A stretch of 64,000 nt of DNA from a bacterium (GTDB lineage: Bacteria > Patescibacteriota > Minisyncoccia > Phycocordibacterales > Zambryskibacteraceae). Positions 1-64,000 of this stretch are shown one piece after another. Below the pieces are notes generated by a model that did not search any database, was not told the origin of the DNA, and saw only the letters and a list, made by a program, of their open reading frames with translations. Numbering within the stretch: position 1 is the first letter of the stretch; each line of letters opens with the position of its first letter. The stretch covers positions 128,001 to 192,000 of the forward strand of contig JAUSGI010000008.1 of the NCBI GenBank assembly GCA_030649135.1, written 5' to 3'. Made by a program: the position numbers and the translations under genes.

Positions 1-562
1 CCTTCTCTCCGTAGATCAGGACGAGTTCGTCCGACACTTTCAGCAGGTCCTCTCTGAGATCGAGACCGACGATGTTGCGGTAGGTTTCTCTCATCACGGG
101 ACTGGCCTTAGTGTAGTAGGGATTTCTCACCACGCTCGTAAGATAGAAGTCTCTGGCAAGTACAATGAGTCTTTCCGGCAGGATGGCTTTGAGCCAACCG
201 ATCGAGACACTCTTTTTCTCGTACCGGCGAAGAATGGCTGGGGAGACGAGAAAGGTCTTGACTGTCTTGTTGCCCGAGACTGCCTTCCAGTGAAGCAAAA
301 TCGCTCCGCCGAAAGAGTATCCGAGCACGATGTCCGGTTTCTCCCTCTGTATAACCCGATCTAAATACCGGCTAAAATCAGAAAGAACCCATGGGTGTTC
401 TGGTTCTTTCTCCCCGCAGAATCCGGGAAGATTGAAGCGAACAACCTCAAAGTATGTCGAGAGTTCTTCCACGAAGCGTGAGCGATTGCTCCACGCATCC
501 GTGCATCCAGACGATGTATAGTTATCGTGATTCCAACCGTGGACAAGGAGAATCTTTTTCAT
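1..562 (-). CDS. alpha/beta-fold serine hydrolase (RBBP9/YdeN-like), partial; runs off the window edge
   Basis: Minus-strand reading from the ATG at 560-562 gives MKKILLVHGWNHDNYTSSGCTDAWSNRSRFVEEL...VLGYSFGGAI with a GxSxG nucleophile elbow. Not in the ORF track because no stop falls in the window. Confidence 0.5.
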   Translation of the reverse strand, partial: MKKILLVHGWNHDNYTSSGCTDAWSNRSRFVEELSTYFEVVRFNLPGFCGEKEPEHPWVLSDFSRYLDRVIQREKPDIVLGYSFGGAILLHWKAVSGNKTVKTFLVSPAILRRYEKKSVSIGWLKAILPERLIVLARDFYLTSVVRNPYYTKASPVMRETYRNIVGLDLREDLLKVSDELVLIYGEK

Positions 563-654
563 GTTTTCACCTTTCGTGGGTTTGTTGTTAAGGATCTGAT
601 GTCTGCAGTGGACACTACATTAAATAAATACATTCGTCAAGATAGTGTTCTTTT

Positions 655-1920
655 TTATTTCCTTATTTCAGAGAGTCCGTTCATATAGGGCACCAGTACC
701 TCGGGAATCCTGATGGAACCATCAGCCTGTTGAAAATTCTCAATCAGAGAAACCAGAATGCGCGGAGTGGGCGCAGCAGTGGCGTTGAGTGAGTGGGCGT
801 ATTTAATTTTGCCGTCATCATCTTTATATCGAGTGTTGAATCTTCTGGTTTGGAAGTCATGATAGTACGATGCGCTGGCAATCTCTCTGTACCTGCCTTC
901 TTTGGGCACCCAGAGTTCGGTATCATAAGATTTGACGTGAGCACCCTTGAGGTCGCCGGTACATATCGCTAGCTGTTGATACGGAATACCGAGTGACTCG
1001 ATAAACTCTTCCATATTTCTGTTTAGTTCTTCATGGAACTTCACGGACTCTTCGTGGCTTGCCTCACACAAAATAAGTTGTTCCAGTTTGAAAAACTCAT
1101 TGACCCGAATCAAACCTTTTACATCTTTTGAATAGCTGCCGGCTTCGCGGCGATAACACGGCGAAAACGCCAGATACCTCTTTGGCAACTCTGCCTTGTC
1201 GAGAATCTCTTCCGCATGATAGGCCATCATCGGCACTTCGGCCGTGCCGGCCAGATAATCACCGTCTTGAGTTTGATAAATGTCTTCGGCTCCTCCCGGC
1301 AAGTGACCGGTACCGTAGAAGAAATTTTTATGAACAATCGCTGGGGCAATGAATGGCGTAAAGTTTTTTCGCAGGAAGAAGTGTTGCGCATAATTCCAGA
1401 TTGCCCAAGAGAGCATGGCTCCAGCATTTTTCAAAAAGTAGCCCCGAAAGCCGTGCACCTTGACTCCCCTTTCAAAATCAACCATATCGAGTCCAATCAT
1501 GAGCTCGGTATGATCTTTAGGCTCAAAGTCGAACTTAGGCTTGTCACCCCAAGTTTTGATTACAACATTTTCTTCTTCGCTTGCGCCTTCGGGAACAGAA
1601 GCATCCGGCACGTTAGGGACAGAGAGCATCAGTCCCTGCCATTCATGCATCACTTCCTTTAATGCCTCTTCCTCTCGCCCAAGCTCTACCTTCAGCACTT
1701 TCATCTTTTCCAAAATATTGTCGCGTTCTTCGGAATTTGCCTTAACTATTGCGTTGTTAGCCACCTTCTGTTCAGCTCGCTTCTCTTCCACTTTGCCTAA
1801 GAGCTTTTTACGCTTGTCATCGACTGCGATAAGTCTATCGATATCGCATTCGATATGTTTCTTTTTAGCCGCGAGTTCGACTAGTTCTCTATTTTCCCTA
1901 ATAAACTTAATATCAAGCAT
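655..1920 (-). CDS. serS: seryl-tRNA synthetase
   Basis: N-terminal coiled-coil MLDIKFIRENRELV and a class II aaRS core. The ORF 655..1986 is trimmed to the Met that aligns with the SerRS N-terminus. Confidence 0.9.
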   Translation of the reverse strand: MLDIKFIRENRELVELAAKKKHIECDIDRLIAVDDKRKKLLGKVEEKRAEQKVANNAIVKANSEERDNILEKMKVLKVELGREEEALKEVMHEWQGLMLSVPNVPDASVPEGASEEENVVIKTWGDKPKFDFEPKDHTELMIGLDMVDFERGVKVHGFRGYFLKNAGAMLSWAIWNYAQHFFLRKNFTPFIAPAIVHKNFFYGTGHLPGGAEDIYQTQDGDYLAGTAEVPMMAYHAEEILDKAELPKRYLAFSPCYRREAGSYSKDVKGLIRVNEFFKLEQLILCEASHEESVKFHEELNRNMEEFIESLGIPYQQLAICTGDLKGAHVKSYDTELWVPKEGRYREIASASYYHDFQTRRFNTRYKDDDGKIKYAHSLNATAAPTPRILVSLIENFQQADGSIRIPEVLVPYMNGLSEIRK

Positions 1921-1943
1921 AATACGATACAATATTATCATAA

Positions 1944-2800
1944 TGATTCGTGAACTTCTCCCACCTGATTTCCCCGCACTTCTCAAAGAAATTCCTGACG
2001 CCCCGCAACGGCTTCGTTACGAAGGCATGTTACCGAAAGATGGCAATAAGCTTTTGGCTGTCGTCGGTTCAAGAAAGTACTCGAGCTATGGCAGAGAATC
2101 ATGCGAGTCTATTATCTCCGGACTGTCCGGTTCTCCCATCACAATCGTCTCCGGCTTGGCACTCGGTATCGATTCTATAGCCCACCGCGCCGCTCTGCGC
2201 GCTGGCCTCCAGACTATCGCCATCCCGGGCTCCGGTCTTGATAGGAAAGTCTTACACCCCCACTCACATGTTAATCTCGCGGAAGAAATTATCGAAAATG
2301 GTGGCGGACTCATTTCGGAATACGACGATACGATGCCAAGTGGCGCGTGGGCCTTCCCAAGAAGAAACAGAATCATGGCTGGGATGTGCCACGCCACTAT
2401 CGTCATCGAAGCGGAGAAGCGTTCTGGGACTCTCATAACTTCACGGCTCGCCACAGAATATAACCGTGAAGTTGGTTGCGTTCCCGGCCCAATTGATTCT
2501 CCCACTTCCGATGGGCCGCATATGCTTATCCGCCTCGGCGCCGCACTCATCCGAGATGCCAATGATGTACTGGAACTTCTAGGACTCCAGAGAAAGGACG
2601 AGAACCTAACACTCGTAGATATAGAAGAGCTAAGTGATGAAGAGAAAATTTTTATAAAAATCTTAGAGGAACCATGTTCACGCGATGAACTTATCCGTAA
2701 ATCACAACTCGATATCGGCAACGCTAGCGCTACTTTGTCACTTCTGGAGATTAAGGGTTTAATTAGCGAAGAACTGGGTGAAGTACGAAAGACGTTTTAA
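1944..2800 (+). CDS. dprA: DNA processing protein DprA/Smf
   Basis: Motif VVGSRKYSSYG and a Rossmann-like DprA core. The ORF upstream of 1944 is antisense to serS, so the start is set at MIRELLPP. Confidence 0.85.
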
Positions 2801-2872
2801 ATATTTCAATTCGCATATTTTCCTTGACATTATTGACACGATATGTTATGCTTCTCGCAGGAGGTGTGTTAT

Positions 2873-3098
2873 GGAGTCAATCATCACGGCCATCATGATT
2901 CTCCTTGTTGTGCTATGCACGATCCTCACATTCGACAGATGGCTGACTGCTATCCTGTCGGTCGGAGGACTCGCGCTCTACGTGGCCTCGTGGCCTGCCG
3001 AGAGCGTGTGGGGTAGCTGGCCAGCGATGCTGGTCTGGGCCGTCGGTATTCTAATGTGGTTCACAGCGGTCCGCATGTGCATGTCATCAACGGACTGA
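2873..3098 (+). CDS. small hydrophobic protein with two predicted TM helices
   Basis: AGGAGG at 2861-2866 precedes the ATG at 2873. The product is strongly hydrophobic. Confidence 0.4.
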
Positions 3099-3188
3099 GC
3101 AGATTCCACTGCTCCCCGCCTCGTCGCAAGATTTGGCGGGTTTTCGTTTTATAATTTGCAAATAAAAAGTTTCTGTAGTATTTGTTAG

Positions 3189-5396
3189 GTGATGCGTTTA
3201 CTTATAGTAGAGTCGCCGTCGAAAGCCAAGACTATCGAGAAATATCTTGGTAAAGATTTTCGCGTGGTCGCGTCCGTCGGGCATATTCGCGACCTTCCCA
3301 AATCAAATAAGGCGGCTATTGATGTACCGGGTGGCTTCATACCGCACTACGAAGTGGTGAAGGGAAAAGAAAGAGTGATTTCGGAAATTAAGTCATTGTC
3401 CAAAAAAGCCGACGAAGTCTTGCTCGCGACCGACCCAGACCGCGAAGGTGAGGCTATTGCTTGGCATGTCGAGCAGGCGGTTGGATTGAAGTCTCCGAAA
3501 CGTATTGTCTTCTATGAGATAACCAAAGAAGCCGTAGAAGAAGCGCTCGAACATCCCCGAGAAATTGACACCAACCTTCGGGAAGCACAGGAAGCAAGGA
3601 GGGTTTTGGACCGTTTGGTCGGCTATGACCTTTCCGGACTAATCTGGAAAAAGGTGCGTTACGGTCTGTCCGCCGGCAGAGTGCAATCCCCCGCTCTGCG
3701 CATCGTAATGGAGCGCGAGCGCGAAATACGCGCCTTTCTACCGGTCACTTTCTGGACTATTACTGCCAATCTCGAAGATAAATCTAAAAATAATCTGGTT
3801 TTCGTCTGTTCCCAAGAACCAAATAAAAAAGAGGATGTAGAAAATATCATTAATTCTGCCAAGGTCTCCCCTTGGCAAGTTACGGACATCAAGGAAACCA
3901 AAGTGGCGCGCGCTCCGCGCGCGCCCTTCATCACCTCGACCTTGCAACAGACAGCAAGTTCTCGCCTTGGCATGGCACCCTCTCGCTCTATGTACTTTGC
4001 CCAGAGACTTTACGAAGCCGGACACATTACTTATATGCGTACCGACTCCACCAATCTTGGTGGTGCGGCGCGCAAAGAAATAGAGGAGGTGGTGAAGAAA
4101 AAATACGGAGCGAATTATTTTGAATCGCACGTCTTTGCGAAAAAATCTAAAAACGCACAAGAAGCTCACGAAGCCATTCGGCCAACGCACATGAATGTAG
4201 AAACGGCTGGGGCGACAGATGGGGAGAAAAAACTTTACCAACTAATCTGGCAGAGAACCATCTCAAGCCAAATGAAACCGGCGGAAGTCATGCGGACCAA
4301 AGTCGTGGCCAACACAGAGGTTAAACCTCTGGGATTGGAGTCCGGAGGTTTAACCTCTGGGGAAATGCCGGACTTCTGGCTCAATGGCTCGCGCATTATC
4401 TTTGACGGCTGGCTTAAGGCCGACCCACGCTCGGCTAGTGAGGATATTATCTTGCCGAAAATCTTGACAGGCGACCCGCTCAAGCTCTTGAATATAAGCT
4501 CGGAAGAAAAGCTAACCGAACCGCCCGCTCGATATTCCGAAGCAGGATTAATTAAAGAACTTGAAAAACGCGGCATCGGCCGACCGTCGACCTATGCTTC
4601 CATTATCAAGACACTTGACGACCGTGGCTATGTGGAAAAAAGGGCTAAAGCCCTTTTCCCCACCGACACAGGTGAAGTGGTCAGCTCATTTCTCGAAGAG
4701 CATTTCCCTACCTATATCAGTGATTCCTTCACTGCGGAAATGGAGGACGAGCTGGACGACATCGCCAACGGTACGCGCACATATAAGAAAACTCTGGCTG
4801 ATTTTTATACGCCATTTTCAAAAGAAGTAAAAGAGCGAGATAAAGTCGCCAAAATCACTAACCTAGGCAAAGCGCCAGCGGACTTGAAGTGCCCCGTCTG
4901 CGGAGCTAACATGATTATCAAGCTCGGCAAGAGCGGTAAGTTCTTGTCCTGCGAGAAGTACCCGGAATGCCAAGGGGCACGCACCATGGAAGGCAAGGAG
5001 CTTGAAGGGCCTAAAGATACCGGAGAAATATGCCCTAAGTGCGGCAAGGGTAATCTGGTCACTCGGGAAGGCAAGTTCGGCATGTTCACGGCTTGTTCGC
5101 GTTTCCCCAAGTGCAAGTTTGTCAAAAAAGATGAGGAGCAAGAGAAAGCAAACTCCACCGGTGTAAAATGTCCCGTATGTAAAACTGGTTTTCTGTCGGA
5201 ACGGCGCGGCCGCTTCGGAATATTCTACAGCTGCTCAAACTATCCCGACTGTAAGTATGCCATCAATGCTAAGCCTACCGGTGAGACCTGCAAACTCTGT
5301 GGTAGTTTGATGATGGAAGGTACGAAAACTATTCCGGAGAGATGTTCAGATAAAAAATGTCCCAATCACAACCCACACAAAATCAATCAGACCTAG
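3189..5396 (+). CDS. topA: DNA topoisomerase I with C-terminal zinc-ribbon repeats
   Basis: Toprim and topoisomerase IA motifs (LLIVESPSKAKTI, APFITSTLQQ, YITYMRTDS) and four CxxC...CxxC zinc ribbons at the C-terminus. Confidence 0.93.
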   Translation: MMRLLIVESPSKAKTIEKYLGKDFRVVASVGHIRDLPKSNKAAIDVPGGFIPHYEVVKGKERVISEIKSLSKKADEVLLATDPDREGEAIAWHVEQAVGLKSPKRIVFYEITKEAVEEALEHPREIDTNLREAQEARRVLDRLVGYDLSGLIWKKVRYGLSAGRVQSPALRIVMEREREIRAFLPVTFWTITANLEDKSKNNLVFVCSQEPNKKEDVENIINSAKVSPWQVTDIKETKVARAPRAPFITSTLQQTASSRLGMAPSRSMYFAQRLYEAGHITYMRTDSTNLGGAARKEIEEVVKKKYGANYFESHVFAKKSKNAQEAHEAIRPTHMNVETAGATDGEKKLYQLIWQRTISSQMKPAEVMRTKVVANTEVKPLGLESGGLTSGEMPDFWLNGSRIIFDGWLKADPRSASEDIILPKILTGDPLKLLNISSEEKLTEPPARYSEAGLIKELEKRGIGRPSTYASIIKTLDDRGYVEKRAKALFPTDTGEVVSSFLEEHFPTYISDSFTAEMEDELDDIANGTRTYKKTLADFYTPFSKEVKERDKVAKITNLGKAPADLKCPVCGANMIIKLGKSGKFLSCEKYPECQGARTMEGKELEGPKDTGEICPKCGKGNLVTREGKFGMFTACSRFPKCKFVKKDEEQEKANSTGVKCPVCKTGFLSERRGRFGIFYSCSNYPDCKYAINAKPTGETCKLCGSLMMEGTKTIPERCSDKKCPNHNPHKINQT

Positions 5397-6901
5397 ACCC
5401 ACTCGCCAACATTATAAGGAGCATGGTCAACCCTTTGCCGGAAGACGTTGTCACCGTCAAGAAGGCCTTTACCTTCGCTCTCCGCGCTCACCAAGGGCAC
5501 GAGAGACTATCCGGGGAACCTTATTTAAAACATCTGTCCGAAACGGCACTGATACTGGCAGAGCTGGGCGCGGGAGGGCCAACGATTGCAGCTGGATTAC
5601 TTCACGATACGATAGAAGATGTTGGGGTTAAAAGAGAGGAAATTGTATCTGAATTTGGAGAAGAAGTCGCTTTCTTGGTTGACGGTGTTACCAAGCTCGG
5701 ACATCTTAAATATAAAGGTGTTAACCGACACAACGAGAGCTTGCGTAAATTATTCGTAGCCATGTCGGAAGATATCAGAGTGCTTCTCATCAAGCTCGCG
5801 GACCGCCTACATAATATGAGAACGCTCTCTCATGTGCCGAAAGAAAAACAAAAAAGGATAGCGGCGGAGACACTCGAAATCTACGCCCCCATCGCCTACC
5901 GACTGGGTATCAGAAAGATTAATCGCGAGCTTGAAGACTTATCCTTCCCTTACGTATATCCCAAGGAATACGAAGAGATGCGAAAAATGCTCAAAGAACG
6001 ACACTCGGATAGAGTAGAGAGTTTAGAAAAATTTTCACACTCTGTTCAGAAGGCGCTGGCCAAAGAAGGTTTAACCAAAGCCAAGACAGAGTATCGGGTA
6101 AAGGGACTCTATAGTCTATACAAAAAATATCTTAGATATGATAAAGACCTGGAAAAGATCTATGACGTGAGCGCCATGCGTATCCTAGTGGACTCTATAG
6201 CAGATTGTTATCGAGTGCTGGGAGTGATACATGGACGCTGGAGACCTTTACCGCGTCGTATCAAAGATTACATCGCTTTCCCCAAACCGAATGGCTATCA
6301 GGCCCTACATACAACTATCTTCATTGGAGACGGCAATATTGTGGAAGTCCAGATTAAAACTCACGAGATGTATCGGTATTCCGAATACGGTATCGCTTCC
6401 CACCTTTACTATAAAGAAAACGGTCGCAATAAAAATGTCTTGGCCTGGGTCTATGCCCTTTTGCCAAAATCTAAAAAAGCAAACGGCACAGGTACTGTTA
6501 AAAGTAAGGATGTGCCCAAATGGATATCGGAGTTGGCCACATATGAAGAGCCCTCCCAAAATCAACGGCTCTTCCGAGAAAGGCTCACAAGCGACTTTTT
6601 CAGCCAAAGAATATTTGTTTTCTCCCCGAAGGGCGACGTGGTGGACTTGCCTATTGACTCAACCCCCATCGACTTTGCCTATTCGATACATTCCGACATC
6701 GGAGACCGCATGACGGGCAGCAAAGTGAATGGCAAGTTGGTCTCACTTGACACCAAGCTTCACAATGGAGATATAGTTTTCATCATGACTAGCGAATCGG
6801 CTAAACCTAATCGCAAATGGCTTGAGATGACCAAAACCTCAATGGCTCGCCGCCATATCCGACATCAACTTGGGAAACTTAGGAAACCTGACCGCGCTTA
6901 G
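5357..6901 (+). CDS. bifunctional (p)ppGpp synthetase/hydrolase, RelA/SpoT family, without an ACT domain
   Basis: HD motif LLHDTIEDVG, a RelA_SpoT synthetase block (KDYIAFPKPNGYQALHTTI) and a TGS domain. It overlaps topA by 40 nt, and the start could instead be the ATG at 5423. Confidence 0.85.
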   Translation: MSQSQPTQNQSDLDPLANIIRSMVNPLPEDVVTVKKAFTFALRAHQGHERLSGEPYLKHLSETALILAELGAGGPTIAAGLLHDTIEDVGVKREEIVSEFGEEVAFLVDGVTKLGHLKYKGVNRHNESLRKLFVAMSEDIRVLLIKLADRLHNMRTLSHVPKEKQKRIAAETLEIYAPIAYRLGIRKINRELEDLSFPYVYPKEYEEMRKMLKERHSDRVESLEKFSHSVQKALAKEGLTKAKTEYRVKGLYSLYKKYLRYDKDLEKIYDVSAMRILVDSIADCYRVLGVIHGRWRPLPRRIKDYIAFPKPNGYQALHTTIFIGDGNIVEVQIKTHEMYRYSEYGIASHLYYKENGRNKNVLAWVYALLPKSKKANGTGTVKSKDVPKWISELATYEEPSQNQRLFRERLTSDFFSQRIFVFSPKGDVVDLPIDSTPIDFAYSIHSDIGDRMTGSKVNGKLVSLDTKLHNGDIVFIMTSESAKPNRKWLEMTKTSMARRHIRHQLGKLRKPDRA

Positions 6902-7860
6902 ATACTGAAATTGGCGACAGAATAGAGAGACTCGTCGTCTTCGGATTTTACTGGCTCGTCCTCTGCGAGAATTTTGTCCTCCTCTGTCAGAGCTGGAACG
7001 TCTGCTATAGACATGTTTACTTCATGTGAGTTTTTAAATTCTTTATCCACAATAATTCTTTCAAGTAGAGCTCGTAGGTCATCTTTATTGAAAAAGTCTA
7101 TCGTCACTCGCCCGCCTTCTTCCTTCTTTTCTATTCTCACTCGAGTACCCAATTTCTCTTTAAACAAGCCCTCGATATCTATAAGTTCTTGGTCGATCAA
7201 CTTGCGGGCACGCTCGACCGCAATGTGACGTGCGATACCTTCCGCCTCCCTGACGTTGAGTTTTTTGAAAATAATTTCTTTGAAAAGCGTTTCTTGCTCC
7301 TGTGGCCTGTCGGTAAGCATCATGAGTGGCCGGGTATGGCCCTCGCTAATCTTATTTTCCGATAGAGCGTTAATAATATATTCCGGCAAAGAAAGAATGC
7401 GCAGAGAGTTTGAGACAAACTCACGACTCTTCCCTACTTTCTTGCCGATCTCGTGATGCTTGAACTTAAATTCTTTCGACAGGCGGTCGAAAGCGCGGGC
7501 ACGGTCAACGGGACTAAGGTCCTCGCGCTGAATGTTTTCGATGATAGCGAGCTCAAGTTTCATTAGGTCAGTTTCCTCACCATCGCGAATGAGTACTGGT
7601 ACTTGCGCGAGGCCAGCTAGGCGAGCGGCGCGGAGGCGCCGCTCGCCGGCCACCAATTCATATTCCACACCAATCCCCCCCTCCTCCTTTTCCACTTCTT
7701 TACGCGTCACCACAAGAGCCTGAAGCACGCCATATTGGCGGATGGAATCCGCCAAACTCTTGAGCTGAACTTCATCGAAGTCACGGCGGGGCTGGTATGG
7801 GTTCGGCTTAATTTTATCCACCTCTATCCAGAAAATAGAGTCGTTATAGAATCGGGACAT
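6898..7860 (-). CDS. parB: ParB/Spo0J-family partition protein
   Basis: ParB box GERRLRAARLAGL plus a helix-turn-helix, with an acidic C-terminal tail. Confidence 0.85.
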   Translation of the reverse strand: MSRFYNDSIFWIEVDKIKPNPYQPRRDFDEVQLKSLADSIRQYGVLQALVVTRKEVEKEEGGIGVEYELVAGERRLRAARLAGLAQVPVLIRDGEETDLMKLELAIIENIQREDLSPVDRARAFDRLSKEFKFKHHEIGKKVGKSREFVSNSLRILSLPEYIINALSENKISEGHTRPLMMLTDRPQEQETLFKEIIFKKLNVREAEGIARHIAVERARKLIDQELIDIEGLFKEKLGTRVRIEKKEEGGRVTIDFFNKDDLRALLERIIVDKEFKNSHEVNMSIADVPALTEEDKILAEDEPVKSEDDESLYSVANFSI

Positions 7861-7903
7861 GCAAATATTATATCAAATGTTTTTATGCTATTCTATGGTA
7901 GAC

Positions 7904-7986
7904 GCTGGAGTGATGGAATGGCAGACATGCAGCACTCAAAATGCTGTGGGCGCAAGCCCGTGTGGGTTCAAGTCCCACCTCCAGCA
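7904..7986 (+). tRNA. tRNA-Leu (anticodon CAA)
   Basis: Hand-folded. Acceptor GCTGGAG/CTCCAGC, anticodon stem CAGCA/TGCTG, anticodon loop CTCAAAA, a long variable arm (TGGGCGCAAGCCCGT) and T-arm GTGGG-TTCAAGT-CCCAC. CCA is not encoded. Confidence 0.85.
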
Positions 7987-7987
7987 C

Positions 7988-8566
7988 ATGCTAAATCTTA
8001 CCGATAAAACTTTGGTGGCATATGTTATTGGTATCGCTCTTGGCGATGGAAATCTTTCTAATCCGAATGGACGTGCAGTTAGATTAAGAATAACCTGTGA
8101 CTCTAAATATCCCTTTTTGATTTCTAAGATTGAACAGTCATTAAAGAAATTGGCCCCTAAAAATAAAGTCTCTCGAATCAATAGAGGAGATAATGCCATA
8201 GATGTCAGCTGCTATTCAAATCAATGGGAGCAATTACTCGGTTGGAAGGCCTACGGTGGCTCAAAAATAAGACAATCGGTTCGCATACCTAGTTGGATAT
8301 TTAGAAATAAAAAACTTTGTCAGGCTTGTTTGTGCGGACTATGGGAGACCGATGGTTCGGTTTACAAAGACAGAAAATATATAACAGCAAATTTTGTGAC
8401 TCAGATTCCAAGCCTCGCACAAGGTGTGGCGAAGATGATTCTTAAAACCCGCTACAAGGCTTCTATACAAAAATTGGTCTTATCTGATAACAGAGAAAAA
8501 TTTACTTTCAGAATTCATAGAAATGCTTCTCAGTTTATTAAAGAAATGTCTATAGAGAAAAGGTGA
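7988..8566 (+). CDS. LAGLIDADG homing endonuclease (double-motif, monomeric type)
   Basis: Two LAGLIDADG motifs, VIGIALGDGNL and LCGLWETDGSV. The ATG at 7988 sits 1 nt after the tRNA-Leu discriminator. The upstream part of the track ORF (7859..7987) overlaps the tRNA and is rejected. Confidence 0.75.
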   Translation: MLNLTDKTLVAYVIGIALGDGNLSNPNGRAVRLRITCDSKYPFLISKIEQSLKKLAPKNKVSRINRGDNAIDVSCYSNQWEQLLGWKAYGGSKIRQSVRIPSWIFRNKKLCQACLCGLWETDGSVYKDRKYITANFVTQIPSLAQGVAKMILKTRYKASIQKLVLSDNREKFTFRIHRNASQFIKEMSIEKR

Positions 8567-8617
8567 TACAGCAAGCGTCCATCATAGAATGTGGATTCTC
8601 TCTCCCGGCACCCATAA

Positions 8618-8643
8618 TTGACTTCCTATCAGTGTGATATAAA
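8618..8643 (+). promoter_or_regulatory. promoter-like TTGACT ... TGaTATAAA (short spacer, extended -10)
   Basis: Read by eye. The spacer is only about 14 nt, so this is weak. Confidence 0.3.
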
Positions 8644-8704
8644 ATTCGTGTTAAACAGTACAAACGCGACTTATCAGATAGAACCAAGGGAGGAGGTGAA
8701 GGAC

Positions 8705-9094
8705 ATGACACCAGGCGATAAACTGCAGTTATGCCAGCAGGTTGGGGAGTGCCTCCGAAACTCTCCGGTAAAAGATTCTCTCACGAAGCGCTGGGAGAAT
8801 CAGCTCTTCGCGAGGCATCTAGAGTATCCGGAGCGAAGTCCCCAAATCTGCACGACGGTGCAGTTGGAAATCGGACCTACAACCGGCTGGTTTACACTTG
8901 AGCAGACGGGTGGTGGTTTCTTGGCGCACATCTGGGCGCCAGGCGCCCGAGAGTCCAAGGAGGTCGAGAAGGAGGCACGCGATCTCGGTGACCATCTGTT
9001 GTCGGTCCTTCCTGCCTCATGCGTTCGAGTCCGTTTTGCCAAACCGCACGAGTTCCTCTCTCGTAAAGGGTGGTCAATCCACAACGGCAACTAG
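8705..9094 (+). CDS. hypothetical protein (GC-rich, 129 aa)
   Basis: Strong RBS GGGAGGAGGTG at 8688-8698 before the ATG at 8705, in frame with track ORF 8618..9094. GC content is higher than in flanking genes. Confidence 0.5.
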   Translation: MTPGDKLQLCQQVGECLRNSPVKDSLTKRWENQLFARHLEYPERSPQICTTVQLEIGPTTGWFTLEQTGGGFLAHIWAPGARESKEVEKEARDLGDHLLSVLPASCVRVRFAKPHEFLSRKGWSIHNGN

Positions 9095-9115
9095 GTATAG
9101 ACGGGCAATCATCCC

Positions 9116-9158
9116 GGGCCTCTCCGACACCGCTGTCGGAGAGGCCCTCTTCTTTTTT
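9116..9158 (+). terminator. rho-independent terminator
   Basis: GGGCCTCTCCGACA-ccgc-TGTCGGAGAGGCCC followed by TCTTCTTTTTT. Confidence 0.75.
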
Positions 9159-9198
9159 AAATTTATTTTCATAAATGGTTAGTTTTTACTGCATGTGC

Positions 9199-9228
9199 TT
9201 GACTTTTAGCATATATCTATTGTATAAT
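9199..9228 (+). promoter_or_regulatory. sigma70-like promoter: TTGACT, 18 nt spacer, TATAAT
   Basis: Canonical hexamers by eye. The RBS AAGGAGGG lies at 9265-9272 before the ATG at 9274. Confidence 0.6.
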
Positions 9229-9273
9229 CTAAGCAGAAAATAAAACGATCTTAGCCCAGGGCCCAAGGAGGGC

Positions 9274-9729
9274 ATGATGCACAAGTCACTAGTTTTCGCA
9301 TGGATATGTGTGATCTGTTGGTCATTCCTTCCGAATATTTTGGAACGGAAGCTGGATGGTTTCCACCCTGCGTCGATCCTCGTCCTCGTCTACTCCGTGA
9401 TGCTCTCGCTCGCCTTTGTACGACTGGGACACGTAAAGTACATGGGAGAGCCGGTGCACTTCCCGACGGGCATCTTCCTTACCATCGCTGTCGGTACTGC
9501 CTTCCTCTGGTTTGTGGGTGACTACTCGTATACCAGCGCATTCTTGAGCCAGGGTAGCCTGGTCGCGATCATGACTATTTTGGCTTTATCACCCATCGGT
9601 GCAACCCTCGTGAAGATGGTTTGGGCAGGGGAGCTCCCGAACCGTTATCACATCGTGGCGTATGTGGCAGTCCTCATAGCAATCTACTTCACGGCGAAAG
9701 GTAATACCATCGCCAACTCAGTCCCCTGA
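9274..9729 (+). CDS. hypothetical integral membrane protein (4-5 predicted TM helices)
   Basis: Hydrophobic profile, with its own promoter and RBS. GC-rich. Confidence 0.55.
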   Translation: MMHKSLVFAWICVICWSFLPNILERKLDGFHPASILVLVYSVMLSLAFVRLGHVKYMGEPVHFPTGIFLTIAVGTAFLWFVGDYSYTSAFLSQGSLVAIMTILALSPIGATLVKMVWAGELPNRYHIVAYVAVLIAIYFTAKGNTIANSVP

Positions 9730-9841
9730 AATAGACATTGCGAGTTCAAGCCTCGCATGGGAAAGCTCAACACAGCTTACCGTGCGGGGCTTTCTTATTT
9801 TCATAACATACTCTGTATATTTGCAATGTATAATAAGATGA

Positions 9842-12553
9842 ATGGAAACCAAGTGGCATACACTAGAGCTTTCGGAAATATTTGAGATATTGAAGTCTAG
9901 TGAGCACGGACTCTCAAGCGTAGAGGCGGATCGGCGGCTTGACGAGAACGGACCGAATAAATTACCGGATTCGAAAGCAGATAGCATCGCGTTTATTTTC
10001 CTGCGCCAATTTCGAAGTCCCTTGATTTATATCCTCCTCGCGGCCGCCCTGACGGTTTTTGTCATGGGGGAAACAGTCAACAGTATCGTTATTATGGCGG
10101 TGCTTATTGTTAATGCAGTTATCGGCTCCATCCAGGAGGGACGGGCCCGCAGTACCATACTTGCCCTGAAGCAATTCGTGGAGACAAAAGCGGTTATTCT
10201 GCGAGACGGCAAAGAAGTGATTGCCCCCGATACGCAAGTAGTAGTCGGGGATATCATCTTACTCCAAGAGGGCGACAGAATAGCCGCCGATGCAAGGTTG
10301 ATAGTCGCCCGGAATCTAAAAATCGACGAATCCTCTTTGACCGGAGAGTCCGAGGCGGTGCACAAGACAAGTGACACTCTGGTCAAGCCAGACTTGGCGA
10401 TGATAGGGGAAAGCAATATGGTCTTCAAAGGCACCCACATTGTCCTGGGCAATGGCAAAGCAGTTGTGGTAAAAACCGGAGTGGAAACAGTCATCGGTAA
10501 AATTGCCAAAGAGGTTCTAACTATCGAGACAGAAATTCCACTTCAGACCAATATCCGTTATCTCTCCAGAATAATTATCGCAATTGCTATTGGCGTCAGC
10601 ACCGCCATCTTTATCCTTGGCAGCTTTTCCGGTCAATCTACACGAGAAATGTTTTCTCTTGTCGTTTCCATGCTCGTCTCCGTCATACCGGAAGACTTGC
10701 CTATTGCCATCACTATAATTTTAGCCGCCGGCGTCTGGAGAATGAGTAAGAGAAATGCTCTGGTCAAGCGCCTGCAGGCGGTCGAGGCGCTTGGAGAAGC
10801 CCGAGTCATCGCGGTAGATAAGACCGGCACTATTACCAAAAACGAGATGATGGTCCAGACTATCTATGTGGATGGTAAAACTTTCGAGGTCGGAGGCATC
10901 GGGTATGAACCTAAGGGAGATATCAAACTGGAAAATCGGATTATAGACCCGCCCAATCATCCGGAACTTTTGCTAGTCGGCAAAATGGCCGCTTTTTGCG
11001 CCAATGCTCGGGTCATGTTTCTGGAAAAGACCAAGGAGTGGAAAATCTCCGGCGATCCGACGGAAGCGGCCATGTTGGTAGTGGCAGAAAAACTTGGATT
11101 TAATAAAGATGATTTGGAACGTGAGTCCCCGCTCATATCGGAAATTCCTTTCGACTATAAATTGAAATATCACGTGACCGTTCACAAAGACAATAACCAA
11201 AACTTTACAACAATCGTGGGGGCGCCGGAAACTATCTTGGGAATCTCGAGCAAAGTCTGGCGTAACGGGCAGGCAGAGCAACTCTTACCGGAGGAGAAAG
11301 ATGAATTGGTATCCATTTTTTCCGGTATTTCGAAGAGGGGGCTTAGAGTTATCGCGCTTGCCTTAAGCCCACAGGTGTCAGAAAATGTTAATCAAACAGA
11401 TATTAAACATCTCACTTTTGTCGGGTTCTTGGGCCTAAAGGATGCCTTACGTCTGGAAGTTAAGGAAGCCACCAAACGCGCGATCTCGGCCGGCATCAGG
11501 GTGGTGATGATTACCGGTGACCACCAAAATACTGCGGAAACCATAGCGAAAGAAGCCGGTATCTACAGGACCGGTGATATCAGTTTGACGGGCGCAGAAA
11601 TTGATAATCTGTCGGATACCATGCTTAAAGAGCGCCTGACCAAAACTTCTGTCTTTGCCAGAGTAACGCCGGAGCACAAGCTCCGCATTATCAATGCCTA
11701 CAAATCGAGAGGAGAGATTGTCGCGATGACGGGTGACGGAGTAAACGACGCGCCGTCTCTAGTGGCGGCAGACCTCGGAGTGGCGATGGGCAGAGTCGGC
11801 ACCGAGGTGGCCAAAGAAGCTTCCGATATCATACTCTTGGACGATAACTTCGGCAGTATCATTTCCGCCATTGAGGAGGGCAGGAGTATTTATAAAACTA
11901 TTAAAAAAGTTGTTCTATATCTATTATCCACCAGTCTCGGAGAGATTTTTGTTATTGCCGGAGCCATCATCGTTGGGCTCCCCCTACCGCTTTTGCCAAC
12001 ACAAATTATCTGGCTGAACTTCGTCACTGACGGATTTTTCACCTTGGCGCTCGCCATGGAACCGAGGGAGGAGGGACTATTGCGCGGCAATTTTGAGAAG
12101 CCGAAAAAATATTTGGTTGATGCCCTCATGGGACGGCGGATGATTGTCATGGCGCTCCCGATGACGATAGCGACGCTCGTGCTGTTTCAAAATTACTTCA
12201 ATACTGACTTGGCAAAAGCCTGGACAATTTCCCTCACCCTCCTGGCAGTATTCCAATGGTTCAATGCTTGGAATTGCCGCTCCGAGAGCGAGTCTATCTT
12301 CCAGACTAACCCCTTTGAAAATAAGTTCATGGTATTTGCCACCTTGGCGGCCTTTTCCTTCCAGTTGCTGGCTGTTTATAATCCCCTGTTCCAAAAATTC
12401 TTACATACTGCGCCGCTTGCGCTTTCCGACTGGTTGGTTATCATTGCCCTTGCTACTTCTATTGTCTTGGTGGAAGAAGTTAGAAAATTTTTATGGCGCA
12501 ACAAAAAGTCCTCGTTATCCTTGGCCCTACCGCTTCAGGCAAGTCAGATTTAG
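9842..12553 (+). CDS. cation-transporting P-type ATPase (P2, Ca2+/Mg2+-type)
   Basis: Phosphorylation motif DKTGTITKNEM, TGDGVNDAPSL, TGES and ten TM segments. Confidence 0.93.
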   Translation: METKWHTLELSEIFEILKSSEHGLSSVEADRRLDENGPNKLPDSKADSIAFIFLRQFRSPLIYILLAAALTVFVMGETVNSIVIMAVLIVNAVIGSIQEGRARSTILALKQFVETKAVILRDGKEVIAPDTQVVVGDIILLQEGDRIAADARLIVARNLKIDESSLTGESEAVHKTSDTLVKPDLAMIGESNMVFKGTHIVLGNGKAVVVKTGVETVIGKIAKEVLTIETEIPLQTNIRYLSRIIIAIAIGVSTAIFILGSFSGQSTREMFSLVVSMLVSVIPEDLPIAITIILAAGVWRMSKRNALVKRLQAVEALGEARVIAVDKTGTITKNEMMVQTIYVDGKTFEVGGIGYEPKGDIKLENRIIDPPNHPELLLVGKMAAFCANARVMFLEKTKEWKISGDPTEAAMLVVAEKLGFNKDDLERESPLISEIPFDYKLKYHVTVHKDNNQNFTTIVGAPETILGISSKVWRNGQAEQLLPEEKDELVSIFSGISKRGLRVIALALSPQVSENVNQTDIKHLTFVGFLGLKDALRLEVKEATKRAISAGIRVVMITGDHQNTAETIAKEAGIYRTGDISLTGAEIDNLSDTMLKERLTKTSVFARVTPEHKLRIINAYKSRGEIVAMTGDGVNDAPSLVAADLGVAMGRVGTEVAKEASDIILLDDNFGSIISAIEEGRSIYKTIKKVVLYLLSTSLGEIFVIAGAIIVGLPLPLLPTQIIWLNFVTDGFFTLALAMEPREEGLLRGNFEKPKKYLVDALMGRRMIVMALPMTIATLVLFQNYFNTDLAKAWTISLTLLAVFQWFNAWNCRSESESIFQTNPFENKFMVFATLAAFSFQLLAVYNPLFQKFLHTAPLALSDWLVIIALATSIVLVEEVRKFLWRNKKSSLSLALPLQASQI

Positions 12554-13383
12554 CCGTTCGATTAGCCAAGAGATTCGGGGGAGAAATAATCTCTGCCGAT
12601 TCGCGACAAGTATATAAGGGTCTTGATATCGGCACCGGCAAGATTACCAAGCAGGAAATGCGGGGAGTCCCCCATCATCTGCTGGATGTGGTAAATCCTC
12701 GAAAACAATTCTCGGCATCGAAATACAAAAAACTAGCTGATGAAAAAGTACGATATATCGCACAAAAGCATAAGTTACCCATTGTGGTAGGAGGGACGGG
12801 GTTTTATATTGATGCCTTGACAGGCAGAGCTAATTTTCCGGAGGTGGGACCCAATCTTCTATTACGCAAGAAGCTGGAGAAAAAAACTGCGTCTGAACTT
12901 TTCCGAATGTTAAATAAAAAGGACCCCCGGAGAGCTGGAGCAATTGATTTGAGAAATAAAGTACGTGTGATACGGGCATTGGAAATTGTCGAGGCTCTGG
13001 GCAAGGTGCCCCAAGCTAGCCCCAAGCCCCTAGAACCTAGCCCCTTTATCTACATCGGCCTCAAACCGGATAATCTTGACGGGAGAATTCATAAGAGACT
13101 AATAGAGAGGCTTGATGGGATGATTCGCGAGGGCAAAAAACTCCACACTCAAGGACTCACCTACAAGCGCATGCACCAGCTCGGGCTGGAATATAGATAT
13201 GTTGGTATGTACCTACAAGGCAAGCTCTCACGGGAAGAAATGGTTGATAAGTTATATATTGAAATAAAACGTTACGCCAAGCGCCAAATGACTTGGTTCA
13301 AACGCAATAAAAAGATTAGGTGGTTTAAACCGGAGGAATACAAAAAGATAGAAAGATTAGTAAATGTTCAGCTAAACACCTAA
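12493..13383 (+). CDS. miaA: tRNA dimethylallyltransferase
   Basis: P-loop GPTASGKS at the N-terminus and an IPP-transferase fold. Overlaps the ATPase 3' end by 61 nt. Confidence 0.9.
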   Translation: MAQQKVLVILGPTASGKSDLAVRLAKRFGGEIISADSRQVYKGLDIGTGKITKQEMRGVPHHLLDVVNPRKQFSASKYKKLADEKVRYIAQKHKLPIVVGGTGFYIDALTGRANFPEVGPNLLLRKKLEKKTASELFRMLNKKDPRRAGAIDLRNKVRVIRALEIVEALGKVPQASPKPLEPSPFIYIGLKPDNLDGRIHKRLIERLDGMIREGKKLHTQGLTYKRMHQLGLEYRYVGMYLQGKLSREEMVDKLYIEIKRYAKRQMTWFKRNKKIRWFKPEEYKKIERLVNVQLNT

Positions 13384-13776
13384 AAACTTTCGAATTTCAG
13401 CTATGGCTAGCATGTCATGGTCAATCATCTGGAGATTTCCTAAATCATCAAACTTCCGCCAACTCTTGCCTTGACCCTCATGCTGTATAAGCGGCTGTGA
13501 AGAATCGTATTCCTCAACAAAAACGTACTTGATATTTTCATCTTCCTTCCAATTAAATTTCTGAACTAACACCCGAACTGGCTTAGATACTTTATATTCT
13601 AGTTCTTCAAAAATTTCTCGCTCTAAAGCCGCCTCTGGAGTTTCCCCTTTCTCTATCCCTCCCCCAAAGAAACCCCAGTAGTTAGGAAGTCTTTTCGCAT
13701 CCTCGTCTCTATGTTGAAGAAGGATTTCCTTATCCTTATTGTATAAGGCCAATACTGAAATATTTCTTACTGCCAT
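13372..13776 (-). CDS. Nudix hydrolase
   Basis: Nudix box GGGIEKGETPEAALEREIFEELEY. Confidence 0.8.
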   Translation of the reverse strand: MAVRNISVLALYNKDKEILLQHRDEDAKRLPNYWGFFGGGIEKGETPEAALEREIFEELEYKVSKPVRVLVQKFNWKEDENIKYVFVEEYDSSQPLIQHEGQGKSWRKFDDLGNLQMIDHDMLAIAEIRKFLGV

Positions 13777-13779
13777 ATG

Positions 13780-13850
13780 CGGGCGATCGAGGAATCGAAC
13801 CTCGGATAGCAGATTTGGAGGCCGCAGTTATACCACTTAACTAATCGCCC
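13780..13850 (-). tRNA. tRNA-Trp (anticodon CCA)
   Basis: Hand-folded on the minus strand: GGGCGAT-TA-GTTA-AGTGGTA-TAAC-T-GCGGC-CTCCAAA-TCTGC-TATC-CGAGG-TTCGATT-CCTCG-ATCGCCC-G. There is one mismatch at 31:39. Confidence 0.8.
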
Positions 13851-13873
13851 TTCGAGGGCTATATTAGCACAGA

Positions 13874-14047
13874 CTAAGCTTTCTTCTCCTTATAAACCGT
13901 GTGTTTGCGGACGATGGGGTTATATTTTTTAAACTCGAGTTTACGCTCTACGGATTTGCGATTTTTGCGAGAATAATAGGTGTGGCCTTTGCCGGCACCC
14001 TTTTCGTCCCCTACCGAGACTAGCTTGATGAGATGATTCTGCGACAT
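13874..14047 (-). CDS. rpmG: 50S ribosomal protein L33
   Basis: 57 aa product MSQNHLIKLVSVGDEKGAGKGHTYYSRKNRKSVERKLEFKKYNPIVRKHTVYKEKKA. Below the 60 aa track cutoff, found by hand. Confidence 0.8.
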   Translation of the reverse strand: MSQNHLIKLVSVGDEKGAGKGHTYYSRKNRKSVERKLEFKKYNPIVRKHTVYKEKKA

Positions 14048-14230
14048 ACTAGACGGCTATTCGGCAATATAAACCTCTGACCCTTCTTTGGCTGGTTGAC
14101 AGCCACAGAAAGCTTGTCGTACCAGTGCATCACCTTGCCAATCGGATTGTCTTTTGACATGACAATATATGTTACACCATTTATTAGATTTTGCAACTGT
14201 CTATAGTGACGATTATGGTATACTTGTAGA

Positions 14231-14515
14231 ATGCTTACTCCTCAATATTTTGTTCGTGGTTTGACACTGGGTATCGGACTAATCTATCTGATCATTGGGA
14301 TAGCGAGTTTGCCGTTTACTCTTATGGCAGTAGATCCCTCGCCGGATGGTTGGCCGGCTTTTCGTCCGTCAGTTCATCCAATAATACTAGTGCTATTCAC
14401 ATTGTCATTTATTTCAGCTTCAATAATCTTAATCAGACCGAGTTCCCCATCTAGACTTCGTCGGATATCTTTCTATCTCCCGTTAATAATTACTATCCTG
14501 ATGTTATGGAAATAA
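14231..14515 (+). CDS. hypothetical small membrane protein
   Basis: Track ORF with a hydrophobic product. No RBS seen. Confidence 0.3.
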   Translation: MLTPQYFVRGLTLGIGLIYLIIGIASLPFTLMAVDPSPDGWPAFRPSVHPIILVLFTLSFISASIILIRPSSPSRLRRISFYLPLIITILMLWK

Positions 14516-14684
14516 CTTTGGACCAGCTAGCTTGCCTTAGGCAGATTTTTTAATTAACTTAAAAACAAAAGACGCCCACCCCGCCTCCAGCACGATGCTG
14601 AGGGGAAATGAACGAAATCAATATAAAAGTAATTAGTGTGCCTGGCCGGGGTCTCTCGCGACTCTTCCAGATTCGTCCCTTTAA

Positions 14685-15104
14685 CTATGCCTCCGGAGTC
14701 TTGATTGGTACTGGTAAGCCAAACTTTCTGTGATAGTCGAGGTCTTCAGCTTCGTAATCGAAAGTTAACTCTTCTCCTTCCGGAATATCATGGGCGGCAA
14801 TATCAGAATAAATTCCATTTTCTAGAGAACCATTTGTAATGTTTGGTTCTTTCGAGTGATTGACAAATCGAGCATCATCAAAACATAGAATGTAAATGTC
14901 TGGCTTTTCTTTATCAATATAAGAATAGTTTAGAATTTGCTCGCGACTATATTCAGAGAGGGCAACTAGATCTTCTTTCTTCAACTCTAAATCAAGGCCT
15001 GGAGTAAACTTCCAAGTAGGCGTGCCCTTTTTGACGAACTCCGCAGCAAATAATCCAATACCGTTAATTTTACTTGGACCAATTCTTGTTTTAACGAGTA
15101 GCAT
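14685..15104 (-). CDS. SET-domain protein (lysine methyltransferase-like)
   Basis: SET motifs GLFAAEFVKKGT, ARFVNHSKEPN and EELTFDY. The start is moved to MLLVK because the track ORF N-terminus (15105..15209) overlaps tRNA-Tyr. Confidence 0.75.
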   Translation of the reverse strand: MLLVKTRIGPSKINGIGLFAAEFVKKGTPTWKFTPGLDLELKKEDLVALSEYSREQILNYSYIDKEKPDIYILCFDDARFVNHSKEPNITNGSLENGIYSDIAAHDIPEGEELTFDYEAEDLDYHRKFGLPVPIKTPEA

Positions 15105-15120
15105 ATAACATATTTTATAC

Positions 15121-15207
15121 TGGTGCGCCGGGCAGGATTCGAACCTGCGTAGACCAAAGGTCGAGGGATTTACAGTCCCTTGCGATTGACCGCTCCGCCA
15201 CCGACGC
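15121..15207 (-). tRNA. tRNA-Tyr (anticodon GTA), long variable arm, CCA encoded
   Basis: Hand-folded. Acceptor GCGTCGG/CCGGCGC, anticodon stem AGGGA/TCCCT, anticodon loop CTGTAAA, variable hairpin GACCTTTGGTC, T-arm GCAGG-TTCGAAT-CCTGC, then A-CCA. Confidence 0.85.
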
Positions 15208-15215
15208 AATAACCA

Positions 15216-15455
15216 TCAATTTATCAGTTTTTTCAAACCATTGCCACCTTTGTAAGATTTGATCTTCTTTTCTCTCTCAAAAGCTTCTTGTTGTCCCTCG
15301 AACAATTCCAAATGGACTATTTCCCACGGACAGCCAAGTTTTGTAGATAAATTTTGACCTTTATTATGTTCCTTCAGCCTCCTTTTATAATTATTTGAGC
15401 ACCCTATATAATATTTTCTATTCTTTTTGCTCTGAAGAATATATACATGCCACAT
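15216..15455 (-). CDS. GIY-YIG nuclease-superfamily protein (UPF0213-like, 79 aa)
   Basis: MWHVYILQSKKNRKYYIGCSNNYKRRLKEHN, the classic GIY...YIG module. Confidence 0.8.
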   Translation of the reverse strand: MWHVYILQSKKNRKYYIGCSNNYKRRLKEHNKGQNLSTKLGCPWEIVHLELFEGQQEAFEREKKIKSYKGGNGLKKLIN

Positions 15456-15467
15456 GTCCGTGCGATT

Positions 15468-15527
15468 GATTCCGCCCCGCCTCGGCGGGGCAAGCTCCGC
15501 CTTTACCCCGCTGTGGCGGGGACCGAC
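15468..15527. repeat. two GC-rich hairpins of the CCCCGCC-N3-GGCGGGG family
   Basis: CCGCCCCGCCtcgGCGGGGCAAGC and ACCCCGCtgtgGCGGGG. A related copy, CACCCCGCCatgGCGGGG...GGGGCAAGC, lies at 22350-22392. Confidence 0.5.
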
Positions 15528-15575
15528 ACGATGGGGCTATTCTAATCGAAATCTGACGGACTTGCAAAAATACTT

Positions 15576-18251
15576 CTATTTCAGCGCAGGTTCTCTGCTT
15601 GATACAACTGTACTCACATGACCCGAGCGTTTGCTCCTCTTAATATCGAAAGTAAATTGGCCATCTTTCACATCAACCGAAACCGTACCACCGGAAAGCA
15701 CTTTATTGGATATCATCATGGAAGCCACCGGGTTCAGAATTTTTTCCTGAATCAGACGCTTCAGGGGTCTTGCTCCGTACTGTGGATTATAACCTTCTGC
15801 GGCCAAGAGTTCCGACACCGACTCCATGACCGAAAGGTTGATTTCCTTTTCTGCGAGACGCTTCTTAATGATATCGATTTGGATATTAACAATTTCTTTG
15901 ATTGCCTCCTTGGAGAGTATGTCGAAGATAATAATATCGTCAAGACGGTTGAGAAATTCCGGTCGGAAATGCTCTTTGAGGGTCGAGAGCACTTTCTCTT
16001 TAACACCCTCGTAAGTTTCCTTCTCGCCACTGTTGAAGCCGATGGATTGCATCTTGTCTATGTATTGGGCACCAATGTTTGAGGTCATGATGATGACCGT
16101 GTTTTTGAAATTAATAACCCTACCCTTGGCATCGGTCAGACGACCATTATCGAGGATTTGCAATAAAATGTTAAACACCTCCGGATGCGCCTTCTCAATC
16201 TCATCGAAAAGGATGACCGAATATGGCCTGTGTCGCACAGACTCGGCAAAACTGGAACCTTCTTCGAAGCCGACGTATCCCGGTGGCGCGCCAATCAGTT
16301 TGGAGACGGAATGCTTTTCCATAAACTCCGACATATCTACGCGGATGAGTGCCCGTTCATCGTCAAACATAAATTCCGCCAAGGCCTTAGTCAGCTCGGT
16401 CTTACCCACCCCAGTCGGACCAAGAAAGATGAAAGAACCGATAGGACGATTGGGGTCGGAGATACCGGCGCGCGAACGCTTGACGGTGTCAGCAATCTTT
16501 TTGACTGCCTCGCCTTGACCGACAATACGCTTCTTGAGGAATTCTTCCATTCGGGAAAGTTTGGCCGCTTCTTCTTCAAGCATTCTGGAAACCGGGATAC
16601 CGGTCCACCGACTGACTACCAGCGCGATATCGGGTGCGGTAATTTCTTCTTTCAGAATGCTCCTGGAACTTTGAAGTTTTTTCAGACGCTTGGCTTTGGC
16701 TTCTAATTCTTTCTCCAGACCCGGTATCTGGCCGTATCGAAGTTCCGCCGCGCGGGAAAGGTCGGCGCGTGCCTCCGCCGCTTCGGCCTCAAGTCGCAGA
16801 GTTCCCAGAGTTTTTTTAATCTCCTTGATTTCCCCTACCGTTTCTTTCTCATTTTTCCACTTCAACTCTATCTCCGAAGTCTTCTCGCGCAAATCGGCAA
16901 TATCTTTGTCAATAACTTTCAGTCGTGCTTTCACTTTAGGGTTCCCGGACTCTTTCTTAAGTGCTTCCTTCTCGATATCTAACTTCATAATCTTGGAGTG
17001 GGCATCCTGAAGCACCGGCGGCATATTCTCGAGAGAAATTTTGAGAAACGAAGATGCCTCGTCTATAAGGTCTACCGCTTTATCCGGCAAAAACCTGTCA
17101 GTGATATAACGCGAAGAGAGATTAACGGCTGCTTGGATAGAATCATCGGTAATACGCACCCCATGATAGAGTTCGTACCTTTCTTTCAATCCACGCAAGA
17201 TGGTCACGGCATCATCGATAGAAGGTTCCTGAACATAAACGGGCTGGAAACGGCGGGTCAAAGCCGGGTCTTTCTCGATATGTTTCTGATATTCACGCAG
17301 AGTTGTGGCACCAATAGCCCGTAGTTCCCCTCGAGCGAGTGAAGGTTTGAGCATATTGGAGGCATCCATAGCCCCTTCCGCGGCACCGGCGCCGACGATG
17401 GTATGAATTTCATCTATAAACAGAACAATTTTGCCTTCCGATTTTTCGATTTCTTTAATGATATTTTTGAGCCGCTCTTCAAATTCGCCGCGGTACTTGG
17501 TGCCGGCAATCAAGAGTCCGATATCGAGAGACACCAATTCCTTATCCCGCAGAGATTCCGGGACGTTGCCGCTTGCCATGCGTAGTGCCAGTCCTTCGGC
17601 AATGGCAGTCTTACCGACGCCCGCTTCACCGATGAGAATCGGATTATTTTTGGTACGGCGGGAAAGAATTTGGATAATGCGCGAGATTTCATCATCGCGA
17701 CCAATAACCGGGTCGAGTTTATTTGCCTTGGCAAGCATGGTTAGGGAACGGGTGTATTTGGAAAGAGATTTATATTTCTTCGATTCTTTCGGCTCGGTGG
17801 GGCTGGTCTTTTTCAGTTCCTCAAGCACCTTTAGAATTGTTTGTCTGTCGATTTTAAATTTTAAAAGAAGTTCACGCGCTTCTCCCGGAACATCGAGTAC
17901 CGCGATAAATAGATGCTCGGTGGAAACAAATTCATCTCCCAGAGATTGGGCCACCTTGTTACTCGACTCGATAGTATGAGCCAGTTCCGGGGTGAGATAA
18001 ATCTGGTAGGAGGGCGAGATGGTCTGACTAGTCTCGGAATTTTCTATGGTATCGAGCACCGAATCGGTCAGGAGAATGGTATCGACATCCATCTTGTCCA
18101 AAATAGAAATGGCCATGCTCTCCTCCTGTAGCAAAAGAGCAGCCAAAAGATGCATGGGGTTGACGTGATTCTGGCCACGCTCAATAGCCAGCTCATGGGC
18201 CTTCCTTATAACCTCTTTTGCCTTAGTGGTGAAGTGGGCAAATGGCTGCAT
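15576..18251 (-). CDS. clpB: ATP-dependent chaperone ClpB
   Basis: N-terminal domain, two AAA+ modules ([16 protein letters not shown]) and a middle coiled-coil domain, 891 aa. Confidence 0.93.
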
Positions 18252-18256
18252 TGGCG

Positions 18257-19228
18257 CTATTTTACCACGGACGTGGCAATTCTACAAAATATTTTGGCGG
18301 CTCGCCTCACATCACTTGCGGTTGTGAAGCGGCCGAAAGAGAAACGCACCGGAGTATCGGGTGGTTCGGGCTTGTAAGAGTTACAGGCGGGACCGGCGGA
18401 GACCATGACACCCTGCCGATCGAGGGCAAGCACCAGATATTCAGGGAGAATGCCCGGCACGAAAACATGCACGATATTGGGCAGGCTCCGAGTGACAAGC
18501 GCCTGAGGCAGGGAACGCTCAATAGCTTCCACAAATCCGGCACTTAATGATTCCAGACGTATGCGCTCCGCTTCTCTATCGCGTACGGCAATCTCAAGCG
18601 CCTTAGCGAAACCTGCAATCAGCGGCACAGGAAGCGTTCCTTGAGGTGGTATAGCGAGTTTTACTCCTTTCCTTACGACCAAGGCGCCGATGCCTTTGGG
18701 CCCATAAAGCTTGGCTGAATCAAGCGTGAGGATATCACAGGCAAGAACTTCAAGCCCGACGGGGAAATAATTCGCAGTCTGCGAGGCATCAACATGAAGA
18801 AGCGGATATTCGGAATTGTTCTTTTTCCTTTCTTCGCGAATCGCGCGACCCCGTTTATTATCAGTCGTAATACTTGAGACAAGAGTAATCTCCGGACCGC
18901 CAATATCTTTTGCTGCTTCAAAGACAGACGGATGGCTCTCGGCATCAATGACAATCTGTCCCGGCTTTACACCACGAATTGCCAAGACATTGGACTCCGT
19001 CCCACCGGAGGTGAAGATGACCGACTCTTTTCCAACCCCCAGTATCTTCGCGATATTGGCGCGACAATATTCAACTGCTTCTTTGACTCTCTCGCCTTCT
19101 TCGTATATCGCCGAAGAATTGTAGAAATCTTTAGACCAATATTGCTCCATCACACGTCTCACTTCCGGCAAGACCGGGGTAGCGGAAGCATAGTCAAGAA
19201 AAATCCTTTTTGGTTTAAACCAATTCAT
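18257..19228 (-). CDS. cysteine desulfurase / class V aminotransferase (short form)
   Basis: PLP-lysine context LDSAKLYGPKGIGAL and an active-site Cys in AGPACNS. Confidence 0.8.
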   Translation of the reverse strand: MNWFKPKRIFLDYASATPVLPEVRRVMEQYWSKDFYNSSAIYEEGERVKEAVEYCRANIAKILGVGKESVIFTSGGTESNVLAIRGVKPGQIVIDAESHPSVFEAAKDIGGPEITLVSSITTDNKRGRAIREERKKNNSEYPLLHVDASQTANYFPVGLEVLACDILTLDSAKLYGPKGIGALVVRKGVKLAIPPQGTLPVPLIAGFAKALEIAVRDREAERIRLESLSAGFVEAIERSLPQALVTRSLPNIVHVFVPGILPEYLVLALDRQGVMVSAGPACNSYKPEPPDTPVRFSFGRFTTASDVRRAAKIFCRIATSVVK

Positions 19229-19291
19229 CCCGCCATTCTATAGATACAAAGTGTTTTTGCAACATATTTGTGATAAGGTTATAACCTAATT

Positions 19292-20800
19292 ATGGCTAAA
19301 CTAGAACCCAAAAAAGATAAAGACTCTCGCCCACCGGTGGTGGCCATTTTGGGGCACATCGACCACGGCAAGTCGACTCTTATTGACTACATCAGAAAAA
19401 CTAACGTGACAGGCTCGGAAGCGGGAGGCATCACTCAACACACAAGTGCTTATGAGGTTACCCACACTTCAAAAGACGGCCGAAGCAGGCGTATTACTTT
19501 TCTTGACACTCCCGGACACGAAGCTTTCTCGAGCATTCGCACCCGTTGCGCCAATGTAGCCGACATCGCTGCGCTCATCGTAAGCGCGGAAGACGGAGTT
19601 AAACCCCAAACTCTGGAAGTGTTCAAACATATCAAGGAGTGCGCCTTGCCTTACATGGTGGTTATTACCAAGATTGATAAGCCTTCAGCCAATGTCTTGC
19701 GCACCAAACAAAATCTGGCGGAAAACGAAATTTATGTTGAAGGCTATGGTGGCGACACACCGGTAGTGGAACTGTCTGCGACAACAGGTCAAGGGGTGGA
19801 CGAATTCTTGGACATGATTGGTTTGATGACAGAACTCGAAGAAAAAACGGCCGACCGAGACGCGCTCGGCTCCGGGGTGATTATCGAGAGCCGGTGCGAC
19901 GCCAAAAGAGGCATTACCGCGGTGGGTATTATCAAGGATGGCACGGTGCGCCCGGGTCTATTTGCCGCTACTTTAGGAACCATTGCCCCGATACGCTTCC
20001 TCCTCGATGCGGAAGAAAATGCGGTGGATGAACTCTCCTTCTCAAGTCCGGTACAAATTGTTGGTTGGGACAAAATGCCAACCATCGGAGAAGAGTTCAA
20101 AACATTTCTAAAGAAAGAAGACGCACTCGCCTATGCCGAAAAAAGAAAAAGTGAATCGGTTGAAAGCAAATCGGAACCAAAAGTGATGGAGGGCATGTCT
20201 ATCTTGCCTCTAATCATCAAGGCGGATACTGCCGGAAGTCTCGAAGTTATCAAGAGCGAACTTGGCAAACTCACCCGAGAAAGAATAACACCGAAAGTCG
20301 TTCTATCAAGCGTGGGAAGTGTGAACGAAAATGACGTCAAATCGGCGCTGGCCACAGCCGGTGCCGTGATTATCGGCTTCAATGCCAAAGTAGATTCGCA
20401 GGCTATGGCTCTGGCGGAACGTTCCGGTATTACAATACTCGGCTTCAACATTATTTATGAATTGACAGATAAAGTGAAGGAACTACTTACTGAAAAAGAA
20501 CCGAGAATAGAAGTGGAAGAAATAATGGGTACCGTCAAAGTGTTAAAATTGTTCGGTATCACCAAAGGTAAGCAGGTTATCGGCGGGCGAGTGCTCTCTG
20601 GTCAACTTAAACGCGGTGCCATTGTGAAAATCATCAGGCGTGAAGCGGAAATAGGTACCGGCAGGGTGAAGGAGCTCCAACAGTCTAAGATTACGACCGA
20701 TACCGTGAGCGAAGGCACTGAATTCGGCGCCATGATTGAATCCAAGATAGAAGTGGCACCCGGCGACGTACTTAATGCGGTAGTTATGGTTACCAAATGA
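19292..20800 (+). CDS. infB: translation initiation factor IF-2 (short form lacking the long N-terminal region)
   Basis: G domain [17 protein letters not shown] and beta-barrel domains. 502 aa. Confidence 0.9.
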
Positions 20801-21117
20801 GAGAAATCAAAAAGGAAAAGATAGGAGCAATGATTCACCGTCTGGCGGCGGAATTTGTGCGAGACGAAGCAAGTGGCGCATCGCTTCTGACTATTACCCG
20901 CGTTGAGCTTTCCCCAACCGGCAAAGAAGCAAAAATATTTTTTACCACCCTTCCCGAAAGCGAGGAGGATACGGCTTTGAAATTTTTAATAAGAAAAACT
21001 CCGGAGTTTAAAAGATACGTGAGAGACGAATCCCGCATTGGTTTAATACCCCATATCGATTTCAAAATAGACTACGGCGAACGCAACCGCCAGAGACTGG
21101 ACGAGTTAAGTAAGTAG
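20797..21117 (+). CDS. rbfA: ribosome-binding factor A
   Basis: RbfA KH-like fold. The start overlaps the infB stop by 4 nt. Confidence 0.85.
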   Translation: MREIKKEKIGAMIHRLAAEFVRDEASGASLLTITRVELSPTGKEAKIFFTTLPESEEDTALKFLIRKTPEFKRYVRDESRIGLIPHIDFKIDYGERNRQRLDELSK

Positions 21118-22008
21118 ATATTTCAACAGAGCCATTCTGATTGTCACTCCATATTTGGCTTGTTTGAAGTAAACTGCCTTGGGAGACTTATCAACCTCAA
21201 GGAGAATCTCGTCTACTCTTGGCAGTGGGTGCATAATAATCGACTTGGCTTTCATTCGAGCCACTAATTCAGCATCTATTCGGTAACACCCTTTGAATTT
21301 TTTATAATCCTTTTCACTCTTAAATCGCTCCTTTTGAATCCGCGTCTGGTACAGAACATCAACTTTGGGGATAATTGATTCCCAATCTTCAATTTCTTGA
21401 TATGGAATACCGTGTTTATTTAAATAAGCTTTAATATCTTCTCCCACTCGAAGAGCTTTGGGCGATACGAAAAATATTGTGATATTTTGGAACTTTCCCA
21501 ATAGATACGCCAGCGAGCGAATAGTCCGGCCATGCTTTAGGTCTCCGACCATGGCTATGCTAATGCCGTCAATTCTGCCGAGCTCTTTTTTAATCGTGTA
21601 AAGGTCCAGAAGTGCCTGCGTTGGATGTTGTCCAGTCCCATCACCCGCGTTAATTATAGGAACACGGGAAACTCGGGCGGCGCGTTCCGAAGCTCCATTT
21701 TCGTAATGACGAAGCACTATAACATCAGCATAATTACTGATGACTCTGACGGAGTCCTCGAGAGTCTCACCTTTCACGGCCGAAGAAAATTTATCGGCGT
21801 TGTCGGTGGTAATGACGCTGCCGCCCAGTCGCAACATGGCTGATTCAAAAGAAAACCGAGTTCTGGTACTTGGTTCGTAAAAGAGCGAGGCCATGATCTT
21901 GCCTCGTAAGGAATTCTCGGTTTTCTTTTCTAACCCATCCGCAATCGAGAAAATTTTATTAATGAACCTTTTATCAAACTGTTGAGATTTGACGATATGA
22001 TTCATCAA
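21106..22008 (-). CDS. pyrB: aspartate carbamoyltransferase catalytic subunit
   Basis: STRTR, HPTQ and HPLP motifs. 300 aa. Confidence 0.85.
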   Translation of the reverse strand: MMNHIVKSQQFDKRFINKIFSIADGLEKKTENSLRGKIMASLFYEPSTRTRFSFESAMLRLGGSVITTDNADKFSSAVKGETLEDSVRVISNYADVIVLRHYENGASERAARVSRVPIINAGDGTGQHPTQALLDLYTIKKELGRIDGISIAMVGDLKHGRTIRSLAYLLGKFQNITIFFVSPKALRVGEDIKAYLNKHGIPYQEIEDWESIIPKVDVLYQTRIQKERFKSEKDYKKFKGCYRIDAELVARMKAKSIIMHPLPRVDEILLEVDKSPKAVYFKQAKYGVTIRMALLKYLLT

Positions 22009-22041
22009 TAGGCTATTATAACCTACCCATAGTTAATATAG

Positions 22042-22112
22042 TGCGAGATGCGAGAATCGAACTCGCGCCCGATGCTTGGGAAGCACCAGTTCTGCCACTA
22101 AACTAATCTCGC
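22042..22112 (-). tRNA. tRNA-Gly (anticodon CCC)
   Basis: Hand-folded. Acceptor GCGAGAT/ATCTCGC, anticodon loop TTCCCAA and T-arm GCGAG-TTCGATT-CTCGC. Confidence 0.8.
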
Positions 22113-22113
22113 A

Positions 22114-22200
22114 TGGTGCCCGGGGTGGGCATCGAACCCACACGACCTTGCGGTCACGAAATTTTAAGTCTCGCGCGTATACCAATTCCGCCACCCGGGC
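22114..22200 (-). tRNA. tRNA-Leu (anticodon TAA), long variable arm, CCA encoded
   Basis: Hand-folded. Acceptor GCCCGGG/CCCGGGC, anticodon loop CTTAAAA, variable arm TGACCGCAAGGTCGTG and T-arm GTGGG-TTCGATG-CCCAC. Confidence 0.85.
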
Positions 22201-22275
22201 TGGAGGCGTAGGCGGGAATCGAACCCGCGCATATCGGTTTTGCAGACCGCCGCGTTTCCACTTCGCCACTACGCC
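22201..22275 (-). tRNA. tRNA-Cys (anticodon GCA)
   Basis: Hand-folded. Acceptor GGCGTAG/CTACGCC, anticodon stem CGGT/ACCG, anticodon loop CTGCAAA and T-arm GCGGG-TTCGATT-CCCGC. The 3' end abuts the tRNA-Leu 5' end with no spacer. Confidence 0.75.
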
Positions 22276-22392
22276 ATTGTCCAGCTAACTAACTTTTATA
22301 CATTATCATAATTGATAAATCATTGCTTTTTTGAAATACTGTACTCTTATACCCCGCTTCACCCCGCCATGGCGGGGCGAGACGGGGCAAGC

Positions 22393-22465
22393 GCGCCTAT
22401 AGCTCAGCTGGTAGAGCAGATCCCTCTTAAGGATAAGGTCGCAGGTTCGATCCCTGCTGGGCGCA
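22393..22465 (+). tRNA. tRNA-Lys (anticodon CTT)
   Basis: Hand-folded. Acceptor GCGCCTA/TGGGCGC, D-arm GCTC-AGCTGGTA-GAGC, anticodon loop CTCTTAA and T-arm GCAGG-TTCGATC-CCTGC. Confidence 0.8.
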
Positions 22466-22467
22466 CT

Positions 22468-22548
22468 GGGCGGGTGGTGAAATGGTAGACACGCCAGTTT
22501 TAGGAACTGGTGCCGCAAGGCATGGAGGTTCAAGTCCTCTCCCGCCCA
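22468..22548 (+). tRNA. tRNA-Leu (anticodon TAG), long variable arm
   Basis: Hand-folded. Acceptor GGGCGGG/CCCGCCC, anticodon stem CCAGT/ACTGG, anticodon loop TTTAGGA, variable arm TGCCGCAAGGCATG and T-arm GGAGG-TTCAAGT-CCTCT. Confidence 0.85.
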
Positions 22549-22616
22549 CAACAACATCTTTCCTTTTCTTCGATTTTTTGCTAAAATCAGCGATATAGTT
22601 AATCTAACAAAATAAT

Positions 22617-23555
22617 ATGAATCACCAAAAAGGGTTTATCAATATAGTGTATACGGTAGTAGTAGTTGCTCTGCTTATTGGAGCGGGAGCATACCTTACC
22701 ATCCGACAAATCAATAAACCGTATATTTCCCCTACCGCCACCACTACTCCTCCAGGCGCCACCACTACTCCTCCTACTCCACCGCCACCACCCGCACCAG
22801 GAGTTTGTACTGCCGATGTCAAACAATGTCCTAACGGCACTTACGTAAGCCGAAGTGGTCCTAATTGCACCTTCGCCGCTTGTCCATCTTCTTTGCCACA
22901 ACCACAATTCCAGCTCATCTCTATGCGTGAAGGAGAACGGGAAAGTTCGTTCCTGCTGGAAAGAATTTATACAGACCGCGTGACTGGTCTTAATTTCGGA
23001 GAATATCCGGTAGCGATGGAACAGGGCAATCCAGTCACTTTGCGTCTCGGTGAAGTCGTAAGCAACGGTTGTACTGTCACACTCACGCTTACCAAAATTG
23101 AAGGAAATGTCGCTACGTTTAGCAAGAAAACAGATTCCAGTCAGATTTGCCCGATTTGTCTTGCTCGCAATACGTTAATCGATACTCCTTCTGGTACAAT
23201 TCCCGTACAAGATTTGGAAAAAGGCATGGCTATTTGGACTCTAAACCGATTAGGCGAGCGTATCTCCGCTATTGTCGTAGAAACTACGAGAACTCCTGTA
23301 CCCCCGACCCATCAAGTGATTCATCTTGTTCTTAATGATGGCCGAGAAGTATTCGTATCCGGAGGACACCCAGTTACCAATGGGCAAAAAGTACAAGACC
23401 TCTTGGTCGGTGAAGTTTATGACGGCTCTTATGTATCGAGTGTAGAATCTATCCCCTACCGCGAGCAGGCTACATATGATGTCTTACCATCAGGCGAGAC
23501 CGGGTTCTATTGGGCTAACGGCATCTTACTTGACAGCACACTGAATCATAAGTGA
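22617..23555 (+). CDS. membrane-anchored Thr/Pro-rich, Cys-rich protein with a C-terminal Hint (bacterial intein-like) domain
   Basis: N-terminal TM helix, a TTTPPGATTTPPTPPPPP linker and a Cys-rich module. Hint blocks are present: CLARNTLIDTPSGTIPVQDL, SGGHPVTNG and TYDVLPSGETGFYWANGILLDS. Confidence 0.7.
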   Translation: MNHQKGFINIVYTVVVVALLIGAGAYLTIRQINKPYISPTATTTPPGATTTPPTPPPPPAPGVCTADVKQCPNGTYVSRSGPNCTFAACPSSLPQPQFQLISMREGERESSFLLERIYTDRVTGLNFGEYPVAMEQGNPVTLRLGEVVSNGCTVTLTLTKIEGNVATFSKKTDSSQICPICLARNTLIDTPSGTIPVQDLEKGMAIWTLNRLGERISAIVVETTRTPVPPTHQVIHLVLNDGREVFVSGGHPVTNGQKVQDLLVGEVYDGSYVSSVESIPYREQATYDVLPSGETGFYWANGILLDSTLNHK

Positions 23556-25474
23556 AGCAAGAAGAAAATAATATACTTGAAGGGATTGTACGCGTCACAG
23601 GTTCGGGTGTCGGCTATTTCCCTGTGCCAAATGCCGAAAATGACTTGGAAATCCAGCCGGAGAATCTAAGCGGCGCTCTGAATAGAGACAGGGTCAAAGT
23701 CGAGTCACTTCACACGGAAATCCTTGGCAGAATGCAGGCCAAAGTGGTGGATATCATAGAGCGCCATAAAACAGCCTTTGTGGGCACTCTGGAGAAGGCC
23801 GACGAGGGATTTTTCCTCGTGCCGGACGACAAGCGTATGTATCGGGATATTTTCGTACCAGAAGATAAAGTGCTGAAGGCCAAAGAGGGGGACAAAGTCC
23901 AAGTCAGATTGACCTTGTGGCCCGATACATCAAAGAGTCCGAAGGGAGAAGTGATTCGGGTGATAGGCCGAGCCGGTGAACACAATGCCGAAATGCTCGG
24001 TATTGTTTATGAGAGCGGGTTTGAAGTTGACTTCCCTGCCGAAGTGGAGCAAGAAGCCCAAGCATGGAAAGAAAAATACAAACAAGAAGATATGCTCAAA
24101 GACCGTAAGGACTTCCGGGAAACCACTACCTTTACCATTGACCCCGCAGATGCCAAGGACTTCGACGATGCTCTATCTTTTAAAATACTGCCAAACGGTG
24201 GCTGCGAGATTGGTATTCACATTGCGGATGTTTCTCATTTCGTAGTGGAAAAGACCGAACTCGATCGCGAGGCGCGCAACCGAGGCACTTCCATTTATCT
24301 CGTAGACCGTACTATCCCAATGCTTCCGGAAATACTTTCCAATGACCTCTGCTCCCTTAATGCCAATGAACCCAAATATGCTTTCTCGGCCGTCTTTGTG
24401 ATAGATAAAGAAGCCAAAGTCAAAGAACGCTGGTTCGGTAAAACACTCATCAAATCCGATAAGCGCTTCACCTACGAAGAAGCCCAAGAAATTATGGACC
24501 AGGATAAGGGAATATTTGCCGAAGAGCTTAAAACTTTGAATGCGCTCGCCAAAAAACTTCGTGAAGAGAGATTTAGAAATGGCGCCATTGATTTTGAAAC
24601 CGATGAAGTGAAGTTTGAACTTGACGATTTGGGCAAACCCATCCGAGTGTACAAGAAGGCGCGTAAAGATACCCAAAAACTCATAGAAGAATTCATGCTG
24701 TTGGCTAATCGCGAGGTAGCCACCCATATGCATACCGCTAATGATAAGAACAGCCGTGCCGCCTTCGTCTACCGCATTCACGATGCGCCGGACAGAGAAA
24801 AAATTGTGAACCTTGCCACTTTTGTCAAAGCTCTTGGCTTCGAGCTCAAGAATAAAGATGGAGAAACTACCGGTAGCGACATCGCCCGGATGTTAAGTTC
24901 GGTGGGTGGCACTCCCGCGGAAATGCTTATAAAAACTGCCGCTATCAGGTCAATGTCGAAAGCCATATATTCCACTTCCAACATCGGCCATTTTGGACTC
25001 GCTTTCGAATACTACACTCACTTCACCTCGCCTATCCGCCGTTACCCCGACTTAATGGTTCACCGCCTGCTCCTACGCTTCTTATTGAATGGTAAAATCG
25101 AGCAAGACGAAATTATCAAATATCAAAGACTCTGTGATGACTCAAGCGAGCGCGAGCTCGAGGCGGCAGAAGCGGAACGAGCTTCTATCAAATACAAACA
25201 GGTTGAATATATGCAGGAACATATCGGTGAAGAGTTTGACGCTATAGTCTCCGGCGTTTCGGAATGGGGCATTTATGTCGAAGAGATTAATACCAAGGCG
25301 GAAGGTATGGTCAAACTACGCGACATGAAAGATGATTTCTATGAGCTGAATGAGAAACTTTATGCCATCGTGGGCAAAAAAACCGGCAAGAAATATTCCC
25401 TAGGCGATAAAATCCGAGTCAAACTCGTCGCCTCCGACCCAGAAAGAAAGACTTTAGACTTCCAGTTTGTTTAA
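23552..25474 (+). CDS. rnr: ribonuclease R (RNB family 3'-5' exoribonuclease with C-terminal S1 domain)
   Basis: RNB signature HFGLAFEYYTHFTSPIRRYPDLMVHR, cold-shock-like N-terminal domains and a C-terminal S1 domain. Confidence 0.9.
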   Translation: MKQEENNILEGIVRVTGSGVGYFPVPNAENDLEIQPENLSGALNRDRVKVESLHTEILGRMQAKVVDIIERHKTAFVGTLEKADEGFFLVPDDKRMYRDIFVPEDKVLKAKEGDKVQVRLTLWPDTSKSPKGEVIRVIGRAGEHNAEMLGIVYESGFEVDFPAEVEQEAQAWKEKYKQEDMLKDRKDFRETTTFTIDPADAKDFDDALSFKILPNGGCEIGIHIADVSHFVVEKTELDREARNRGTSIYLVDRTIPMLPEILSNDLCSLNANEPKYAFSAVFVIDKEAKVKERWFGKTLIKSDKRFTYEEAQEIMDQDKGIFAEELKTLNALAKKLREERFRNGAIDFETDEVKFELDDLGKPIRVYKKARKDTQKLIEEFMLLANREVATHMHTANDKNSRAAFVYRIHDAPDREKIVNLATFVKALGFELKNKDGETTGSDIARMLSSVGGTPAEMLIKTAAIRSMSKAIYSTSNIGHFGLAFEYYTHFTSPIRRYPDLMVHRLLLRFLLNGKIEQDEIIKYQRLCDDSSERELEAAEAERASIKYKQVEYMQEHIGEEFDAIVSGVSEWGIYVEEINTKAEGMVKLRDMKDDFYELNEKLYAIVGKKTGKKYSLGDKIRVKLVASDPERKTLDFQFV

Positions 25475-25477
25475 ATA

Positions 25478-27598
25478 CTATTTCGCAACCTCGACGGCTT
25501 CGCCAAACGAGATGGAAAGCAGTTTGGAAATGCCGTTTGAGCCCATGGTCACGCCGTAAATCACTCCGGCGCGGCTCATAGTCTCGCGGTTGTGGGTTAT
25601 TAAAATAAGTTGGGAATGCTTTGAGAGTATCGCGACCAAATCTCCATATTTTTTAGAATTAGATTCATCAAGTGCTGCGTCCGTCTCATCAAGAATAATA
25701 AATGGCGGCGGGTTAACTTGAGAAATCGCAAAAATAAGAGCGATAGAAGTAAGCGCCCGCTCCCCGCCGGAGAGCATCATGAGACCCCGAATTTTTTTCT
25801 TAGGCAGACTGACCTTGATATCCAAACCCCCCTCCCTTGCCACGCCGGAGCCTTCGGCGGAGGCGGGTTCTAATAGATCTTCATCATTTGTTGGAGCTAA
25901 TTTATTTTCTTTAACTAAAACCAAACTAGCCTCTCCCCCACCAAACATAGAAACAAAGAGCTTGCCAAATTCTTTATTAATACTCTCAAGGCCAGAGCTA
26001 AATTCAACCGCCAAGCGCGTCTCCAACTCCTTTATGAGCTCGGCAAGAGTATCGGCTGACTTCTCGAGGTCAAGCAACTCGCGGGCCAAGAAAGCGTCAC
26101 GCTCAGAGGTATCTTTATACTCTTTATGCATTTCTTCCATGCCGGAAATATTTGAATCTTCAAGCCGGATTTTAAGCTTCTCGATAACACGTTTACGTTC
26201 TTCTTGTCTTTGCCTGTCTTCTTCTACCACCAACTTCTCCGTTCCGGTATTTATATCCTTGAAACGAATAGCCTCGGTCCCCACCAGATGCCCCACCTCT
26301 TCAAGTTCGCGGGCAAACTCCTCCGCCTCCAAATTGAGTCTGTCCTCACGCGCTTTCAAGGAATTCAATTTTGAAACCAATTCATTCTCCTCCGACATGA
26401 TGCGGAAAACCGCTTTCTCCGCATTAGAAATTTCTTGCTCTTTTTCTTTCGCGGTCGTGAGAGATTTTTCCAGTTCCGCTTGGCGTTTTTTCAATTCATC
26501 TATCTTCGATTGTGCTTCCGCTACCAACCTTGAGTCTGTGCTATGTTTCCTGTCCTTAATAAACCCCTTAAGCTTGCCGAGAATTTCCGCAATACTGGAG
26601 AGCAGGCTGACCTCTTGATATAAATGCTCCACATCCTTAAGCCGTACAGTCTTAAATTCATCAGAGGCTGAAAGTTTTTTTTCATTTTCTATCACTCTTT
26701 CTTCAGCTATGACAAGCCCCTCGACCTTGCCGAGCTCTCTCGTCAAGTCATCCCTCTGCTTCCGAACCACACTTAATCCCGACTCAAATTCCAGTACCTT
26801 TTTCGCACTCTGTGATTCCTTGGAAAGTTTTTCCAGAGCTTCGTTTAAGGGTTTCCGCTCGGCCAGAAGCGATGCCCGGGAGAAAGCGATATGAATGTCT
26901 TCCCGTTTGAAGTATTCTCCGGCAAGCGAGATTAATTCCTCACGCATACCTTCCGCCCTCTTGAACTTCTCGACTTCCCTGCCGAGAAATTTCAGATGCG
27001 GGGCGATTTCCTTGCGTAAAGCCTGGGTCTGCGCAATATTTTCGAATGTTTTCTCAAGTTTGCGTTCACTCTCCAGACGTTTGTATTGATAGAGCTTGAG
27101 CCCCAGTGCATCTTCCACCATGCTCTTCCGGTCCTTGGGGCTGGCAGAGAGAATTTTATCGGCTTCGCCCTGGGAAATGATGTGATGGCCGGAAGCGCCA
27201 ATGTGAGCCCGCGCCAGAAGCTCGAGAATATCCTTGAGCCGTACCGTACTGCCATTGATTAAATACTCGTTTAAACCATCACGATGAACCGTTCGTTCGA
27301 TAGTCACCTCCGGAAAATCTATATCAAAAATCTTTTTTGTATTGTCAAAAACCACCTTGACAGATGCTCGGTTGGCGCGTGGCTCGGAAGTAGCACCGTT
27401 CCAAATCAAGTCCTCGCCCCGCTTGCCACGCATGCTCTTGATGGATTGCTCCCCGAGCACAAAGCGGAAGGCTTCGGCGACATTCGACTTGCCCGAGCCA
27501 TTGGGCCCGACAATGGCCGAAACGGGCGAATCAAATTCAAAAATATTCTTCTTGGCAAAAGACTTAAACCCCGAAAGTTCTATCGACTTCAAGTACAT
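25478..27598 (-). CDS. smc: SMC-family chromosome segregation ATPase, short form (706 aa) with no recognisable hinge domain
   Basis: N-terminal MYLKSIELSGFKSF...GPNGSGKSN, a C-terminal ABC signature LSGGERALTSIAL plus Walker B ILDETDAALD, and a coiled-coil middle. The start is trimmed to the Met matching the SMC N-terminus, 1 nt downstream of the rnc stop. Confidence 0.8.
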   Translation of the reverse strand: MYLKSIELSGFKSFAKKNIFEFDSPVSAIVGPNGSGKSNVAEAFRFVLGEQSIKSMRGKRGEDLIWNGATSEPRANRASVKVVFDNTKKIFDIDFPEVTIERTVHRDGLNEYLINGSTVRLKDILELLARAHIGASGHHIISQGEADKILSASPKDRKSMVEDALGLKLYQYKRLESERKLEKTFENIAQTQALRKEIAPHLKFLGREVEKFKRAEGMREELISLAGEYFKREDIHIAFSRASLLAERKPLNEALEKLSKESQSAKKVLEFESGLSVVRKQRDDLTRELGKVEGLVIAEERVIENEKKLSASDEFKTVRLKDVEHLYQEVSLLSSIAEILGKLKGFIKDRKHSTDSRLVAEAQSKIDELKKRQAELEKSLTTAKEKEQEISNAEKAVFRIMSEENELVSKLNSLKAREDRLNLEAEEFARELEEVGHLVGTEAIRFKDINTGTEKLVVEEDRQRQEERKRVIEKLKIRLEDSNISGMEEMHKEYKDTSERDAFLARELLDLEKSADTLAELIKELETRLAVEFSSGLESINKEFGKLFVSMFGGGEASLVLVKENKLAPTNDEDLLEPASAEGSGVAREGGLDIKVSLPKKKIRGLMMLSGGERALTSIALIFAISQVNPPPFIILDETDAALDESNSKKYGDLVAILSKHSQLILITHNRETMSRAGVIYGVTMGSNGISKLLSISFGEAVEVAK

Positions 27599-27599
27599 A

Positions 27600-28289
27600 C
27601 TACTTCCAGCCTTTAGACTCAAGCGCGGTCCGGGCGGCCTCTTGCTCCGCATCCTGTTTGGATTGGCCTTCTCCTTGACCATACAAATCGGCGCCCACGG
27701 AAACACTGACAACGAAACGTCTGTCATGGTCCGGACCGGATTCACGCACTGTTTTATACGTGGGGGTTAGCCCCGTATATTCTTGGGCTTTCTCTTGGAA
27801 AAGACTTTTGGCATCTATCCAAGCGCCATTTTTAAGAATCTCTTCTGTCAGTGGCGCCACGTGAGCCAGAATAAATTTTTTCGCAATCTCATAGCCTTGG
27901 TCAATATAAATGGCGCCGATGATGGCCTCCAGAGTGTTGGCAAGGATATATTGACGCGCTCGGCCGATGTCTTTCGTTTCCCCCTTAGAAAGAAGCAGAA
28001 AATCGTTGGCGCCCAGGGTTTGCGCCACGCGGCTACAAGTATCGGCATTGACCAAAGCCGAGCGTAGCGAGGTTAATTCTCCCTCGGTGGAATCTTTCAG
28101 ACGCCCATAGAGATAATCGGTGATAACCAATTCCAACACGGCATCACCCAGAAATTCCAAACGCTCGTTATGCTCCAGAGCGGAGCCCCGATTCTCGTTT
28201 ATGTACGAACGGTGAGTGAAGGCTTGCTTGAGCAAACCCTTGTCCTTAAATATCACTCCCGCTCTTTCTTCAAATTTCGAGAAATCCAT
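27600..28289 (-). CDS. rnc: ribonuclease III
   Basis: RNase III signature ERLEFLGDAVLEL and a C-terminal dsRBD. Confidence 0.92.
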   Translation of the reverse strand: MDFSKFEERAGVIFKDKGLLKQAFTHRSYINENRGSALEHNERLEFLGDAVLELVITDYLYGRLKDSTEGELTSLRSALVNADTCSRVAQTLGANDFLLLSKGETKDIGRARQYILANTLEAIIGAIYIDQGYEIAKKFILAHVAPLTEEILKNGAWIDAKSLFQEKAQEYTGLTPTYKTVRESGPDHDRRFVVSVSVGADLYGQGEGQSKQDAEQEAARTALESKGWK

Positions 28290-28293
28290 ATAA

Positions 28294-29214
28294 TTATTTA
28301 GACTCCGCTAATTTTTTGATAGCTTTAGTCACGATAGGCAGGATATCATCATAAAAGTTTAGAGCCAAGATGTCGGCGAGTTTGAACCATCGCACATCAT
28401 CCAACCCTCCTTGCACCTCTTTTTTTTCGAGAGTCAGTTCTTGGTATGATGCCTCCGCTAAAAAGTAACTGACGTGCTTCAATATTTTGCCTTTCTCCGG
28501 ATGATAGGTGGAATATGAATTTTCTCCCAATCGTTCGATAATGTTGACTGGTATGCCGAGTTCCTCTTGCACTTCTCGGCGAAGACCCTCCTCCTCGCTC
28601 TCCGTACCCTCCAATTTACCCTTAGCCAGAGTCCAATGCCCGAAGACATCATGAACCAAAGCCAGATAAATGTCTCCCCCATGGCGAGCATAGACCATGG
28701 CCCCGGCCAAACGTTCGACCGGCAATTTATCCAGAGGCACATTACCATATTTTTTCTTGGCTTTCGGCGCATCAAATTTACCCGGCTCCCCCATCTCCTT
28801 ATAAACAGCGCCCAACACTCCATTAATAAACCTTCCGGAAGTATCCCCGCCGAAAGTCTTGGCAAGCTCAATGGCCTCATTAATAGCCACCTTGGGCGGT
28901 ACCTCATTACGGTCCGCGAATAAAAGCTCGGCTAGTCCGATACGCAGAATATTACGGTCAACGACGGAAATTTTATCAATGGGCCAGTCTGGTGCCGCCT
29001 TTTCTATCAGAGTGTCCAGATCTCTTTTTTTCTCAAGCACCTGCCTTAAGAGCTTGTCCATAAACGGGCGGTCGTTTGTACCCGGCGCAAATTCAGCGAG
29101 AGTACGTTCAAAGATTTGGAATATCTCACCGGGCTTAGCGCCTTCGAAGTCCCAGGCAAAGAGCGTCTGGAGAATGATGGACCTCGATAGATGTCGGTTG
29201 GACATAAAGAACAA
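28294..29214 (-). CDS. nusB: NusB antitermination factor fused to a C-terminal Nudix hydrolase domain
   Basis: N-terminal half is NusB-like (SRSIILQTLFAWDF...INGVLGAVYKE). C-terminal half carries the Nudix box GKLEGTESEEEGLRREVQEELGI. The start is TTG in the track, or the ATG 9 nt downstream. Confidence 0.8.
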   Translation of the reverse strand: MFFMSNRHLSRSIILQTLFAWDFEGAKPGEIFQIFERTLAEFAPGTNDRPFMDKLLRQVLEKKRDLDTLIEKAAPDWPIDKISVVDRNILRIGLAELLFADRNEVPPKVAINEAIELAKTFGGDTSGRFINGVLGAVYKEMGEPGKFDAPKAKKKYGNVPLDKLPVERLAGAMVYARHGGDIYLALVHDVFGHWTLAKGKLEGTESEEEGLRREVQEELGIPVNIIERLGENSYSTYHPEKGKILKHVSYFLAEASYQELTLEKKEVQGGLDDVRWFKLADILALNFYDDILPIVTKAIKKLAESK

Positions 29215-29219
29215 AGAAA

Positions 29220-29423
29220 CTATTTGGTTTTTTTCGCCTTTTTCTCGAGTTTAGCTCTTAGATCGATAATTTTTCTGCCACGGTAAGTACCACTCACTTT
29301 GGAAAGTCTGTGCCGTAAATGAAAATTACCTGACTCATCTTTTGAGAGAGCGGGCTTGGCGAGCGCGTGGTGAGAGCGCCTGTTTTTGGTATGAGACCTC
29401 GTATGTCTCATTCGTACTGTCAT
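29220..29423 (-). CDS. rpmF: 50S ribosomal protein L32 (no zinc-binding cysteines)
   Basis: MRHTRSHTKNRRSHHALAKPALS...HLRHRLSKVSGTYRGRKII matches the L32 family. Confidence 0.75.
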   Translation of the reverse strand: MTVRMRHTRSHTKNRRSHHALAKPALSKDESGNFHLRHRLSKVSGTYRGRKIIDLRAKLEKKAKKTK

Positions 29424-29447
29424 GAAGCTACTTTATCATATAAATTG

Positions 29448-29499
29448 GCGAACGAAAAGCCCCGTGAGACGCCATGCTTGCGCAGGCTATCTCACGGGG
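29448..29499 (-). terminator. possible intrinsic terminator: 10 bp perfect stem CCCCGTGAGA / TCTCACGGGG with a 20 nt loop
   Basis: Sits at the 3' end of the minus-strand Nudix gene and is followed by CTTTTCGTT on the minus strand. Coordinates are approximate. Confidence 0.35.
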
Positions 29500-29983
29500 A
29501 GTGGTTGGGGTCCGATGCGGGTTCGATGCCGAGCTCGCGGCAGGCCTCCATATAATGTGGCAGATGTTTGGGAAAAAGAATGTGCCCAAGAACTTCCGCC
29601 CTGACCCAGTAAGGGGCGGACAACAGATCTCCATCGTCGTCGATCATCTCTTCTTGTCTCATATCGCCGAGGCAATCATCTATGTCGACCAGAAAGCCGT
29701 ACTGGGTATGGGTGGAGGTTACTTCAACGCTCCACTCTTTTTTCCAATGGTAGACGCAAAGCGATGTCTCCTCAAATACTTCTCTGGCCATAGTCTGACC
29801 CGGATACTCGTGATGGTACTTCAGACCGCCGCCAGGAAACTTAATCTGAATCTCGCCCAACTTACCAGTCTTGGGGTGGACGGACTGGTAATTGATTACC
29901 AGAAACTCGACACTCCCGCCCGTTGTCTCCTGGGGAGAACGGACATTGCGGCAAGGCACGGCGCAAGAAAAGTACTTAGTCAT
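29492..29983 (-). CDS. Nudix hydrolase (GC-rich)
   Basis: Nudix box GGGLKYHHEYPGQTMAREVFEETSL. Confidence 0.75.
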   Translation of the reverse strand: MTKYFSCAVPCRNVRSPQETTGGSVEFLVINYQSVHPKTGKLGEIQIKFPGGGLKYHHEYPGQTMAREVFEETSLCVYHWKKEWSVEVTSTHTQYGFLVDIDDCLGDMRQEEMIDDDGDLLSAPYWVRAEVLGHILFPKHLPHYMEACRELGIEPASDPNHSP

Positions 29984-30019
29984 TCCGTCCTCCTTCCTAC
30001 TTCCTGCAATTTTCTACTC

Positions 30020-30646
30020 CTAATTATAATACATATACTTGCCTTTTGTCAAACGAGTTAGGAAACTCCGACGGTGGATAACGGTTGGGCCAAACTTTCG
30101 GATCGCTTTCCGATGCTGACTGGTGCCATAGCCCTTGTGTATATGAAAATTGAATTCTGGAAATTTTTTAGAGAGTCTGACCATTCTCTTGTCTCGTATT
30201 ACTTTTGCCATGATGCTCGCAAGCGAAATAATCGGAATCTTTTCATCCCCTTTTATAACCGTCAGTTGATGTCTAAACCGGTCCGGCGCTTTTATACCTC
30301 CGTCCAAAAATACTTGAGCATCCTCCGGTACGGAAAGAGAGGCGAGGCTTCTCTTAATACCGAGTCTGATGGCGTAGGTGATGCCCTTGCGGTCAATAAT
30401 CTTTTCCGACACAAGCGAAACCGCAAAGTCGAGCACACCCTTTTTACGAGCCTCGAGAGCCAAAGCAAACCACAGTTCCCTATCACCCGCGGAGAGTTTT
30501 TTGGAATCTTTGATGCTCTTGAAAAAGTTTTTACTTGCCCTACGAAGCTTAAGCGAAGTGGGGTTGGGAATCGCCACTGCTCCTACCGCCACCGGACCGG
30601 CCAAAGGCCCTCTACCCGCTTCATCAATACCTACGACATAACTCAT
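30020..30646 (-). CDS. rnhB: ribonuclease HII
   Basis: N-terminal MSYVVGIDEAGRGPLAGPV with the DEAGRG catalytic motif. Confidence 0.9.
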   Translation of the reverse strand: MSYVVGIDEAGRGPLAGPVAVGAVAIPNPTSLKLRRASKNFFKSIKDSKKLSAGDRELWFALALEARKKGVLDFAVSLVSEKIIDRKGITYAIRLGIKRSLASLSVPEDAQVFLDGGIKAPDRFRHQLTVIKGDEKIPIISLASIMAKVIRDKRMVRLSKKFPEFNFHIHKGYGTSQHRKAIRKFGPTVIHRRSFLTRLTKGKYMYYN

Positions 30647-30682
30647 GCGTTACCGAAGATTATACCTTATAATGACCTTCTG

Positions 30683-33600
30683 ATGAATAAGTTTGTCCAC
30701 CTACATACCCATTCGCATTACTCTCTACTCGAAGCTCTGCCAAAAGTCCCGGACCTCGTCAAGAAAGCCCGTCTCTCCGGTATGAACTCGCTTGCCTTGA
30801 CGGATTCCGGCAATTTGTACGGCGCTATAGAATTTTATAAAGAATGTAAGAAACAGGACATTAAACCGATAATCGGAGTCGACTTCTACGTCGCTTTGCG
30901 CACCAGAAACGATAAAGAAGCGCGTATAGACAACGAGCATGGCCGCCTGGTACTCCTTGCCGAGAATAATCTGGGATACCGAAACCTCCTCAAACTGGTG
31001 ACCGATTCCTTCTTGGAAGGCTTCTACTACAAACCACGCATCGACAAGGAGTTGATTGAGAAATACCGCGAGGGTCTCATCGCTATTCTACCGACATCCA
31101 CTTCGGCAGATGTAGAGGAGAAAGCAAAATATTATAAAAGTATCTTCGGCCCGGACAACTTTTTTCTGGAACTTACCAGCCATCCGGAGGTGAGAGGCCA
31201 CCAAGAAAAGATGCGAGAAAGAATCGCCTTCGCCCAAAAGGCGGGGATCTCTCTGGTTGCCGCCCATGATGTCTACTACCTGGAACCGGACGATAAGTCG
31301 GCGCGAGACACCTTGCTCTCCATCCAAGGTCATCTTAATCTAAGCGGAGATAGCGGAGTCTTCGGCAAGGATGTCGAGAATCTTTCTTTCATTAGTAGCG
31401 AGGAAGCCAGAGAATACTTCAAAGAAACACCGGATGCCATAGAGAACACGCAAAAAATCGCCAGGAGATGCAATATTGAACTTGAACTCGGCAAATGGGT
31501 CTTCCCCAATTATGTGGTCGAGAGTGGCAAGTCGTATGACGAAGAGCTACATGATGTGGTTTATGCCGGATTTAAAAAGAGGAACCTGCCCCAGAATGCC
31601 GAAACATTGGAGCGAGTAGCATATGAATTAAAAATTATTTGCGGTAAGGGTTATTCTCCATACTTCCTGGTTGCCGCCGACCTGCTGCGCTATGCGCATG
31701 AGCATGGCATTTTGACCAATACCCGTGGTTCGGCCGCGGGCTCTATGGTTACCTACCTTTCGGGCATCACCACCGTTGACCCTCTCAAATATGCCCTGCC
31801 CTTTGAACGCTTCCTTAACCCGGACCGCCCCTCACCGCCGGACATTGACCTTGATATCGCGGATGACAGACGGGATGAGGTCATAGAATATGCCCGTACA
31901 AAATATGGCAAAGACCATGTAGCCCAGATCGGCACCTTCGGCACCATGATGGCCCGCGGGGCGGTACGCGACGTCACCCGAGCACTCGACTTCTCGTATA
32001 CCTTGGGCGACAAAATAGCCAAACTGATTCCGCTCGGCGCTCAAGGATTCCCCATGACCCTCAACCGAGCTATGGCGGAAAATCCGGAACTTAAAAAACT
32101 CTATGAAGAAGACGGGGAAGTAAAACGAATTATCGACATGGCTCAAAAAATAGAGGGTAATGCGCGGCATATTAGTGTTCATGCCGCCGGTGTAGTAATC
32201 TCGCCGGAACCACTCGTCGACTACACTCCCCTTCAGTACGATACCAAGGGAGAAAAGAAAATTATTACCCAGTACGACATGTACTCCATCGAGGAAACCG
32301 GGCTCTTGAAGTTTGACTTCCTGGGTATCAGAAACCTCTCCATTATTGCCGAGACTCTCGTCCGTATCGAAAAGATTGAAGGTAAATCAATAAAGATAGC
32401 GGACATACCCATAGACAATCGTAAGACATTTGAAATGCTGACTCGTGGCGAAACGGAAGGCACATTCCAACTAAACGGCGACGGTATGACGCGAGCCCTG
32501 ATGGAACTGAAACCTAACTCTATTCACGATATTAACGTTATGGTTGCCCTCTATCGTCCGGGACCGATGGACAACATCAAGGAATATATCGCAAGAAAAC
32601 ACGGACAGAAACCGACGAGCTATATCCACCCCAAAATGAAGAATTTCCTGGACACTACTTATGGGGTACTGGTTTACCAAGACGACCTCATCATGACAGC
32701 CATTGAAGTGGCCGGCTATTCCTGGGGCGAAGTCGATAAATTCCGTAAAGCGGTAGGCAAGAAAATTCCGGAAGAGATGAGAAAACAACATATTATCTTC
32801 GTCGAGGGCTGCCAAAAGAATGGCGGCATGAATAAGGAGAAGGCTGAGACGCTTTGGAAACTTTTTGAACCATTTCAGGGTTACGGCTTCAATAAAGCTC
32901 ATGCGGCCAGTTATGGTCACATCGCCTACGTCACGGCTTATTTGAAAGCAAATTTTCCCGCTATCTATATGTCCGCCGTACTTACGGCAGAATCCGGTGA
33001 TGTGGAAAAAATAGGAGTTATGATAAAAGAGTGCAAGCGCATGGGTATAGAGGTTCTGCCCCCTTCTATAAACGAGAGCTTTTCCCAATTTACTGTTGTT
33101 AAAGACAATGTTCCCCTAGGAAAGACCTCGGGGTACCCCGAGGTCTTTCCTAGGGGATACAAAATCCGTTTTGGGTTGACTACAATCAAAAATTTCGGAG
33201 AAGGCATATCCAGTTCCATTACAGCTGAAAGAAAAGTGCATGGTAAGTTCAGAGATTTAGAGGATTTCCTTGACTGCATCCGGGATAAAAATTTGAATAA
33301 AAAATCTCTTGAATCACTGATAAAATGCGGTGCTCTTGATGACATCCCCTCGACAAGCTCGGGACAAGTCGGCGAACGAGGCGTACTACTCGCCAATATG
33401 GATAACTTACTTGAATATCATCGGGAAAGAATAAATGCGCCTCAAAACCAGGACTCGCTTTTCGGTCTCATGTCCGACACATCCACTCTGCCTGGTTTAC
33501 GCCTCGCGAATGCTCCCGCCGCTACGCAAAAGGAGAAACTGCTGTGGGAAAAAGAACTGCTCGGTCTCTATATCTCCGGACATCCGCTGGAAGCATACAA

Positions 33601-33901
33601 AGATAAGCTTCTGGCTCTCCAAGTCAATATCGAGAAGCTCCCAGGCCTACACGAAGGTGATACGGCGGTCATTGCCGGACTGGTCGAGGAAATCCGCGAC
33701 GTTCTTACCAAAGGAAATGAGCGTATGGTCTTCATGCGCTTGGCAGATTTGTCCGGCATTATCGAGGTGGCTATCTTTCCGAGTATACTCAACGAATTTC
33801 GTTCTTTCATCCAGCCGGAAGCATGTATAGCTATCAAGGGCAAAGTCTCGAAACGGAAAGGTGAGACCTCATTCATTGCCGAAAAGATTAAGGCCTTGTA
33901 G
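30683..33901 (+). CDS. dnaE: DNA polymerase III alpha subunit
   Basis: PHP domain HLHTHSHYSLLEA, palm and fingers, HhH (GLTTIKNFGEG) and an OB fold. The start is set at MNKFVHL because the track ORF 5' extension is antisense to rnhB. Confidence 0.93.
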   Translation: MNKFVHLHTHSHYSLLEALPKVPDLVKKARLSGMNSLALTDSGNLYGAIEFYKECKKQDIKPIIGVDFYVALRTRNDKEARIDNEHGRLVLLAENNLGYRNLLKLVTDSFLEGFYYKPRIDKELIEKYREGLIAILPTSTSADVEEKAKYYKSIFGPDNFFLELTSHPEVRGHQEKMRERIAFAQKAGISLVAAHDVYYLEPDDKSARDTLLSIQGHLNLSGDSGVFGKDVENLSFISSEEAREYFKETPDAIENTQKIARRCNIELELGKWVFPNYVVESGKSYDEELHDVVYAGFKKRNLPQNAETLERVAYELKIICGKGYSPYFLVAADLLRYAHEHGILTNTRGSAAGSMVTYLSGITTVDPLKYALPFERFLNPDRPSPPDIDLDIADDRRDEVIEYARTKYGKDHVAQIGTFGTMMARGAVRDVTRALDFSYTLGDKIAKLIPLGAQGFPMTLNRAMAENPELKKLYEEDGEVKRIIDMAQKIEGNARHISVHAAGVVISPEPLVDYTPLQYDTKGEKKIITQYDMYSIEETGLLKFDFLGIRNLSIIAETLVRIEKIEGKSIKIADIPIDNRKTFEMLTRGETEGTFQLNGDGMTRALMELKPNSIHDINVMVALYRPGPMDNIKEYIARKHGQKPTSYIHPKMKNFLDTTYGVLVYQDDLIMTAIEVAGYSWGEVDKFRKAVGKKIPEEMRKQHIIFVEGCQKNGGMNKEKAETLWKLFEPFQGYGFNKAHAASYGHIAYVTAYLKANFPAIYMSAVLTAESGDVEKIGVMIKECKRMGIEVLPPSINESFSQFTVVKDNVPLGKTSGYPEVFPRGYKIRFGLTTIKNFGEGISSSITAERKVHGKFRDLEDFLDCIRDKNLNKKSLESLIKCGALDDIPSTSSGQVGERGVLLANMDNLLEYHRERINAPQNQDSLFGLMSDTSTLPGLRLANAPAATQKEKLLWEKELLGLYISGHPLEAYKDKLLALQVNIEKLPGLHEGDTAVIAGLVEEIRDVLTKGNERMVFMRLADLSGIIEVAIFPSILNEFRSFIQPEACIAIKGKVSKRKGETSFIAEKIKAL
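33113..33156. repeat. 44 bp perfect palindrome inside the dnaE coding sequence
   Basis: CCCCTAGGAAAGACCTCGGGGT|ACCCCGAGGTCTTTCCTAGGGG, where the right arm is the exact reverse complement of the left. It encodes PLGKTSGYPEVFPRG. Confidence 0.9.
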
Positions 33902-33911
33902 GATGTAGCGT

Positions 33912-35132
33912 ATGAGCGAACTGGGAAATAACGACCATCGGCGTATTGGACAAGAACTCGACTTGTTCGTGTTTTCTGATTTGGTAGGAAGCGGACTGCC
34001 GATGTGGACTCCTCGAGGCACTATTATTCGCCAGGAGCTAGACAATTTCGTCTGGGAGTTACGCTCCCAGTATGACTATTCGAGAGTAACAATTCCCCAC
34101 ATTACTAAGCGCGACCTTTACGAAACTTCCGGCCATTGGGAGAAATTCGGTGATGATCTTTTTAGAATAGTTTCTCGCGAGGGCAAGGACTTTGCACTCA
34201 AGCCTATGAATTGCCCTCACCATACTCAAATCTTCGCTCGAAAGCCGCATTCCTATCGTGAAATGCCCCAGCGCTATGCTGAGACAACCATGGTCTATCG
34301 TGATGAGCAGTCTGGAGAACTCGGTGGCCTCACCCGGGTTCTTTCTATTACTCAAGACGACTCTCACGTCTTCTGTCGCGCTTCTCAAATCAAGGAAGAG
34401 TTTCTTAAAATTTGGGATATGGTGGATAAATTTTACAGTACTTTCGGTTTCAGTCTTAGAGTACGTCTGTCTTTTCGTGACCCAGCTACTCCGGAAAAAT
34501 ATCTTGGCACACCGGAAATTTGGAACCGAGCCGAAGATGAGCTTCGTGAAATTGCAACAGAACGTGGGGCAGATTTCTTCGAAGGCCTGGGGGAGGCCGC
34601 CCTTTACGGACCGAAGCTTGATTTCGTTGCCAAGAATGCCGCGGGTCGCGAATGGCAAGTAGCGACTATTCAACTTGATATGAACCTACCCGAAAGATTT
34701 GACTTGTCATGCATTAATGAGAAAGGAGAGAAGGAGCGTATTGTGATGATCCACTCTGCTATTACCGGGTCGATTGAACGCTGCGTGGCAATCATTCTTG
34801 AACATTTAGAAGGCACTCTCCCTCTCTGGCTCTCGCCTGTCCAAGTCAAGATACTGCCCATCGGTGAAGCACATTTTGAATACGCAAAAAATGTTTTTGA
34901 GAAATTAAAAGCAGAAAATATTAGGGTAGAATTGGACGATTCAAATGAAAGCCTGGGCAAGAAAATCAGAAATGCCAAAACCGAGAAGATTCCTTATATG
35001 TTGGTAATTGGAGACAAAGAGGTTTCAGAAAGTAAAGTGACACTTGAGAGTCGTAACGATGAAAAGTTAGGTCAGATTGGAATTGAAGAGCTAGTTTCTA
35101 AACTCAAACAAGAAATAAAAGGGCGAGTTTAG
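33912..35132 (+). CDS. thrS: threonyl-tRNA synthetase, catalytic core plus anticodon-binding domain only (no N-terminal TGS or editing domains)
   Basis: HRRIGQELDLF, MNCPHHTQIF and class II motifs. 406 aa. Confidence 0.85.
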   Translation: MSELGNNDHRRIGQELDLFVFSDLVGSGLPMWTPRGTIIRQELDNFVWELRSQYDYSRVTIPHITKRDLYETSGHWEKFGDDLFRIVSREGKDFALKPMNCPHHTQIFARKPHSYREMPQRYAETTMVYRDEQSGELGGLTRVLSITQDDSHVFCRASQIKEEFLKIWDMVDKFYSTFGFSLRVRLSFRDPATPEKYLGTPEIWNRAEDELREIATERGADFFEGLGEAALYGPKLDFVAKNAAGREWQVATIQLDMNLPERFDLSCINEKGEKERIVMIHSAITGSIERCVAIILEHLEGTLPLWLSPVQVKILPIGEAHFEYAKNVFEKLKAENIRVELDDSNESLGKKIRNAKTEKIPYMLVIGDKEVSESKVTLESRNDEKLGQIGIEELVSKLKQEIKGRV

Positions 35133-36598
35133 TTCTTCGGTTTCAGGGTTGGGAAGAGGATGACTTCTTTGATGTTTTTGACACCAGTCAAGAGCATCGC
35201 TAGGCGGTCAATGCCGATGCCGACTCCACCAGCAGGAGGAATACCGTATTCCATCGCTTCAATGAAATCTTCATCAAGCAGTTGCGCTTCTTTGTCCCCC
35301 TCTTTTTTATTTTTCTCCTGCACTTCGAAGCGCTCGCGCTGGTCAACAGGGTCGTTTAATTCAGAAAAAGCTTTTACCAATTCGATTCCGCCAGCGTATA
35401 GCTGGAACGCATCCACAAGCTTCGGATTATCTTCTTTCTTCTTGGTAAGAGGCAGCATATCAAGAGGATAATCTACCAGGAAAGTGGGCTGAATAATTGC
35501 TGGTCTGATTTTTTTAAATATTGCATCTAATACCTTCATGGAGCTATGCCTGTCTTCTACATTTGACCCAAGGCGGTCGGCTTCTTTTACTAATTCAGAC
35601 AACGACGCCTCTAGAGGATTACCTAGTTCGGTGTGTTCTCTAATGAAATCTCCATACTTCGTAACCTCAAAAGGTTTATTGAAATCAATCTCACGACTAT
35701 CGAAAACAATCTTACCCTGGGAATTACTTAGGAAAACTAGTCTCCTTATCATATCTTCCACAAAAATCCGCTGCTCCGTAGCATTCGAATACGCTTCATA
35801 GAACTCCAGCATTGTGAACTCTGGATTGTGAGTAATATCTATTCCTTCATTTCTGAAATCTCTAGCAATCTCATAAACTTTCGGAAAACCAGCGGCCAAA
35901 AGTCTCTTTAAATAAAGTTCATCAGAAATTCTGAGGTAGAGATCGGTGTCTAGAGCTTTGTGATGAGTCACAAATGGCTCAGCGGAAGCACCGCCATAGA
36001 GTGGTTGTAGTACCGGAGTCTCCACTTCCAGATATCCTGCCCCATCGAGAATCTTCCTGATTTCTGTAACTACTTTGGTCCTGAAAATAAACCTCTCCTT
36101 AACTTCTAAATTTGAGAGTAGATCCAAATAACGCTTGCGGAAGCGTTCTTCCACATCAGTAAGACCATGCCATTTTTCCGGCAGAGGACGAAGGGATTTG
36201 GCGAGCATTCTGATTTCTTCTACCAGAATAGTCTTCTCGTCTCTTTTGGTCAGAAAAAAAGTGCCCTTAACTTCCACAAAATCTCCAATATCAAAAGCCT
36301 TCTCAAAAAGCTCGTATAACTCCTCTTTCAGCGGCTCTCCCTTCTTAAGAAAGGCCTGAAAGCGACCTGTACCATCGTAGAAGTCAAAAAAGGTAATTTT
36401 ACCCTGCGCGCGTAACGACATAATACGACCAACCATGTAAAGACTCTTGCCACTTTTGGTGAGCTCGTCAAAACGAGCGATACTTTCCTCGCAGGTAATA
36501 TCCCGATGGACGGTAGCAGGGTACGGGTTAATCCCCTGCTCGGTGAGAAAATTCAGTTTGGCTAAACGTGCGGAACGTATTTCTTCTATGGAGGTCAT
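35129..36598 (-). CDS. lysS: lysyl-tRNA synthetase (class II)
   Basis: N-terminal OB anticodon-binding domain followed by a class II core (FRNEGIDITHNPEFTMLEFY, GGVGIGIDRL). Confidence 0.9.
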   Translation of the reverse strand: MTSIEEIRSARLAKLNFLTEQGINPYPATVHRDITCEESIARFDELTKSGKSLYMVGRIMSLRAQGKITFFDFYDGTGRFQAFLKKGEPLKEELYELFEKAFDIGDFVEVKGTFFLTKRDEKTILVEEIRMLAKSLRPLPEKWHGLTDVEERFRKRYLDLLSNLEVKERFIFRTKVVTEIRKILDGAGYLEVETPVLQPLYGGASAEPFVTHHKALDTDLYLRISDELYLKRLLAAGFPKVYEIARDFRNEGIDITHNPEFTMLEFYEAYSNATEQRIFVEDMIRRLVFLSNSQGKIVFDSREIDFNKPFEVTKYGDFIREHTELGNPLEASLSELVKEADRLGSNVEDRHSSMKVLDAIFKKIRPAIIQPTFLVDYPLDMLPLTKKKEDNPKLVDAFQLYAGGIELVKAFSELNDPVDQRERFEVQEKNKKEGDKEAQLLDEDFIEAMEYGIPPAGGVGIGIDRLAMLLTGVKNIKEVILFPTLKPKN

Positions 36599-37065
36599 TA
36601 CTTAATGTCGATAATCTTATACGACATTATACCATTGGGGGTCTCGAAAGAGAAAGATTCACCTTTTGATTTGCCGATGGCGGCGAGACCTAAGGGAGAA
36701 TGCATGGAAATTTTGCCGAGATTGGCATCGGCTTCTTCAGAACCAACCATGGTGTAAGATTTACGAGATTTGTCGGATTCTTTTTCCACACTTATGACTG
36801 AACCAACTGTCACCAAATGCGTGCTTTGGGTCGAAACAATTTTAGCTGATTTTAAAATAACCTCGAGGCGATTAATGCGGTCTTCCAAGATGGCCTGACT
36901 ATCACGCGCCTCCTGATATTCCTGATTTTCGGATAAATCTCCGAGAGACTTGGCGTATTCCAAAGCGTCAGCAACCTCTTTGCGTTTTACCGTCTTTAGA
37001 GATTCCAATTCCGTTTCCAGCTCCTTGAACTTCTCTTGGGTCAGGTATTCTTGCTTGATGTTCAT
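36598..37065 (-). CDS. greA: transcription elongation factor GreA
   Basis: N-terminal coiled-coil and a C-terminal FKBP-like domain. 155 aa. Confidence 0.9.
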   Translation of the reverse strand: MNIKQEYLTQEKFKELETELESLKTVKRKEVADALEYAKSLGDLSENQEYQEARDSQAILEDRINRLEVILKSAKIVSTQSTHLVTVGSVISVEKESDKSRKSYTMVGSEEADANLGKISMHSPLGLAAIGKSKGESFSFETPNGIMSYKIIDIK

Positions 37066-37142
37066 GGAGTCAAATTTTAAATTAATTATTGGCAGACATC
37101 ATATCCCACTATCCACCAAAAAACAACCCTCTAGCAAACAGG

Positions 37143-38864
37143 TTATTCGAAATACTCCGGAGCATTGACCGCCATCCAGTCAAAAAGTTGGCGAACTACG
37201 GAAGTGGCCCCGAGGGTGTTTGTGCTCGGTCCCTTCTCCATCACAACCGCCCAGGCATATTTAGGATTCTCAAACGGAAAAAAACCAATAGACCAAGAAT
37301 TGACATAGAGGTTAAGAGAACCCACTTCCGCCGTGCCTGTTTTGGCAGCCACTTGCACAAATGGTACGTTGAGACCAACCGAGGTCCCGTAAGTGACACT
37401 ATCGCTCATGCCGGCGCGTACGACTTTCCAATCTTCGTCACTAAATTGAATGACACGCGCTGCGGACTCTAGGTTGCCACCGAGTACCAATGAGGGCGTT
37501 AGGACGTTACCGCCATTAGCGATTGCGGCCGTGAATCTTGCCGCATTGATAGGAGTGATTTGCGTGCCATATTGGCCGATGGCAGTAATATAGGTATCGC
37601 CTAGACGCCAGATTTCACCGTTAAATTTGTTCTTCTTCCACTCCGGAGTAGGAATAACGCCCTCTACTTCTCCCAGAAGTTCAATCCCCGTCCTCTCGGT
37701 CAAAGCAAAGAGTTGAAAGTATCTATCCAGGGCGGTTATACCCAATCCTTTTTGGTCACCGAAGCCGCCACCGATAGAATAAAAGTAAGTATCCGAAGAA
37801 ACAGCAAGGGCCTCTTTCATATCGGTCCAACCGTGGGCCTTCCAGTCTTTAAAGACAGAGGGTTGGGACGGATTGTATGGATTGGGCACCGTAATCGAGC
37901 CGGTGCTTAAAATTTGTTTGCCCGGAGAAATTAATTTCTCGTTGAGGGCCGCCAAAGCAACCATGGGCTTTAAAATAGACCCCGGGGTGTAGAGTCCACC
38001 GATGGCGCGGTTGAGAAATGGCTTGGATGGATTGTTAATAAAAAAATTAATAGCCCTTTGGTCTTTTCCCGATGTAAGCATGTTCTGGTCATATTCGGGA
38101 AAGCTCGTCATCGCGATAATCTCGCCAGAACGGACATCCATTAGTACGGCCGCCCCGCCTACAAAACCCTTATCCTTGGACAAAGACTCCATGGCCGAAT
38201 AAAGCCTGCCGGTCAAACGAGAGTCGATGGAGAGCACGATAGGATGACCATCTTCCGGCTTTTGGACTATTGACTCCGAAGTAGCCTCGCCAAAAACATT
38301 TGTCTCTTTTAACTTGAGACCATTGACTCCACTAAGCACATTATCGTAGGCGCGCTCGACTCCATCACGGCCACGATAATGTTCTTCGTAGTAGACACCC
38401 GCTCGGTCAAAGAGGGGATACTTAAGATAGCCGACCACGTGTGCGAGCCCCTTGATAGGCAGGTAAAGCCTGCCGGCAAAATCACTGTCACCTTCCTTGA
38501 CGGCATTCGTGGCCAATTCACGCATATTTCTGTCATAGATTACCCCTCTGTTCGCAAATATGAGAGTTTGCTCCAAACGGTTATGTTCCGAAATTTGCGC
38601 ATAGATAGCGCCTTGTTTGATTCCCAAGACCCAAAGCTTCGCAAAGAGAGTAAGTATCAAGAGAGCTAAAACAATCTTCACCACCAAAAAAGTTTGCTCA
38701 CCCATCGGCTTCTCTATCCTGCCTTCCAGACGATACTCCTCAAACCCCGGCAAGTTCGTGGAGTCCATAAAAATGTCCTCGGGGTTAATATCGCGATATT
38801 TTTTTCCTGTCTGCCGAAACAGGTTTAAACTTTTTTTTGTTTTGCGAAGCAGTTGTCTAAACAT
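37143..38864 (-). CDS. mrdA: penicillin-binding protein 2 (elongasome transpeptidase)
   Basis: SxxK (GSILKP), SSD and KTGTAE motifs. It lies in the mreBCD operon. The start is trimmed to MFRQLL, which overlaps the mreD stop. Confidence 0.8.
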   Translation of the reverse strand: MFRQLLRKTKKSLNLFRQTGKKYRDINPEDIFMDSTNLPGFEEYRLEGRIEKPMGEQTFLVVKIVLALLILTLFAKLWVLGIKQGAIYAQISEHNRLEQTLIFANRGVIYDRNMRELATNAVKEGDSDFAGRLYLPIKGLAHVVGYLKYPLFDRAGVYYEEHYRGRDGVERAYDNVLSGVNGLKLKETNVFGEATSESIVQKPEDGHPIVLSIDSRLTGRLYSAMESLSKDKGFVGGAAVLMDVRSGEIIAMTSFPEYDQNMLTSGKDQRAINFFINNPSKPFLNRAIGGLYTPGSILKPMVALAALNEKLISPGKQILSTGSITVPNPYNPSQPSVFKDWKAHGWTDMKEALAVSSDTYFYSIGGGFGDQKGLGITALDRYFQLFALTERTGIELLGEVEGVIPTPEWKKNKFNGEIWRLGDTYITAIGQYGTQITPINAARFTAAIANGGNVLTPSLVLGGNLESAARVIQFSDEDWKVVRAGMSDSVTYGTSVGLNVPFVQVAAKTGTAEVGSLNLYVNSWSIGFFPFENPKYAWAVVMEKGPSTNTLGATSVVRQLFDWMAVNAPEYFE

Positions 38865-39120
38865 AAGCTCTAAGATTCTCCCGAATAGGTAACAGCACAA
38901 TAAGCGCGACCAACGCCGTAAGTGCCAGCGGAGACGCAAGTGAAAACGGCACTTCCATCCCACTACCGTGAATCACGTCAATCAAAAACGCCAGCAAGAT
39001 TCCTTCCCAAAAAAACGGGGTAATAATAATGGCGATAAATAAAACCGGTATATAAACCCAGTACGGGAAGACTAGGATAGAAACCAGTACCACTACCAAA
39101 CTAAGGACGTGACGGGTCAT
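38857..39120 (-). CDS. mreD: rod shape-determining protein MreD-like small membrane protein
   Basis: 87 aa hydrophobic protein positioned between mreC and PBP2. Confidence 0.55.
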   Translation of the reverse strand: MTRHVLSLVVVLVSILVFPYWVYIPVLFIAIIITPFFWEGILLAFLIDVIHGSGMEVPFSLASPLALTALVALIVLLPIRENLRAYV

Positions 39121-39893
39121 GGCGTGACAAACACAAACCGAAGATGAAAGATGTTGGTCGGACTCTTGGCCAGTACTTCTTTAAATGAATCCGTGGGTTG
39201 TACGCCAATCTCTTCCACCACGGCCAAGAGTCGTGAGGTGATGTCAGCGACGAGAATCCTGTCACCCTTTTCAATTGCCACATCACGCGGGAAAGTCATT
39301 CTGAAATTACCCCCACCGGCACCGACAAGCATTATAGGCACTTCATTCCTTTCCAAAACCGCGCTTGTTTCTTCACCACTGGAGGAGAAGAGCTTTACTT
39401 TTGCCGAGCGAGAAAAAACCTCGGAGACTATCCCCAAAGCGGGGCCCTCCGGTAGAGACACCCTGGAACCTACCGTAATAGATTCATTTGAACCCGCATC
39501 AATAATGATGACATCGTAGGGCGTCTGGGGCGGTCGGGTCAGCACCGCTGCCACTACCATATTGAATTCCCCTCTACGACCTACCAACTCCAGAAGTGTA
39601 TTTTCTTGAATTCTCTCTTGGGACATGGAAAGAATGTCGAGCTCAAGGGAAGACAACCTTTCTTTAAGCCTGGTATTTTCTTCCACCAGTGCTTGTTGTA
39701 AACTGACAAAAGCGACTCCATTCCGCAAATTCCTGACAATGACATTCTCTGCCTTCCAGACAGGAGACACCATCGAGACTAAAGCCCCATCGAGAAAAGG
39801 GAAGATAATCGCTCCGGATAGGAAAATTGCCACGAGAACGAGTATCCGTTTAAAGTAAGGACGCTTTAATCTATTTTTTGGGAGGTAATTCAC
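39117..39893 (-). CDS. mreC: rod shape-determining protein MreC
   Basis: N-terminal TM helix and coiled-coil, then a beta-rich domain. Sits directly downstream of mreB. Confidence 0.8.
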   Translation of the reverse strand: MNYLPKNRLKRPYFKRILVLVAIFLSGAIIFPFLDGALVSMVSPVWKAENVIVRNLRNGVAFVSLQQALVEENTRLKERLSSLELDILSMSQERIQENTLLELVGRRGEFNMVVAAVLTRPPQTPYDVIIIDAGSNESITVGSRVSLPEGPALGIVSEVFSRSAKVKLFSSSGEETSAVLERNEVPIMLVGAGGGNFRMTFPRDVAIEKGDRILVADITSRLLAVVEEIGVQPTDSFKEVLAKSPTNIFHLRFVFVTP

Positions 39894-40935
39894 CTTCGTT
39901 TTCTACAAGTAAATCTCGGAAACTTTCCAAATCTTCAAGAATAATGCCGGTACCACGTGCCACAGCGGTGAGAGGGTCGGCGGCTACATGCACCGGTATA
40001 TGAATCTCACTTTCGATAAGTTCGGCGAGTCCCTTGACCAAGGCTCCTCCGCCGGAGAGATAAACTCCTCTATGCATGATGTCACTCAAAATATCGGGCG
40101 GGGTAGACTCCAATACTTCCTTAATCGTCTCTATGAGACTTTCCATTGATTGAGAAAGGGCGTCGCGGATATCCATGTCGGTAAGAATAATTTCTCTGGG
40201 AAGACCGGAGACCAGGTCGCGCCCTTTGACCGGCATTTCAAGCGGGGCGTGGGTGGGCAAAACCGAGCCAATGGAAATCTTGACCATCTCGGCAGTCTTT
40301 TCCCCCAAGAGCACTTTGAATTGATTACGAACATGAGCAATGATGTCCGAGTTAAACTTATCTCCGGCGATGCGCAAATTTCTGGACTTAACCACTCCGC
40401 CAAGCGAGATAATGGCGATATCGGAAGTGCCACCGCCTATGTCTATGACCATATTGCCGACAGGGTCATGAATGGGCAGGCGCATGCCAATAGCGGCCGC
40501 CATCGGTTCCTCAATAATATGCACCTCTCCGGCGCCGGCGTTCCTGGTGGCGTCACGCACGGCGCGAATTTCCACATCTGTGATGCCTGACGGTACACCA
40601 ACCACCACTCTTGGGCTAAAAACTTTATTCGAACCTACCGTAGCTCTACTTAAAAGATAGCTAATCATCTCTTCGGTAATCTCGAAGTCAGAAATCACGC
40701 CGTCTACCAAGGGCTTGATAGCCAAGATATGCCCTGGAGTACGCCCAAGCATTGCCCTGGCCTCTGTACCGATGGCCACAATCTGTCCGGTCTTTTGATT
40801 GACCGCCACCACCGACGGCTCGTTAATTACAATCCCCTTGCCGCGCAGATAGACTAAGGTATTGGCTGTACCAAGATCGATACCGACATCGTGGGAAAAA
40901 AGTCTGCGGAAGTTTTTTATACCGGGAAATTTCAT
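39871..40935 (-). CDS. mreB: rod shape-determining protein MreB
   Basis: Actin-like ATPase motifs GIDLGTANTLVY and DIGGGTSD. Confidence 0.93.
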   Translation of the reverse strand: MKFPGIKNFRRLFSHDVGIDLGTANTLVYLRGKGIVINEPSVVAVNQKTGQIVAIGTEARAMLGRTPGHILAIKPLVDGVISDFEITEEMISYLLSRATVGSNKVFSPRVVVGVPSGITDVEIRAVRDATRNAGAGEVHIIEEPMAAAIGMRLPIHDPVGNMVIDIGGGTSDIAIISLGGVVKSRNLRIAGDKFNSDIIAHVRNQFKVLLGEKTAEMVKISIGSVLPTHAPLEMPVKGRDLVSGLPREIILTDMDIRDALSQSMESLIETIKEVLESTPPDILSDIMHRGVYLSGGGALVKGLAELIESEIHIPVHVAADPLTAVARGTGIILEDLESFRDLLVENEGELPPKK

Positions 40936-42152
40936 TACCGTTTAAGTTTGTTAATGATATCCTCAACCTTAAGTTCTTCGGTCTTGCCGGTAGCCCGCTC
41001 TTTAACCTCTAACATTTTTGATACAAGAGCTTTTGTGCCAATTATCACCTGCATGGGAATACCGATGAGGTCAGCATCAGCGAACTTCTCTCCGGCGCGC
41101 ATGTCACGGTCATCGTAGAGCACTTCGATACCATGTGAGATAAGCGTCTGGTACGCCTCGTCCGCTAATTTCTTCGCTTCCTCTGTCAGAGAAAGCAGGT
41201 GAACTTGGAAAGGCGCGACCTCCCTTGGCCAGACAATACCTTTTTCGTCGGAGAGCACTTCCACTACCGTGCCCATAAGCCGTCCGAGACCAATACCATA
41301 AGCACCCATAAATATTGATTTCTTCTCCCCCTTTTCATCTTGGAACTGAAGTCCGAAAGCGTCTGGGTATTTTGAACCATAAGGAAAGATGTTGCCTACT
41401 TCTATTGATTTTCTACCTTCTCCGCCCCTATCTTCGACTTCCTTATTTACCGCCATTTTCTTGCTCTCATCTGTTATATAAATGATGTCTTCACCCGCTT
41501 CAGATAGGGTTTGGAACTCGTCGGTCAAATTTGTGGTAAATGACCCTCCAGCAGCAACCGTACGATAAGTTTTTTCACCCAGACCAACTCGGGCAAATAT
41601 CTTTAGATAAGCCCCGGCGCACTTTTCGTAAAATTCTTTGAATTCATCTTCAGTCCGATTGAAAGAATACATATCTTTCATCAGAAACTCCCGCACACGC
41701 ATGATACCACTCTTGGCGCGCAGTTCATTCCTGAATTTAGTCTGGAATTGGTAAGTATATAGAGGTAAATCTTTGTAAGAACTCACAAACTCTGTGAGCA
41801 TTGCTGTCATCGGTTCCTCATGAGTGTTAGCGATACCTAGATCGTTGCCATTCGCAAGTTTGGTCTTGAACCAATTGTCTACTACTTTATCGTCCCACCT
41901 GTTCGTCTTCTTCCATATTTCTGGGTCCTGAAGAGTGGTCATGAGAACCTCTTGACCACCTATAGCATTCATCTCCTCGCGGATGATATTTTCGATATTC
42001 TTCACTACTCGCAGACCTAAAGGTAGATACGAATAGACCCCAGCTAACTCCTTATGAATGAAGCCCGCGCGAGTGAGGAGAATGGCATTCTTAGAGACTT
42101 CGTCCTTGGGCGCTTCCTTGCGCGTCTTGGTAAATAGTTCGCTCTGTCGCAT
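40935..42152 (-). CDS. proS: prolyl-tRNA synthetase, bacterial type without the editing insertion
   Basis: N-terminal LLTRAGFIHKELAGVYSYLPLGLRV plus class II motifs. 405 aa. Confidence 0.85.
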   Translation of the reverse strand: MRQSELFTKTRKEAPKDEVSKNAILLTRAGFIHKELAGVYSYLPLGLRVVKNIENIIREEMNAIGGQEVLMTTLQDPEIWKKTNRWDDKVVDNWFKTKLANGNDLGIANTHEEPMTAMLTEFVSSYKDLPLYTYQFQTKFRNELRAKSGIMRVREFLMKDMYSFNRTEDEFKEFYEKCAGAYLKIFARVGLGEKTYRTVAAGGSFTTNLTDEFQTLSEAGEDIIYITDESKKMAVNKEVEDRGGEGRKSIEVGNIFPYGSKYPDAFGLQFQDEKGEKKSIFMGAYGIGLGRLMGTVVEVLSDEKGIVWPREVAPFQVHLLSLTEEAKKLADEAYQTLISHGIEVLYDDRDMRAGEKFADADLIGIPMQVIIGTKALVSKMLEVKERATGKTEELKVEDIINKLKR

Positions 42153-42193
42153 CGCACTATTCTACAGAAAAATCAACGTAAAACAAAGTCCGG

Positions 42194-43270
42194 TTAGAAC
42201 AGATGACGAACGTCTTGGACGGTTATAACAAGCATCAGGATAATGAGTAGGACAAAACCGACAGTATTCAACATATTAAAAATTCTTGGCGGAATAGACC
42301 GACGGCTCATTGCTTCAATTCCGACAACCAATAGTCGCCCACCGTCAAGCGCAGGAAGGGGCAAAAGATTAATAACGGTAAGATTAATAGAAAGTAGGGC
42401 GGTAAAAGTCAAAAGGTAAGCCAGTCCCAGTTCCCGTGCATCCCCAACCATACCTACAATGCCCACCGGTCCCGTCACACTGGATAAGTCGGCCCTGCCA
42501 CCCATAGCCTCTAAGATAAAGGTACCAATCGCCTGGCCAGTCAATAAAGTTAGTTCAGAAGTAGTTTTGAGTCCATACCAGATGGCTTTATGCGGGGGCA
42601 ATTTCACTATACCTATGACATCCATAGAGATACCCACGGCGGGTCTGTCTGGAACGATCCCCTCCTTCGGTACTACAGTCTTTTTAGAGATTTGCCCACT
42701 TCTCTCTACCTCGAAAATAAGTGGTTCCATCGACTGAGCGATAAAAGCGGACACCTCCTCCGGTAAAAGTGAAGCACTAACCCCATTTCTGGAAAGCGAG
42801 ACCACCGTATCTCCGGATTTAATACCGACAGAAGCTGCCGGAGAAGCGGGTAAGACAACAGTGATAACGGTATGGGCATTTTCAAGTGGCAAAGAGAGAC
42901 TCTCTGGGGCAGGCAAACCGGTAATAAATCCGAGTGAGATTAATAACCACGCAAACATAAAATTTCCCACTACCCCAGCCACCAACACAGACGCTTGGAT
43001 GCCGCGGCGCTTGGACTGAAAATTATCTGGAGACAGAATTTCGGTTTTTTCCGCAGGATTTTCTCCGAAGATTTTTACAAAACCGCCAAACGGCAACCAA
43101 TTGAGAGTAAAGGGGGTATCTTTCCAAATAAAAAGTCTTTTAGCGCGGGGTGGGAAACCCAGACCGAATTCGTCTACCCGAATCCCGAATCTTTTCGCAA
43201 CCAGAAAATGCCCAAGCTCGTGGACAATAATAAGCGCGCTTAAAATAATGATGAAGATAATAACGGACAT
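42194..43270 (-). CDS. rseP: RIP zinc metalloprotease RseP (site-2 protease, M50) with a PDZ domain
   Basis: HELGHFLVAKRFG and LDGG motifs in a polytopic membrane protein. Confidence 0.85.
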   Translation of the reverse strand: MSVIIFIIILSALIIVHELGHFLVAKRFGIRVDEFGLGFPPRAKRLFIWKDTPFTLNWLPFGGFVKIFGENPAEKTEILSPDNFQSKRRGIQASVLVAGVVGNFMFAWLLISLGFITGLPAPESLSLPLENAHTVITVVLPASPAASVGIKSGDTVVSLSRNGVSASLLPEEVSAFIAQSMEPLIFEVERSGQISKKTVVPKEGIVPDRPAVGISMDVIGIVKLPPHKAIWYGLKTTSELTLLTGQAIGTFILEAMGGRADLSSVTGPVGIVGMVGDARELGLAYLLTFTALLSINLTVINLLPLPALDGGRLLVVGIEAMSRRSIPPRIFNMLNTVGFVLLIILMLVITVQDVRHLF

Positions 43271-43279
43271 ATAGTCTGA

Positions 43280-43831
43280 TTACTCCAAAATCTCCCTTTC
43301 TTTCTTCAGGGCCAACTCCTCAAGCTTCTGGTTGGCAGTATCAACCACCTTTTGTAACTCTTGCTTGAACCTAAATTTATCATCTTCGCTGACACTTCCA
43401 TCTTTTTCCTTGCGGTCGATGGTCTCCAAACTCTTCTCGCGTTCCGTACGTATTTTAATACGCGCTTCTTCCAGTTTTTCTTTCGCCACTTTTGAAAGCA
43501 TAGCACGCCGTTCACCAGTCAATTCTGGGAAAGAGACTCGTAGACCCGCCGCATCTATAGCCACGGAAAGTCCCAAATTTGACTCTCTGATGGCTTTATC
43601 AATATCCTTGGTAACATCTTTATCCCACGCTGTTATGCGCAAGGTCTTGGGGTCTTCGATAGCGACGGTGGCCAGTTGATTGATAGTCATAGGCGAGCCG
43701 TAAGCGTTTACCGATACCCCGTCGAGGATACTCGGCGTAGCCCGACCGGTACTAAGACCGGCGTATTCCTTCTTGAGCCAGCCGAGTGCCGACTCACCCG
43801 CTTGCCTAAATTCGGCGAAATCGTATGCCAT
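43280..43831 (-). CDS. frr: ribosome recycling factor
   Basis: RRF fold. 183 aa. Confidence 0.9.
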   Translation of the reverse strand: MAYDFAEFRQAGESALGWLKKEYAGLSTGRATPSILDGVSVNAYGSPMTINQLATVAIEDPKTLRITAWDKDVTKDIDKAIRESNLGLSVAIDAAGLRVSFPELTGERRAMLSKVAKEKLEEARIKIRTEREKSLETIDRKEKDGSVSEDDKFRFKQELQKVVDTANQKLEELALKKEREILE

Positions 43832-43838
43832 AAAATTA

Positions 43839-44447
43839 TTATAGCACCAGGGACAGATGCTCGATGGTTAAACGCGGAGCAAGGACAGGATCACGCACCA
43901 GACGCCTGATACGATAAACACTCTCGACCGGCCCATTTTTTCCTACCCGCTGTCTTAACAACAACAAGAGATTATCGAGAAAAATCGGCAAACTTTTTTC
44001 CTCATCGGCAAAGGTCTTGGCAAATAAGAGGCGGTCTTTGACAGAGGATGCGAGAAACACTTCCGCATCCTTAGACCCAAGAATTTTATGGCCAGAGATG
44101 CGGACAATTTGCATGCGGGAAAGTAAAGTCGGCACAATTAAACTCTCTTCTCTGGTAACAAGAAAGAAGTAGGTATCGGGAAATGGCTCTTCAAATGTCT
44201 TGAGCAGAGCATTTTGCGCTTCAAGCGTTATGCGCGTTGGGACAATGAGGAAAATCTTTCTGTTGGTTAACGCCTTGCGTGCGGACAATAACTTCAACTC
44301 TCGCGCCTCGTCAATACCGAAAGTCTCTTTTTTAAAAACAAAGAAATCAGGGTTATTGGCAAGTTCAATACCTAGACTGGCATAGAGCGAGCGTACGTAT
44401 AATTCCCCCTCTTCCGCCCCACCGATGAGCAGACTAGCGTGGTGCAA
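43839..44447 (-). CDS. holB: DNA polymerase III delta-prime-like clamp-loader subunit (truncated AAA+ domain, no Walker A)
   Basis: [10 protein letters not shown] motif and sensor LSRMQIV. Confidence 0.6.
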
Positions 44448-44904
44448 GTTTATCGATGTTTAAGAGTTCTACTTCAAAGATAAGGGTCGAATTGGGAGGA
44501 ATAGTTCCTACCCCGAGCGGACCGTAGCCGTAGTCTGGGGCGACGGTGAGACGGCGCTTGCCTCCCACACGCATACCGGAGAGTCCGTCATCCCAACCGC
44601 GAATAACTTCTCCTGTTCCAAGGGTAAAACTAAACGGTATGTTTCTATCAAGAGAACTATCGAAAACCCTTCCATCCGAAAGAGTGCCCACGTAATGTAC
44701 AGTAAGAGTATCCCCCGATTCTGCCACGAGACCCTCTCCCACTACCACTTCTTCCGTCACTATACCCGTCTCTAACGTTCGTGCGTTTAAGTTATCAAGA
44801 GGAGGGTTAAAGAGATTCATGATGGGACTGGCAAACAAAAGATATGCTAATAAACCCAAACTTGCGGATACGGCAACCCATTGATTTTTGTTAAGATGTC
44901 TCAT
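44434..44904 (-). CDS. FKBP-type peptidyl-prolyl cis-trans isomerase
   Basis: FKBP signature DGRVFDSS...[19 protein letters not shown] with an N-terminal signal anchor. Confidence 0.85.
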
Positions 44905-44954
44905 ATTTTTCTTTATACTTTATAGGCGTACTGTCTATATGATATGATAGCGCC

Positions 44955-45692
44955 ATGAAAGAATCAACTGGGAAAGCGCCCGTCAAAAATATCCTGACTT
45001 TAAGCCGAGAAGAAATGCACATCCTCGCCCGAGAGAGAGTCTCGGAAATCTCGAAAGAATTTACGGAAGGATTCGAATTTCTTGAAGATTACCCCAAATC
45101 CGTCACTTTCTTCGGCGCTAACCAGTCCCAGGAGGATAATCCTTATTACATAAGCGCCCGTGCCCTTGCCTCGCGAGTGGTCAAAGAGCTTGGCTACTCG
45201 GTGCTCTCCGGCGGCGGTCCCGGTATCATGGAAGCGGCTAATCGAGGCGCCTTTGAAGCCGGAGGGAACTCGCTTGGGCTTCTGATTAAACTCCCGGAGG
45301 GACAGGTGATAAATAAATATATCACCAAGTCATTCGCTTCCTATTATTTCTTTGTACGCAAGGTTTGCCTTTCTTTCTCCGCCGAGGCGTTCATCTTTTA
45401 TCCCGGCGGCTTTGGCACCCTCGACGAATTTTTTGAAATTTTGACTCTTATCCAAACAAGAAAAATCGCCAACGTGCCATTAATTTGCGTCGGTTCCGAA
45501 TTCTGGAGTAAACTCAAAGATTTTATGAAAAAGGAACAACTTGGCCGTAAAGCCATCATGCCAGAGGACCTCAATCTCTTTCACATCGTCGATGACCACG
45601 ATAAAATTATAGAAATCATCAAGAAAGTACCGGTGCGCATCGGTGTGCCACTAACTAAAGCAAACGCCAAGATAACAGATAGATACGAATAG
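44955..45692 (+). CDS. LOG-family protein (TIGR00730 Rossmann-fold nucleotide-binding, cytokinin riboside 5'-monophosphate phosphoribohydrolase-like)
   Basis: GGGPGIMEA and PGGFGTLDE motifs. Confidence 0.85.
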   Translation: MKESTGKAPVKNILTLSREEMHILARERVSEISKEFTEGFEFLEDYPKSVTFFGANQSQEDNPYYISARALASRVVKELGYSVLSGGGPGIMEAANRGAFEAGGNSLGLLIKLPEGQVINKYITKSFASYYFFVRKVCLSFSAEAFIFYPGGFGTLDEFFEILTLIQTRKIANVPLICVGSEFWSKLKDFMKKEQLGRKAIMPEDLNLFHIVDDHDKIIEIIKKVPVRIGVPLTKANAKITDRYE

Positions 45693-45700
45693 GTAAACAT

Positions 45701-45739
45701 AAAAAAACCGGCGGGACACCCAGAGTGGGTGTCCGCCGG
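45701..45739 (-). terminator. rho-independent terminator for the minus-strand gene
   Basis: Plus strand shows AAAAAAA then CCGGCGGGACACCC-agag-TGGGTGTCCGCCGG. On the minus strand this is a 13-14 bp GC stem followed by TTTTTTT. Confidence 0.7.
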
Positions 45740-45753
45740 CGCGGCGGTTGCCG

Positions 45754-46230
45754 CTAGCGTTTCGAGTGGAGATAATGCTGATGAGGTAGGCGCTGGCGCG
45801 AGCGACGCTTCCTGCGGTGCGGGGAAGGACCATTTCCCCACGGGTACTCGTGGCCGTTCTGGCGGAACTCGCGAGAGAACATCGTCGCGATCTGTTGCGC
45901 CGCGCCTTTCACATGTGACGGGAAGGTCACGCACTTCCTGCCGACGGCAACACACGAACCGGTGGAAAGCCTCCGCACCCAGTCAGGCATCCCATCGGCC
46001 GTGTTTGTAGGACGAGGGCTCCACCTGTTGACACCGAACTCGACGTCACAGAGCGCCACCACTACATTCCCACGCACCTTGGCTTCAGCCTCGATCACGG
46101 ACTTCACGACCACCGTTGTACATCCGTGCTCCTTGAGCGCCTCGATCACGAGGGCACTCCTGGGGTTGTGATGCTTGTCGGCCGGTTCGTGAATGGTAAA
46201 GAAGACCAGACCGCCGCTCTGTTCACCCAT
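45754..46230 (-). CDS. hypothetical protein (about 62 % GC) with a basic C-terminal tail
   Basis: RBS GGGAGAGGTG precedes the ATG at 46230, and a terminator follows at 45701-45739. No recognisable family. Confidence 0.5.
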   Translation of the reverse strand: MGEQSGGLVFFTIHEPADKHHNPRSALVIEALKEHGCTTVVVKSVIEAEAKVRGNVVVALCDVEFGVNRWSPRPTNTADGMPDWVRRLSTGSCVAVGRKCVTFPSHVKGAAQQIATMFSREFRQNGHEYPWGNGPSPHRRKRRSRQRLPHQHYLHSKR

Positions 46231-46327
46231 CTATCACCTCTCCCAAAGAATTGGACAAAGGGGATAACTGTCCTCTGACAGTCTAGCCCTAGAGCTTTGA
46301 GGGTGTCAAGGCAGAACTAAAACCATT

Positions 46328-46714
46328 TTAAAGTGATACCGGCCAAGGGGTCGGAATGGCGAGAAGCATCAAGACCGCGCCGAGAATGGCTAAGTTTTTC
46401 ATAAACTGAATCTGGTCCATCATGCGCGCTTGGCCCTCTTCTTTCCAGAAAGTGTGCATGGTAAATGTCACCGGTATAAAGAAAAGTGCCACAGCAATGA
46501 TGCCAGCTGTTACCCGCACTCCGGTGATGATAGTGTAGCCACCAAATAGCAACAGAAGTCCGGAAACAATTACTGCGACCTTCGCCATTGGCACTTTTTT
46601 GGATTCGGTATAGGCAATTAAATCTTTAGTCTTGAACAAATGATTATAGGCGTTGTAAAGCAAGAAACTTCCGAGCAAAAGTCGGCCGATAAAAAATAAA
46701 ATGTCCGTATTCAT
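46328..46714 (-). CDS. DoxX-family membrane protein
   Basis: Four TM helices. N-terminal FFIGRLLLGSFLLYNAYNHL is typical of DoxX. Confidence 0.7.
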   Translation of the reverse strand: MNTDILFFIGRLLLGSFLLYNAYNHLFKTKDLIAYTESKKVPMAKVAVIVSGLLLLFGGYTIITGVRVTAGIIAVALFFIPVTFTMHTFWKEEGQARMMDQIQFMKNLAILGAVLMLLAIPTPWPVSL

Positions 46715-46873
46715 GTGGTTTAAATAAACTTATAAGTCCTCATATCATAACATTTATAGAGATCAATCGGTTCCACTTGCATTTTATAAACACTTGTTGT
46801 ATAATTAAGGCAGACAGCAGATAACCTTAGTAAACTTTCCCGCTCAACGTAGCGTAACCACAGGAGAAGAGTA

Positions 46874-48004
46874 ATGACAAATGTGTACGTGGCACTCGGT
46901 TTCCTCGTTCTATGGACAATCATCTTCGCCTACGCCTCAATTGTCTTGGTGAAGACCGGGTCGATTGCGGTCGTGTTTCGATTCAGGGCGTTCAAACGCG
47001 TCCTTGAACCCAGGACATTCCCCCACTTCATCATCCCAATCATTGACACCATCGAGAGGTATTCGACCCAGACTCATCAGGAGGAACTCCCGGCCGAAGC
47101 TGACAATATCGATCGGGTAAACGACATCCCCAGTCCCGGGAAAAAACTCCCTTTCCGTGTCCTCATGAAAGGAAAGGGGGAAGCCATCTTCTACGTGAAG
47201 AAGGCCGAGAGCGACGCTACCATCATCCGTACCGACCCACTCACAGCATGGAATCAGGTCCATTTCCAAGACCTTAATGAGCCAAGAAGAAAAGCTCTGG
47301 AGGAGGACTCGCTTCACGCCCCACTCACAGGAGAGATCGCGGTGGTCGTCGAGTGGTATTTGAAGGGCGACGACGAATATTCCATCAAAGACTTCGTCCA
47401 GAACGTCATCCCAGAGGGTGGGCGTAATCGAGAAGAAGAGATCAGGAAGCGTATCGAGGACATGGCATCCAGGACGCTTCAGGAACTCCTTGGACCCGTT
47501 ACTCTCGGTCATGCCCAAGAGATGATGTCTCTCTTCAGCCTACTCATAAAGGAAAGGACAGAGATTCTGGTCGGGGAAAAGGGTGAAGGGAGCAGACCCT
47601 GGGGCATCCACATTCGTGATGCCTACATCAAGAGCATCCACCCGGGCCGGAGAGTGAACGAGGCCAGAGCGGATGCCGCAGCCGCAGTCAGCCAGAAGCA
47701 AGGAACAATCCGTATTGCCGAAGGTGTGGCAGTGGCAACCGAGCTGCAGGCCGAGGCTGACAAGACGAGGGAGATCAAGAAGGGCGAAGGAGAAGCCGCC
47801 CGGATCAACGCGATGGCTGCTGCGATGAAAGATCCTGACGCGCGCTTCATCGCCCAGCTCGACGTGCTGGAAACGGCCCTGCCGGCTGCCAACACCGTGT
47901 ACGTGGTGCCAAGTGACGGAGGACTCTTCGGCAACCTGCTCGCTCTCGGCAAAGAGGTCGTGAAAAATACGAAAAAGGAGGACAAACCAGAAGACAAGAA
48001 ATAG
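46874..48004 (+). CDS. SPFH/Band-7 domain membrane protein (stomatin/HflK-like)
   Basis: N-terminal TM helix, then SIAVVFRFRAF... in a band-7 fold, then an Ala/Glu-rich coiled-coil. RBS AGGAGAAG upstream. Confidence 0.75.
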   Translation: MTNVYVALGFLVLWTIIFAYASIVLVKTGSIAVVFRFRAFKRVLEPRTFPHFIIPIIDTIERYSTQTHQEELPAEADNIDRVNDIPSPGKKLPFRVLMKGKGEAIFYVKKAESDATIIRTDPLTAWNQVHFQDLNEPRRKALEEDSLHAPLTGEIAVVVEWYLKGDDEYSIKDFVQNVIPEGGRNREEEIRKRIEDMASRTLQELLGPVTLGHAQEMMSLFSLLIKERTEILVGEKGEGSRPWGIHIRDAYIKSIHPGRRVNEARADAAAAVSQKQGTIRIAEGVAVATELQAEADKTREIKKGEGEAARINAMAAAMKDPDARFIAQLDVLETALPAANTVYVVPSDGGLFGNLLALGKEVVKNTKKEDKPEDKK

Positions 48005-48152
48005 ACAGGAAGTGTTCGTGTGCCGTCGCCAGCTTTCAGCTGGCGGCGGCACTTTTATTTATAAAATTCTATCACATCTATTGACATAATTGAATCAAAG
48101 GTGTATAATTCTAGTAGATGCTCTCCACAAACTAACAGAAAGGACAGGCGAA

Positions 48153-48662
48153 ATGACGCTACTGGTAATTATCGCCATCGGAATTTTAGGGACGATACTG
48201 GCTGGCTACACAGCATACCGCCTTCGCGACACGTCGGTCAGGCGCCAGCGGCAGACCAGACGACGTGTACGAACAGAAGATACTGCTGTAGCGGCTCCGC
48301 AACCGACACCGACACCACGTCGTCGCTCCTCACCAGGAGGAAACGGATGTCTGGTGTGGCTAGTCTTAATCGTCGTGATTGTCTTAGGAATCAGTGCCTA
48401 CTCGTACTGGTCTTCCAAGGCAACAACGCCGGCGGTGCCTATCGCATCAGACGAGATAACCACCGTGGTGGCCCGGCCGGGACAACCGGCCGAGGTTGTC
48501 GTCCGAAGAGGGTGGCAACTCCAGGTTTGGGATAGGGACCACTCCAAGTTCTCTAGCCGTATGATACGGCGGGGGGAAGACCGGGTGTGGGTCTTCATCA
48601 CCAAGAAGGGAGTGGAGTCCGCGGAAATCAAAGTCCGCGTGTACTATGCCCCGCGGAGGTAG
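48153..48662 (+). CDS. hypothetical membrane protein, possibly an NfeD-like partner of the SPFH protein
   Basis: Two TM helices and a C-terminal beta-rich segment. The track ORF is 48090..48662 and the internal start at MTLLV is preferred. The NfeD assignment is speculative. Confidence 0.4.
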   Translation: MTLLVIIAIGILGTILAGYTAYRLRDTSVRRQRQTRRRVRTEDTAVAAPQPTPTPRRRSSPGGNGCLVWLVLIVVIVLGISAYSYWSSKATTPAVPIASDEITTVVARPGQPAEVVVRRGWQLQVWDRDHSKFSSRMIRRGEDRVWVFITKKGVESAEIKVRVYYAPRR

Positions 48663-48689
48663 GGGGGGGAGAACAGCGCAATACCAAAG

Positions 48690-48726
48690 GCGCCACGACC
48701 TCGGAGGTCGTGGCGCTCTTTTCTTT
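48690..48726 (+). terminator. rho-independent terminator
   Basis: GCGCCACGACCT-cgg-AGGTCGTGGCGC followed by TCTTTTCTTT. Confidence 0.8.
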
Positions 48727-48753
48727 AGCCTGAGCTTGTCGAAGGGCCAATTT

Positions 48754-49017
48754 TCAGTTAACCGGATAACGGGCAGGAATACCAAACGTACCAAGAATTA
48801 AGTGGATCAAACCATAAGCAGAAATCATAATGAACATCCCAAAAAGCCCCCAGAAGATTTTCCTCTTCCCCTCGTCACGATTAGTATCGGTAGTCTGGGA
48901 TGCAATGAATTGAAAGACACCCCAAAAGAACACCAGAAAAGCGATAGCAAACGCCAAGAGAATCAGAGGGTTCAGTATGAACTGATTAATCTTACCGAGA
49001 AAAACAGAAATATCCAT
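48754..49017 (-). CDS. small two-helix membrane protein, paralog A of a pilin-like (VirB2/TrbC-like architecture) family
   Basis: FLVFFWGVFQFIASQTTD...EGKRKIFWGLFGMFIMISAYG shares its hairpin motif with the five upstream paralogs. Confidence 0.55.
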   Translation of the reverse strand: MDISVFLGKINQFILNPLILLAFAIAFLVFFWGVFQFIASQTTDTNRDEGKRKIFWGLFGMFIMISAYGLIHLILGTFGIPARYPVN

Positions 49018-49024
49018 CCACTAA

Positions 49025-49369
49025 CTATAGGCCAATAATCCCCGGAGGTTGGATGTTTGAATTATCAGTAATACCCAAGTTAGTACCGATGAACCTGACA
49101 AGACCCCAGACGGAAACCATGACGAATAGGGCAATGAGGCCCCAGAGCATAATTTTCTTGGCTTCCGTCTTGGACGCCTCATCTCCTTGAGCAAAGATGA
49201 ATTTGACCAAACCCCAGAAAAATGCCAGAAGGGCAAGACCCACGACAATTGGCAACGCGAGAGCTACCAAACCTTTAATACTATTAAAGAGTATCGTTAT
49301 GTTGCCAAGCGTCTGGGCGAAGGCAAATGCCGGAACAAGCGCCAGAGTCACAAGAATGACTTTTTTCAT
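49025..49369 (-). CDS. pilin-like paralog B (Sec signal peptide plus two-helix hairpin)
   Basis: MKKVILVTLALVPAFAFAQ signal, then LLAFFWGLVKFIFAQGDEASKTEAKKIMLWGLIALFVMVSVWG. Confidence 0.6.
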   Translation of the reverse strand: MKKVILVTLALVPAFAFAQTLGNITILFNSIKGLVALALPIVVGLALLAFFWGLVKFIFAQGDEASKTEAKKIMLWGLIALFVMVSVWGLVRFIGTNLGITDNSNIQPPGIIGL

Positions 49370-49465
49370 TTATTTAACTATCTAATATTACTTTTAATAT
49401 ACCTAAACGGTATGCCTATATGGTACAACAAGGCGCATAAAAGGCAATATGGTTATCCCCCGCAC

Positions 49466-49816
49466 CTATATCACAACAGGCGGGGGTGGAGGAGTTGTAC
49501 TTTTAATCTCTAGCTGCACCTGCATGAATTTGATTATCCCCCAGACAGAGACCATGACAAAAAGGGCAATAAGACCCCATTTCATAATCCTCTTGCCCTC
49601 TTCTATTGCTTTCTCGTCTCCACTTACATGGAAGATAAACTTTACCAGACCCCAAAAGAATACCAAGAGGGATAGCCCGGCTAATACTATAATTGATGTC
49701 TTCGTGAGAGCCCCGATTGCTTCTATGAGAGCCTTGAGACCAGTAAGAGGCGCGGCAAACACAAAACCCGGCAAGAGGAGGGCTACAAGCGCGAATATAT
49801 TTGAATATTTTTTCAT
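49466..49816 (-). CDS. pilin-like paralog C (signal peptide plus hairpin, poly-Pro C-terminus)
   Basis: LLVFFWGLVKFIFHVSGDEKAIEEGKRIMKWGLIALFVMVSVWG. Confidence 0.6.
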   Translation of the reverse strand: MKKYSNIFALVALLLPGFVFAAPLTGLKALIEAIGALTKTSIIVLAGLSLLVFFWGLVKFIFHVSGDEKAIEEGKRIMKWGLIALFVMVSVWGIIKFMQVQLEIKSTTPPPPPVVI

Positions 49817-49829
49817 CTTAAATTAATAA

Positions 49830-50123
49830 CTACTTATACGGTGGTAAAAGTGGTAAACCGAACGGTCGACTGAAGCCTATGTCTCTATATGCGAAGGCGA
49901 GAATCGCCATAAGAGATGATAGCACAAAAAGCGCTATTAGTCCCCACTTCATTAAATTCTTGCCTTCCTCAACAGCCTTCTCGTCCCCGCCGACACGGAA
50001 GATAAACTTGACCAGGCCCCAGAGGAACACCAATAAAGCAAGACTCGCGATTACAGGCAAGGCCGTGCGTATCAAGTCGATAAAGATATCCACCAGACCC
50101 TTGAAATCGCTTGGAGGGTTCAT
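49830..50123 (-). CDS. pilin-like paralog D
   Basis: LLVFLWGLVKFIFRVGGDEKAVEEGKNLMKWGLIALFVLSSL. Confidence 0.6.
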   Translation of the reverse strand: MNPPSDFKGLVDIFIDLIRTALPVIASLALLVFLWGLVKFIFRVGGDEKAVEEGKNLMKWGLIALFVLSSLMAILAFAYRDIGFSRPFGLPLLPPYK

Positions 50124-50473
50124 CTTAGTTTATTAATAGTAGTCTCAATCACTTGCGCAAGCACCCAAGAACCGAGTAAGACCGCAGTACCCACAGACGT
50201 GTAGAGTAACGCCTTGTGGGCGGTCTTAAGATTCGTCTCATTGCCTTGTGCTGTGACATAAAGAAAGCCGGAATAGATGAAAGAGAGTACCGCAAGTACC
50301 CCGCCGATGGGTAGAATAATCTTGTCGATAATTATCCTAAGGAGGGTAAAGAGCGTGCAGTCCGAGCCACAGTTAATCGGGTTCTTTAGGGTTAAACCAT
50401 AAACCGAGACCGTGCCTAGGACAAAAAATATGGAGAATGATATTAGGGCGACGGATAATTTTTTCATGCTCAT
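50120..50473 (-). CDS. pilin-like paralog E (divergent)
   Basis: Signal or TM segment, then FIYSGFLYVTAQGNETNLKTAHKALLYTSVGTAVLLG. Confidence 0.5.
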   Translation of the reverse strand: MSMKKLSVALISFSIFFVLGTVSVYGLTLKNPINCGSDCTLFTLLRIIIDKIILPIGGVLAVLSFIYSGFLYVTAQGNETNLKTAHKALLYTSVGTAVLLGSWVLAQVIETTINKLR

Positions 50474-50476
50474 GAT

Positions 50477-50785
50477 TTAAGGCGCACCCAAGAGAGAGTA
50501 GCCAGTATTAAGCAAGACACTCGTTATAGTATAAATCAGAAGCCAAGCTCCGAGTATCCACAGGTAGCCGACAAGTACTTTCCGGAAAATCTCTTTTGCC
50601 TTCGTCTTGGCCGACTCGTTACCGCCCGATGTCAGTAGGATAAAGCCAGCGTAGGCAAAAGCGGCGGTAGCAAGAAAAGTGGAGATGACTATCAGATTAT
50701 TTATAAGGTTTTGAGCAAGCAAAATCAGACTGGAGAAGGTACATAGTTTTTCCACACCATCACAGACTATAAGTGTCTTCCACAT
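50477..50785 (-). CDS. pilin-like paralog F (divergent)
   Basis: AFAYAGFILLTSGGNESAKTKAKEIFRKVLVGYLWILGAWLL. Confidence 0.5.
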   Translation of the reverse strand: MWKTLIVCDGVEKLCTFSSLILLAQNLINNLIVISTFLATAAFAYAGFILLTSGGNESAKTKAKEIFRKVLVGYLWILGAWLLIYTITSVLLNTGYSLLGAP

Positions 50786-50787
50786 AA

Positions 50788-52071
50788 TTATGGTTTTATT
50801 AGCGCTTCAATCTCATTATGGGCATGGTAGACTGCCTCGAGAGTGCGGGCACGGCCACTGGTTACGGATTCTATTGCGTTATGAAAGATTGTTTTGGTCA
50901 TCACGGTATCAGGGTCCAGCCAGCCCTTAGACTGAAGCGCCGCATCGTAAAAGACAGACAATGCCGTGTCAGCCGGTCTTACAGATAGGAGGTCGCGCCG
51001 TGCCGGTGGTAGAGAAAGAATCTCGGATAAAGCCCGCGCCACATCTTTTGACACCAATTTGGTGGCGAGGGCAAGTGCGGCGCCGGGATTTAGAGAACCG
51101 CGGGATATGGCCACCCCTCGCAGTCGCCCGAAGGTAACAGTCTTACCGGTGACTCTCGACTGGGGTACGGATGAGACGGCAAAGTTGAGAATGGGGTTTT
51201 TGTTCCTAAGCACGCGAAGTTCTGATGCAAAGCCCAGATAATAAGCGGAATCGCCACTTGTGAAGTGGGTCTGGGCATCAATGAGCGAACGATTCCAACT
51301 ATAGTAGACCCTCGTCGGGTTTGAGAATTGGGTGTAAAAACTTAGGGCCGCCTCACCCGGCGAAATTGTCAAACCAAAAGTTTCGGCGATTTGTGAGCGC
51401 AATTCTATTCCGGCCAAACTGGTAATAGGCGTGCCGGCCTGAAGTAGCAGTAGAGCGAGAATGTCTTTGGCATGAGGAATATTTCGCGCCTCCCCCAGAG
51501 CCATGACCGAAGAAATGAGATTACCCGCGGCATCCTTTTTAGATAGATTGGTAGCGGCCGGATATATTTCATCCCAATACACAATAGGTCTGGCTTGCCC
51601 CGCTGCCGTAAGCAAATCTCTATTATAGTAAAGCACCAAGGGGTCTAGAGAGAGAGGAAGAGCGTAGATACCACCCGGGTCAAGGAAGAGTTCCCCTTCT
51701 TCAATGAATACGCTCTTGAAATCTCGCTCATTCACATTGCTGTAAGAAATGAGCGCGAGCTTGGGCTTATTTTTCCAAAGTTTGTCTTGAGTGAGAATAA
51801 TCAGGTCAGGGCCAGTTCCCCGCGCCAACGCTTCGGTAAATTCCGCCTCTATTGTGTCAGCTGACTTTTCTTCATAACTTACGGAGAATGCCCGGTCTTC
51901 ACCAAGAAGGGATGGGGTAAGTAAAAGATTAAAGTCCTGTGAGGTAATATCTCCCCAGACGGTTAAGGCAACATTCTGGCCACCAGAACCGCGATACAAA
52001 GAGAAGGCCGCCACGCCGGCGACAATAGCAACCGCGAAAATCGCTAAGAGAATAATCTGAAACTTTGACAT
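50788..52071 (-). CDS. membrane-anchored extracellular solute-binding-protein-like protein (orphan)
   Basis: N-terminal TM anchor followed by a periplasmic-binding-protein-like fold. No permease or ATPase gene is adjacent. Confidence 0.5.
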   Translation of the reverse strand: MSKFQIILLAIFAVAIVAGVAAFSLYRGSGGQNVALTVWGDITSQDFNLLLTPSLLGEDRAFSVSYEEKSADTIEAEFTEALARGTGPDLIILTQDKLWKNKPKLALISYSNVNERDFKSVFIEEGELFLDPGGIYALPLSLDPLVLYYNRDLLTAAGQARPIVYWDEIYPAATNLSKKDAAGNLISSVMALGEARNIPHAKDILALLLLQAGTPITSLAGIELRSQIAETFGLTISPGEAALSFYTQFSNPTRVYYSWNRSLIDAQTHFTSGDSAYYLGFASELRVLRNKNPILNFAVSSVPQSRVTGKTVTFGRLRGVAISRGSLNPGAALALATKLVSKDVARALSEILSLPPARRDLLSVRPADTALSVFYDAALQSKGWLDPDTVMTKTIFHNAIESVTSGRARTLEAVYHAHNEIEALIKP

Positions 52072-52114
52072 ATGTTAATCCTACACTAAAACTAAAAGAA
52101 CTAATCCCCATTGC

Positions 52115-52135
52115 TGTCAAAGACCGTCTTTGACA
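52115..52135 (+). repeat. REP-A copy 1 (TGTCAAAGACCGTCTTTGACA)
   Basis: Exact palindrome located 10 nt upstream of the RAYT start. Confidence 0.85.
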
Positions 52136-52145
52136 TAATAGGTTC

Positions 52146-52793
52146 ATGGGTAATAGAGACTATAAAAAATTTGCCACTGGAACTATCTTTCATATATACA
52201 ATAGAGGCAATAACCGAGAAAAAATTTTCCATGATGAGCAGGACTATAAAGCGCTAATATTTAGAATTGGTCTGGCACTAGGATTCGAAGAAAAAGAACT
52301 GTCACATCAATTATGTCACCAACCATATTCAAGAATCAGGATTACAGGCACACATAAAGGAAAATTCAAGCTACACGCTTTTTGTCTTATGCCAAATCAT
52401 TTTCACTTACTTATCGAACAGTGTGAAGATGTGCCTATATCGAAAATTATCTCGAAAATATGTGCAAGTTATGCTAAATATGTAAATAAAAAATACAAAA
52501 GAGTCGGGCATGTATTTCAGGATAAATTTAAAGCAGTACTTATGGAATCAAATGAACAACTTATGTGGATTTGCACATATATACACATGAATGCAGTGAA
52601 GGACAGTATGGTCAAACATCCAGATGAATATGTATGGAGTAGCTACAATGACTATACAACTGACAGAAATCTGCCAATCATAAATACTGACTTTTTGATC
52701 TCACTATTTGGTGATAAAAATAGTTTCAAAAAAGAGACCCTCCGCCCTTACTCAGATAGCCTGTCAAAGACCGTCTTTGACATTAAGAGTTGA
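52146..52793 (+). CDS. REP-associated tyrosine transposase (RAYT; IS200/IS605 Y1 HUH family)
   Basis: HUH motif MPNHFHLLIE and catalytic Tyr region YVWSSY. The last 10 codons are encoded by REP-A copy 2. Confidence 0.85.
   Translation: MGNRDYKKFATGTIFHIYNRGNNREKIFHDEQDYKALIFRIGLALGFEEKELSHQLCHQPYSRIRITGTHKGKFKLHAFCLMPNHFHLLIEQCEDVPISKIISKICASYAKYVNKKYKRVGHVFQDKFKAVLMESNEQLMWICTYIHMNAVKDSMVKHPDEYVWSSYNDYTTDRNLPIINTDFLISLFGDKNSFKKETLRPYSDSLSKTVFDIKS
52762..52782 (+). repeat. REP-A copy 2
   Basis: Identical 21-mer, overlapping the RAYT 3' end. Confidence 0.85.
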
Positions 52794-52813
52794 AACATAT
52801 CGGTCTGGATTAT

Positions 52814-53590
52814 TTATTTCAAAACCACCATCAGGTGATCTGAGAAATCGATATAGCCACCCTTTTGATATTCTTTGATTTTCTTAAGGAACTCTTCAGC
52901 CTCTGTATCATTCGGAAAAGAATCAGTATTATGAATAAATCTATAGAAAATCTTGAGGTCAAAACGGCTATTAGTCGTAAGGATATCTCCAACAAACATT
53001 CTCATCCTTAATCTCTTAACCTCGACCTTAAACCCGAGTTTCTTATAGAAATCAGCGATGTATTCTGCATAATTAAATTCTGGGTAAACCTGTTGCAACA
53101 TTATCTTATAGTGATCGCTATCTTCAGGAAGAGTGAGAATAAGCAATTTGCCATCATTATTTAATAAGTCAGGAAGTTTAGAGAGTTGTGCATTATAATC
53201 TTTTTCATTGAGACCCCAGTAATAGTTTGTGTGGGATGTAAAGACAATATCGTATTTTTTATCAGTTTTAAAAGTAGCAAGACTCCCTGGAAAACATTCC
53301 CCAATGTTATTTTCCAGAGTTAAAAATGCTTTGGCTGATGATAAGGCATTTTGATTAGGTTCAAGTAAGTCACAAATGTAGTCTCCTTCAACACGGTCAA
53401 GAATCTGCTTTGTAGTGTGGCCTTCGCCGCAACCAATATCAAGAACGAGTTTATTGGGGGAATTTTGAGTATTTATCTCTTTTACAATTTCAGCTACAAT
53501 CCCAAACCAATCCTCAGCAAAACTACGAATGTAGATATTTTCGTATACATCTGAAAATTCTTTTTCTCCCCAGAAATGCCACTTTGCCAT
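52814..53590 (-). CDS. class I SAM-dependent methyltransferase
   Basis: Motif I VLDIGCGEGHTT. Lies between REP-A copies 2 and 3. Confidence 0.8.
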   Translation of the reverse strand: MAKWHFWGEKEFSDVYENIYIRSFAEDWFGIVAEIVKEINTQNSPNKLVLDIGCGEGHTTKQILDRVEGDYICDLLEPNQNALSSAKAFLTLENNIGECFPGSLATFKTDKKYDIVFTSHTNYYWGLNEKDYNAQLSKLPDLLNNDGKLLILTLPEDSDHYKIMLQQVYPEFNYAEYIADFYKKLGFKVEVKRLRMRMFVGDILTTNSRFDLKIFYRFIHNTDSFPNDTEAEEFLKKIKEYQKGGYIDFSDHLMVVLK

Positions 53591-53611
53591 AATATTTTTT
53601 ATTTCAGGATA

Positions 53612-53632
53612 ATGTCAAAGACGGTCTTTGAC
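53612..53632 (-). repeat. REP-A copy 3 (inverted orientation, TGTCAAAGACGGTCTTTGACA)
   Basis: Reverse complement of copies 1 and 2. Confidence 0.85.
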
Positions 53633-53678
53633 ATACACATACATTTGAGAATGGAGATTTTTTCACAAGCATAAATAA

Positions 53679-56123
53679 TCAAAAACAAATTAAGGAAGCT
53701 ATGCTATCCCCCTCTCTTAATTTCATAATCCTTACTCCCTGAGTCTGGCGACCCAACTCCGGAATCTCTTTGAGCCCAACCCGGACTACCTGACTCTTTT
53801 TGGAAATAGCTATGACTTCGTCTTCTTGGTCGGTCACCACTTGCGAGGCGATAACCTGACCAGTTTTCGGTGTCACTTTAGAAGTGAGAATACCGGAACC
53901 ACCCCTGCCTTGTACTTTGTATTCGGATAGTTCCGTGCGCTTACCGTAGCCATTGGCAGAAATGACCAAGAGATGACCCGCTTTCTCTTCTGATTTGATA
54001 TGGTGCGCGCCCACGACCAGGTCCCCTTTGCCGAGCTTAATCCCCCTCACTCCTCCCGCGCCACGGCCCATCTCACGAATGGCCGATTCCTTAAACCGGA
54101 TGGACTGGCCTTTTTTCGTCACAATGGACATGTCATCGTTCTTCTCGACCAATTCAACCGATATCAATCTGTCTCCCGGAGAAAGTTTGATGGCAATGAT
54201 GCCGGAAGCGCGCACGTCATGAAAACTTTTAGCCGAGACTTTCTTGGCGGTACCGTTTTCCGTAATCATAAATAGCGAACCACCGATATCCTTCTTGCCC
54301 TTGCCCATCGCCAGAATGGAAGTCACCTTCTCGTCATCAGAAAGTGAAATGAAATTCATCACCGACTTGCCGCGCGTAGCGCGCTTACCCTCCGGAATGT
54401 CATACATCTTGATTTGATAAGCCTTACCCTTGTCGGTAAAGAACAAGAGGTCGGCATGGGTGCTGGCAGTCAAAAAATTGGTGACAAAGTCCTCTTCTTT
54501 GGTATCCAGGTCTACCACTCCTACCCCGCCACGTTTCTGGCGTCTGTATTCATCCGGATTGGTGCGCTTGATGTATCCACCTGATGTTAGAACTAGCGTA
54601 TTCTCTTCCTCTGGCACCAAATCTTCGACAGAAAGAATTTTGACTCCCCCTTTGATTACTTTGGTGCGACGCTCGTCACCATACTTATCTTTAATATCTT
54701 GTAGTTCAGTCTTGACTACTTTTAAAATTTTAGCGTTCGAGGCCAATAATTCTTTCAGCTCTTTGATAAAAGCTTGGACTTCTTTAAGTTCATCCTCCAC
54801 TTTCTGGCGTTCCAGACCGGCCAGTTTCTGGAGCTTCATTTCGAGAATGGCATTGGCCTGCAATTCGGAAAGTTTAAATTCTTTTATCAAACCGGCTCGG
54901 GCGTCGTCAACGCTTGATGAGGCTCGAATGAGTTTGATAACTCGGTCAATGTTGTCGAGAGCAATCGTAAGACCGAGCAGAATGTGTTCGCGTTCCTCGG
55001 CTTTGGCCAAATCAAATGCTGTACGACGCTTGACCACTACCTCTCGATGTTTGAGAAACTCAATGAGCATGCTCTTGAGTGATAGAGTCTGAGGTACGCC
55101 ATCGACCAATGCCACGAGATTGAAGTGGAAAGTTTCCTCGAGTTGGGTATGTTTGTAGAGAGCATTTAAGATTTTCTGCGGTTGACTGCCATTTTTAAGA
55201 TCAATAACCACCCGAACGTCTTTAGTCGACTCATCACGCAAACCCTTCACCCCTTCAATCTTCTTCTCTCGCACTAAGTCCGCAATTTTAGGTATTAACC
55301 CCTCCGCTTTATTTACTCGGTATGGAATCGCGGTGATGATAATCTGATTACCGCCGCCCTTACCTTCCACAATCTCAGCCACACCACGGACCACCACTGG
55401 CCCTCGACCGGTAGCATAAGCATGGTGAATATCTTTTTCATTAAAAATAATACCGCCAGTGGGAAAGTCTGGGCCCTTTATAAACCCGAGTAAATCTTCC
55501 GTAGTCGCATCACGATTATCAGCTAGGTGGACCGTAGCATCAATAACTTCCGAAAGATTATGAGGTGGAATATTGGTAGCCATGCCCACGGCGATACCCA
55601 AAGTACCGTTGAGTAAAAGGTTAGGCGTTGCCGCCGGTAAAACTACCGGCTCTGACCTTGTACCATCGTAATTGGGTCTGAAGTCTACCGTATCTTTATC
55701 AATATCTTTAAGCATTTCACCTGCCAGACGTGACATCTTCGCCTCGGTGTAACGATAAGCAGCGGCACTATCTCCGTCTATTGAACCGAAATTTCCTTGT
55801 CCGATAACCAAGGGATAACGCATCGAGAAATCCTGTGTCATTTTGACCATGGCTTCGTAGACAGAGGAGTCGCCATGCGGGTGATATTTGCCGAGCACGT
55901 CTCCAACGATGGTGGCGGACTTCTTGGTCTTAGCGCCCGCGTTAAGACCAATCTCATTCATGGCATAGAGAATACGGCGGTGCACCGGCTTGAGGCCATC
56001 ACGCACATCAGGCAATGCGCGGTCGGTGATGACCGACATGGCATAGTCGATAAACGACTCCTTCATCTCGCTCGTAATCGGGCGAGAGATAACTCTGTCT
56101 CCGTCCTTATTCGCCATATACAT
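53679..56123 (-). CDS. gyrA: DNA gyrase subunit A
   Basis: [28 protein letters not shown] with the catalytic Tyr region and a C-terminal beta-pinwheel. Confidence 0.93.
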
Positions 56124-56460
56124 CTAAAGCGCCATCTCTCATCTCTTTGTATTCAGCTTCCAAGTCTACCGCTTTTAAACCGGACTTGAGCGCTCCGAAA
56201 TTCTCCCGAAAGGCTTCGAGACTGGTGCTCAAGTTCATGCGCAATGATTCAAACGGACTTACTTCCGTCTCCGGTTGAGCAGACGCTTCTTGAGAACTGC
56301 CACTTTCGGCGACAATCTTTGTGTTGGTACTATTAATACCGAAAGTGGCGAGAGACCAAACTCCGAAAATAAAAAGGGTGATAGAGCTTGAAGCCAGAAA
56401 GGCAAATTGCTTCTTATGGCGTTCGGGTTTGGTGTGAAGTGTTGAAAGATATCTACGCAT
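56107..56460 (-). CDS. hypothetical membrane-anchored protein
   Basis: Track ORF with one TM helix. Overlaps the gyrA start by 17 nt. Confidence 0.35.
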
Positions 56461-56472
56461 ATTCGTTATTTA

Positions 56473-57147
56473 TTATTCTTCTTTAATTACCACAATCTCG
56501 CCTTCTTTGCCTTCCAAGTCTTTCTTCTTAACCACCAATTTATCGAGTGATTCCATTCTAGCTTGGCCACCTTCTTTTATAAACTGTTCCAAAGTCTCTT
56601 TAGTATAGTACATCGGTATGATAATAGACGGCTCGAGAGAAACGGCAAGTTTATAAGCGGATGCCGCACCCAACATACCTTGTCCGCCGATAGGCACAAA
56701 CAGTATATCGATATCTTCTATCGCTTCGAGAGTCTCATCCGAGAGAGTTGGATTGGCGAGCGCGCCGAGGAAACATAGATTCATCCCTTCGAAGAAGACG
56801 AGATAAATTGTATTTATTTTCTTGGCGGGCTTGCCCGCCGACCCGGTGGCGGGTCCTTCCGAAAGAAAACCCTTTACGAAAACGTCTTTGATTTCATACT
56901 CGCCCGGACCGTCTATGACGAAAGACTCTTTATCGCCCCCGCCTGCAATGCCTGCGGATGCATGGCGGGCAGGTCGAGAAGTCTGGTCACGCCCGTTAAA
57001 GTCGGGCAGATTCGTAGTAATGAGAGTGACATCAGCGCCAAATCTCGCTGGTTTTAATTTAGAATCTTTCGATATCGGATTGAACGCCAGGGTAATATCT
57101 CCTTGGGAGATTTTGAAGCATTCCGCGCCGTGATAAGTGATTACCAT
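56473..57147 (-). CDS. MBL-fold metal-dependent hydrolase (UPF0173-like)
   Basis: MVITYHGAECFKI N-terminus and a beta-lactamase-like fold. Confidence 0.7.
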   Translation of the reverse strand: MVITYHGAECFKISQGDITLAFNPISKDSKLKPARFGADVTLITTNLPDFNGRDQTSRPARHASAGIAGGGDKESFVIDGPGEYEIKDVFVKGFLSEGPATGSAGKPAKKINTIYLVFFEGMNLCFLGALANPTLSDETLEAIEDIDILFVPIGGQGMLGAASAYKLAVSLEPSIIIPMYYTKETLEQFIKEGGQARMESLDKLVVKKKDLEGKEGEIVVIKEE

Positions 57148-57322
57148 TGCTCCATTTTAGCATAAAACAGTGCTATTTGCCAGCGTTTTCCGCCTTGAAT
57201 TCCCTTCCCTTTCTTCTTGACAAAGAGTGTTATATATGATAGGATTCTAGAGGACCTTGGGAGCACCTGCCATACCGGCATGGTGCGCTCGTTAACCCAG
57301 TTCATTCACAAGGAGACAAGAG

Positions 57323-58459
57323 ATGACACGACGCATTGCTTTGTTCACGCTGGTCGCAATCCTCTGGATTGCTCAGACCAGCCTCGCGCAGGCACCCTAT
57401 CAGGTGAAGGAGGGAGACACCCTCTACGCCCTGAAGGGGATCTACTCGGCTAACCAACCCGAGTGGAAAGCGCTCACGATCGTGAACCCGCAGCTCGCGG
57501 AACCCGGCCGAGCCTTCACCGATACGCAGAAACGATTTATCGTCATCCTGCGCCTGGGTGAACGGCTCAAGGGCCTCGAAATGCTCGGCATAACCGCCCA
57601 GCCGATACTCGTTACCGGGTTCGTAGCGCCAGCGCCGACCACGAAAAACGTCGTCACAGACATCACTGCCAGTGCCGATAGCCACAACAGGTGGCTCATC
57701 GCGCTCATGGCAACAGTGTTGGCGCTCATCATTCCCTACCTGATCTTCCGGTATCTGCCGGAATCGCGTAGGCCGAACCTTCCGTTCCTCGGGAGGTATA
57801 ACCCGGCACTCACCACGAACCCTGTCACGGCGGCTCCCCCGATGGTCGCCGGAGGCATCGCCTCTGACAATCATGACGCTATCAGGCGCCAGTTCCGGGA
57901 ACAGGCGGCGCGGACGTACGCGTCGACGCACGGCGGTGTTATACCCCAGATGAGTGACATCCGCATCGTCGGCAACATCATCCATGGTACGCTACACGAC
58001 GTCTGGGAAACCTCAGACGCCAATGGCCGCTGGATTCCCCGCCGCTACAACGGCGAGCCAGGGTTCCAGGCGATGGTCTCGGTCAACAACGCCGAACCAG
58101 CGCTCCAGACATGGTCACAACCATGTGGCAACGATCTGCGTATCGGGCGACGCTACCGTGGCGGGCGCTTCATATCCCGCCCTGCGGCCGGGACGATTCC
58201 GGCTCAGGCTCCAGCCACTCCAGTGGCTCCGCTTCGTCCGCACATCGCGGTGGCGCAGGAGCCGGACGGGCAGGTGGTCACCATCACGGTCGGCGGTATG
58301 CGTTACACCACTCATGGCAATGACATCCACGTCAACGTGGATCAGGGGGGCGCTGTGACGGATGTCACAGCGAACGGCCAGATCCGCGTGGCGAAGGTGC
58401 CGAAGCGGACGAAACCACGTGTGGTACGACCGGCGGCGACAGGTACACGCGACAAGTAG
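57323..58459 (+). CDS. secreted and membrane-anchored LysM-domain protein (about 62 % GC)
   Basis: Signal peptide, LysM motif (YQVKEGDTLYALKGIY), one TM helix and a Pro/Ala-rich region. RBS AAGGAGA upstream. Confidence 0.6.
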   Translation: MTRRIALFTLVAILWIAQTSLAQAPYQVKEGDTLYALKGIYSANQPEWKALTIVNPQLAEPGRAFTDTQKRFIVILRLGERLKGLEMLGITAQPILVTGFVAPAPTTKNVVTDITASADSHNRWLIALMATVLALIIPYLIFRYLPESRRPNLPFLGRYNPALTTNPVTAAPPMVAGGIASDNHDAIRRQFREQAARTYASTHGGVIPQMSDIRIVGNIIHGTLHDVWETSDANGRWIPRRYNGEPGFQAMVSVNNAEPALQTWSQPCGNDLRIGRRYRGGRFISRPAAGTIPAQAPATPVAPLRPHIAVAQEPDGQVVTITVGGMRYTTHGNDIHVNVDQGGAVTDVTANGQIRVAKVPKRTKPRVVRPAATGTRDK

Positions 58460-58514
58460 TACAAACGCGGCCAGACGTTAATCTGGCAAAGTCCGGGGAG
58501 ACTTAACTCCCCAC

Positions 58515-58542
58515 GGGCAGGTCATCGTGACCTGCCCTTTTT
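58515..58542 (+). terminator. rho-independent terminator, preceded by a second hairpin GGGGAG-actta-ACTCCCC
   Basis: GGGCAGGTCA-tcg-TGACCTGCCC followed by TTTTT. Confidence 0.75.
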
Positions 58543-58552
58543 CGTTACAAGT

Positions 58553-58870
58553 TTATACGCGAGGGCGGGCTAAAAAGGCGAACCACATGAAATAGCGTTC
58601 AACATCCGGCAGGAAGCTGTGATATTCCTTTCCCCCCAGAACCGCATCGGCGAAGACTTCTCTCGCTCGGTCAATTTCTGACCTGCGTTTTTTCCACCTC
58701 TTGTCCATTTGCGTCAGCTCGAAAAGTTCCATGGCTCGTCCCACCGCTCCCCAGAAAGATTTCTCGTCTTTACCTTGCCACTTGGCGGCACGTCCGACTT
58801 CACTACCAATATTACCGAGTTGTTCGGCCAGAGTCAGAGTAAACCACCTTTCTTTCGAGACCGTTGCCAT
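58553..58870 (-). CDS. hypothetical protein
   Basis: Track ORF with a helical prediction. A four-helix-bundle (23S rRNA IVS protein) resemblance was considered and is too weak to call. Confidence 0.3.
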   Translation of the reverse strand: MATVSKERWFTLTLAEQLGNIGSEVGRAAKWQGKDEKSFWGAVGRAMELFELTQMDKRWKKRRSEIDRAREVFADAVLGGKEYHSFLPDVERYFMWFAFLARPRV

Positions 58871-58871
58871 G

Positions 58872-59222
58872 TTACTTAACTATCTTAGTTACGATTTCTA
58901 CAATTTTATTTTGGATTCCAATATCCCCAACACCTCGAGTCTTATTGCCAAGGACTGGCTTAAGATTAATCATTGAATCGAATTCAATAAAATCTTCCCC
59001 AGATTTTTCTAGATATAAGTTGATGCCCCAAGTATCCTCCCCGCGCGAATTTTCTTTTTCAATAAGTTGCGACTGTATATCGACATGGAGTTCCCCACCA
59101 ACTCCCAAGATACCTTGCCCGACATCTACTACCGCCTTTATGATATCGCCATAAAGTTCGCGAGCGAGTTCCCTTAGCTCTTCTCTGGAAATTGAATCCT
59201 TGACTATTCTTGTTTCAACCAT
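58872..59222 (-). CDS. hypothetical protein
   Basis: Track ORF, stop-start adjacent to the previous hypothetical. Confidence 0.35.
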   Translation of the reverse strand: MVETRIVKDSISREELRELARELYGDIIKAVVDVGQGILGVGGELHVDIQSQLIEKENSRGEDTWGINLYLEKSGEDFIEFDSMINLKPVLGNKTRGVGDIGIQNKIVEIVTKIVK

Positions 59223-59257
59223 GGGGATATAATAGCATCAACTTTTGACCTTTTTGT

Positions 59258-60436
59258 TTGATTTTGATATTATGGACCCCGTTCCTTATTAACCCCCGCT
59301 TTCGTTACCCCCCGCGCTTCGGCAAACACTCTATAAAGCGCGAGGACCGGAAACGGCCCATCAATTTGACTACTAATACTGCAGAAGTTGACGCATTTCT
59401 AACAAGCATCCCCAATCCCCCTTCCATCGATGACCTCGTGGAAGGTCCTGTCATCAGTATTGATAAAGGCGCGGTCTATGTCGACCTGCCGCCTTTCGGC
59501 ACCGGTATCATCTACGGTCGCGAGTTTATAAACGCCCGAGACATTATCAAAAAGATTAACGTCTCCGACATTGTCGCCGGCAAAGTGGTCGGCATCGGTG
59601 GTAAAGAAGGTTATATCGAAATTTCCCTGAAGGAGGCGCGTCAGGCCCTAATCTGGAGCGAGGCTGAGGAAGCTATTCGCGAGAAACGCATATACGAGCT
59701 TCCTATCACAGATGCCAACAAGGGTGGTCTCATTATTAACTGGCAAGGCCTCTCCGGTTTCCTGCCTGCTTCCCAACTTAAACCGGAACATTACCCGCGC
59801 ATCTCCGACGGAGACAAAGACAAAATTCTTGATGAATTGAAGAAACTGGTTGGGGAAAAACTCTCGGTCACCATTATTGGCGCCAGTCCCAAAGAAGGCA
59901 AACTTATTTTCTCGGAGAAAAGTCCCGAGACCAAAGATAAAGAAAATATTGTGGCCCGTTACACTTTGGGCGACGAAATTGTGGGCGAAGTCACCGGTCT
60001 CGTCGACTTCGGTATTTTCATTAAACTGGAAGAAGGGCTGGAAGGGCTGGTGCACATCTCGGAAATTGATTGGGGTCTTGTAGAAAATCCCAAAACCATG
60101 TTCAGGATAGGTGAAAAAGTACGTGTGAAGGTTATCGAGATTAAGGATGACAAAATTTCTCTCTCTATTAAAGCCTTGAAAGAAAACCCTTGGCGAGAAG
60201 CGGAAAAGAAATACAAGAAAGACGCCATTGTAGACGGTATCATTATTAAATTCAACAAGTACGGAGCGCTTGCTTCAATTGAGGAGGGTGTGGCGGGCCT
60301 GGTGCATATCTCCGAATTTGGTTCGGAAGAAAAACTGCGCGAGAAACTCGAAATGGGCAAGGTCTACACTTTCAAAATCACCCTCTTCGACCCCAAAGAG
60401 CAAAAGATGGCACTCTCGTTCATCGACAAGAAATAA
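59258..60436 (+). CDS. rpsA: 30S ribosomal protein S1 (four S1 repeats)
   Basis: Repeated S1 motifs (GKVVGIGGKEGYIEIS, GLVHISEIDW, GLVHISEFG). The true start is uncertain and may be a non-ATG codon downstream. Confidence 0.8.
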   Translation: MILILWTPFLINPRFRYPPRFGKHSIKREDRKRPINLTTNTAEVDAFLTSIPNPPSIDDLVEGPVISIDKGAVYVDLPPFGTGIIYGREFINARDIIKKINVSDIVAGKVVGIGGKEGYIEISLKEARQALIWSEAEEAIREKRIYELPITDANKGGLIINWQGLSGFLPASQLKPEHYPRISDGDKDKILDELKKLVGEKLSVTIIGASPKEGKLIFSEKSPETKDKENIVARYTLGDEIVGEVTGLVDFGIFIKLEEGLEGLVHISEIDWGLVENPKTMFRIGEKVRVKVIEIKDDKISLSIKALKENPWREAEKKYKKDAIVDGIIIKFNKYGALASIEEGVAGLVHISEFGSEEKLREKLEMGKVYTFKITLFDPKEQKMALSFIDKK

Positions 60437-60446
60437 TCCATCCCTT

Positions 60447-61163
60447 TGTCAAACACTGGGTGTTAGACAACTATAGGATCTTCAAATAATCTAGCTCTTC
60501 TTCTAGAAGTTTTGCTGGACTTGTCCTAGTAAACTCTTGGTATTTGTCTGGGCCTTTGAATTGACCTAGAACGATTTCTGATAAAAGCAGACTTCCCCAT
60601 CGATTTTCTTTTATAAAATCTTGATAGCTTGACCAAGGATATTGGTCTTCTTTCTTAAACCACTTCCCAATCTCTCTCGGGTTTCTATGAATATAGCTAG
60701 ACAGATATAAAAGCTGATGATCACCTTCTATATGAACCGCACGATAAGGCCCTTGAAAAACATGTCCAGATTTATCATATCTGGTATTGTAATATTTGGC
60801 ATAAGCATTAAGCACTCTCTGCATATAAGCTGCTATGCCTTCTTCTTCAACTTCTTTGACCAATAAGTGGAAATGGTTTGGCATGATACGGAAAGAAACA
60901 AGCTCAACTGTACGCTTTTTAACAATCTCCTCTGTATTATCTAACACCCGGTGTTTGACGAAATCCTTTACTGACCTACCAACCTGTGGAAAAGTTACTT
61001 CTGATTGGAAGTAAAGAATGAGGAAAAGAAATCTGTTGTAGTCTCCTGTATCATGAAAAATAACTTGTTTGTGTACACCCCTATTACACAAATGATAATA
61101 CTCGTTTGGAGACAACCGTGTTCTTCTCATATATTCATTATGTCAAATACCCGGTGTTTGACA
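60447..61163. mobile_element. second REP–RAYT module (REP-B, RAYT, REP-B)
   Basis: Imperfect palindromes TGTCAAACACTGGGTGTTAGACA (60447-60469) and TGTCAAATACCCGGTGTTTGACA (61141-61163) abut the stop and start of the transposase gene. Confidence 0.7.
60471..61130 (-). CDS. REP-associated tyrosine transposase (RAYT; IS200/IS605 Y1 HUH family), second copy
   Basis: HUH motif MPNHFHLLVKE and YPWSSY. A partial REP-B (AACACCCGGTGTTTGAC) lies inside the gene at about 60943-60959. Confidence 0.85.
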   Translation of the reverse strand: MRRTRLSPNEYYHLCNRGVHKQVIFHDTGDYNRFLFLILYFQSEVTFPQVGRSVKDFVKHRVLDNTEEIVKKRTVELVSFRIMPNHFHLLVKEVEEEGIAAYMQRVLNAYAKYYNTRYDKSGHVFQGPYRAVHIEGDHQLLYLSSYIHRNPREIGKWFKKEDQYPWSSYQDFIKENRWGSLLLSEIVLGQFKGPDKYQEFTRTSPAKLLEEELDYLKIL

Positions 61164-61182
61164 AACTTATATATCCTTAATA

Positions 61183-61737
61183 TTACTTGACCGGATGGTC
61201 AAGTTGATAAATCTGGGTATCGTAGCCTCTGGTTTCTTCGTCATTTCTGGAAAGTCCCAGAGATTCAAGTTCTTTGAATAATTCTTCCCTGACTTCCTCT
61301 GCGTCGATGTCTTCTTCAGTCAGCTTTTCAAGCTCGATAAATGTCCCAAGTTTTTCCACTTCATCCAGACAAATCTCATACGGTCCGAGTTTGCCCTTCC
61401 GACGCATTTTCTTTACCTCGACTACCGGATACCACCCCAGTAGCTCAAGCATATGGTGGACTTGTTTCGGATCTGCCACTTCTGTCTCGCACTCAATATT
61501 GTCGCTCTCGTTGGAACGCTGCTGTTTGAGGGTAAGCTCAGCAGAATCCTTCAAGTAGCGGATGCGAATAACAATATCTCCCTCCTGTGCCGATTGGAAT
61601 TCATTCCTCGAACCCTTGAGAGAATAGACAACATCATGCTGGCTTATCGGTTCTGAAAGAACGCAGCCTTTCTCTTTGAGCTTTTGCTCAATTTCTTCCA
61701 GATTCTTCGCTTTCAGCTTTACTTCTATTTCTCTCAT
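61183..61737 (-). CDS. CYTH-domain protein (class IV adenylate cyclase / triphosphate-tunnel metalloenzyme-like)
   Basis: N-terminal EIEVKLKAK plus conserved acidic tunnel residues. Confidence 0.75.
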   Translation of the reverse strand: MREIEVKLKAKNLEEIEQKLKEKGCVLSEPISQHDVVYSLKGSRNEFQSAQEGDIVIRIRYLKDSAELTLKQQRSNESDNIECETEVADPKQVHHMLELLGWYPVVEVKKMRRKGKLGPYEICLDEVEKLGTFIELEKLTEEDIDAEEVREELFKELESLGLSRNDEETRGYDTQIYQLDHPVK

Positions 61738-61741
61738 GCAG

Positions 61742-62269
61742 TTATTTATTAAATTCCGTCATGGCGCGAGTGAGGCCGTGTTCGACGATAGCTTCAACCG
61801 CTCCTTGTGCGCGTTTGAACACTTTTTTCAAAATCTCTGTTTCAGATTTTTTAAATTCTCCCAAAATATGCTTTTCTACTGCTGCCTCCCCTTTCGGCTT
61901 TTTGATTTTGCCGGAAGGAGTAACCGGTGAAATGCCAATGCGAATACGAATAAACCCTTCAGTCTTGAGAGCGCGGATAACTGACTCTAATCCCCTGTGC
62001 CCGCCCGAAGAACGATTATAAGAAACTTTCAGCGTACCTATGGGTAAATCCAAATCATCATAAATCACGATTAATTTCTCCGCCGCCTTTTTGTTTTTGA
62101 CTACCTTGGCGACACCACTTCCCGATTTATTCATAAAGGTATCAAGATGTACCAACTTTATTCCCGTTAATTCTTTTTTTGTCAAATACTCCAGTGTCAA
62201 GCGACCGGTGTTGTGCCGGGTGCGCGCATACTGGTCGCCGGGATTACCTAAACCCACGATGATATACAT
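61742..62269 (-). CDS. pth: peptidyl-tRNA hydrolase
   Basis: MYIIVGLGNPGDQYARTRHNTG. Confidence 0.9.
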   Translation of the reverse strand: MYIIVGLGNPGDQYARTRHNTGRLTLEYLTKKELTGIKLVHLDTFMNKSGSGVAKVVKNKKAAEKLIVIYDDLDLPIGTLKVSYNRSSGGHRGLESVIRALKTEGFIRIRIGISPVTPSGKIKKPKGEAAVEKHILGEFKKSETEILKKVFKRAQGAVEAIVEHGLTRAMTEFNK

Positions 62270-62316
62270 ACCGCTATTGTGTCAAATCAAGTTAAAGAAT
62301 ACAATCTTAGCAAATT

Positions 62317-62850
62317 ATGAATTCTAATTTCTGGAAAGAGCTCATCAAACTTGTTCTCATATCCCTCCTAATAGTAGTGCCGTTCCGTGTCTATATTGCT
62401 CAACCCTTCTTGGTGGATGGCGCGTCTATGGACCCGACATTCGAGACGGGAGACTATCTCATAGTCGATGAGCTTACCTACCATTTCAAGCAACCGGAGC
62501 GCGGTTCTGTCGTTATCTTCAAATATCCCAAGGACCCCAGAAAATCTTTCATTAAACGTATCATCGGCCTGCCTAACGAAACAGTGACCCTCTCCGACGG
62601 ACAGGTCACTATTGTAAACACCGCATATCCGGACGGTTTGGTGCTTGATGAACCGTATGTGGTGTTGAGGAAGTCCGACAATTTGAGTTACACGCTTGGC
62701 CCGGGCGAATATTTCGTCATGGGGGACAACCGCTTGGCGAGTGCCGACTCGCGTATCTGGGGCTCGGTACCGGAGGAAAACATTATCGGCCGACCTGTTA
62801 TACGCCTGCTCCCTCCGGCGCTTTTCCCCGGTGATAACTCCAATGATTGA
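62317..62850 (+). CDS. lepB: signal peptidase I
   Basis: Catalytic Ser box GASMDPT and GDNRLASADSRIWG. Confidence 0.88.
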   Translation: MNSNFWKELIKLVLISLLIVVPFRVYIAQPFLVDGASMDPTFETGDYLIVDELTYHFKQPERGSVVIFKYPKDPRKSFIKRIIGLPNETVTLSDGQVTIVNTAYPDGLVLDEPYVVLRKSDNLSYTLGPGEYFVMGDNRLASADSRIWGSVPEENIIGRPVIRLLPPALFPGDNSND

Positions 62851-63961
62851 ATTCGATAGAGCTCTTGTCACCGCCGCTTACTTCGGTTTCCGCCCCATCA
62901 TCGCTCCGAAAATTACCCGGCATGATATTGAATTGACTAGAATTTGCGGAGAGTATCCGCATTATGACGCCATAGAGAAAGCCGCTGTGATACGAACGTA
63001 TCTGGAACAGGACTTCGCTTCCTTACCGCATCCTATTGCTTTGGTTTACGAAAAACCGGCTGCAAAAAAAAGACTGGGCGGCTACGCCCTCCACTTCATC
63101 GGCTCGTCTTCGGGTATAGCGGAGGCAACCTTGATCCAAACCGCGCTGGCTATGCTCTCGGAAGAAGGACATAAAAATTTGAAGGTAGACATCAACTGTA
63201 TCGGCGACCGAGATTCCATAAATACTTACGAGCGGGAACTCGTAAGCTACGTACGTAAGTTCGGCGCCCATTTGTCGGACGAATTAAAACAGAGTATGAA
63301 ATCAGACATCTTCAACCTCTTTAGACTGGAGGCGCCGGAAGCTCTCCTTCTACGTGAAACGGCGCCGTCTTCCATAACCTTCCTGTCTGCGCAAAGTCGA
63401 ATCTATTTCAAAGAAGTACTGGAATATATTGAAGCTTTGGGCATAGAGTTCCGTCTGACACCAGAACTCGTGGGCGAACGAAATCACGCTTCTCACACTA
63501 TTTTTGCCATTAAAAACACGGTGGGCGAACATAAAGATATTTTAGCCGTGGGCTATCGTTACTCTCGCATGGCACGTCTCTTCGGGCTAAGGAAAGAAAT
63601 TCCCATGGCCGGAGTAAATATTTTTGCCGCATCTTCCGGCAGTACTGGCAAGCGAGTTTACAAAGAATTACCAAAACCGAAATTCTGTTTGGTCCAATTG
63701 GGTCGTGAGGCCAAGATTAAAACTCTCTCGCTCATAGAACTCTTGCGTTTACACCGTATACCACTACATCACCTGCTCGGTAAAGATAAAATAGCTACCC
63801 AACTCTTGAGTGCCGAAAATTTGCGGGTGCCCTACCTCATCATCATTGGACAGAAAGAGGCACTCGACAATACCGCCACCATCAGAAATGTAGCCACACG
63901 CGCCCAAGATACGGTAAGTATCGCCAACCTGCCACACTTCCTCAAAAATATTACACTCTAG
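62843..63961 (+). CDS. hisS: class II aaRS-like protein of the HisS/HisZ family with a divergent catalytic core
   Basis: C-terminal anticodon-binding domain (PYLIIIGQKEALDNTATIRNV) and a motif-3-like GYRYSRMARLFG. Catalytic motifs 1 and 2 are poorly conserved. The start is set at MIEFD, which overlaps the lepB stop. Confidence 0.55.
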   Translation: MIEFDRALVTAAYFGFRPIIAPKITRHDIELTRICGEYPHYDAIEKAAVIRTYLEQDFASLPHPIALVYEKPAAKKRLGGYALHFIGSSSGIAEATLIQTALAMLSEEGHKNLKVDINCIGDRDSINTYERELVSYVRKFGAHLSDELKQSMKSDIFNLFRLEAPEALLLRETAPSSITFLSAQSRIYFKEVLEYIEALGIEFRLTPELVGERNHASHTIFAIKNTVGEHKDILAVGYRYSRMARLFGLRKEIPMAGVNIFAASSGSTGKRVYKELPKPKFCLVQLGREAKIKTLSLIELLRLHRIPLHHLLGKDKIATQLLSAENLRVPYLIIIGQKEALDNTATIRNVATRAQDTVSIANLPHFLKNITL

Positions 63962-64000
63962 CTTTGAGATACTCGAGCATGGTCTTCTGGTCGGAAACTT

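Follow-up and report, generated by a model that had tools for sequence, protein, structure and literature searches.

The repeat described here has its closest counterparts in the REP/REPIN-RAYT systems of Pseudomonas fluorescens and E. coli. The parts of PMC3116915, PMC3337134 and PMC3479197 considered here likewise describe a short self-complementary unit that pairs with an inverted copy into a longer hairpin. The likeness extends to a unit that brackets a Y1/HUH transposase gene, here adjoining recA in three related genomes (L007, L008 and L011), and to the existence of several unrelated unit families, each flanking its own transposase-like gene. The present element differs in that it lies inside an essential gene, dnaE, and is translated rather than extragenic; its doublet, 46 bp without a spacer, is far shorter, its unit has no GTAG tag, and its apparent copy number is low, with a single doublet in the 64 kb and copies in transposase flanks only among relatives. 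The transposase is also distant from the curated RAYT models. A literature search found no report of a RAYT or REPIN for Patescibacteria.

Intragenic REPs of the GTAG/CGTC type were described in 2013 (Di Nocera et al., PMC3733652), for example in Opitutus terrae, Thauera and R. conorii. In the portions of that paper considered here, they occur in frame as singlets and dimers, with dimers and grouped repeats encoding 20-30 aa. Many of them lie in DNA replication/repair genes, including R. conorii dnaE and O. terrae dnaE2, and such genes are sometimes the only decorated genes of a genome. In R. conorii DnaE (RC1211), the REP covers aa 853-861. In-frame insertion is common to these repeats and the dnaE doublet, which adds another case to those in the same portions of PMC3733652; the dnaE unit nevertheless has another sequence, lacks GTAG and CGTC and comes from a different phylum. 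Furthermore, different families here reuse the same DnaE and TopA loops, a same-site recurrence that those portions do not mention. The Rickettsia-type palindromic elements (RPEs), as cited there (refs 13-14), resemble the dnaE insert in being in-frame palindromic repeats in functional genes of a small genome, where they are apparently tolerated.

The IS200/IS605 elements and the miniature elements derived from them (PATEs/MITEs; TnpA structures 2XM3 and 2XMA) have a protein of the same Y1/HUH superfamily and, by analogy, probably also act through hairpins in single-stranded DNA. In contrast to them, the present system has no IS body and no subterminal left-end/right-end asymmetry, but a simple symmetric hairpin, and its transposase-like gene stands at the same place by recA in three related genomes. 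The entire dnaE element is one palindrome, whereas a MITE has terminal inverted repeats around non-palindromic DNA. An intein, a MITE or an IS was rejected as an explanation of the insert, which has no such features.

RPE-1-type elements are about 100-150 bp long and not known outside Rickettsia, and we know of no established association of RPEs with a transposase; sequence similarity between them and the dnaE insert is not to be expected. It is very unlikely that the dnaE insert belongs to the RPE sequence families, given its length of 46 bp, its phylum and its match to a RAYT-flanking unit. The original prediction of a Rickettsia-type element captured the behaviour, an in-frame palindromic repeat in an essential gene, and most probably not the family.

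The palindrome and its site in dnaE

The window, that is, the whole 64,000-nucleotide stretch of DNA that was analysed, comes from a Parcubacteria/Zambryskibacteria-like genome. Its features in and around the insert are as follows.

30683..33901, + strand: host gene dnaE for DNA polymerase III alpha, with a product of 1072 aa (open reading frame, homologues, structure model)
33112..33157, + strand: perfect palindrome, probably a REPIN-like doublet of REP units, which is read in frame within dnaE and encodes (V)PLGKTSGYPEVFPRG (inverted-repeat scan, folding)
33113..33133, + strand: probable REP unit 1, CCCCTAGG-AAAGA-CCTCGGGG, a 20/21 match to the RAYT-flanking hairpin CCCCTAGGAAAGACCTAGGGG
33136..33156, - strand: probable REP unit 2, the exact reverse complement of unit 1, with the mirrored change CCCCGAGG (arm search)

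The palindrome in dnaE is real. It is a perfect inverted repeat of 46 bp with 23-nt arms (TCCCCTAGGAAAGACCTCGGGGT and ACCCCGAGGTCTTTCCTAGGGGA) and zero spacer; it had been predicted as perfect and zero-loop, which is correct, and as 44 bp long, which is one base short on each side. With up to 3 mismatches allowed, the arm CCCCTAGGAAAGACCTCGGGG occurs at two positions only in the window, both in the palindrome, and a match appeared in 0/100 dinucleotide-preserving shuffles. The palindrome folds at -27.5 kcal/mol as single-stranded DNA and at -46.4 kcal/mol as RNA (z ~ -9), and none of 200 shuffles folds as stably. There is no direct repeat (target-site duplication) around it (flanks AATGT/T...A/TACAA), and an Rfam search of the window returned tRNAs only.

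The real start of dnaE is at about 30683, and DnaE is collinear with its homologues on both sides of the insert. The insert adds 45 nt, or about 15 codons in frame (peptide PLGKTSGYPEVFPRG, DnaE aa 811-825); it follows the fingers and immediately precedes the HhH motif. The 15-residue segment is missing from almost all of 120 DnaE homologues, most of which have at this position a turn of only 4-6 residues, the usual loop being FTVV-NEKP-YKIRFGL. The DNA of an uninserted loop reads, for example, ...AATGAAAAACC... The nearest relative (82% identity) has a different loop, PPSSETTARQR (L015), which is non-palindromic and forms no hairpin, and the Pol III alpha proteins of Thermus and M. tuberculosis show an 18-residue gap exactly at the insert (between V883 and G884 of Taq). 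In the structure model of DnaE, residues 809-823, between strands 803-807 and 826-830, have pLDDT <50, and the insert is modelled in this low-confidence stretch as the tip of a beta-hairpin. The original reading of an in-frame insertion between fingers and HhH that relatives lack is supported. The predicted floppy surface loop is an unusual location for a REP, yet a documented one.

Repeat units and RAYT-like genes

The two units, inverted to each other, pair into a 23-bp perfect stem. The dnaE copy of the unit, 21 nt long (CCCC-T-AGG AAAGA CCT-C-GGGG), has by itself a stem of 4+3 bp with one mismatch, and the consensus unit CCCCTAGGAAAGACCTAGGGG has a perfect 8-bp stem. The dnaE unit is bordered by TT...AA (consensus) or T...T/A...A, and it carries neither the GTAG nor the CGTC tag. 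The lone difference of the dnaE unit from the consensus, an A-to-C change mirrored on the other arm, abolishes an in-frame TAG. According to the frame analysis, the 46-mer of the window is open in one frame of three, and a doublet of consensus units would be closed in all three. The perfect symmetry of the dnaE doublet suggests that the copy is young or that its two arms have been homogenised at the DNA level.

A scan of 185,579 genomes found the consensus unit in four Patescibacteria genomes. In the three already named, it brackets an open reading frame of 225-230 aa adjoining recA, and in all four, which are species representatives, exact matches to the unit are confined to the flanks of the transposase gene and to a contig end. 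The bracketed frame matches Pfam Y1_Tnp (PF01797) above the cut-off (E ~1e-9 to 1e-10), and its best NCBIfam family is REP_Tyr_transpos, in which the RAYT-like proteins score 61 and 40.7, below the curated cut-off of 80. The HUH motif (HFH) and the Tyr motif Y-x-H-x-N are invariant in these proteins. Single-sequence searches of the PDB gave no match, and a 10-sequence profile reached E. coli TnpA-REP (4ER8) at E ~0.002, the same as ISDra2 TnpA. Of the close homologues of the unit-linked transposase, 12 have SPRKDLG or SPRSFLG, the translation of the unit, at the C-terminus, and about 10 more end in PLGKT or PLGKA followed by a stop, which is the reading frame used in dnaE with the TAG of the unit as stop codon. 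These C-termini imply that the unit flanks such RAYT-like genes.

The window itself holds no further copy of the dnaE unit, no further CCCCTAGG/CCTAGGGG 8-mer and no recA, and tblastn found no cognate transposase of the dnaE unit in its 64 kb. Of the 120 top-scoring homologues of the cognate RAYT-like protein, none comes from a contig of 216,895 bp, the length given for the database proteins that are identical to the DnaE and TopA of the window. Two RAYT-like genes are present in the window, each with other flanking repeats.

52146..52793, + strand: RAYT-like Y1/HUH transposase gene (Y1_Tnp/REP_Tyr_transpos matches, flanking palindromes)
52115-52135, 52762-52782 and 53613-53633: REP-like palindromes TGTCAAAGAC[C/G]GTCTTTGACA around this gene
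60471..61130, - strand: second RAYT-like gene (tblastn), with flanks TGTCAAACACTGGGTGTTAGACA (60447-60469) and TGTCAAATACCCGGTGTTTGACA (61141-61163)

The repeats at 52.1-53.6 kb had been called REP elements, and their position around a RAYT-like gene agrees with this. Their proposed kinship with the dnaE palindrome through an AAAGACC/GGTCTTT core was rejected: only this 7-mer is common to the two, a match expected at random with an estimated chance of about 3%, and AAAGA forms the loop of one element and the stem of the other. The flanks of the second gene, judged by sequence, are also of a family different from the dnaE unit.

Since each arm is a 20/21 match to a RAYT-flanking hairpin, we read the dnaE palindrome as a probable REP-type hairpin doublet, a REPIN-like non-autonomous element whose family, in related Patescibacteria, is tied to RAYT-like genes. 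If E. coli TnpA-REP and IS200/IS605 are taken as models, the transposase would recognise the hairpin folded in single-stranded DNA at the replication fork, and would cut and rejoin it, placing copies of units or doublets at new sites; from the same analogy we infer transposition of the dnaE unit. A striking sequence oddity may in this way be tied to a concrete system.

Hairpins in the DnaE and TopA loops and their possible origins

A second in-frame hairpin doublet of the window lies in topA.

4315..4359, + strand: hairpin doublet in topA, CAGAGGTTAAACCTCTGG-9 nt-CCGGAGGTTTAACCTCTG, peptide TEVKPLGLESGGLTSG

Other perfect doublets occupy this TopA loop in relatives. Two short topA hairpins (3905-3925 and 4638-4657) were rejected as insertions, being in conserved native peptide. 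In DnaE, scattered lineages carry other hairpin doublets in the same loop, with arms of 19-24 nt; five are perfect, at least four sequence families are represented, and the sister lineages of the carriers are without doublets. The palindromes of the window, L012 (a dnaE doublet with GTAG/CTAC at its centre) and L111 are perfect and have zero spacer, and doublets with spacers of 3-12 nt occur in other lineages. The units of dnaE genes that share only 36-52% identity at flanking third codon positions are identical to one another. The stems of eight perfect hairpins consist of Watson-Crick pairs throughout (174/174, no G-T), which argues for an origin at the DNA level and against selection on RNA structure. 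Every relative examined has just one long perfect hairpin within 6-15 kb, that of dnaE, which suits a site-specific phenomenon better than free dispersal. Judging from the sequences, some long loops are not fresh repeats, since the L015 loop has no hairpin and the NPARTTDIVQSGG loop of L112 holds a decayed one (11/13 pairs).

Two beta-hairpin tips, the one ahead of the HhH in DnaE and the one in TopA, might be preferred landing or retention sites ('safe harbours') for RAYT-mobilised doublets, colonised repeatedly and independently across Parcubacteria by unrelated REP families; we put this forward tentatively, as a rather doubtful reading. Its cause may be a target preference of transposition, or a benefit of the hairpin or the extra loop to element or host. 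If it is true, loops of essential genes regularly serve as a niche for a transposon system that has been domesticated in ultra-small genomes.

Recurrence at the same DnaE and TopA loops in many lineages, the lack of any other long perfect hairpin in the neighbourhood of the dnaE one and the high stability of the stems could also mean that a repeat has been domesticated as a functional hairpin under selection, be it an RNase III site or translational pause in the RNA or a cruciform or protein-binding site in the DNA. PMC3733652, in the portions considered, similarly argues that REPs in replication/repair genes are unlikely to be fortuitous. We nevertheless judge selection for a hairpin improbable here, as most close relatives, including the nearest, have none, the sequences belong to unrelated families that are also found in many unrelated housekeeping genes, older copies such as that of L112 have decayed, and G-U-type pairs, whose total absence would be unusual under selection on RNA, number 0/174. 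The dnaE insert is most likely tolerated rather than useful.

A doublet need not have arrived as such: a hairpin template switch in replication could have reverse-copied about 24 nt (33135-33158) next to a native sequence or an earlier single REP unit, the ancestor reading VPLGKTSGY-KIRF. Fold-back synthesis yields exactly such zero-spacer perfect palindromes as those of the window, L012 and L111, in-frame single units are known elsewhere, and removal of 33135-33158 leaves an open frame, ...VPLGKTSGYKIRF, with 'GY' at both junctions. Local inverted duplication accounts for the doubling only, however, and not for the origin of a unit that is still a 20/21 match to a RAYT-flanking REP. In addition, the single-unit state VPLGKTSGY occurs in 0/120 homologues, and the doublets with 3-12 nt spacers resemble the inverted REP pairs, or REPINs, in the relevant parts of PMC3337134 and PMC3116915. 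We consider it very improbable that duplication replaced transposition of a doublet. An artefact, in which assembly or amplification produced a chimeric fold-back at a hairpin that the organism lacks, would fit the fact that the exact DnaE protein has a single member from one contig, that is, one assembly, in a protein database lookup. It is still an extremely improbable source of the palindrome: the reading frame is kept and stop-free in the sole frame that allows it, both flanks are collinear with homologues, and assemblies made independently (JGI, ENA, Logan, NCBI) have analogous perfect hairpins at this codon position.

Intragenic repeats in small Patescibacteria genomes

Patescibacteria join the groups in which REP-like hairpins flank RAYT-like genes, here often in intragenic and translated form, and many hypervariable insertions of core CPR proteins may be explained for annotation. 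One DnaE loop and one TopA loop used by different repeat families make a testable case that bears on the target preference of such repeats or on their effects on replication proteins, as raised for other phyla in 2013. Pol III alpha, moreover, has in the DnaE loop a site where insertions are naturally tolerated.

Small Patescibacteria genomes carry many copies of a related REP family inside genes. A search with a second unit, GACAAGGTCSGACCTTGTC, matched 93 metagenome stretches, and 80 of them gave 91 sites with 73 distinct flanks and sharp 21-nt boundaries. This unit flanks RAYT-like genes in 6 loci. Open frames of 150 aa or more contain 42 of the 91 sites at a depth of 30 nt or more, among them the frames of RecJ, TsaD, ArgRS, LeuRS, Obg, Nth, Dus and transketolase; the copies in the first six of these, and in others, are in frame. 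The family is a dispersed one, as a single 322-kb contig has three loci of it, all separate, and single units are also found in frame elsewhere.

An in-frame palindrome in a loop of DnaE

The dnaE palindrome, originally predicted to span 44 bp, is indeed a perfect inverted repeat and extends one base further on each side, giving 46 bp at 33112-33157 with 23-nt arms and zero spacer (TCCCCTAGGAAAGACCTCGGGGT followed directly by ACCCCGAGGTCTTTCCTAGGGGA). Its folding energy is -27.5 kcal/mol as single-stranded DNA and -46.4 kcal/mol as RNA, about 9 SD below shuffled controls. No further copy of the arm occurs in the 64-kb window with up to three mismatches allowed, and dinucleotide-preserving shuffles gave zero matches to it. 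The host gene encodes DNA polymerase III alpha and starts at about 30683, giving a protein of 1072 aa (the ORF 30074-33901 carries a spurious 5' extension). The palindrome lies in frame within it and encodes residues 811-825, PLGKTSGYPEVFPRG, which bears out the predicted insertion of 15 codons. The classic example of palindromic elements inserted in frame is the Rickettsia RPEs, and the element in the window is likewise an in-frame palindrome in a protein gene.

Only one of the three frames of the 46-mer is open, and this holds on both strands because the sequence is a palindrome. No frame would be open in a doublet of the consensus unit, since ACC-TAG-GGG brings in a stop; the dnaE copy has ACC-TCG-GGG in its place and carries the mirrored change, CCC-GAG, in the opposite arm. 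Judged from sequence, the observed version is the sole viable form of the palindromic element in an essential gene.

The window's DnaE is identical to one database record only, which lies on a 216,895-bp contig; among named organisms, those closest to it are Zambryskibacteria and other Parcubacteria. Across 120 homologues (68-82% identity), the loop flanks SQFTVV and KIRFGLTTIKNFG are nearly invariant and the turn between them has 4-6 residues in most, typically NEKPY. Alignment with orthologues had been suggested alongside the original prediction; the 15-residue segment is unique to the window, the closest relative (82%) having another loop. Against solved structures the insert corresponds to an 18-residue gap, at V883/G884 in Thermus Pol III alpha and at V853/G854 in M. 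tuberculosis DnaE1, in both cases immediately N-terminal of the HhH motif. In an AlphaFold model based on 62 homologues, strands 803-807 and 826-830 form a beta-hairpin whose tip is the insert; residues 809-823 are modeled at low confidence only (pLDDT < 50), as would be expected of a flexible loop.

Two more loop types were seen among the DnaE homologues, PPS[SP]E[TA]TA[RS][QR]R and NPARTTDIVQSGG (P0002, P0037, P0058, P0082, P0111; P0011, P0012, P0081). They recur in lineages that are not sister on the tree, and in their DNA the hairpin is absent (L015) or decayed (L112); these loops may derive from old repeat insertions or from the exchange of gene segments.

Association of the unit with a transposase-like gene in relatives

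A scan of 185,579 genomes, one per species, for CCCCNAGGAAAGACCTNGGGG found eight loci, against about four expected by chance on our own estimate. Four of these are unrelated terminator-like GC-rich hairpins; the other four are in Patescibacteria and have CCCCTAGGAAAGACCTAGGGG, one base off the dnaE arm. At two of them (L008 and L011) copies of the unit stand on either side of an ORF of 225-230 aa adjoining recA, and a third (L007) has the same layout with one mismatch in the second copy. The recA-linked ORF matches Pfam Y1_Tnp (IS200-like) with E ~1e-9 to 1e-10, and its top NCBIfam family is 'REP-associated tyrosine transposase', with a score under the curated cut-off. The HUH and Tyr motifs are invariant in ten proteins of this type, and with a profile of these ten both E. 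coli TnpA-REP (4ER8) and ISDra2 TnpA are hit at E ~0.002. The end of the transposase gene runs into the 3' unit: in 12 close homologues the C-terminus, SPRKDLG or SPRSFLG, is the unit translated in either loop orientation, and about ten more distant homologues end in PLGKT or PLGKA and a stop, which, going by the peptides, would correspond to the frame read in dnaE, the TAG of the unit itself serving as stop. A Saccharibacteria contig (CAYOPK010000018.1) starts exactly at a copy of CCCCTAGGAAAGACCTAGGGG (positions 1-21), as if the assembly had broken at the repeat, and has no RAYT-like gene within 8 kb of that start.

A hairpin unit bracketing the transposase, together with an inverted doublet, defines the REP/REPIN-RAYT layout (PMC3116915, PMC3337134). 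In the same manner, the unit brackets a Y1/HUH gene adjoining recA in the three related genomes, and the dnaE doublet is in inverted orientation. The best-supported reading is that a RAYT-associated REP family gave rise to the dnaE palindrome, a doublet that moved into the gene and would survive there because it adds 45 nt, is stop-free in one usable frame and lengthens a flexible hairpin tip. If the system works as E. coli TnpA-REP and IS200/IS605 do, the HUH/Tyr enzyme would recognise the folded hairpin in single-stranded DNA, and the hairpin would then be copied and inserted at the replication fork (PMC3479197, PMC6006769). For Patescibacteria or the candidate phyla radiation, we found no literature that makes a link to RAYT or REPIN.

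The window has two RAYT-like genes of its own:

52146-52793, plus strand: RAYT-like ORF (Y1/HUH)
60471-61130, minus strand: RAYT-like ORF

Their identity to the recA-linked protein is in the range of 36-39%. The first is flanked by 21-nt palindromes, TGTCAAAGAC[C/G]GTCTTTGACA, at 52115-52135 and 52762-52782, and a third copy (53613-53633) lies on the far side of the adjacent methyltransferase gene, a short way upstream of gyrA. The claim that REP elements at 52.1-53.6 kb share a core with the dnaE arms therefore holds in part: they are genuinely REP-like, flanking a RAYT-like gene, but have only a 7-mer in common with the arms, and this 7-mer has a different structural role in each. The second ORF is flanked by near-palindromes, TGTCAAAYAC...GGTGTTWGACA, at 60447-60469 and 61141-61163, with a related copy at 60938-60961 inside its coding sequence. 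A gene cognate to the dnaE unit is absent from the 64-kb window, and among the best 120 homologues no cognate RAYT-like gene was found on any 216,895-bp contig.

Recurrence of hairpins at the same loops in independent lineages

DNA was examined for eight further DnaE orthologues, five of which have perfect hairpins of other sequences at the same loop.

Hairpins at the DnaE loop in relatives
L001: GGACAAGGTCCGACCTTGTCAG, 8 nt, reverse complement; perfect
L002: CCGACAAGGTCCGACCTTGTC, 3 nt, reverse complement; perfect
L003: GGACAAGGTTCGACCTTGT, 5 nt, reverse complement; perfect, one change compensated on both arms
L012: 48-bp zero-spacer palindrome, AACCCAGAGGCAATTCCTCTGTAG then CTACAGAGG...; perfect
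L013: GTCCAAGCCCTCCCCTTGGAT, 10 nt, reverse complement; perfect
L014: nested hairpin
L112: decayed hairpin, 11/13 pairs
L015 (closest relative): no hairpin

Every arm is nearly self-complementary by itself, and at each locus the loop hairpin is the sole long perfect hairpin in 6-15 kb. On an approximate neighbour-joining distance tree with the loop masked, hairpin-bearing DnaE proteins are scattered and have sisters with a short loop, a pattern that implies several independent gains. Units of GACAAGGTC are identical between dnaE genes in which the third codon positions of the flanks agree at only 36-52%.

A comparable feature is found in topA:

3189-5396, plus strand: topA, with an in-frame hairpin doublet at 4315-4359

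The doublet has 18-nt arms (17/18 pairs) and a 9-nt spacer, and encodes TEVKPLGLESGGLTSG. The baseline loop among 120 TopA homologues is VVANIDGEKIPDFWL, and 68 of them have loop segments at least 5 residues above it. Long loops of three relatives were examined at the DNA level:

L110: GTGAAGGTCAGACCTTCAC, 12 nt, GTGAAGGTCTGACCTTCAC; perfect
L111: 50-bp zero-spacer palindrome; perfect
L109: GACAAGGT-family doublet; 19/20 pairs

Two short perfect hairpins in the window's topA, at 3905-3925 and 4638-4657 (GGCGCGCGC-TCC-GCGCGCGCC and AAAAGGGCT-AA-AGCCCTTTT), were rejected as insertions because the peptide is conserved (ARAPRAP) or native in homologues.

Different families reuse one DnaE loop and one TopA loop, with neighbouring DNA free of other long hairpins. 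Behind this oddity there could be high permissiveness of the site together with strong purging elsewhere, a preference for the target, or a benefit. The eight perfect hairpins contain no G-T pair among 174 stem pairs, which argues for DNA-level origin or homogenisation over selection on RNA structure; that the dnaE palindrome is a regulatory hairpin kept by selection is unlikely. A local inverted duplication acting on one unit already in place would account for the doubling, and removing 33135-33158 leaves VPLGKTSGY-KIRF in frame, but it leaves the origin of the unit unexplained and we regard it as rather improbable. An assembly artefact is very improbable.

Precedents and further repeats

Entry of a REP doublet into dnaE has precedents in the accessible parts of a survey by Di Nocera and colleagues, which describe intragenic REP singlets and dimers across several phyla, in excess in replication and repair genes, including a REP at aa 853-861 of 1181 in R. 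conorii dnaE (RC1211; Additional file 3) and a REP dimer in O. terrae dnaE2 (PMC3733652). The R. conorii REP could lie near the same pre-HhH loop. Intragenic REPs, dnaE included, were already known; set against those parts of the survey, the novelty lies in the sequence families, in the phylum and in the repeated use of the same loop.

A second family, GACAAGGTCSGACCTTGTC, was scanned for in metagenomes, giving 93 stretches, with 91 sites in 80 of them; it brackets RAYT-like genes at six loci at least, and at several of these the unit is also present in frame within the gene. Its conserved block stops sharply at T-unit-A in 73 distinct contexts, as expected if the element is a dispersed one. 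Nearly half of the sites (42/91) fall within open frames of 150 aa or longer, by a margin of 30 nt or more, the hosts by Pfam being RecJ, TsaD, ArgRS, LeuRS, Obg, HhH-GPD glycosylase, Dus and transketolase, and include in-frame doublets with peptides such as TRSDLVSKQGPTL. These repeats therefore reside in frame in housekeeping genes quite generally in the group, and not in DNA enzymes alone. REP units also occur in frame within RAYT-like genes themselves (L027, L028, L043, L047, L050, L059), for instance as ...YIHLNPxx-(L)TRSDLV-TYPYSSY right after the catalytic Tyr motif, as well as at the C-terminus, so that the transposase-like protein contains its own repeat in translated form.

Perfect hairpins with stems of 8 bp or more and loops of 3 nt or fewer number 18 in the window, compared with 1-5 in ten mononucleotide shuffles. 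Terminator-like GC-rich perfect hairpins with stems of 8-13 bp and loops of 1-3 nt lie just downstream of genes at 15474-15491, 45714-45734, 48027-48045, 48690-48716 and 58515-58537. A cluster of five tRNA genes on both strands (22041-22549; Gly, Leu, Cys on one and Lys, Leu on the other) has a 16-bp perfect palindrome, CCCCGCCATGGCGGGG, at 22362-22377 in its divergent spacer.

Follow-up and report, generated by a model that had tools for sequence, protein, structure and literature searches.

What is built by six consecutive genes for small two-helix membrane proteins that follow a gene for a solute-binding protein (SBP), and do the six form a store of variable subunits or a fixed set? The locus lies in a 64,000-nucleotide stretch of bacterial DNA (GCA_030649135.1 JAUSGI010000008.1:128001–192000), hereafter called the window, and all coordinates are counted from its first letter. 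ORF translation revealed an operon on the minus strand (48754–52071) that comprises the SBP gene and six small ORFs of 87–117 amino acids, confirming the array of six consecutive minus-strand genes beside an SBP-like gene described in the first-pass annotation. The small proteins were designated p1–p6 by rising coordinate, whereas pilin positions 1–6 follow the direction of transcription (p6 occupies position 1 and p1 position 6). The parts of the operon and its terminator are as follows.

48689–48717, both strands: bidirectional intrinsic terminator; 13-bp stem with nine G-C pairs, 3-nt loop, T-rich tails on each strand
48754–49017, minus strand: p1, pilin position 6, the last gene; 87 amino acids; PF18895 25.3 bits, E = 1.7e-5
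49025–49369, minus strand: p2, pilin position 5; 114 amino acids; PF18895 41.0 bits, E = 2e-10
49370–49465, minus strand: conserved spacer upstream of p2 (the fifth pilin), with promoter-like hexamers, a box and an inverted repeat
49466–49816, minus strand: p3, pilin position 4; 116 amino acids; PF18895 35.1 bits
49830–50123, minus strand: p4, pilin position 3; 97 amino acids; PF18895 29.6 bits
50120–50473, minus strand: p5, pilin position 2; 117 amino acids; PF18895 28.2 bits
50477–50785, minus strand: p6, pilin position 1; 102 amino acids; PF18895 23.7 bits, E = 5e-5
50788–52071, minus strand: SBP-fold protein, first gene of the operon; 427 amino acids; N-terminal transmembrane (TM) helix, no lipobox cysteine

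The six pilin-like ORFs span 48754–50785 and are separated, from p1 to p6, by 7, 96, 13, −4, and 3 nt; a gap of 2 nt lies between p6 and the SBP gene. This tight packing indicates a single operon transcribed from the SBP gene through p6 to p1. The terminator beside the array, previously described as strong, has T-runs on both strands and is shared with a convergent gene (48090–48662). The source genome is that of a Patescibacterium. The SBP is 68–81% identical to its best 120 database relatives, several of which are proteins from metagenome-assembled genomes (MAGs) named Candidatus Zambryskibacteria. The surroundings form a syntenic housekeeping region rather than a prophage or bacteriocin cluster, and the operon is best read as part of the vertically inherited core of a Zambryskibacteria-type Patescibacterium, a bacterium with an ultra-small genome.

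The REP/RAYT element noted earlier next to the array was recovered through its Y1_Tnp domain and flanking REP palindromes. It belongs to an insertion that lies outside the system.

52115–53634: REP-RAYT-REP-methyltransferase-REP insertion between gyrA and the operon
52146–52793: RAYT, identified by Y1_Tnp (E = 6e-12, 46.1 bits; cut-off 23)
52814–53590: methyltransferase

The RAYT scores 61 bits against NCBIfam REP_Tyr_transpos, under the cut-off of 80. REP is a perfect 21-nt palindrome (TGTCAAAGAC-C-GTCTTTGACA) found immediately before the RAYT gene (52115–52135) and at its 3′ end (52762–52782), with a third copy 850 nt away (53612–53634). The GC content of the insertion is 36.8%, compared with about 47%. 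In relatives the same slot holds a PaaX_M gene or nothing, and the methyltransferase is found in none of 82 other loci.

All six small proteins match the Pfam model PF18895 (T4SS_pilin; gathering cut-off 26.6 bits), with p2–p5 above the cut-off and p1 and p6 slightly short of it. Every one of the 144 positional relatives matches this model at E < 0.01, including the counterparts of p1 and p6. In searches with the family HMM, p2 (2e-51) gives the top score in every locus and p6 reaches 4.5e-37. Hydropathy profiles reveal in each protein two hydrophobic helices that flank a short charged loop, and the AF2 model of p2 is a helical hairpin (residues 21–59 and 64–97) with pLDDT values of about 87–93 over the hairpin. 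The helix-loop-helix architecture with an optional Sec signal peptide, as originally described, is therefore sound. A canonical signal peptide (MKK...AFAFA/Q) is present in p2; p3 combines a Sec-type signal peptide (MKK...VFA/A) with a proline-rich C-terminal tail, and the signal peptide of p5 is followed by a conserved N-P-x-N-C-x3-C motif ahead of the hairpin. Signal peptides are absent from p4, a member of the FFWGLVKFIF subgroup, and from p6, which has a conserved Cys8/Cys15 pair, within their own clade, and from p1 in 7 of the 7 genomes whose sequences were read.

The six genes are true paralogues. Proteins p2, p3, and p4 are 46–57% identical to one another (p4 is 57% identical to p3 and 49% to p2), p1 is 31–41% identical to these three, and p5 and p6 are 20–31% identical to the remaining paralogues. 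The four near-identical cores proposed in the first-pass annotation thus reduce to three members (p2, p3, and p4) plus a looser one (p1). Natural single-chain proteins with 2–8 tandem pilin domains also exist, and such chains are no less compatible with a fixed membrane bundle than with a homopolymeric filament.

The relation to VirB2/TrbC-type pilins, which had been suggested from the hairpin layout, holds at the level of Pfam T4SS_pilin family membership, whereas similarity to the classical proteins is weak. The best window match to PF04956 is p5 (E = 0.11), and none of the window proteins is at threshold; 29 of the 144 positional relatives match this model at E < 0.01 (best E = 1.6e-7), and the first pilin of one related locus (L085) scores 24.1 bits against a cut-off of 27.9. 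Comparison by hhalign with an alignment of 26 Agrobacterium-type VirB2 proteins detected no similarity (probability 0.2%). The top match of the family profile among PDB sequences, the pKM101 TraM pilus subunit (8cw4; E = 0.31), is non-significant. Against NCBIfam NF045849 (Mbov_0395 pilin-like; cut-off 40 bits), p1–p5 give sub-threshold matches of 14–26 bits (E = 5.8e-6 to 0.024), with p1 at 25.9 bits and E = 5.8e-6.

Fold searches returned generic helical hairpins only and were uninformative, as hairpins are not told apart in this way. Small, tandemly encoded proteins with two TM helices could accordingly belong to an unrelated family, such as holins, bacteriocin-immunity proteins, or Flp/Tad or type IV pilins. 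However, a PHROG profile search at E ≤ 0.01 matched none of the six to a holin or any other phage family; Flp, N-methyl prepilin, and immunity families were absent from the Pfam and NCBIfam matches even at E ≤ 1; and a prepilin-peptidase motif (G/FTLIE) occurs in none of the six N-termini. The HMM comparison recommended at the outset thus returned PF18895 and left the holin, immunity, and Flp/Tad models unmatched. Given in addition the housekeeping setting of the locus, we consider an origin in one of these families extremely unlikely.

The first-pass annotation also raised the possibility of a diversifying pilin reservoir, in which recent duplicate cassettes would supply antigenically variable subunits. 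A reservoir of this kind has been suggested for VirB2 paralogues in Bartonella and Anaplasma. The copy-number comparison in related Patescibacteria that was suggested with it revealed exactly six pilins, in fixed order and with position-by-position orthology, in 55 of 80 loci. Orthology was assessed from best matches among all 55 six-pilin genomes and, separately, across two clades (A and B). Depending on the position, the same array position is the best match in other genomes in 50–55 of 55 cases. The figure is 55/55 for position 1 (p6; 54/55 across clades), position 2 (p5), position 5 (p2; among all genomes), and position 6 (p1; in both tests), and 52/55 for position 3 (p4), which across the two clades is blurred with positions 4 and 5. 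Even across clades with SBPs of only about 40% identity, positions 1, 2, and 6 retain strict orthology.

This fixed order and positional orthology argue against a reservoir. Order, spacing, and the internal spacer are all retained, conservation of the loop equals that of the TM helices (the termini are least conserved), and the array has no flanking repeats or recombination sites, its sole repeats reflecting coding homology. The paralogues are nonetheless divergent (20–57% identity), a few loci carry 5 or 7 copies, and the poor separation of positions 3–5 across clades would permit some gene conversion or later duplication; the idea has also been raised in published discussion of Patescibacteria arrays (PMC12102498). 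We regard it as largely refuted for this locus and very unlikely. These comparisons show the six genes to be ancient orthologues, each specific to its position, whose order is unchanged in 55 species-level genomes.

Across 55 genomes, the spacer ahead of p2 measures 99 nt at the median, whereas the other four gaps have medians of 2–13 nt. It contains promoter-like hexamers on the minus strand (−35, TTGCCT, 49447–49442; −10, TACCAT, 49425–49420) preceded by a GGGGATAAC box (plus strand GTTATCCCC, 49452–49460); an ATACC-N5-GGTAT inverted repeat comes after the hexamers. Alignment of the spacers reveals a conserved TTG-N(~16–17)-TATAAT or GTATCAT. The sequence TTATCC[AC]C occurs in 25 of 33 clade B spacers in the forward orientation and in 17 of 22 clade A spacers in reverse, against a background of one per 4–5 kb. 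A separate promoter-like element suggests that the subunits are produced in unequal amounts, and p2, with a putative promoter of its own, is likely the major subunit.

The SBP matches Pfam SBP_bac_8 (54.1 bits; cut-off 27) and SBP_bac_1 (37.7 bits; cut-off 26), and its nearest solved relatives are sugar-binding SBPs of the MalE/trehalose-maltose type (E = 1e-6 to 1e-4). Many aromatic and polar residues are invariant, and within the TM anchor F4, F12, and F23 are conserved in at least 95% of 79 species. A pilin gene directly follows the SBP gene in 76 of 77 species-level relatives. The protein had been described as a membrane-anchored, orphan SBP; it is membrane-anchored, but it is not an orphan, since in those 76 relatives its gene invariably opens the operon. 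Scans of larger ORFs of the window detected no ABC_tran or permease-domain ORF, and no permease or ATPase gene adjoins the SBP gene, either here or in those relatives for which flanking genes were read. In this set the pilin genes lie downstream, and the upstream neighbor is gyrA, a PaaX_M gene, a methyltransferase, or a RAYT.

Consistent with the earlier remark that no VirB4/VirD4 ATPase or VirB6 lies nearby, Pfam scans of 46 of the larger ORFs of the 64-kb window detected no VirB4, VirD4, VirB6, or PrgI. Across 80 related loci, a search extending 10 kb to either side of the module found no VirB4-like ORF. The sole exception to this separation from the machinery is a distant relative (L076), in which a VirD4/TrwB-type coupling protein is encoded 540 bp after the last pilin; the first pilin of that locus is part of an 873-amino-acid fusion protein that also carries He_PIG, Big_9, fn3, and cadherin-like Ig domains. 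The connection to a type IV secretion system (T4SS) therefore comes from family annotation and the literature rather than from local context. Table S1 of PMC12102498 lists as VirB4-positive the genomes of loci L015, L025, L030, L032, L056, L060, and L074 (the last complete), and as VirB4-negative two module carriers, L021 and L080, both of which are unclosed, scaffold-level MAGs.

We favor, with a probability of roughly 0.6, a model in which a distantly encoded T4SS of the monoderm type builds a host-contact structure from six Sec-inserted hairpin pilins and the SBP serves as a ligand-binding accessory. Each pilin would enter the cytoplasmic membrane as a two-helix hairpin, through Sec where a signal peptide is present and otherwise probably through YidC, placing the termini outside and the conserved G-[DN]-E...K loop inside. 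A chromosomal T4SS of the monoderm type (VirB4, PrgI/VirB3, VirB6-like), encoded elsewhere in the genome, would then extract the subunits and assemble them into a surface structure, perhaps a short pilus or conduit, for contact or exchange with a host cell. In this assembly p2, with its promoter-like spacer, would supply the bulk, and the other five pilins would be fixed, non-interchangeable minor or specialized subunits. The pilin-Ig fusion of L076 and the low conservation of the termini point to surface exposure. The SBP, translationally coupled to the array and anchored by its conserved TM helix, may be a dedicated accessory that recognizes a conserved ligand, probably a glycan, and it might serve for adhesion or sensing or else as a receptor for substrates. 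We know of no role for an SBP in any T4SS, and the cited studies of Patescibacteria pilins contain no visualized pilus of PF18895 proteins.

SBPs are typical of importers, namely ABC, TRAP, and TTT systems, and this hallmark invites another explanation: six two-TM proteins (12 helices) could form a T4SS-independent hetero-oligomeric membrane complex that works with the tethered SBP, for example as an uptake channel that depends on the SBP or as a ligand sensor, such that "pilin" would denote ancestry or fold only. The adjacency of SBP and pilin genes in 76 of 77 relatives, the near-zero distance between these genes, the conserved phenylalanines of the SBP anchor, the fixed number and order with four ancient subunit types, the consistent remoteness from VirB4, and the single-chain multidomain proteins would all suit such a complex. 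Yet PF18895 proteins lie inside T4SS clusters in more than 1,000 other Patescibacteria and adjoin VirB4 in S. epibionticum, and the pilin-adhesin fusions of relatives indicate surface display. Moreover, the unequal stoichiometry suggested by the promoter-like element at the fifth gene does not favor it, the operon has no energizing component (ATPase or ion-coupled permease), and the six-domain fused protein P0366 consists mostly of expanded internal repeats, embedded in a larger array, instead of uniting the six ancient types. We consider a complex of this kind unlikely and retain T4SS-dependent assembly as the preferred model.

Among known systems, VirB2-like pilin arrays of Patescibacteria number 441 and contain 2–11 genes, with a mean identity of about 25% and a maximum of 54% (Quinonero-Coronel et al. 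2025, PMC12102498). In the same survey PF18895/PF04956 pilins were found in 1,948 VirB4-positive assemblies but near virB4 in only 1,135. In Southlakia epibionticum ML1, six PF18895 genes (SEML1_0014–0019), all essential, adjoin VirB4 (Wang et al. 2023, PMC10633639; reviewed in PMC12857230). An array of this kind is therefore already known. The ML1 array resembles the present one in its six tandem, divergent PF18895 genes (about 100–185 amino acids), several signal peptides, and monoderm cell, the two sets of six being likened by family and count alone. It differs in its position inside a T4SS cluster with VirB4 (SEML1_0008), PrgI, and VirB6-like genes and in having no SBP; the present array is led by an SBP and has no T4SS gene among the 46 ORFs scanned in 64 kb. 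The surveyed arrays share the Pfam model, a comparable divergence (identities of 20–57% here), and frequent separation from virB4. The survey makes no mention of an SBP, Band_7, or fixed order and favors a role in host range or variation, whereas in the present array, from a Paceibacteria clade, the order of the six genes is fixed and the SBP is obligatory.

Classical VirB2/TrbC pilins (Agrobacterium VirB2, pKM101 TraM, RP4 TrbC; PF04956) are likewise small proteins with a signal peptide and two hydrophobic helices joined by a short polar loop. Here, however, six different paralogues take the place of one major pilin, in a monoderm host with no VirB5, VirB7, VirB9, or VirB10. The pilin-like protein of the Mycoplasma ICE (Mbov_0395, NF045849) offers a monoderm, MPF-FATA-type context, and the sub-threshold matches of p1–p5 cover nearly the whole model; Patescibacteria VirB4 is related to the MPF-FATA class. 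That protein is encoded by a single gene in a mobile element, in contrast to the chromosomal six-gene operon described here. The SBP resembles those of sugar ABC systems (MalE, trehalose/maltose-binding; SBP_bac_1, SBP_bac_8) in its above-threshold Pfam matches and remote similarity to solved SBPs, but its gene is coupled to pilin genes instead of an adjacent permease or ATPase. Against this background, the fixed SBP-pilin linkage, the fixed six-gene order with positional orthology, and the remoteness of the module from VirB4 (>10 kb) appear to be new.

The 427-aa membrane-anchored, solute-binding-protein-like gene product (SBP) and six small pilin paralogs, p6 to p1 (positions 1 to 6 in transcription order), are encoded on the minus strand as follows:

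50788-52071, minus strand, SBP, 427-aa ORF, first in transcription order
50477-50785, minus strand, p6, pilin position 1
50120-50473, minus strand, p5, pilin position 2
49830-50123, minus strand, p4, pilin position 3
49466-49816, minus strand, p3, pilin position 4
49025-49369, minus strand, p2, pilin position 5
48754-49017, minus strand, p1, pilin position 6
48689-48717, strong bidirectional terminator, marks the end of the operon

The ORF list places the six consecutive pilin-like ORFs exactly where the first-pass annotation had put them. SBP and p6 are separated by 2 nt, and the subsequent spacings are 3, -4, 13, 96, and 7 nt; SBP, p6, p5, p4, p3, p2, and p1 form a single compact operon. The proteins are deposited as MDO8590304.1-MDO8590309.1, and the two pilins that we looked up are annotated as "hypothetical protein". 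Hydropathy analysis reveals a short charged loop between two hydrophobic helices in each of p1-p6 (6/6). An AlphaFold2 model of p2 (55 relatives) forms a long helical hairpin comprising residues 21-59 and 64-97, with a pLDDT of about 90 in this region and a mean of 75. Pairwise identities among p2, p3, and p4 range from 46 to 57%, whereas p1 shares 31-41% with these three proteins; p5 and p6 are 20-31% identical to the remaining pilins. The near-identical core that had been ascribed to four of the proteins is thus restricted to p2, p3, and p4, with p1 as a looser fourth.

PF18895 (Pfam T4SS_pilin) is the best Pfam match for all six pilins, which backs the initial guess that these are T4SS-type pilins. 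Four exceed the gathering cut-off of 26.6 bits (41.0, 35.1, 29.6, and 28.2 bits), and p1 (25.3 bits) and p6 (23.7 bits) fall slightly below it. Among 144 positional relatives drawn from 24 other genomes, 144 match PF18895 and 29 also match PF04956, the TrbC/VirB2 family of classical VirB2-type pilins (best E 1.6e-7); among the six, only p5 gives any hit to PF04956, below threshold (E 0.11). In NCBIfam, p1-p5 match the Mycoplasma ICE "Mbov_0395 pilin-like conjugal transfer protein" over nearly its full length at sub-threshold scores. The first match of the family profile among all PDB sequences is the pKM101 TraM pilus subunit (8cw4), at a non-significant E of 0.31. Alignment of the pilin profile to 26 Agrobacterium-type VirB2 proteins with hhalign detected no similarity, a weak negative because the VirB2 alignment is narrow (mean column identity 66%). 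The PHROG search, which covers holins and the like, matched no family, and Pfam and NCBIfam yielded no Flp or prepilin family for the six pilins even at E<=1. The HMM scores of the six proteins and of their relatives make PF18895 membership solid at the sequence level; homology to classical VirB2, via intermediate sequences, is plausible.

This pilin family is very large: among 1.84 billion proteins, the profile matches 8,043 cluster representatives at E<=1e-10, a number that rises to 50,312 at E<=1e-3. It includes single polypeptides with 2-8 tandem PF18895 domains behind one N-terminal signal peptide (database proteins P0366, P0373, P0379, P0371, and P0372), with six domains in 552 aa and eight in 820 aa. 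The 552-aa protein is a real ORF (L088:1777-3435) in an array with four more single-domain pilin genes. The six-domain fusions raised the idea that six is a structural constant, which is weakened by the range of 2 to 8 domains and by P0366, largely an internal repeat expansion sited in a 10-domain array.

Scanning one genome per GTDB species with the SBP alignment yielded 80 loci, which we analyzed by ORF calling and the family HMM. Their SBPs are 37-79% identical to that of the window, and their labels include Zambryskibacteria, Parcubacteria, Paceibacterota, Campbellbacteria, Taylorbacteria, and many generically labeled MAGs. Proteins from Candidatus Zambryskibacteria (Paceibacteria) MAGs share 68-81% identity with the window SBP. 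A Zambryskibacteria-type SBP-pilin operon also occurs in a contig binned as "Nitrospira sp." (JBEBJM010000007.1) and in many TPA MAGs titled "uncultured Candidatus Saccharibacteria", with SBP identities reaching 79%; the disagreement between record titles and operon content points to mis-binning or generic mislabeling. SBP had been described as an orphan, a label not borne out by the 76 of 77 loci with enough sequence in which a pilin ORF starts no more than 200 nt from the SBP stop codon (median gap 2 nt). The comparison of array copy number in related Patescibacteria that the first-pass annotation had proposed gave exactly six pilin ORFs in 55 of the 80 loci, five in 8, seven in 5, and four in 6, several of the short arrays sitting on incomplete contigs.

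The pilins largely retain their places in the array. The best match elsewhere occupies the same position in 55/55 cases for positions 1, 2, 5, and 6, in 52/55 for position 3, and in 50/55 for position 4. SBP identity to the window defines two deep clades (>=52% versus <=45%); between them, positions 1, 2, and 6 stay strict (54-55/55) and positions 3-5, the FFWGLVKFIF subgroup, cross-match each other. Conservation of the loop (0.48-0.62) is on par with that of the TM helices (0.52-0.72). The N-terminal segment and C-tail are least conserved in most positions (0.30-0.51 at positions 1-4), but at positions 5 and 6 the N-terminal segments reach higher values (0.56 and 0.64). Nearest relatives diverge by 20-40% at the protein level, so synonymous sites are likely saturated.

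Individual positions also carry distinguishing features. In the deeper clade, canonical Sec-type signal peptides are found at positions 1-5 and never at position 6; the clade of the window has lost them at positions 1 and 3 (p6 and p4). A programmed translational fusion of SBP to the first pilin, which would explain p6 without a signal peptide, was rejected since the relative frame differs between the window and the related locus L002. A Cys pair is conserved at position 1, and position 2 keeps an N-P-x-N-C-x3-C motif N-terminal to the hairpin. The gap between the fourth and fifth pilin genes has a median length of 99 nt, the remaining gaps measuring 2-13 nt, and contains a conserved, promoter-like motif, TTG-N(about 16-17)-TATAAT or GTATCAT. 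The signal peptide of p2 (MKK...AFAQ), at position 5, is invariant and p2 has the top family HMM score in every locus; together with this dedicated promoter-like spacer, these features mark p2 as the obvious major-subunit candidate.

Immediately ahead of the promoter-like motif that precedes the fifth pilin gene is a TTATCC[AC]C box (window 49452-49460). Across the spacers of L008-L087 and the window, 25 of 33 deep-clade genomes carry the box in forward orientation, and 17 of 22 genomes from the window's clade carry it inverted, as GGGGATAAC. The background rate of the box is 1 per 4-5 kb, and it is absent upstream of the SBP gene. TTATCCACA is the DnaA-box consensus. Through this box, pilin expression might be tied to DnaA or another regulator.

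SBP scores above the Pfam thresholds for SBP_bac_8 and SBP_bac_1, and its remote relatives of solved structure are sugar-binding proteins of the MalE and trehalose/maltose type. An AlphaFold2 model (43-sequence alignment, mean column identity 79%) reached a mean pLDDT of 44, too low for a fold search. The protein has an N-terminal TM helix and lacks a lipobox cysteine. Across 79 species, 53 residues are at least 95% conserved, many of them aromatic or polar and including F4, F12, and F23 within the TM anchor; the first ten residues score 0.65 in conservation versus a protein average of 0.51. Scans of the 64-kb window detected no ABC permease or ATPase, and no such partner for SBP was found in relatives whose neighboring genes were examined. 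SBP is, in effect, a dedicated component of the pilin operon.

The surroundings of the operon include the following elements:

52115-53634, REP-RAYT-REP-methyltransferase-REP block, between gyrA and the operon
60471-61130, minus strand, second RAYT, 30% identical to the first (region 60445-61165)
46874-48004, SPFH/Band_7 gene, convergent with the operon
48090-48662, gene for a two-TM protein with a beta-rich C-terminus (probable true start M22), convergent with the operon

The REP-RAYT block carries three copies of a perfect 21-nt palindrome, TGTCAAAGAC-C-GTCTTTGACA, and has a GC content of 36.8% versus about 47% elsewhere. This palindrome includes TTGACA on either strand and lies 45 nt ahead of the start codon of SBP. 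In relatives, the slot between gyrA and the operon holds a PaaX_M/Cas2-like gene or nothing, and the block's methyltransferase is found in 0/82 related loci. The second RAYT has its own, different palindrome, TGTCAAAYACYSGGTGTTWGACA (60447-60469, 60940-60962, and 61143-61165), so the genome has two RAYT/REP families within 9 kb. The PaaX_M gene upstream of SBP in L002 and L006 was rejected as operon regulator: it lies directly upstream of SBP only in these lineages, with homologs elsewhere in three further loci. The SPFH/Band_7 and two-TM-protein genes are syntenic in 34 and 32 related loci, and in L076 and L080 they are embedded in the pilin array. The window copies are each served by a terminator or promoter of their own; ahead of the two-TM-protein gene is a sigma-70 consensus that matches at 12/12 positions (TTGACA-17-TATAAT, 48081-48109). 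The pair, which might be an SPFH-NfeD-like partnership, are conserved neighbors of uncertain relevance to the pilin system.

The rest of the window is devoted to housekeeping: topA, relA/spoT, a P-type ATPase, clpB, infB, RNase R, smc, dnaE, aminoacyl-tRNA synthetases, greA, PBP2, mreBC, rseP, frr, gyrA, parB, and dprA; cumulative GC skew is monotonic throughout. The DnaE ORF (30074-33901) encodes 1,275 aa with a PHP domain from residue 209 only; either the protein has an extended N-terminus or the ORF was called too long from a GTG start. A LAGLIDADG_3-domain ORF (7859-8566) overlaps or abuts tRNA-Leu (7904-7987), and a Hint_2-domain ORF (22617-23555) adjoins a cluster of five tRNA genes (22041-22549); both may be selfish elements. 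Within a stretch of about 2 kb (57302-59250) whose GC content is about 51%, the ORF at 57323-58459 codes for a secreted, TM-anchored protein of 378 aa with a LysM-like N-terminus; this protein has no Pfam match and is apparently absent from the syntenic interval of L002 and L006.

Pfam scans of 46 of the larger ORFs in the 64-kb window detected no VirB4, VirD4, VirB6, or PrgI, extending the earlier remark that no VirB4, VirD4, or VirB6 lies near the array; across 1.4 Mb of related loci, no VirB4-like ORF turned up within +-10 kb of the module. In the rows of Table S1 of Quinonero-Coronel et al. 2025 (PMC12102498) that were covered, 22/25 Zambryskibacteria are scored VirB4-positive. The table also scores the module-bearing genomes of L015, L025, L030, L032, L056, and L060 and the complete, module-bearing Campbellbacteria genome of L074 as VirB4-positive, and the module-bearing scaffold-level MAGs L021 and L080 as VirB4-negative. 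The distant relative L076 encodes a coupling protein of the VirD4/TrwB type (L076:18128-19786) 540 bp past its last pilin. The first pilin after SBP in this locus is an 873-aa fusion (L076:11252-13873) that joins an N-terminal pilin domain (residues 51-116) to He_PIG, Big_9, fn3, and cadherin-like Ig domains. This architecture implies that the pilin C-terminus would be extracellular and able to display adhesin modules. Taken together, adjacency, copy number, orthology, the spacer, remoteness from VirB4, and the conservation pattern show that the four to six subunits are non-interchangeable and make up a stable, ancient set, and they speak against the diversifying cassette reservoir suggested initially.

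We assign a probability of roughly 60% to a T4SS-assembled surface structure with p2 as bulk subunit and SBP as accessory. The sequences and the model indicate that the pilins are inserted as hairpins. The pilins would then be pooled in the membrane, and a distally encoded, monoderm-type T4SS would build them into a surface structure serving host contact or exchange. Family membership, the genetics of Southlakia epibionticum ML1, and VirB4 in related genomes argue for the assembly step. Orthology, the promoter-like spacer, and the adhesin fusion suggest that p2 provides the bulk subunit and the other five specialized subunits, and linkage and conservation are consistent with SBP acting as a ligand-binding accessory. 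The main rival, which we consider improbable, is a membrane complex of SBP and the six two-helix proteins that works independently of the T4SS. It is supported by the invariant coupling of SBP and pilin genes, the conserved SBP anchor, the distance from VirB4, and the natural single-chain proteins with tandem pilin domains, although the six-domain example P0366 consists largely of an internal repeat expansion in a larger array.

A further reading, likewise improbable, is one dedicated machine in which SBP feeds or gates a VirB2-like assembly of the six PF18895 proteins. This could be an SBP-tipped or SBP-primed pilus or conduit through which the Patescibacteria T4SS imports host-derived molecules, or a T4SS-independent, 12-helix hetero-oligomeric membrane channel served by tethered SBP. 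Either version, if true, would represent a new class of SBP-dependent system and the first mechanistic handle on the essentiality of T4SS pilins in these epibionts. The locus itself frames concrete hypotheses, open to test, on the ligand of SBP, on the stoichiometry of the subunits, and on a major subunit versus minor ones, and it supplies a clean comparative dataset of about 80 species.

Pilin arrays are known in Patescibacteria. Quinonero-Coronel et al. 2025 (PMC12102498) searched 3,035 genomes with PF18895 and PF04956 and found VirB2-like pilins in 1,948 VirB4-positive assemblies, near virB4 in only 1,135; their 441 arrays comprise 2-11 genes with a mean identity of 25% and a maximum of 54%. 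In S. epibionticum ML1, the pilin series in the T4SS cluster is essential by Tn-seq, and SEML1_0014-0019 are six PF18895 genes, all essential, adjoining the VirB4 gene SEML1_0008 (Wang et al. 2023, PMC10633639). A 2024 perspective (PMC11665869) calls the role of the Patescibacteria T4SS and pilin arrays "completely unknown", states that epibiotic growth requires these genes in the sole species tested, and cites one proposal that the T4SS imports host material. The SBP-led architecture bears on this question. The papers searched make no mention of an SBP-pilin link. The six-pilin array in itself adds one more case to a phenomenon already published; its SBP-led, fixed-order, VirB4-remote architecture, present in about 80 species, is a variant undescribed in the available literature. 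Three properties define the pilin set across this large Paceibacteria clade: it has six fixed members rather than being a variable reservoir, it is encoded apart from the ATPase machinery, and, as gene order suggests, it is always co-transcribed with a strongly conserved, importer-type binding protein.

Follow-up and report, generated by a model that had tools for sequence, protein, structure and literature searches.

A RAYT-class gene and its cognate hairpins as a probable REPtron-like unit between gyrA and a solute-binding protein gene in Patescibacteria

Introduction

Among described systems, the closest to the locus analysed here is the REPtron of E. coli, whose TnpAREP nuclease (PDB 4ER8; subclass 2.2 of Quentin et al., Bertels group 2) shares the HUH/Y1 fold with the transposase of the locus and is its best structural and profile match. 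The E. coli gene is low-copy, shows housekeeping-like synteny and is flanked by cognate palindromes, the REPs, which are dispersed in the genome; these are asymmetric, species-specific, number in the hundreds and carry a 5' GTAG guide. The mechanisms of REP dissemination are poorly understood (PMC8266576). For TnpAY1 subclass 2.1 (Bertels group 1; 'TIRYT'), terminal inverted repeats and a C-terminal HTH domain have been reported, but no REP-like sequences (PMC6006769). The TnpA proteins of the IS200/IS605 insertion sequences (IS608, ISDra2) have the same fold, with hairpins near both gene ends and an element extending slightly past the hairpins, and are characterized by a Y---Q motif, a length of ~150 aa, multi-copy near-identical elements, distinct left and right ends and, often, a tnpB gene. 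Finally, intragenic REPs, CGTC/TGTC-tagged palindromes and Rickettsia palindromic elements lie in-frame in known genes, many of them concerned with DNA repair, replication or tRNA synthetases (Di Nocera et al. 2013, PMC3733652).

The locus described here lies in a 64-kb stretch (the window, that is, the whole of the DNA analysed), in which a sequence-only reading had seen a cargo-carrying doublet of REPs, unusual for a putative CPR genome. The proposed host agrees with a threonyl-tRNA synthetase (ThrRS) 75% identical to that of Parcubacteria GW2011_GWA2_40_14 and with homologues named Zambryskibacteria or Paceibacterota. A novel mobile doublet gives way to another interpretation, to which a probability of about 0.7 is attached: the locus is a REPtron-like unit made of one RAYT-class gene and its cognate 21-nt hairpins in the gap between gyrA and an extracellular solute-binding protein (SBP) gene, the hairpin being a clade-wide repeat and the neighbouring methyltransferase gene a lineage-specific passenger.

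The RAYT-class transposase

The gene tnpA-A (52146..52793, + strand) encodes a 215-aa HUH/Y1 single-strand DNA nuclease of the RAYT (TnpAREP) class, with the HUH residues H85-F-H87, Tyr145 within YIHMN, and the FQ and WSS motifs. The protein matches Pfam Y1_Tnp with an E-value of 6e-12, and 30 homologues, which show the NHFH, FQ, YIHMNP and WSS motifs, all retain H85, H87 and Y145. The Y---NP signature, which distinguishes these proteins from the Y---Q type (PMC6006769), reads YIHMNPV in the family consensus and YIHMNAV in the window protein (N149 kept, P replaced by A). The family motifs agree with those of class 2, subclass 2.1 (Quentin et al. 2018, PMC6006769, Table 1), since NH[YF]H, FQ, Y[IV]HLNP, an SS tail and a length above 200 aa are common to tnpA-A and that subclass, in a comparison of motifs rather than a tree. 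Unlike subclass 2.1, tnpA-A is flanked by short dispersed hairpins.

A TnpA profile search of the PDB returned 4ER8 (TnpAREP) as the sole match (E 0.006), while single-sequence phmmer with TnpA-A gave no meaningful PDB match; with Foldseek, 4er8_A ranked first (E 1.7e-6), the IS200, IS608 and ISDra2 proteins scoring 3e-4 to 1e-3. The resemblance to E. coli TnpAREP includes the Y---NP motif, the low-copy gene with flanking cognate palindromes that are dispersed (here in relatives) and the housekeeping-like synteny, but tnpA-A is only 18% identical to it. The NCBIfam model REP_Tyr_transpos hit tnpA-A with an E-value of 1e-16 and 61 bits, below the equivalog cut-off of 80, and as judged from its sequence the protein is related to this proteobacterial family but not its equivalog. 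An exact-sequence look-up of TnpA-A found no record, and no tnpB-like ORF was seen among the ORFs adjoining the gene; none of the characters by which IS200/IS605 elements differ (Y---Q motif, ~150 aa, near-identical multiple copies, unlike ends, tnpB) was seen here. Motif, profile and structure comparison thus supports a RAYT-class rather than an IS200-class transposase, as the RAYT-type label originally given to it had proposed on seeing the gene; the NHFH, FQ, YIHxNP and WSS motifs and 4ER8 as closest solved structure carry this assignment.

The window holds a second RAYT-class gene, tnpA-B (60471..61130, − strand; 219 aa), 30% identical to tnpA-A. Its cognate hairpin (61141..61163, no strand assigned), which reads TGTCAAACACCGGGTATTTGACA on the − strand and is followed by ATAAT and the ATG, is a third variant with the same layout as the tnpA-A hairpin. 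A degenerate hairpin B (TGTCTAACACCCAGTGTTTGACA on the − strand; 60447..60469, likewise strandless) directly follows the tnpA-B stop codon, and an in-frame degenerate copy of the gene's own hairpin lies at 60939-60959.

The hairpins of the locus

Hairpin A, initially described as a 21-bp exact palindrome occurring three times, does occur in three copies (starting at 52115, 52762 and 53613, with no others within the 64 kb), although the palindrome is of the 10+1+10 type, TGTCAAAGAC[C/G]GTCTTTGACA, and not exact. The sequence TGTCAAAGACCGTCTTTGACA is found at 52115-52135 (+), 52762-52782 (+) and 53613-53633 (reverse complement). Searching the window with up to three mismatches retrieved no fourth copy, the 19-nt core was again confined to the locus, and none of 100 shuffles reached the observed number of matches (mean 0.01). 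Copy 3 differs from copies 1 and 2 solely in the unpaired central base (G instead of C on the + strand), so that hairpin orientation amounts to one base of information, and the "inverted" third copy to a one-base loop difference (C versus G). As single-stranded DNA, all three copies form a stem of 9-10 bp closed by a 3-nt loop, with energies of −7.2 to −8.4 kcal/mol and z values of −5.1 to −6.7. The hairpin is a perfect 10+1+10 palindrome with TGTC...GACA feet, unlike the asymmetric E. coli REP with its guide.

Sequence search and folding place the three hairpins, none of them assigned to a strand, at close distances from the surrounding genes. Copy 1 (52115..52135) ends 10 nt upstream of the tnpA-A ATG, as had been noticed, and precedes the divergent SBP start by 43 nt. 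Copy 2 (52762..52782) overlaps the 3' end of tnpA-A and follows the methyltransferase stop at a distance of 31 nt; it encodes LSKTVFD within the last 11 codons of tnpA-A, which bears out the claim that a REP encodes the end of the protein (the last 10 codons, in that account). Copy 3 (53613..53633) precedes the methyltransferase start by 22 nt and comes 45 nt after the gyrA stop. The palindromes therefore do bracket, as claimed, an intact HUH/Y1 gene and an adjacent class I SAM methyltransferase gene. They stand 647 and 851 nt apart with genes between them, and not as a short-spacer inverted REPIN doublet; relatives do have doublets at a close spacing of 6-40 nt (L023, L086, L087, A/B pairs).

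The 3' arm of copy 1 and the ensuing ATAAT together form an extended −10-like motif, TGACATAAT (52131..52139, + strand), and this type of layout recurs before tnpA in relatives and before tnpA-B at 61137-61145 (−). A promoter or autoregulatory role is predicted for it: the junction probably overlaps the tnpA promoter, and autoregulation could follow. An Rfam scan of the window at gathering thresholds found tRNAs only and no family at the hairpins. Intrinsic terminators were ruled out, as the hairpins are not followed by a T-tract and no terminator was called there. The TTGACA of hairpin 3, as the −35 box of a sigma-70-like promoter (11/12 matches), was rejected as promoter of the methyltransferase gene because the −10 box overlaps its ATG.

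Residence in the gyrA-SBP gap

The left neighbour of the locus is gyrA (53679..56123, − strand; from the ORF list and synteny), and the right one is the SBP gene (SBP_bac_8; 50788..52071, − strand), whose start, ATGTCAAAG, matches the hairpin arm. Both are conserved neighbours, and the order gyrA, slot, tnpA, SBP (the slot being the space bounded by the hairpin nearest gyrA and the one at the tnpA 3' end), with tnpA convergent to gyrA and divergent from the SBP gene, is syntenic across divergent Patescibacteria. Among 11 distinct tnpA loci found by DNA pattern alone, nine adjoin gyrA and eight of these also the SBP gene; site and orientation of tnpA stay constant in lineages whose gyrA is only 61-79% identical.

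Comparison of 80 SBP-anchored loci from relatives showed, as regards the presence/absence check that had been suggested, empty, occupied and solo-hairpin gaps. The gap is empty (~20 nt) in, for example, L126, L127, L135, L136 and L145; another 15 loci have an occupied gap, and L133 has a solo hairpin there (the identical sequence appears also as L116). The 52.1-53.64 kb segment has a GC content of 33-36% (island ~34%), against ~47% in the flanks and the whole window, which by itself would suggest recent import. Low GC was nevertheless rejected as proof of such import of tnpA, since in most of the relatives examined the gene has a GC content of 31-37% irrespective of its host flanks.

These data bear on the possibility that an autonomous IS200/IS605-type element with subterminal hairpins acquired the methyltransferase gene and recently transposed into the gyrA-SBP gap as a unit reaching from hairpin 3 to hairpin 1. 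The outer hairpins bound the low-GC island within 45 nt, related sites are empty, and inserted DNA reaches ~27-45 nt past the hairpins, as with IS200/IS605 ends. Some turnover is also suggested by discordance between host and TnpA: the divergences of TnpA and SBP correlate with a Spearman coefficient of 0.54, a moderate congruence only, and L168 and L178, with SBP proteins 96% identical, have TnpA proteins 84.5% identical and different hairpins, so that tnpA replacement, or targeting of the site, also occurs. Against a recently transposed unit stand the Y---NP motif and TnpAREP as closest structure, the absence of tnpB, the single tnpA seen per genome versus many solo hairpins, the constancy of site and orientation, and methyltransferase homologues found elsewhere without hairpins. 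Moreover, the tnpA-SBP junction sequence is common to the window, L142 and L151, the other side being different in these two. Such an element is accordingly considered quite improbable. L151 also carries an IS-like transposase beside the RAYT gene.

The REPtron-like unit, by comparison, goes with low copy and housekeeping-like inheritance, with one tnpA-A in the window, gyrA-tnpA-SBP synteny and the correlation just given (rho 0.54). Judging from synteny, the module is not a recent mobile insertion, tnpA and its hairpins being an old resident of the gap, and the idea of a novel mobile doublet has to be abandoned for these components.

The methyltransferase and the variable slot

The methyltransferase gene (52814..53590, − strand) encodes a 258-aa class I SAM-dependent enzyme with a Rossmann-type SAM-binding domain, whose nearest solved relative is trans-aconitate methyltransferase (2P35, E 0.002). 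The protein passes the Pfam cut-offs of Methyltransf_12, _25, _23 and _11 and those of no NCBIfam equivalog. Although 217 homologues were found, the gene is missing from all 80 SBP-anchored relatives, and six homologue contexts elsewhere (68-84% identity) contain no hairpins. A recurrent hairpin-methyltransferase-hairpin mobile unit was rejected on the latter ground, and together the two observations identify the gene as a passenger in a variable slot; there is no sign that the hairpins mobilised the cargo of the first description.

In other lineages, the slot contains GrpB, cupin, isochorismatase-family or other methyltransferase genes, which shows that the place beside the RAYT gene collects small genes. 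The arrangement hairpin-gene-hairpin beside tnpA is also seen with GrpB (L061), cupin (L193, L194) and a methyltransferase fragment (L198); the two hairpins have the same orientation in L061, L193 and L198, and differ in loop orientation around the window methyltransferase. The window methyltransferase gene may have arrived by ordinary, hairpin-independent insertion into a hypervariable intergenic hotspot, its place between hairpins being incidental. This fits the gap genes without flanking hairpins (PaaX/Cas2-like, 164-aa, isochorismatase and 163-175-aa methyltransferase genes in L128, L146, L187, L184 and L204), the IS-like transposase of L151 and the hairpin-free homologues elsewhere, but accounts less readily for four independent lineages (window, L061, L193/L194, L198) having a gene exactly between two hairpins by tnpA, or for hairpins lying only 22 and 31 nt from the methyltransferase ends. 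On balance, incidental insertion is a doubtful account, if one of some weight.

Dispersal of the hairpin

Because the 21-mer is confined to the locus (three copies) in the 64 kb covered of this genome, its standing as a genome-wide repeat could be judged only in related genomes. There, the suspected dispersed multi-copy repeat is evident and far outnumbers tnpA. At least 118 stretches contain the hairpin core; ~92 carry a Patescibacteria label and ~100 have no tnpA nearby, and the same 21-mer is common to dozens of species-level genomes. Several to at least nine exact copies accompany one tnpA in genomes of roughly 1 Mb (at least nine in CAZGIA01, eight in DAOQAL01 and six in PCXM01, each versus one tnpA), a density of ~1 per 100 kb. 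Eight of the 11 distinct tnpA loci have an exact hairpin at both ends. Over 20 loci have hairpins on both sides of tnpA, with a core that varies with the adjacent TnpA lineage, and in syntenic relatives tnpA is flanked by its own variants (cores GGGCACC, GGGTGACCC, GGACAGTCC and GGGGCACCC). Throughout the family, the C-terminal residues of TnpA are encoded by a hairpin, in many variants.

Conservation is limited to the symmetric 21-mer TGTCAAAGACSGTCTTTGACA, and the 5' foot of the hairpin unexpectedly has no unpaired guide tetranucleotide (GT[AG]G). Equally unexpected for a REP is its location, since 75 of 137 copies (55%) lie in ORFs of at least 150 codons (the random-position expectation is higher, 73%). 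Without the canonical foot and mostly intragenic in relatives, the hairpin is an atypical REP. It also departs from the species-specific E. coli REP in being common to many species, and numbers tens of copies at most, versus hundreds. Literature searches for the 19-mer or the SKTVFD peptide gave no match, and those for RAYT or REP in Patescibacteria no description of this system.

The intragenic copies share one reading frame, translated as SKTVFD, and occur in genes such as those for UvrC, LigA, DNA polymerase III delta', RNase HII and tRNA synthetases. Comparison of orthologous genes shows three states at such sites (ancestral sequence, hairpin A or another hairpin variant), of equal length throughout, the copies arising without length change at sites already similar to the motif. 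The intragenic hairpins, as these alignments indicate, replaced sequence already in place and were not inserted. For ThrRS, the evidence on the intermediate and variant alleles, P0247 and P0253, is at the protein level. The in-frame location and the TGTC terminal tag followed by A/T stem positions recall the repeats of Di Nocera et al. (2013, PMC3733652), but the latter are insertions that add residues, whereas many copies here replace codons with no length change; the CGTC repeats, moreover, have no dedicated transposase, while the present hairpin flanks a RAYT gene.

It could be argued from these features that the 21-mer is primarily a host DNA signal (recognised, for example, in DNA uptake or by a dimeric DNA-binding protein), accumulated by biased conversion or selection, with the tnpA association being secondary and the transposase not spreading the 21-mer. 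DNA uptake sequences (Neisseria DUS, Pasteurellaceae USS) likewise originate in place by substitution, are tolerated in certain frames and are common to related species; they are also biased towards genome-maintenance genes, which the host-gene list of the hairpin echoes. Sharing among dozens of species-level genomes, the 55% of copies in genes in a single frame and the length-neutral origin at motif-like sites would all be in keeping with such a signal. The hairpin is, however, ~100-fold less dense than DUS or USS, a perfect palindrome and tied to a Y1 nuclease gene, and the sequence does not indicate a link to uptake. The more than 20 tnpA loci with hairpins on both sides, whose core changes with the TnpA lineage, and the hairpin-encoded TnpA C-termini in many variants leave a primarily host signal with little probability.

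Proposed mechanism and implications

For the favoured REPtron-like unit, the TnpAREP/IS608 paradigm and the single-strand "peel and paste" chemistry of IS200/IS605 serve as model. TnpA would bind the hairpin extruded on single-stranded DNA, for example the lagging-strand template, cut beside it through Tyr145 and then rejoin the ends. Joining of two hairpin-adjacent ends could give a circular single strand, containing one hairpin and a gene, that integrates at a resident hairpin, an event that would place a hairpin on either side of the gene. If the two tnpA-flanking hairpins recombined, tnpA would be deleted and a solo hairpin would remain.

A broader proposal can be put forward only tentatively. 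The RAYT-class nuclease and its hairpin may form a phylum-wide system of the Patescibacteria, in which the hairpin overwrites pre-existing quasi-palindromic sequences of about 21-23 nt in place, with no length change and mostly inside essential genes, as SKTVFD, and in which the gyrA-adjacent tnpA is a landing pad where hairpin-to-hairpin single-strand joining captures cassettes such as the methyltransferase. If true, REPs would have a way of spreading that does not depend on transposition, and REPs, RAYT and gyrase might be functionally linked.

In itself, the methyltransferase cargo has modest significance. For the spread of REPs and the role of domesticated RAYT nucleases in the cell, the Patescibacteria offer a natural experiment: a symmetric hairpin common to many small genomes, one syntenic RAYT gene by gyrA and three-state gene sites. 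Conversion versus transposition is therefore testable by comparative genomics and oligonucleotide biochemistry. The locus brings REP/RAYT biology into the Patescibacteria and into a RAYT subclass hitherto thought to be without REPs.

A Palindromic Hairpin Bracketing a RAYT-Class Transposase Gene

The sequence-only reading had described a 21-bp repeat at three sites around a transposase and a methyltransferase, and this was confirmed: TGTCAAAGACCGTCTTTGACA occurs at 52115-52135 and 52762-52782 on the + strand (copies 1 and 2) and as its reverse complement at 53613-53633 (copy 3). With up to three mismatches allowed, no further copy was found within the 64 kb, and the count of three was equalled by 0 of 100 shuffles of the window. 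The repeat is indeed palindromic, in a 10+1+10 architecture, so that the supposedly inverted third copy is distinct solely at the unpaired central base. When single-stranded, each copy is predicted to form a hairpin whose stem has 9-10 bp and whose loop has 3 nt (-7.2 to -8.4 kcal/mol; z-scores of -5 to -7).

The bracketed genes are tnpA (52146-52793, +), encoding a 215-aa protein (Pfam Y1_Tnp, E 6e-12), and a gene for a generic 258-aa class I SAM methyltransferase (52814-53590, -). They are neighboured by gyrA (53679-56123, -) and by a gene for an extracellular solute-binding protein (SBP; 50788-52071, -). On both strands, every hairpin copy has a TTGACA that faces outward, and at 53589-53618 (-) the TTGACA arm of copy 3, an 18-nt spacer and TATTAT form a sigma-70-like match (11/12) that points at the methyltransferase, its -10 overlapping the ATG of that gene. 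The SBP start (52063-52071, -; ATGTCAAAG, MSK...) equals the opening 9 nt of ATGTCAAAGAC, the extended hairpin. This identity is present also at empty sites (L126, L135, L136) and may reflect chance, a relic or a target half-site.

In an alignment of 30 TnpA homologues (62-85% identity), H85, H87 and Y145 are invariant and the family motifs read NHFH, GHVFQ, YIHMNP and WSS. The Y---NP mark is that of class 2 (TnpAREP-like) in Table 1 of Quentin et al. 2018 (PMC6006769), where subclass 2.1 (Bertels group 1) has the signature NH[YF]H, FQ, Y[IV]HLNP, SS and IS200 transposases have Y---Q. The alignment profile matched a single solved protein, E. coli TnpAREP (4ER8, E 0.006). The AlphaFold model (pLDDT 78.6, pTM 0.80) likewise had 4er8_A as its best structural match (E 1.7e-6, TM 0.68 on the target), followed by IS200, IS608 and ISDra2 (3e-4 to 1e-3). 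Motifs, profile and modelled structure thus place TnpA in the RAYT class, as the earlier reading had proposed, and its active site is intact; yet it is no equivalog of the proteobacterial family, the NCBIfam REP_Tyr_transpos match (E 1e-16, 61 bits) lying under the 80-bit cut-off.

Dispersal of the Hairpin

An exact scan for GTCAAAGACNGTCTTTGAC in one genome per species (596 Gb) returned at least 118 stretches. Among the matches listed, about 92 carried Patescibacteria labels (Nomura-, Zambryski-, Paceibacterota, Parcubacteria, Minisyncoccia, "Saccharibacteria"), 16 were an unclassified "bacterium" and about 10 belonged to other phyla. As about 9 sites are expected by chance (596e9 / 4^18), the matches outside Patescibacteria are at chance level and the remainder is signal. 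Patescibacteria-type gyrA-GrpB-RAYT-SBP content was seen in non-Patescibacteria bins (L061 and L101, "Simkania sp."), and the hairpin-bearing gene of L003 recurs in a "Bacteroidota" bin (L021); all of these are probably mis-binned contigs.

Among the matches listed, a close tnpA homologue was present on 11 distinct stretches and absent from about 100, and 8 of the 11 tnpA loci had the exact hairpin at both gene ends, the other three being cut by a contig end or having a hairpin variant. Within single assemblies, CAZGIA01, DAOQAL01 and PCXM01 contain at least 9, 8 and 6 hairpins, respectively, these being lower bounds, against one tnpA each. Many hairpins for one tnpA, with hairpins at the tnpA ends, is the REP/RAYT pattern and not the IS pattern. 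REP-like dispersal is seen in relatives; in the window the repeat is confined to the locus. The sister variant TGTCAAGGACNGTCCTTGACA is often found at a distance of 6-12 nt from a hairpin copy, the two making up a doublet.

Hairpins inside Genes

Among the matches listed, 75 of 137 distinct hairpin copies are inside ORFs of 150 codons or more, as compared with 73% for positions drawn at random from those loci; the hairpin is therefore depleted from genes (p 5e-6), though still mostly genic. The genic copies are read as SKTVFD in 73 cases and as QRPSLT in 2 (p 1.5e-19), SKTVFD being encoded in both palindrome orientations and the third frame containing TGA. In uvrC, four species (L006, L026, L073, L105) have the hairpin at the same site in proteins merely 47-57% identical; other host genes encode NAD-ligase (L038), DNA polymerase III delta'-like and RNase HII-like proteins, ThrRS and LeuRS.

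Existing codons are usually replaced and not added to, although some copies do add residues. The ThrRS of L059, 75% identical to the window ORF at 33912-35132, aligns with it gaplessly at the hairpin site (NTMSKTVFDML versus FEYAKNVFEKL). In 120 orthologues (75-87% identity), the site was readable in 73 and its length was identical in all of them; most have EYAK[KQE]VFE[LM], six have (E/T)MSKTVFD(R/M), and further ones have EMSKGTFDI, EMSKGLFDI or EVSKRHFDI. At this site the DNA of both L059 and L005 is ATGTCAAAGACCGTCTTTGACAT and that of the window TACGCAAAAAATGTTTTTGAGAAA; L209 has the perfect variant ATGTCAAAGGGCACCTTTGACAT, and L067 has a hybrid. Orthologous sites also alternate between variant A (AAAGAC/GTCTTT) and variant B (AAGGAC/GTCCTT), both arms being altered. 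Genic hairpin copies thus arise in place. REPs lying inside genes, frequently ones for repair and replication, were described by Di Nocera et al. 2013 (PMC3733652) as insertions, whereas the hairpin studied here usually replaces codons without length change. Different lineages place different hairpin variants on the same housekeeping-gene codons, the replaced ancestral codons being similar.

History of the gyrA-SBP Locus

A metagenome scan with SBP as query yielded 80 loci (41-79% identity) in which the order gyrA then SBP is conserved. The presence/absence polymorphism sought among relatives was observed: at empty sites (L126, L127, L135, L136, L145 and others) about 20 nt separate the stop of gyrA from the start of SBP, and in 15 of the 80 loci (including L129, L142, L151, L166-L169, L178, L179, L186, L187, L193, L194 and L198) the gap holds a tnpA homologue of 55-85% identity in the same reverse orientation. 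The hairpins around these homologues keep the TGTCAA...TTGACA feet and differ in their cores. A solo exact hairpin directly follows the gyrA stop in L133 (L116 is the same sequence).

Among the hairpin-pattern matches listed, tnpA adjoins gyrA in 9 of 11 distinct loci, 8 of the 9 also adjoining SBP, and gyrA identity at the nine is 61-79%. This recurrent adjacency at divergent gyrA genes shows that tnpA is an old syntenic resident beside gyrA across divergent Patescibacteria. A RAYT gene directly downstream of gyrA was seen in L016, L025, L032, L034, L061, L075, L079, L110, L117 and the window (52115-56123). Divergence of TnpA and SBP is correlated (Spearman 0.54, Pearson 0.69); discordant pairs such as L168/L178 (SBP 96% and TnpA 84.5% identical, different hairpins) indicate that replacement or site targeting also occurs.

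The hairpin-bracketed segment has 33-36% GC versus 47-50% in the flanks. Low GC was considered as proof of recent tnpA import and rejected, since tnpA has 31-37% GC in most relatives examined, which makes it a family trait.

E. coli REPs have been reported as gyrase targets, in work cited in PMC3733652, so that a functional link between gyrA and the neighbouring RAYT gene is conceivable. In L161 (2216-5854), L198 (555-4145) and L203 (64-3744), the gyrA match is in two parts about 1.1 kb apart that overlap in query residues 88-119, which suggests an intein or intron-like insertion.

The Methyltransferase and the Variable Slot

The methyltransferase (METHYLTRANSFERASE; 52814-53590) is absent from all 80 relatives of the SBP scan, and its sole other instance at the locus is a Logan contig of identical arrangement. 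Homologues (217, 60-84% identity) occur in Parcubacteria-type genomes; six contexts, including the closest three (79-84%), were mutually different and had no hairpins. Among solved structures, its closest relative is a trans-aconitate methyltransferase (2P35, E 0.002).

The stretch from gyrA to the tnpA 3' hairpin forms a variable slot. Its occupant encodes GrpB in L061, a cupin in both L193 and L194, and an isochorismatase-family protein in L187, and in L016 and L198 it is a methyltransferase-like gene from a different family. The passenger lies between two hairpins in the window, L061, L193/L194 and L198. Gap genes lacking hairpins include PaaX/Cas2-like genes, a 164-aa ORF and 163-175-aa methyltransferases. 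Given these varied contents and its absence from relatives, the methyltransferase is regarded as a lineage-specific passenger, plausibly captured via the hairpins, and what had been proposed as a "cargo-carrying" mobile doublet is more aptly an old RAYT locus with a passenger gene in its variable slot.

The gyrA-SBP gap is hypervariable even without hairpins, with a PaaX/Cas2-like ORF (190-196 aa) in some relatives and the 164-aa ORF or a 163-175-aa methyltransferase in others (L128, L153, L189, L195 and L174 being the loci noted). In L151, whose TnpA is the closest relative (85% identity), a GC-rich 327-aa IS-like ORF (814-1797), zinc-finger-transposase-like by eye, adjoins the RAYT 3' hairpin and takes the place of the gyrA neighbourhood.

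A Second RAYT System

A RAYT-class paralogue, tnpA-B (60471-61130, -; 219 aa; Pfam Y1_Tnp, E 2e-11), is 30% identical to tnpA. Its upstream hairpin TGTCAAACACCGGGTATTTGACA (61141-61163) is followed by ATAAT and the ATG, and degenerate copies lie directly past its stop (60447-60469) and in frame within it (60939-60959). The TGACATAAT junction common to the tnpA and tnpA-B hairpins looks like an extended -10, from which we infer a possible promoter or autoregulatory role. The paralogue was also seen upstream of gyrA, at a distance of about 2.7 kb, in L126, L128, L133, L138, L149 and L155.

A REPtron-like Locus beside gyrA

By analogy with the TnpAREP and IS608 paradigm (PMC3479197, PMC6006769), TnpA would bind the hairpin extruded on single-stranded DNA, with Tyr145 carrying out cleavage and rejoining. 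Hairpin-to-hairpin joining would provide a route both of cassette capture and of tnpA loss, and the hairpin may spread by templated conversion. What is observed are the intact active site, the cognate hairpins and their spread through the genomes of relatives, conserved synteny, sites that are empty or have a lone hairpin, variable passengers and the in-place origin of genic copies.

The interpretation of the sequence-only reading is, as a whole, partly supported. The locus works like a REPtron and largely qualifies as one. Described REPtrons have a GTAG hairpin, whereas here it is symmetric and non-GTAG. Also unlike them, one 21-mer is conserved across many species, its copies are mostly genic, in frame and arising in place, TnpA falls in a subclass reported without REPs, and the system holds a fixed position beside gyrA.
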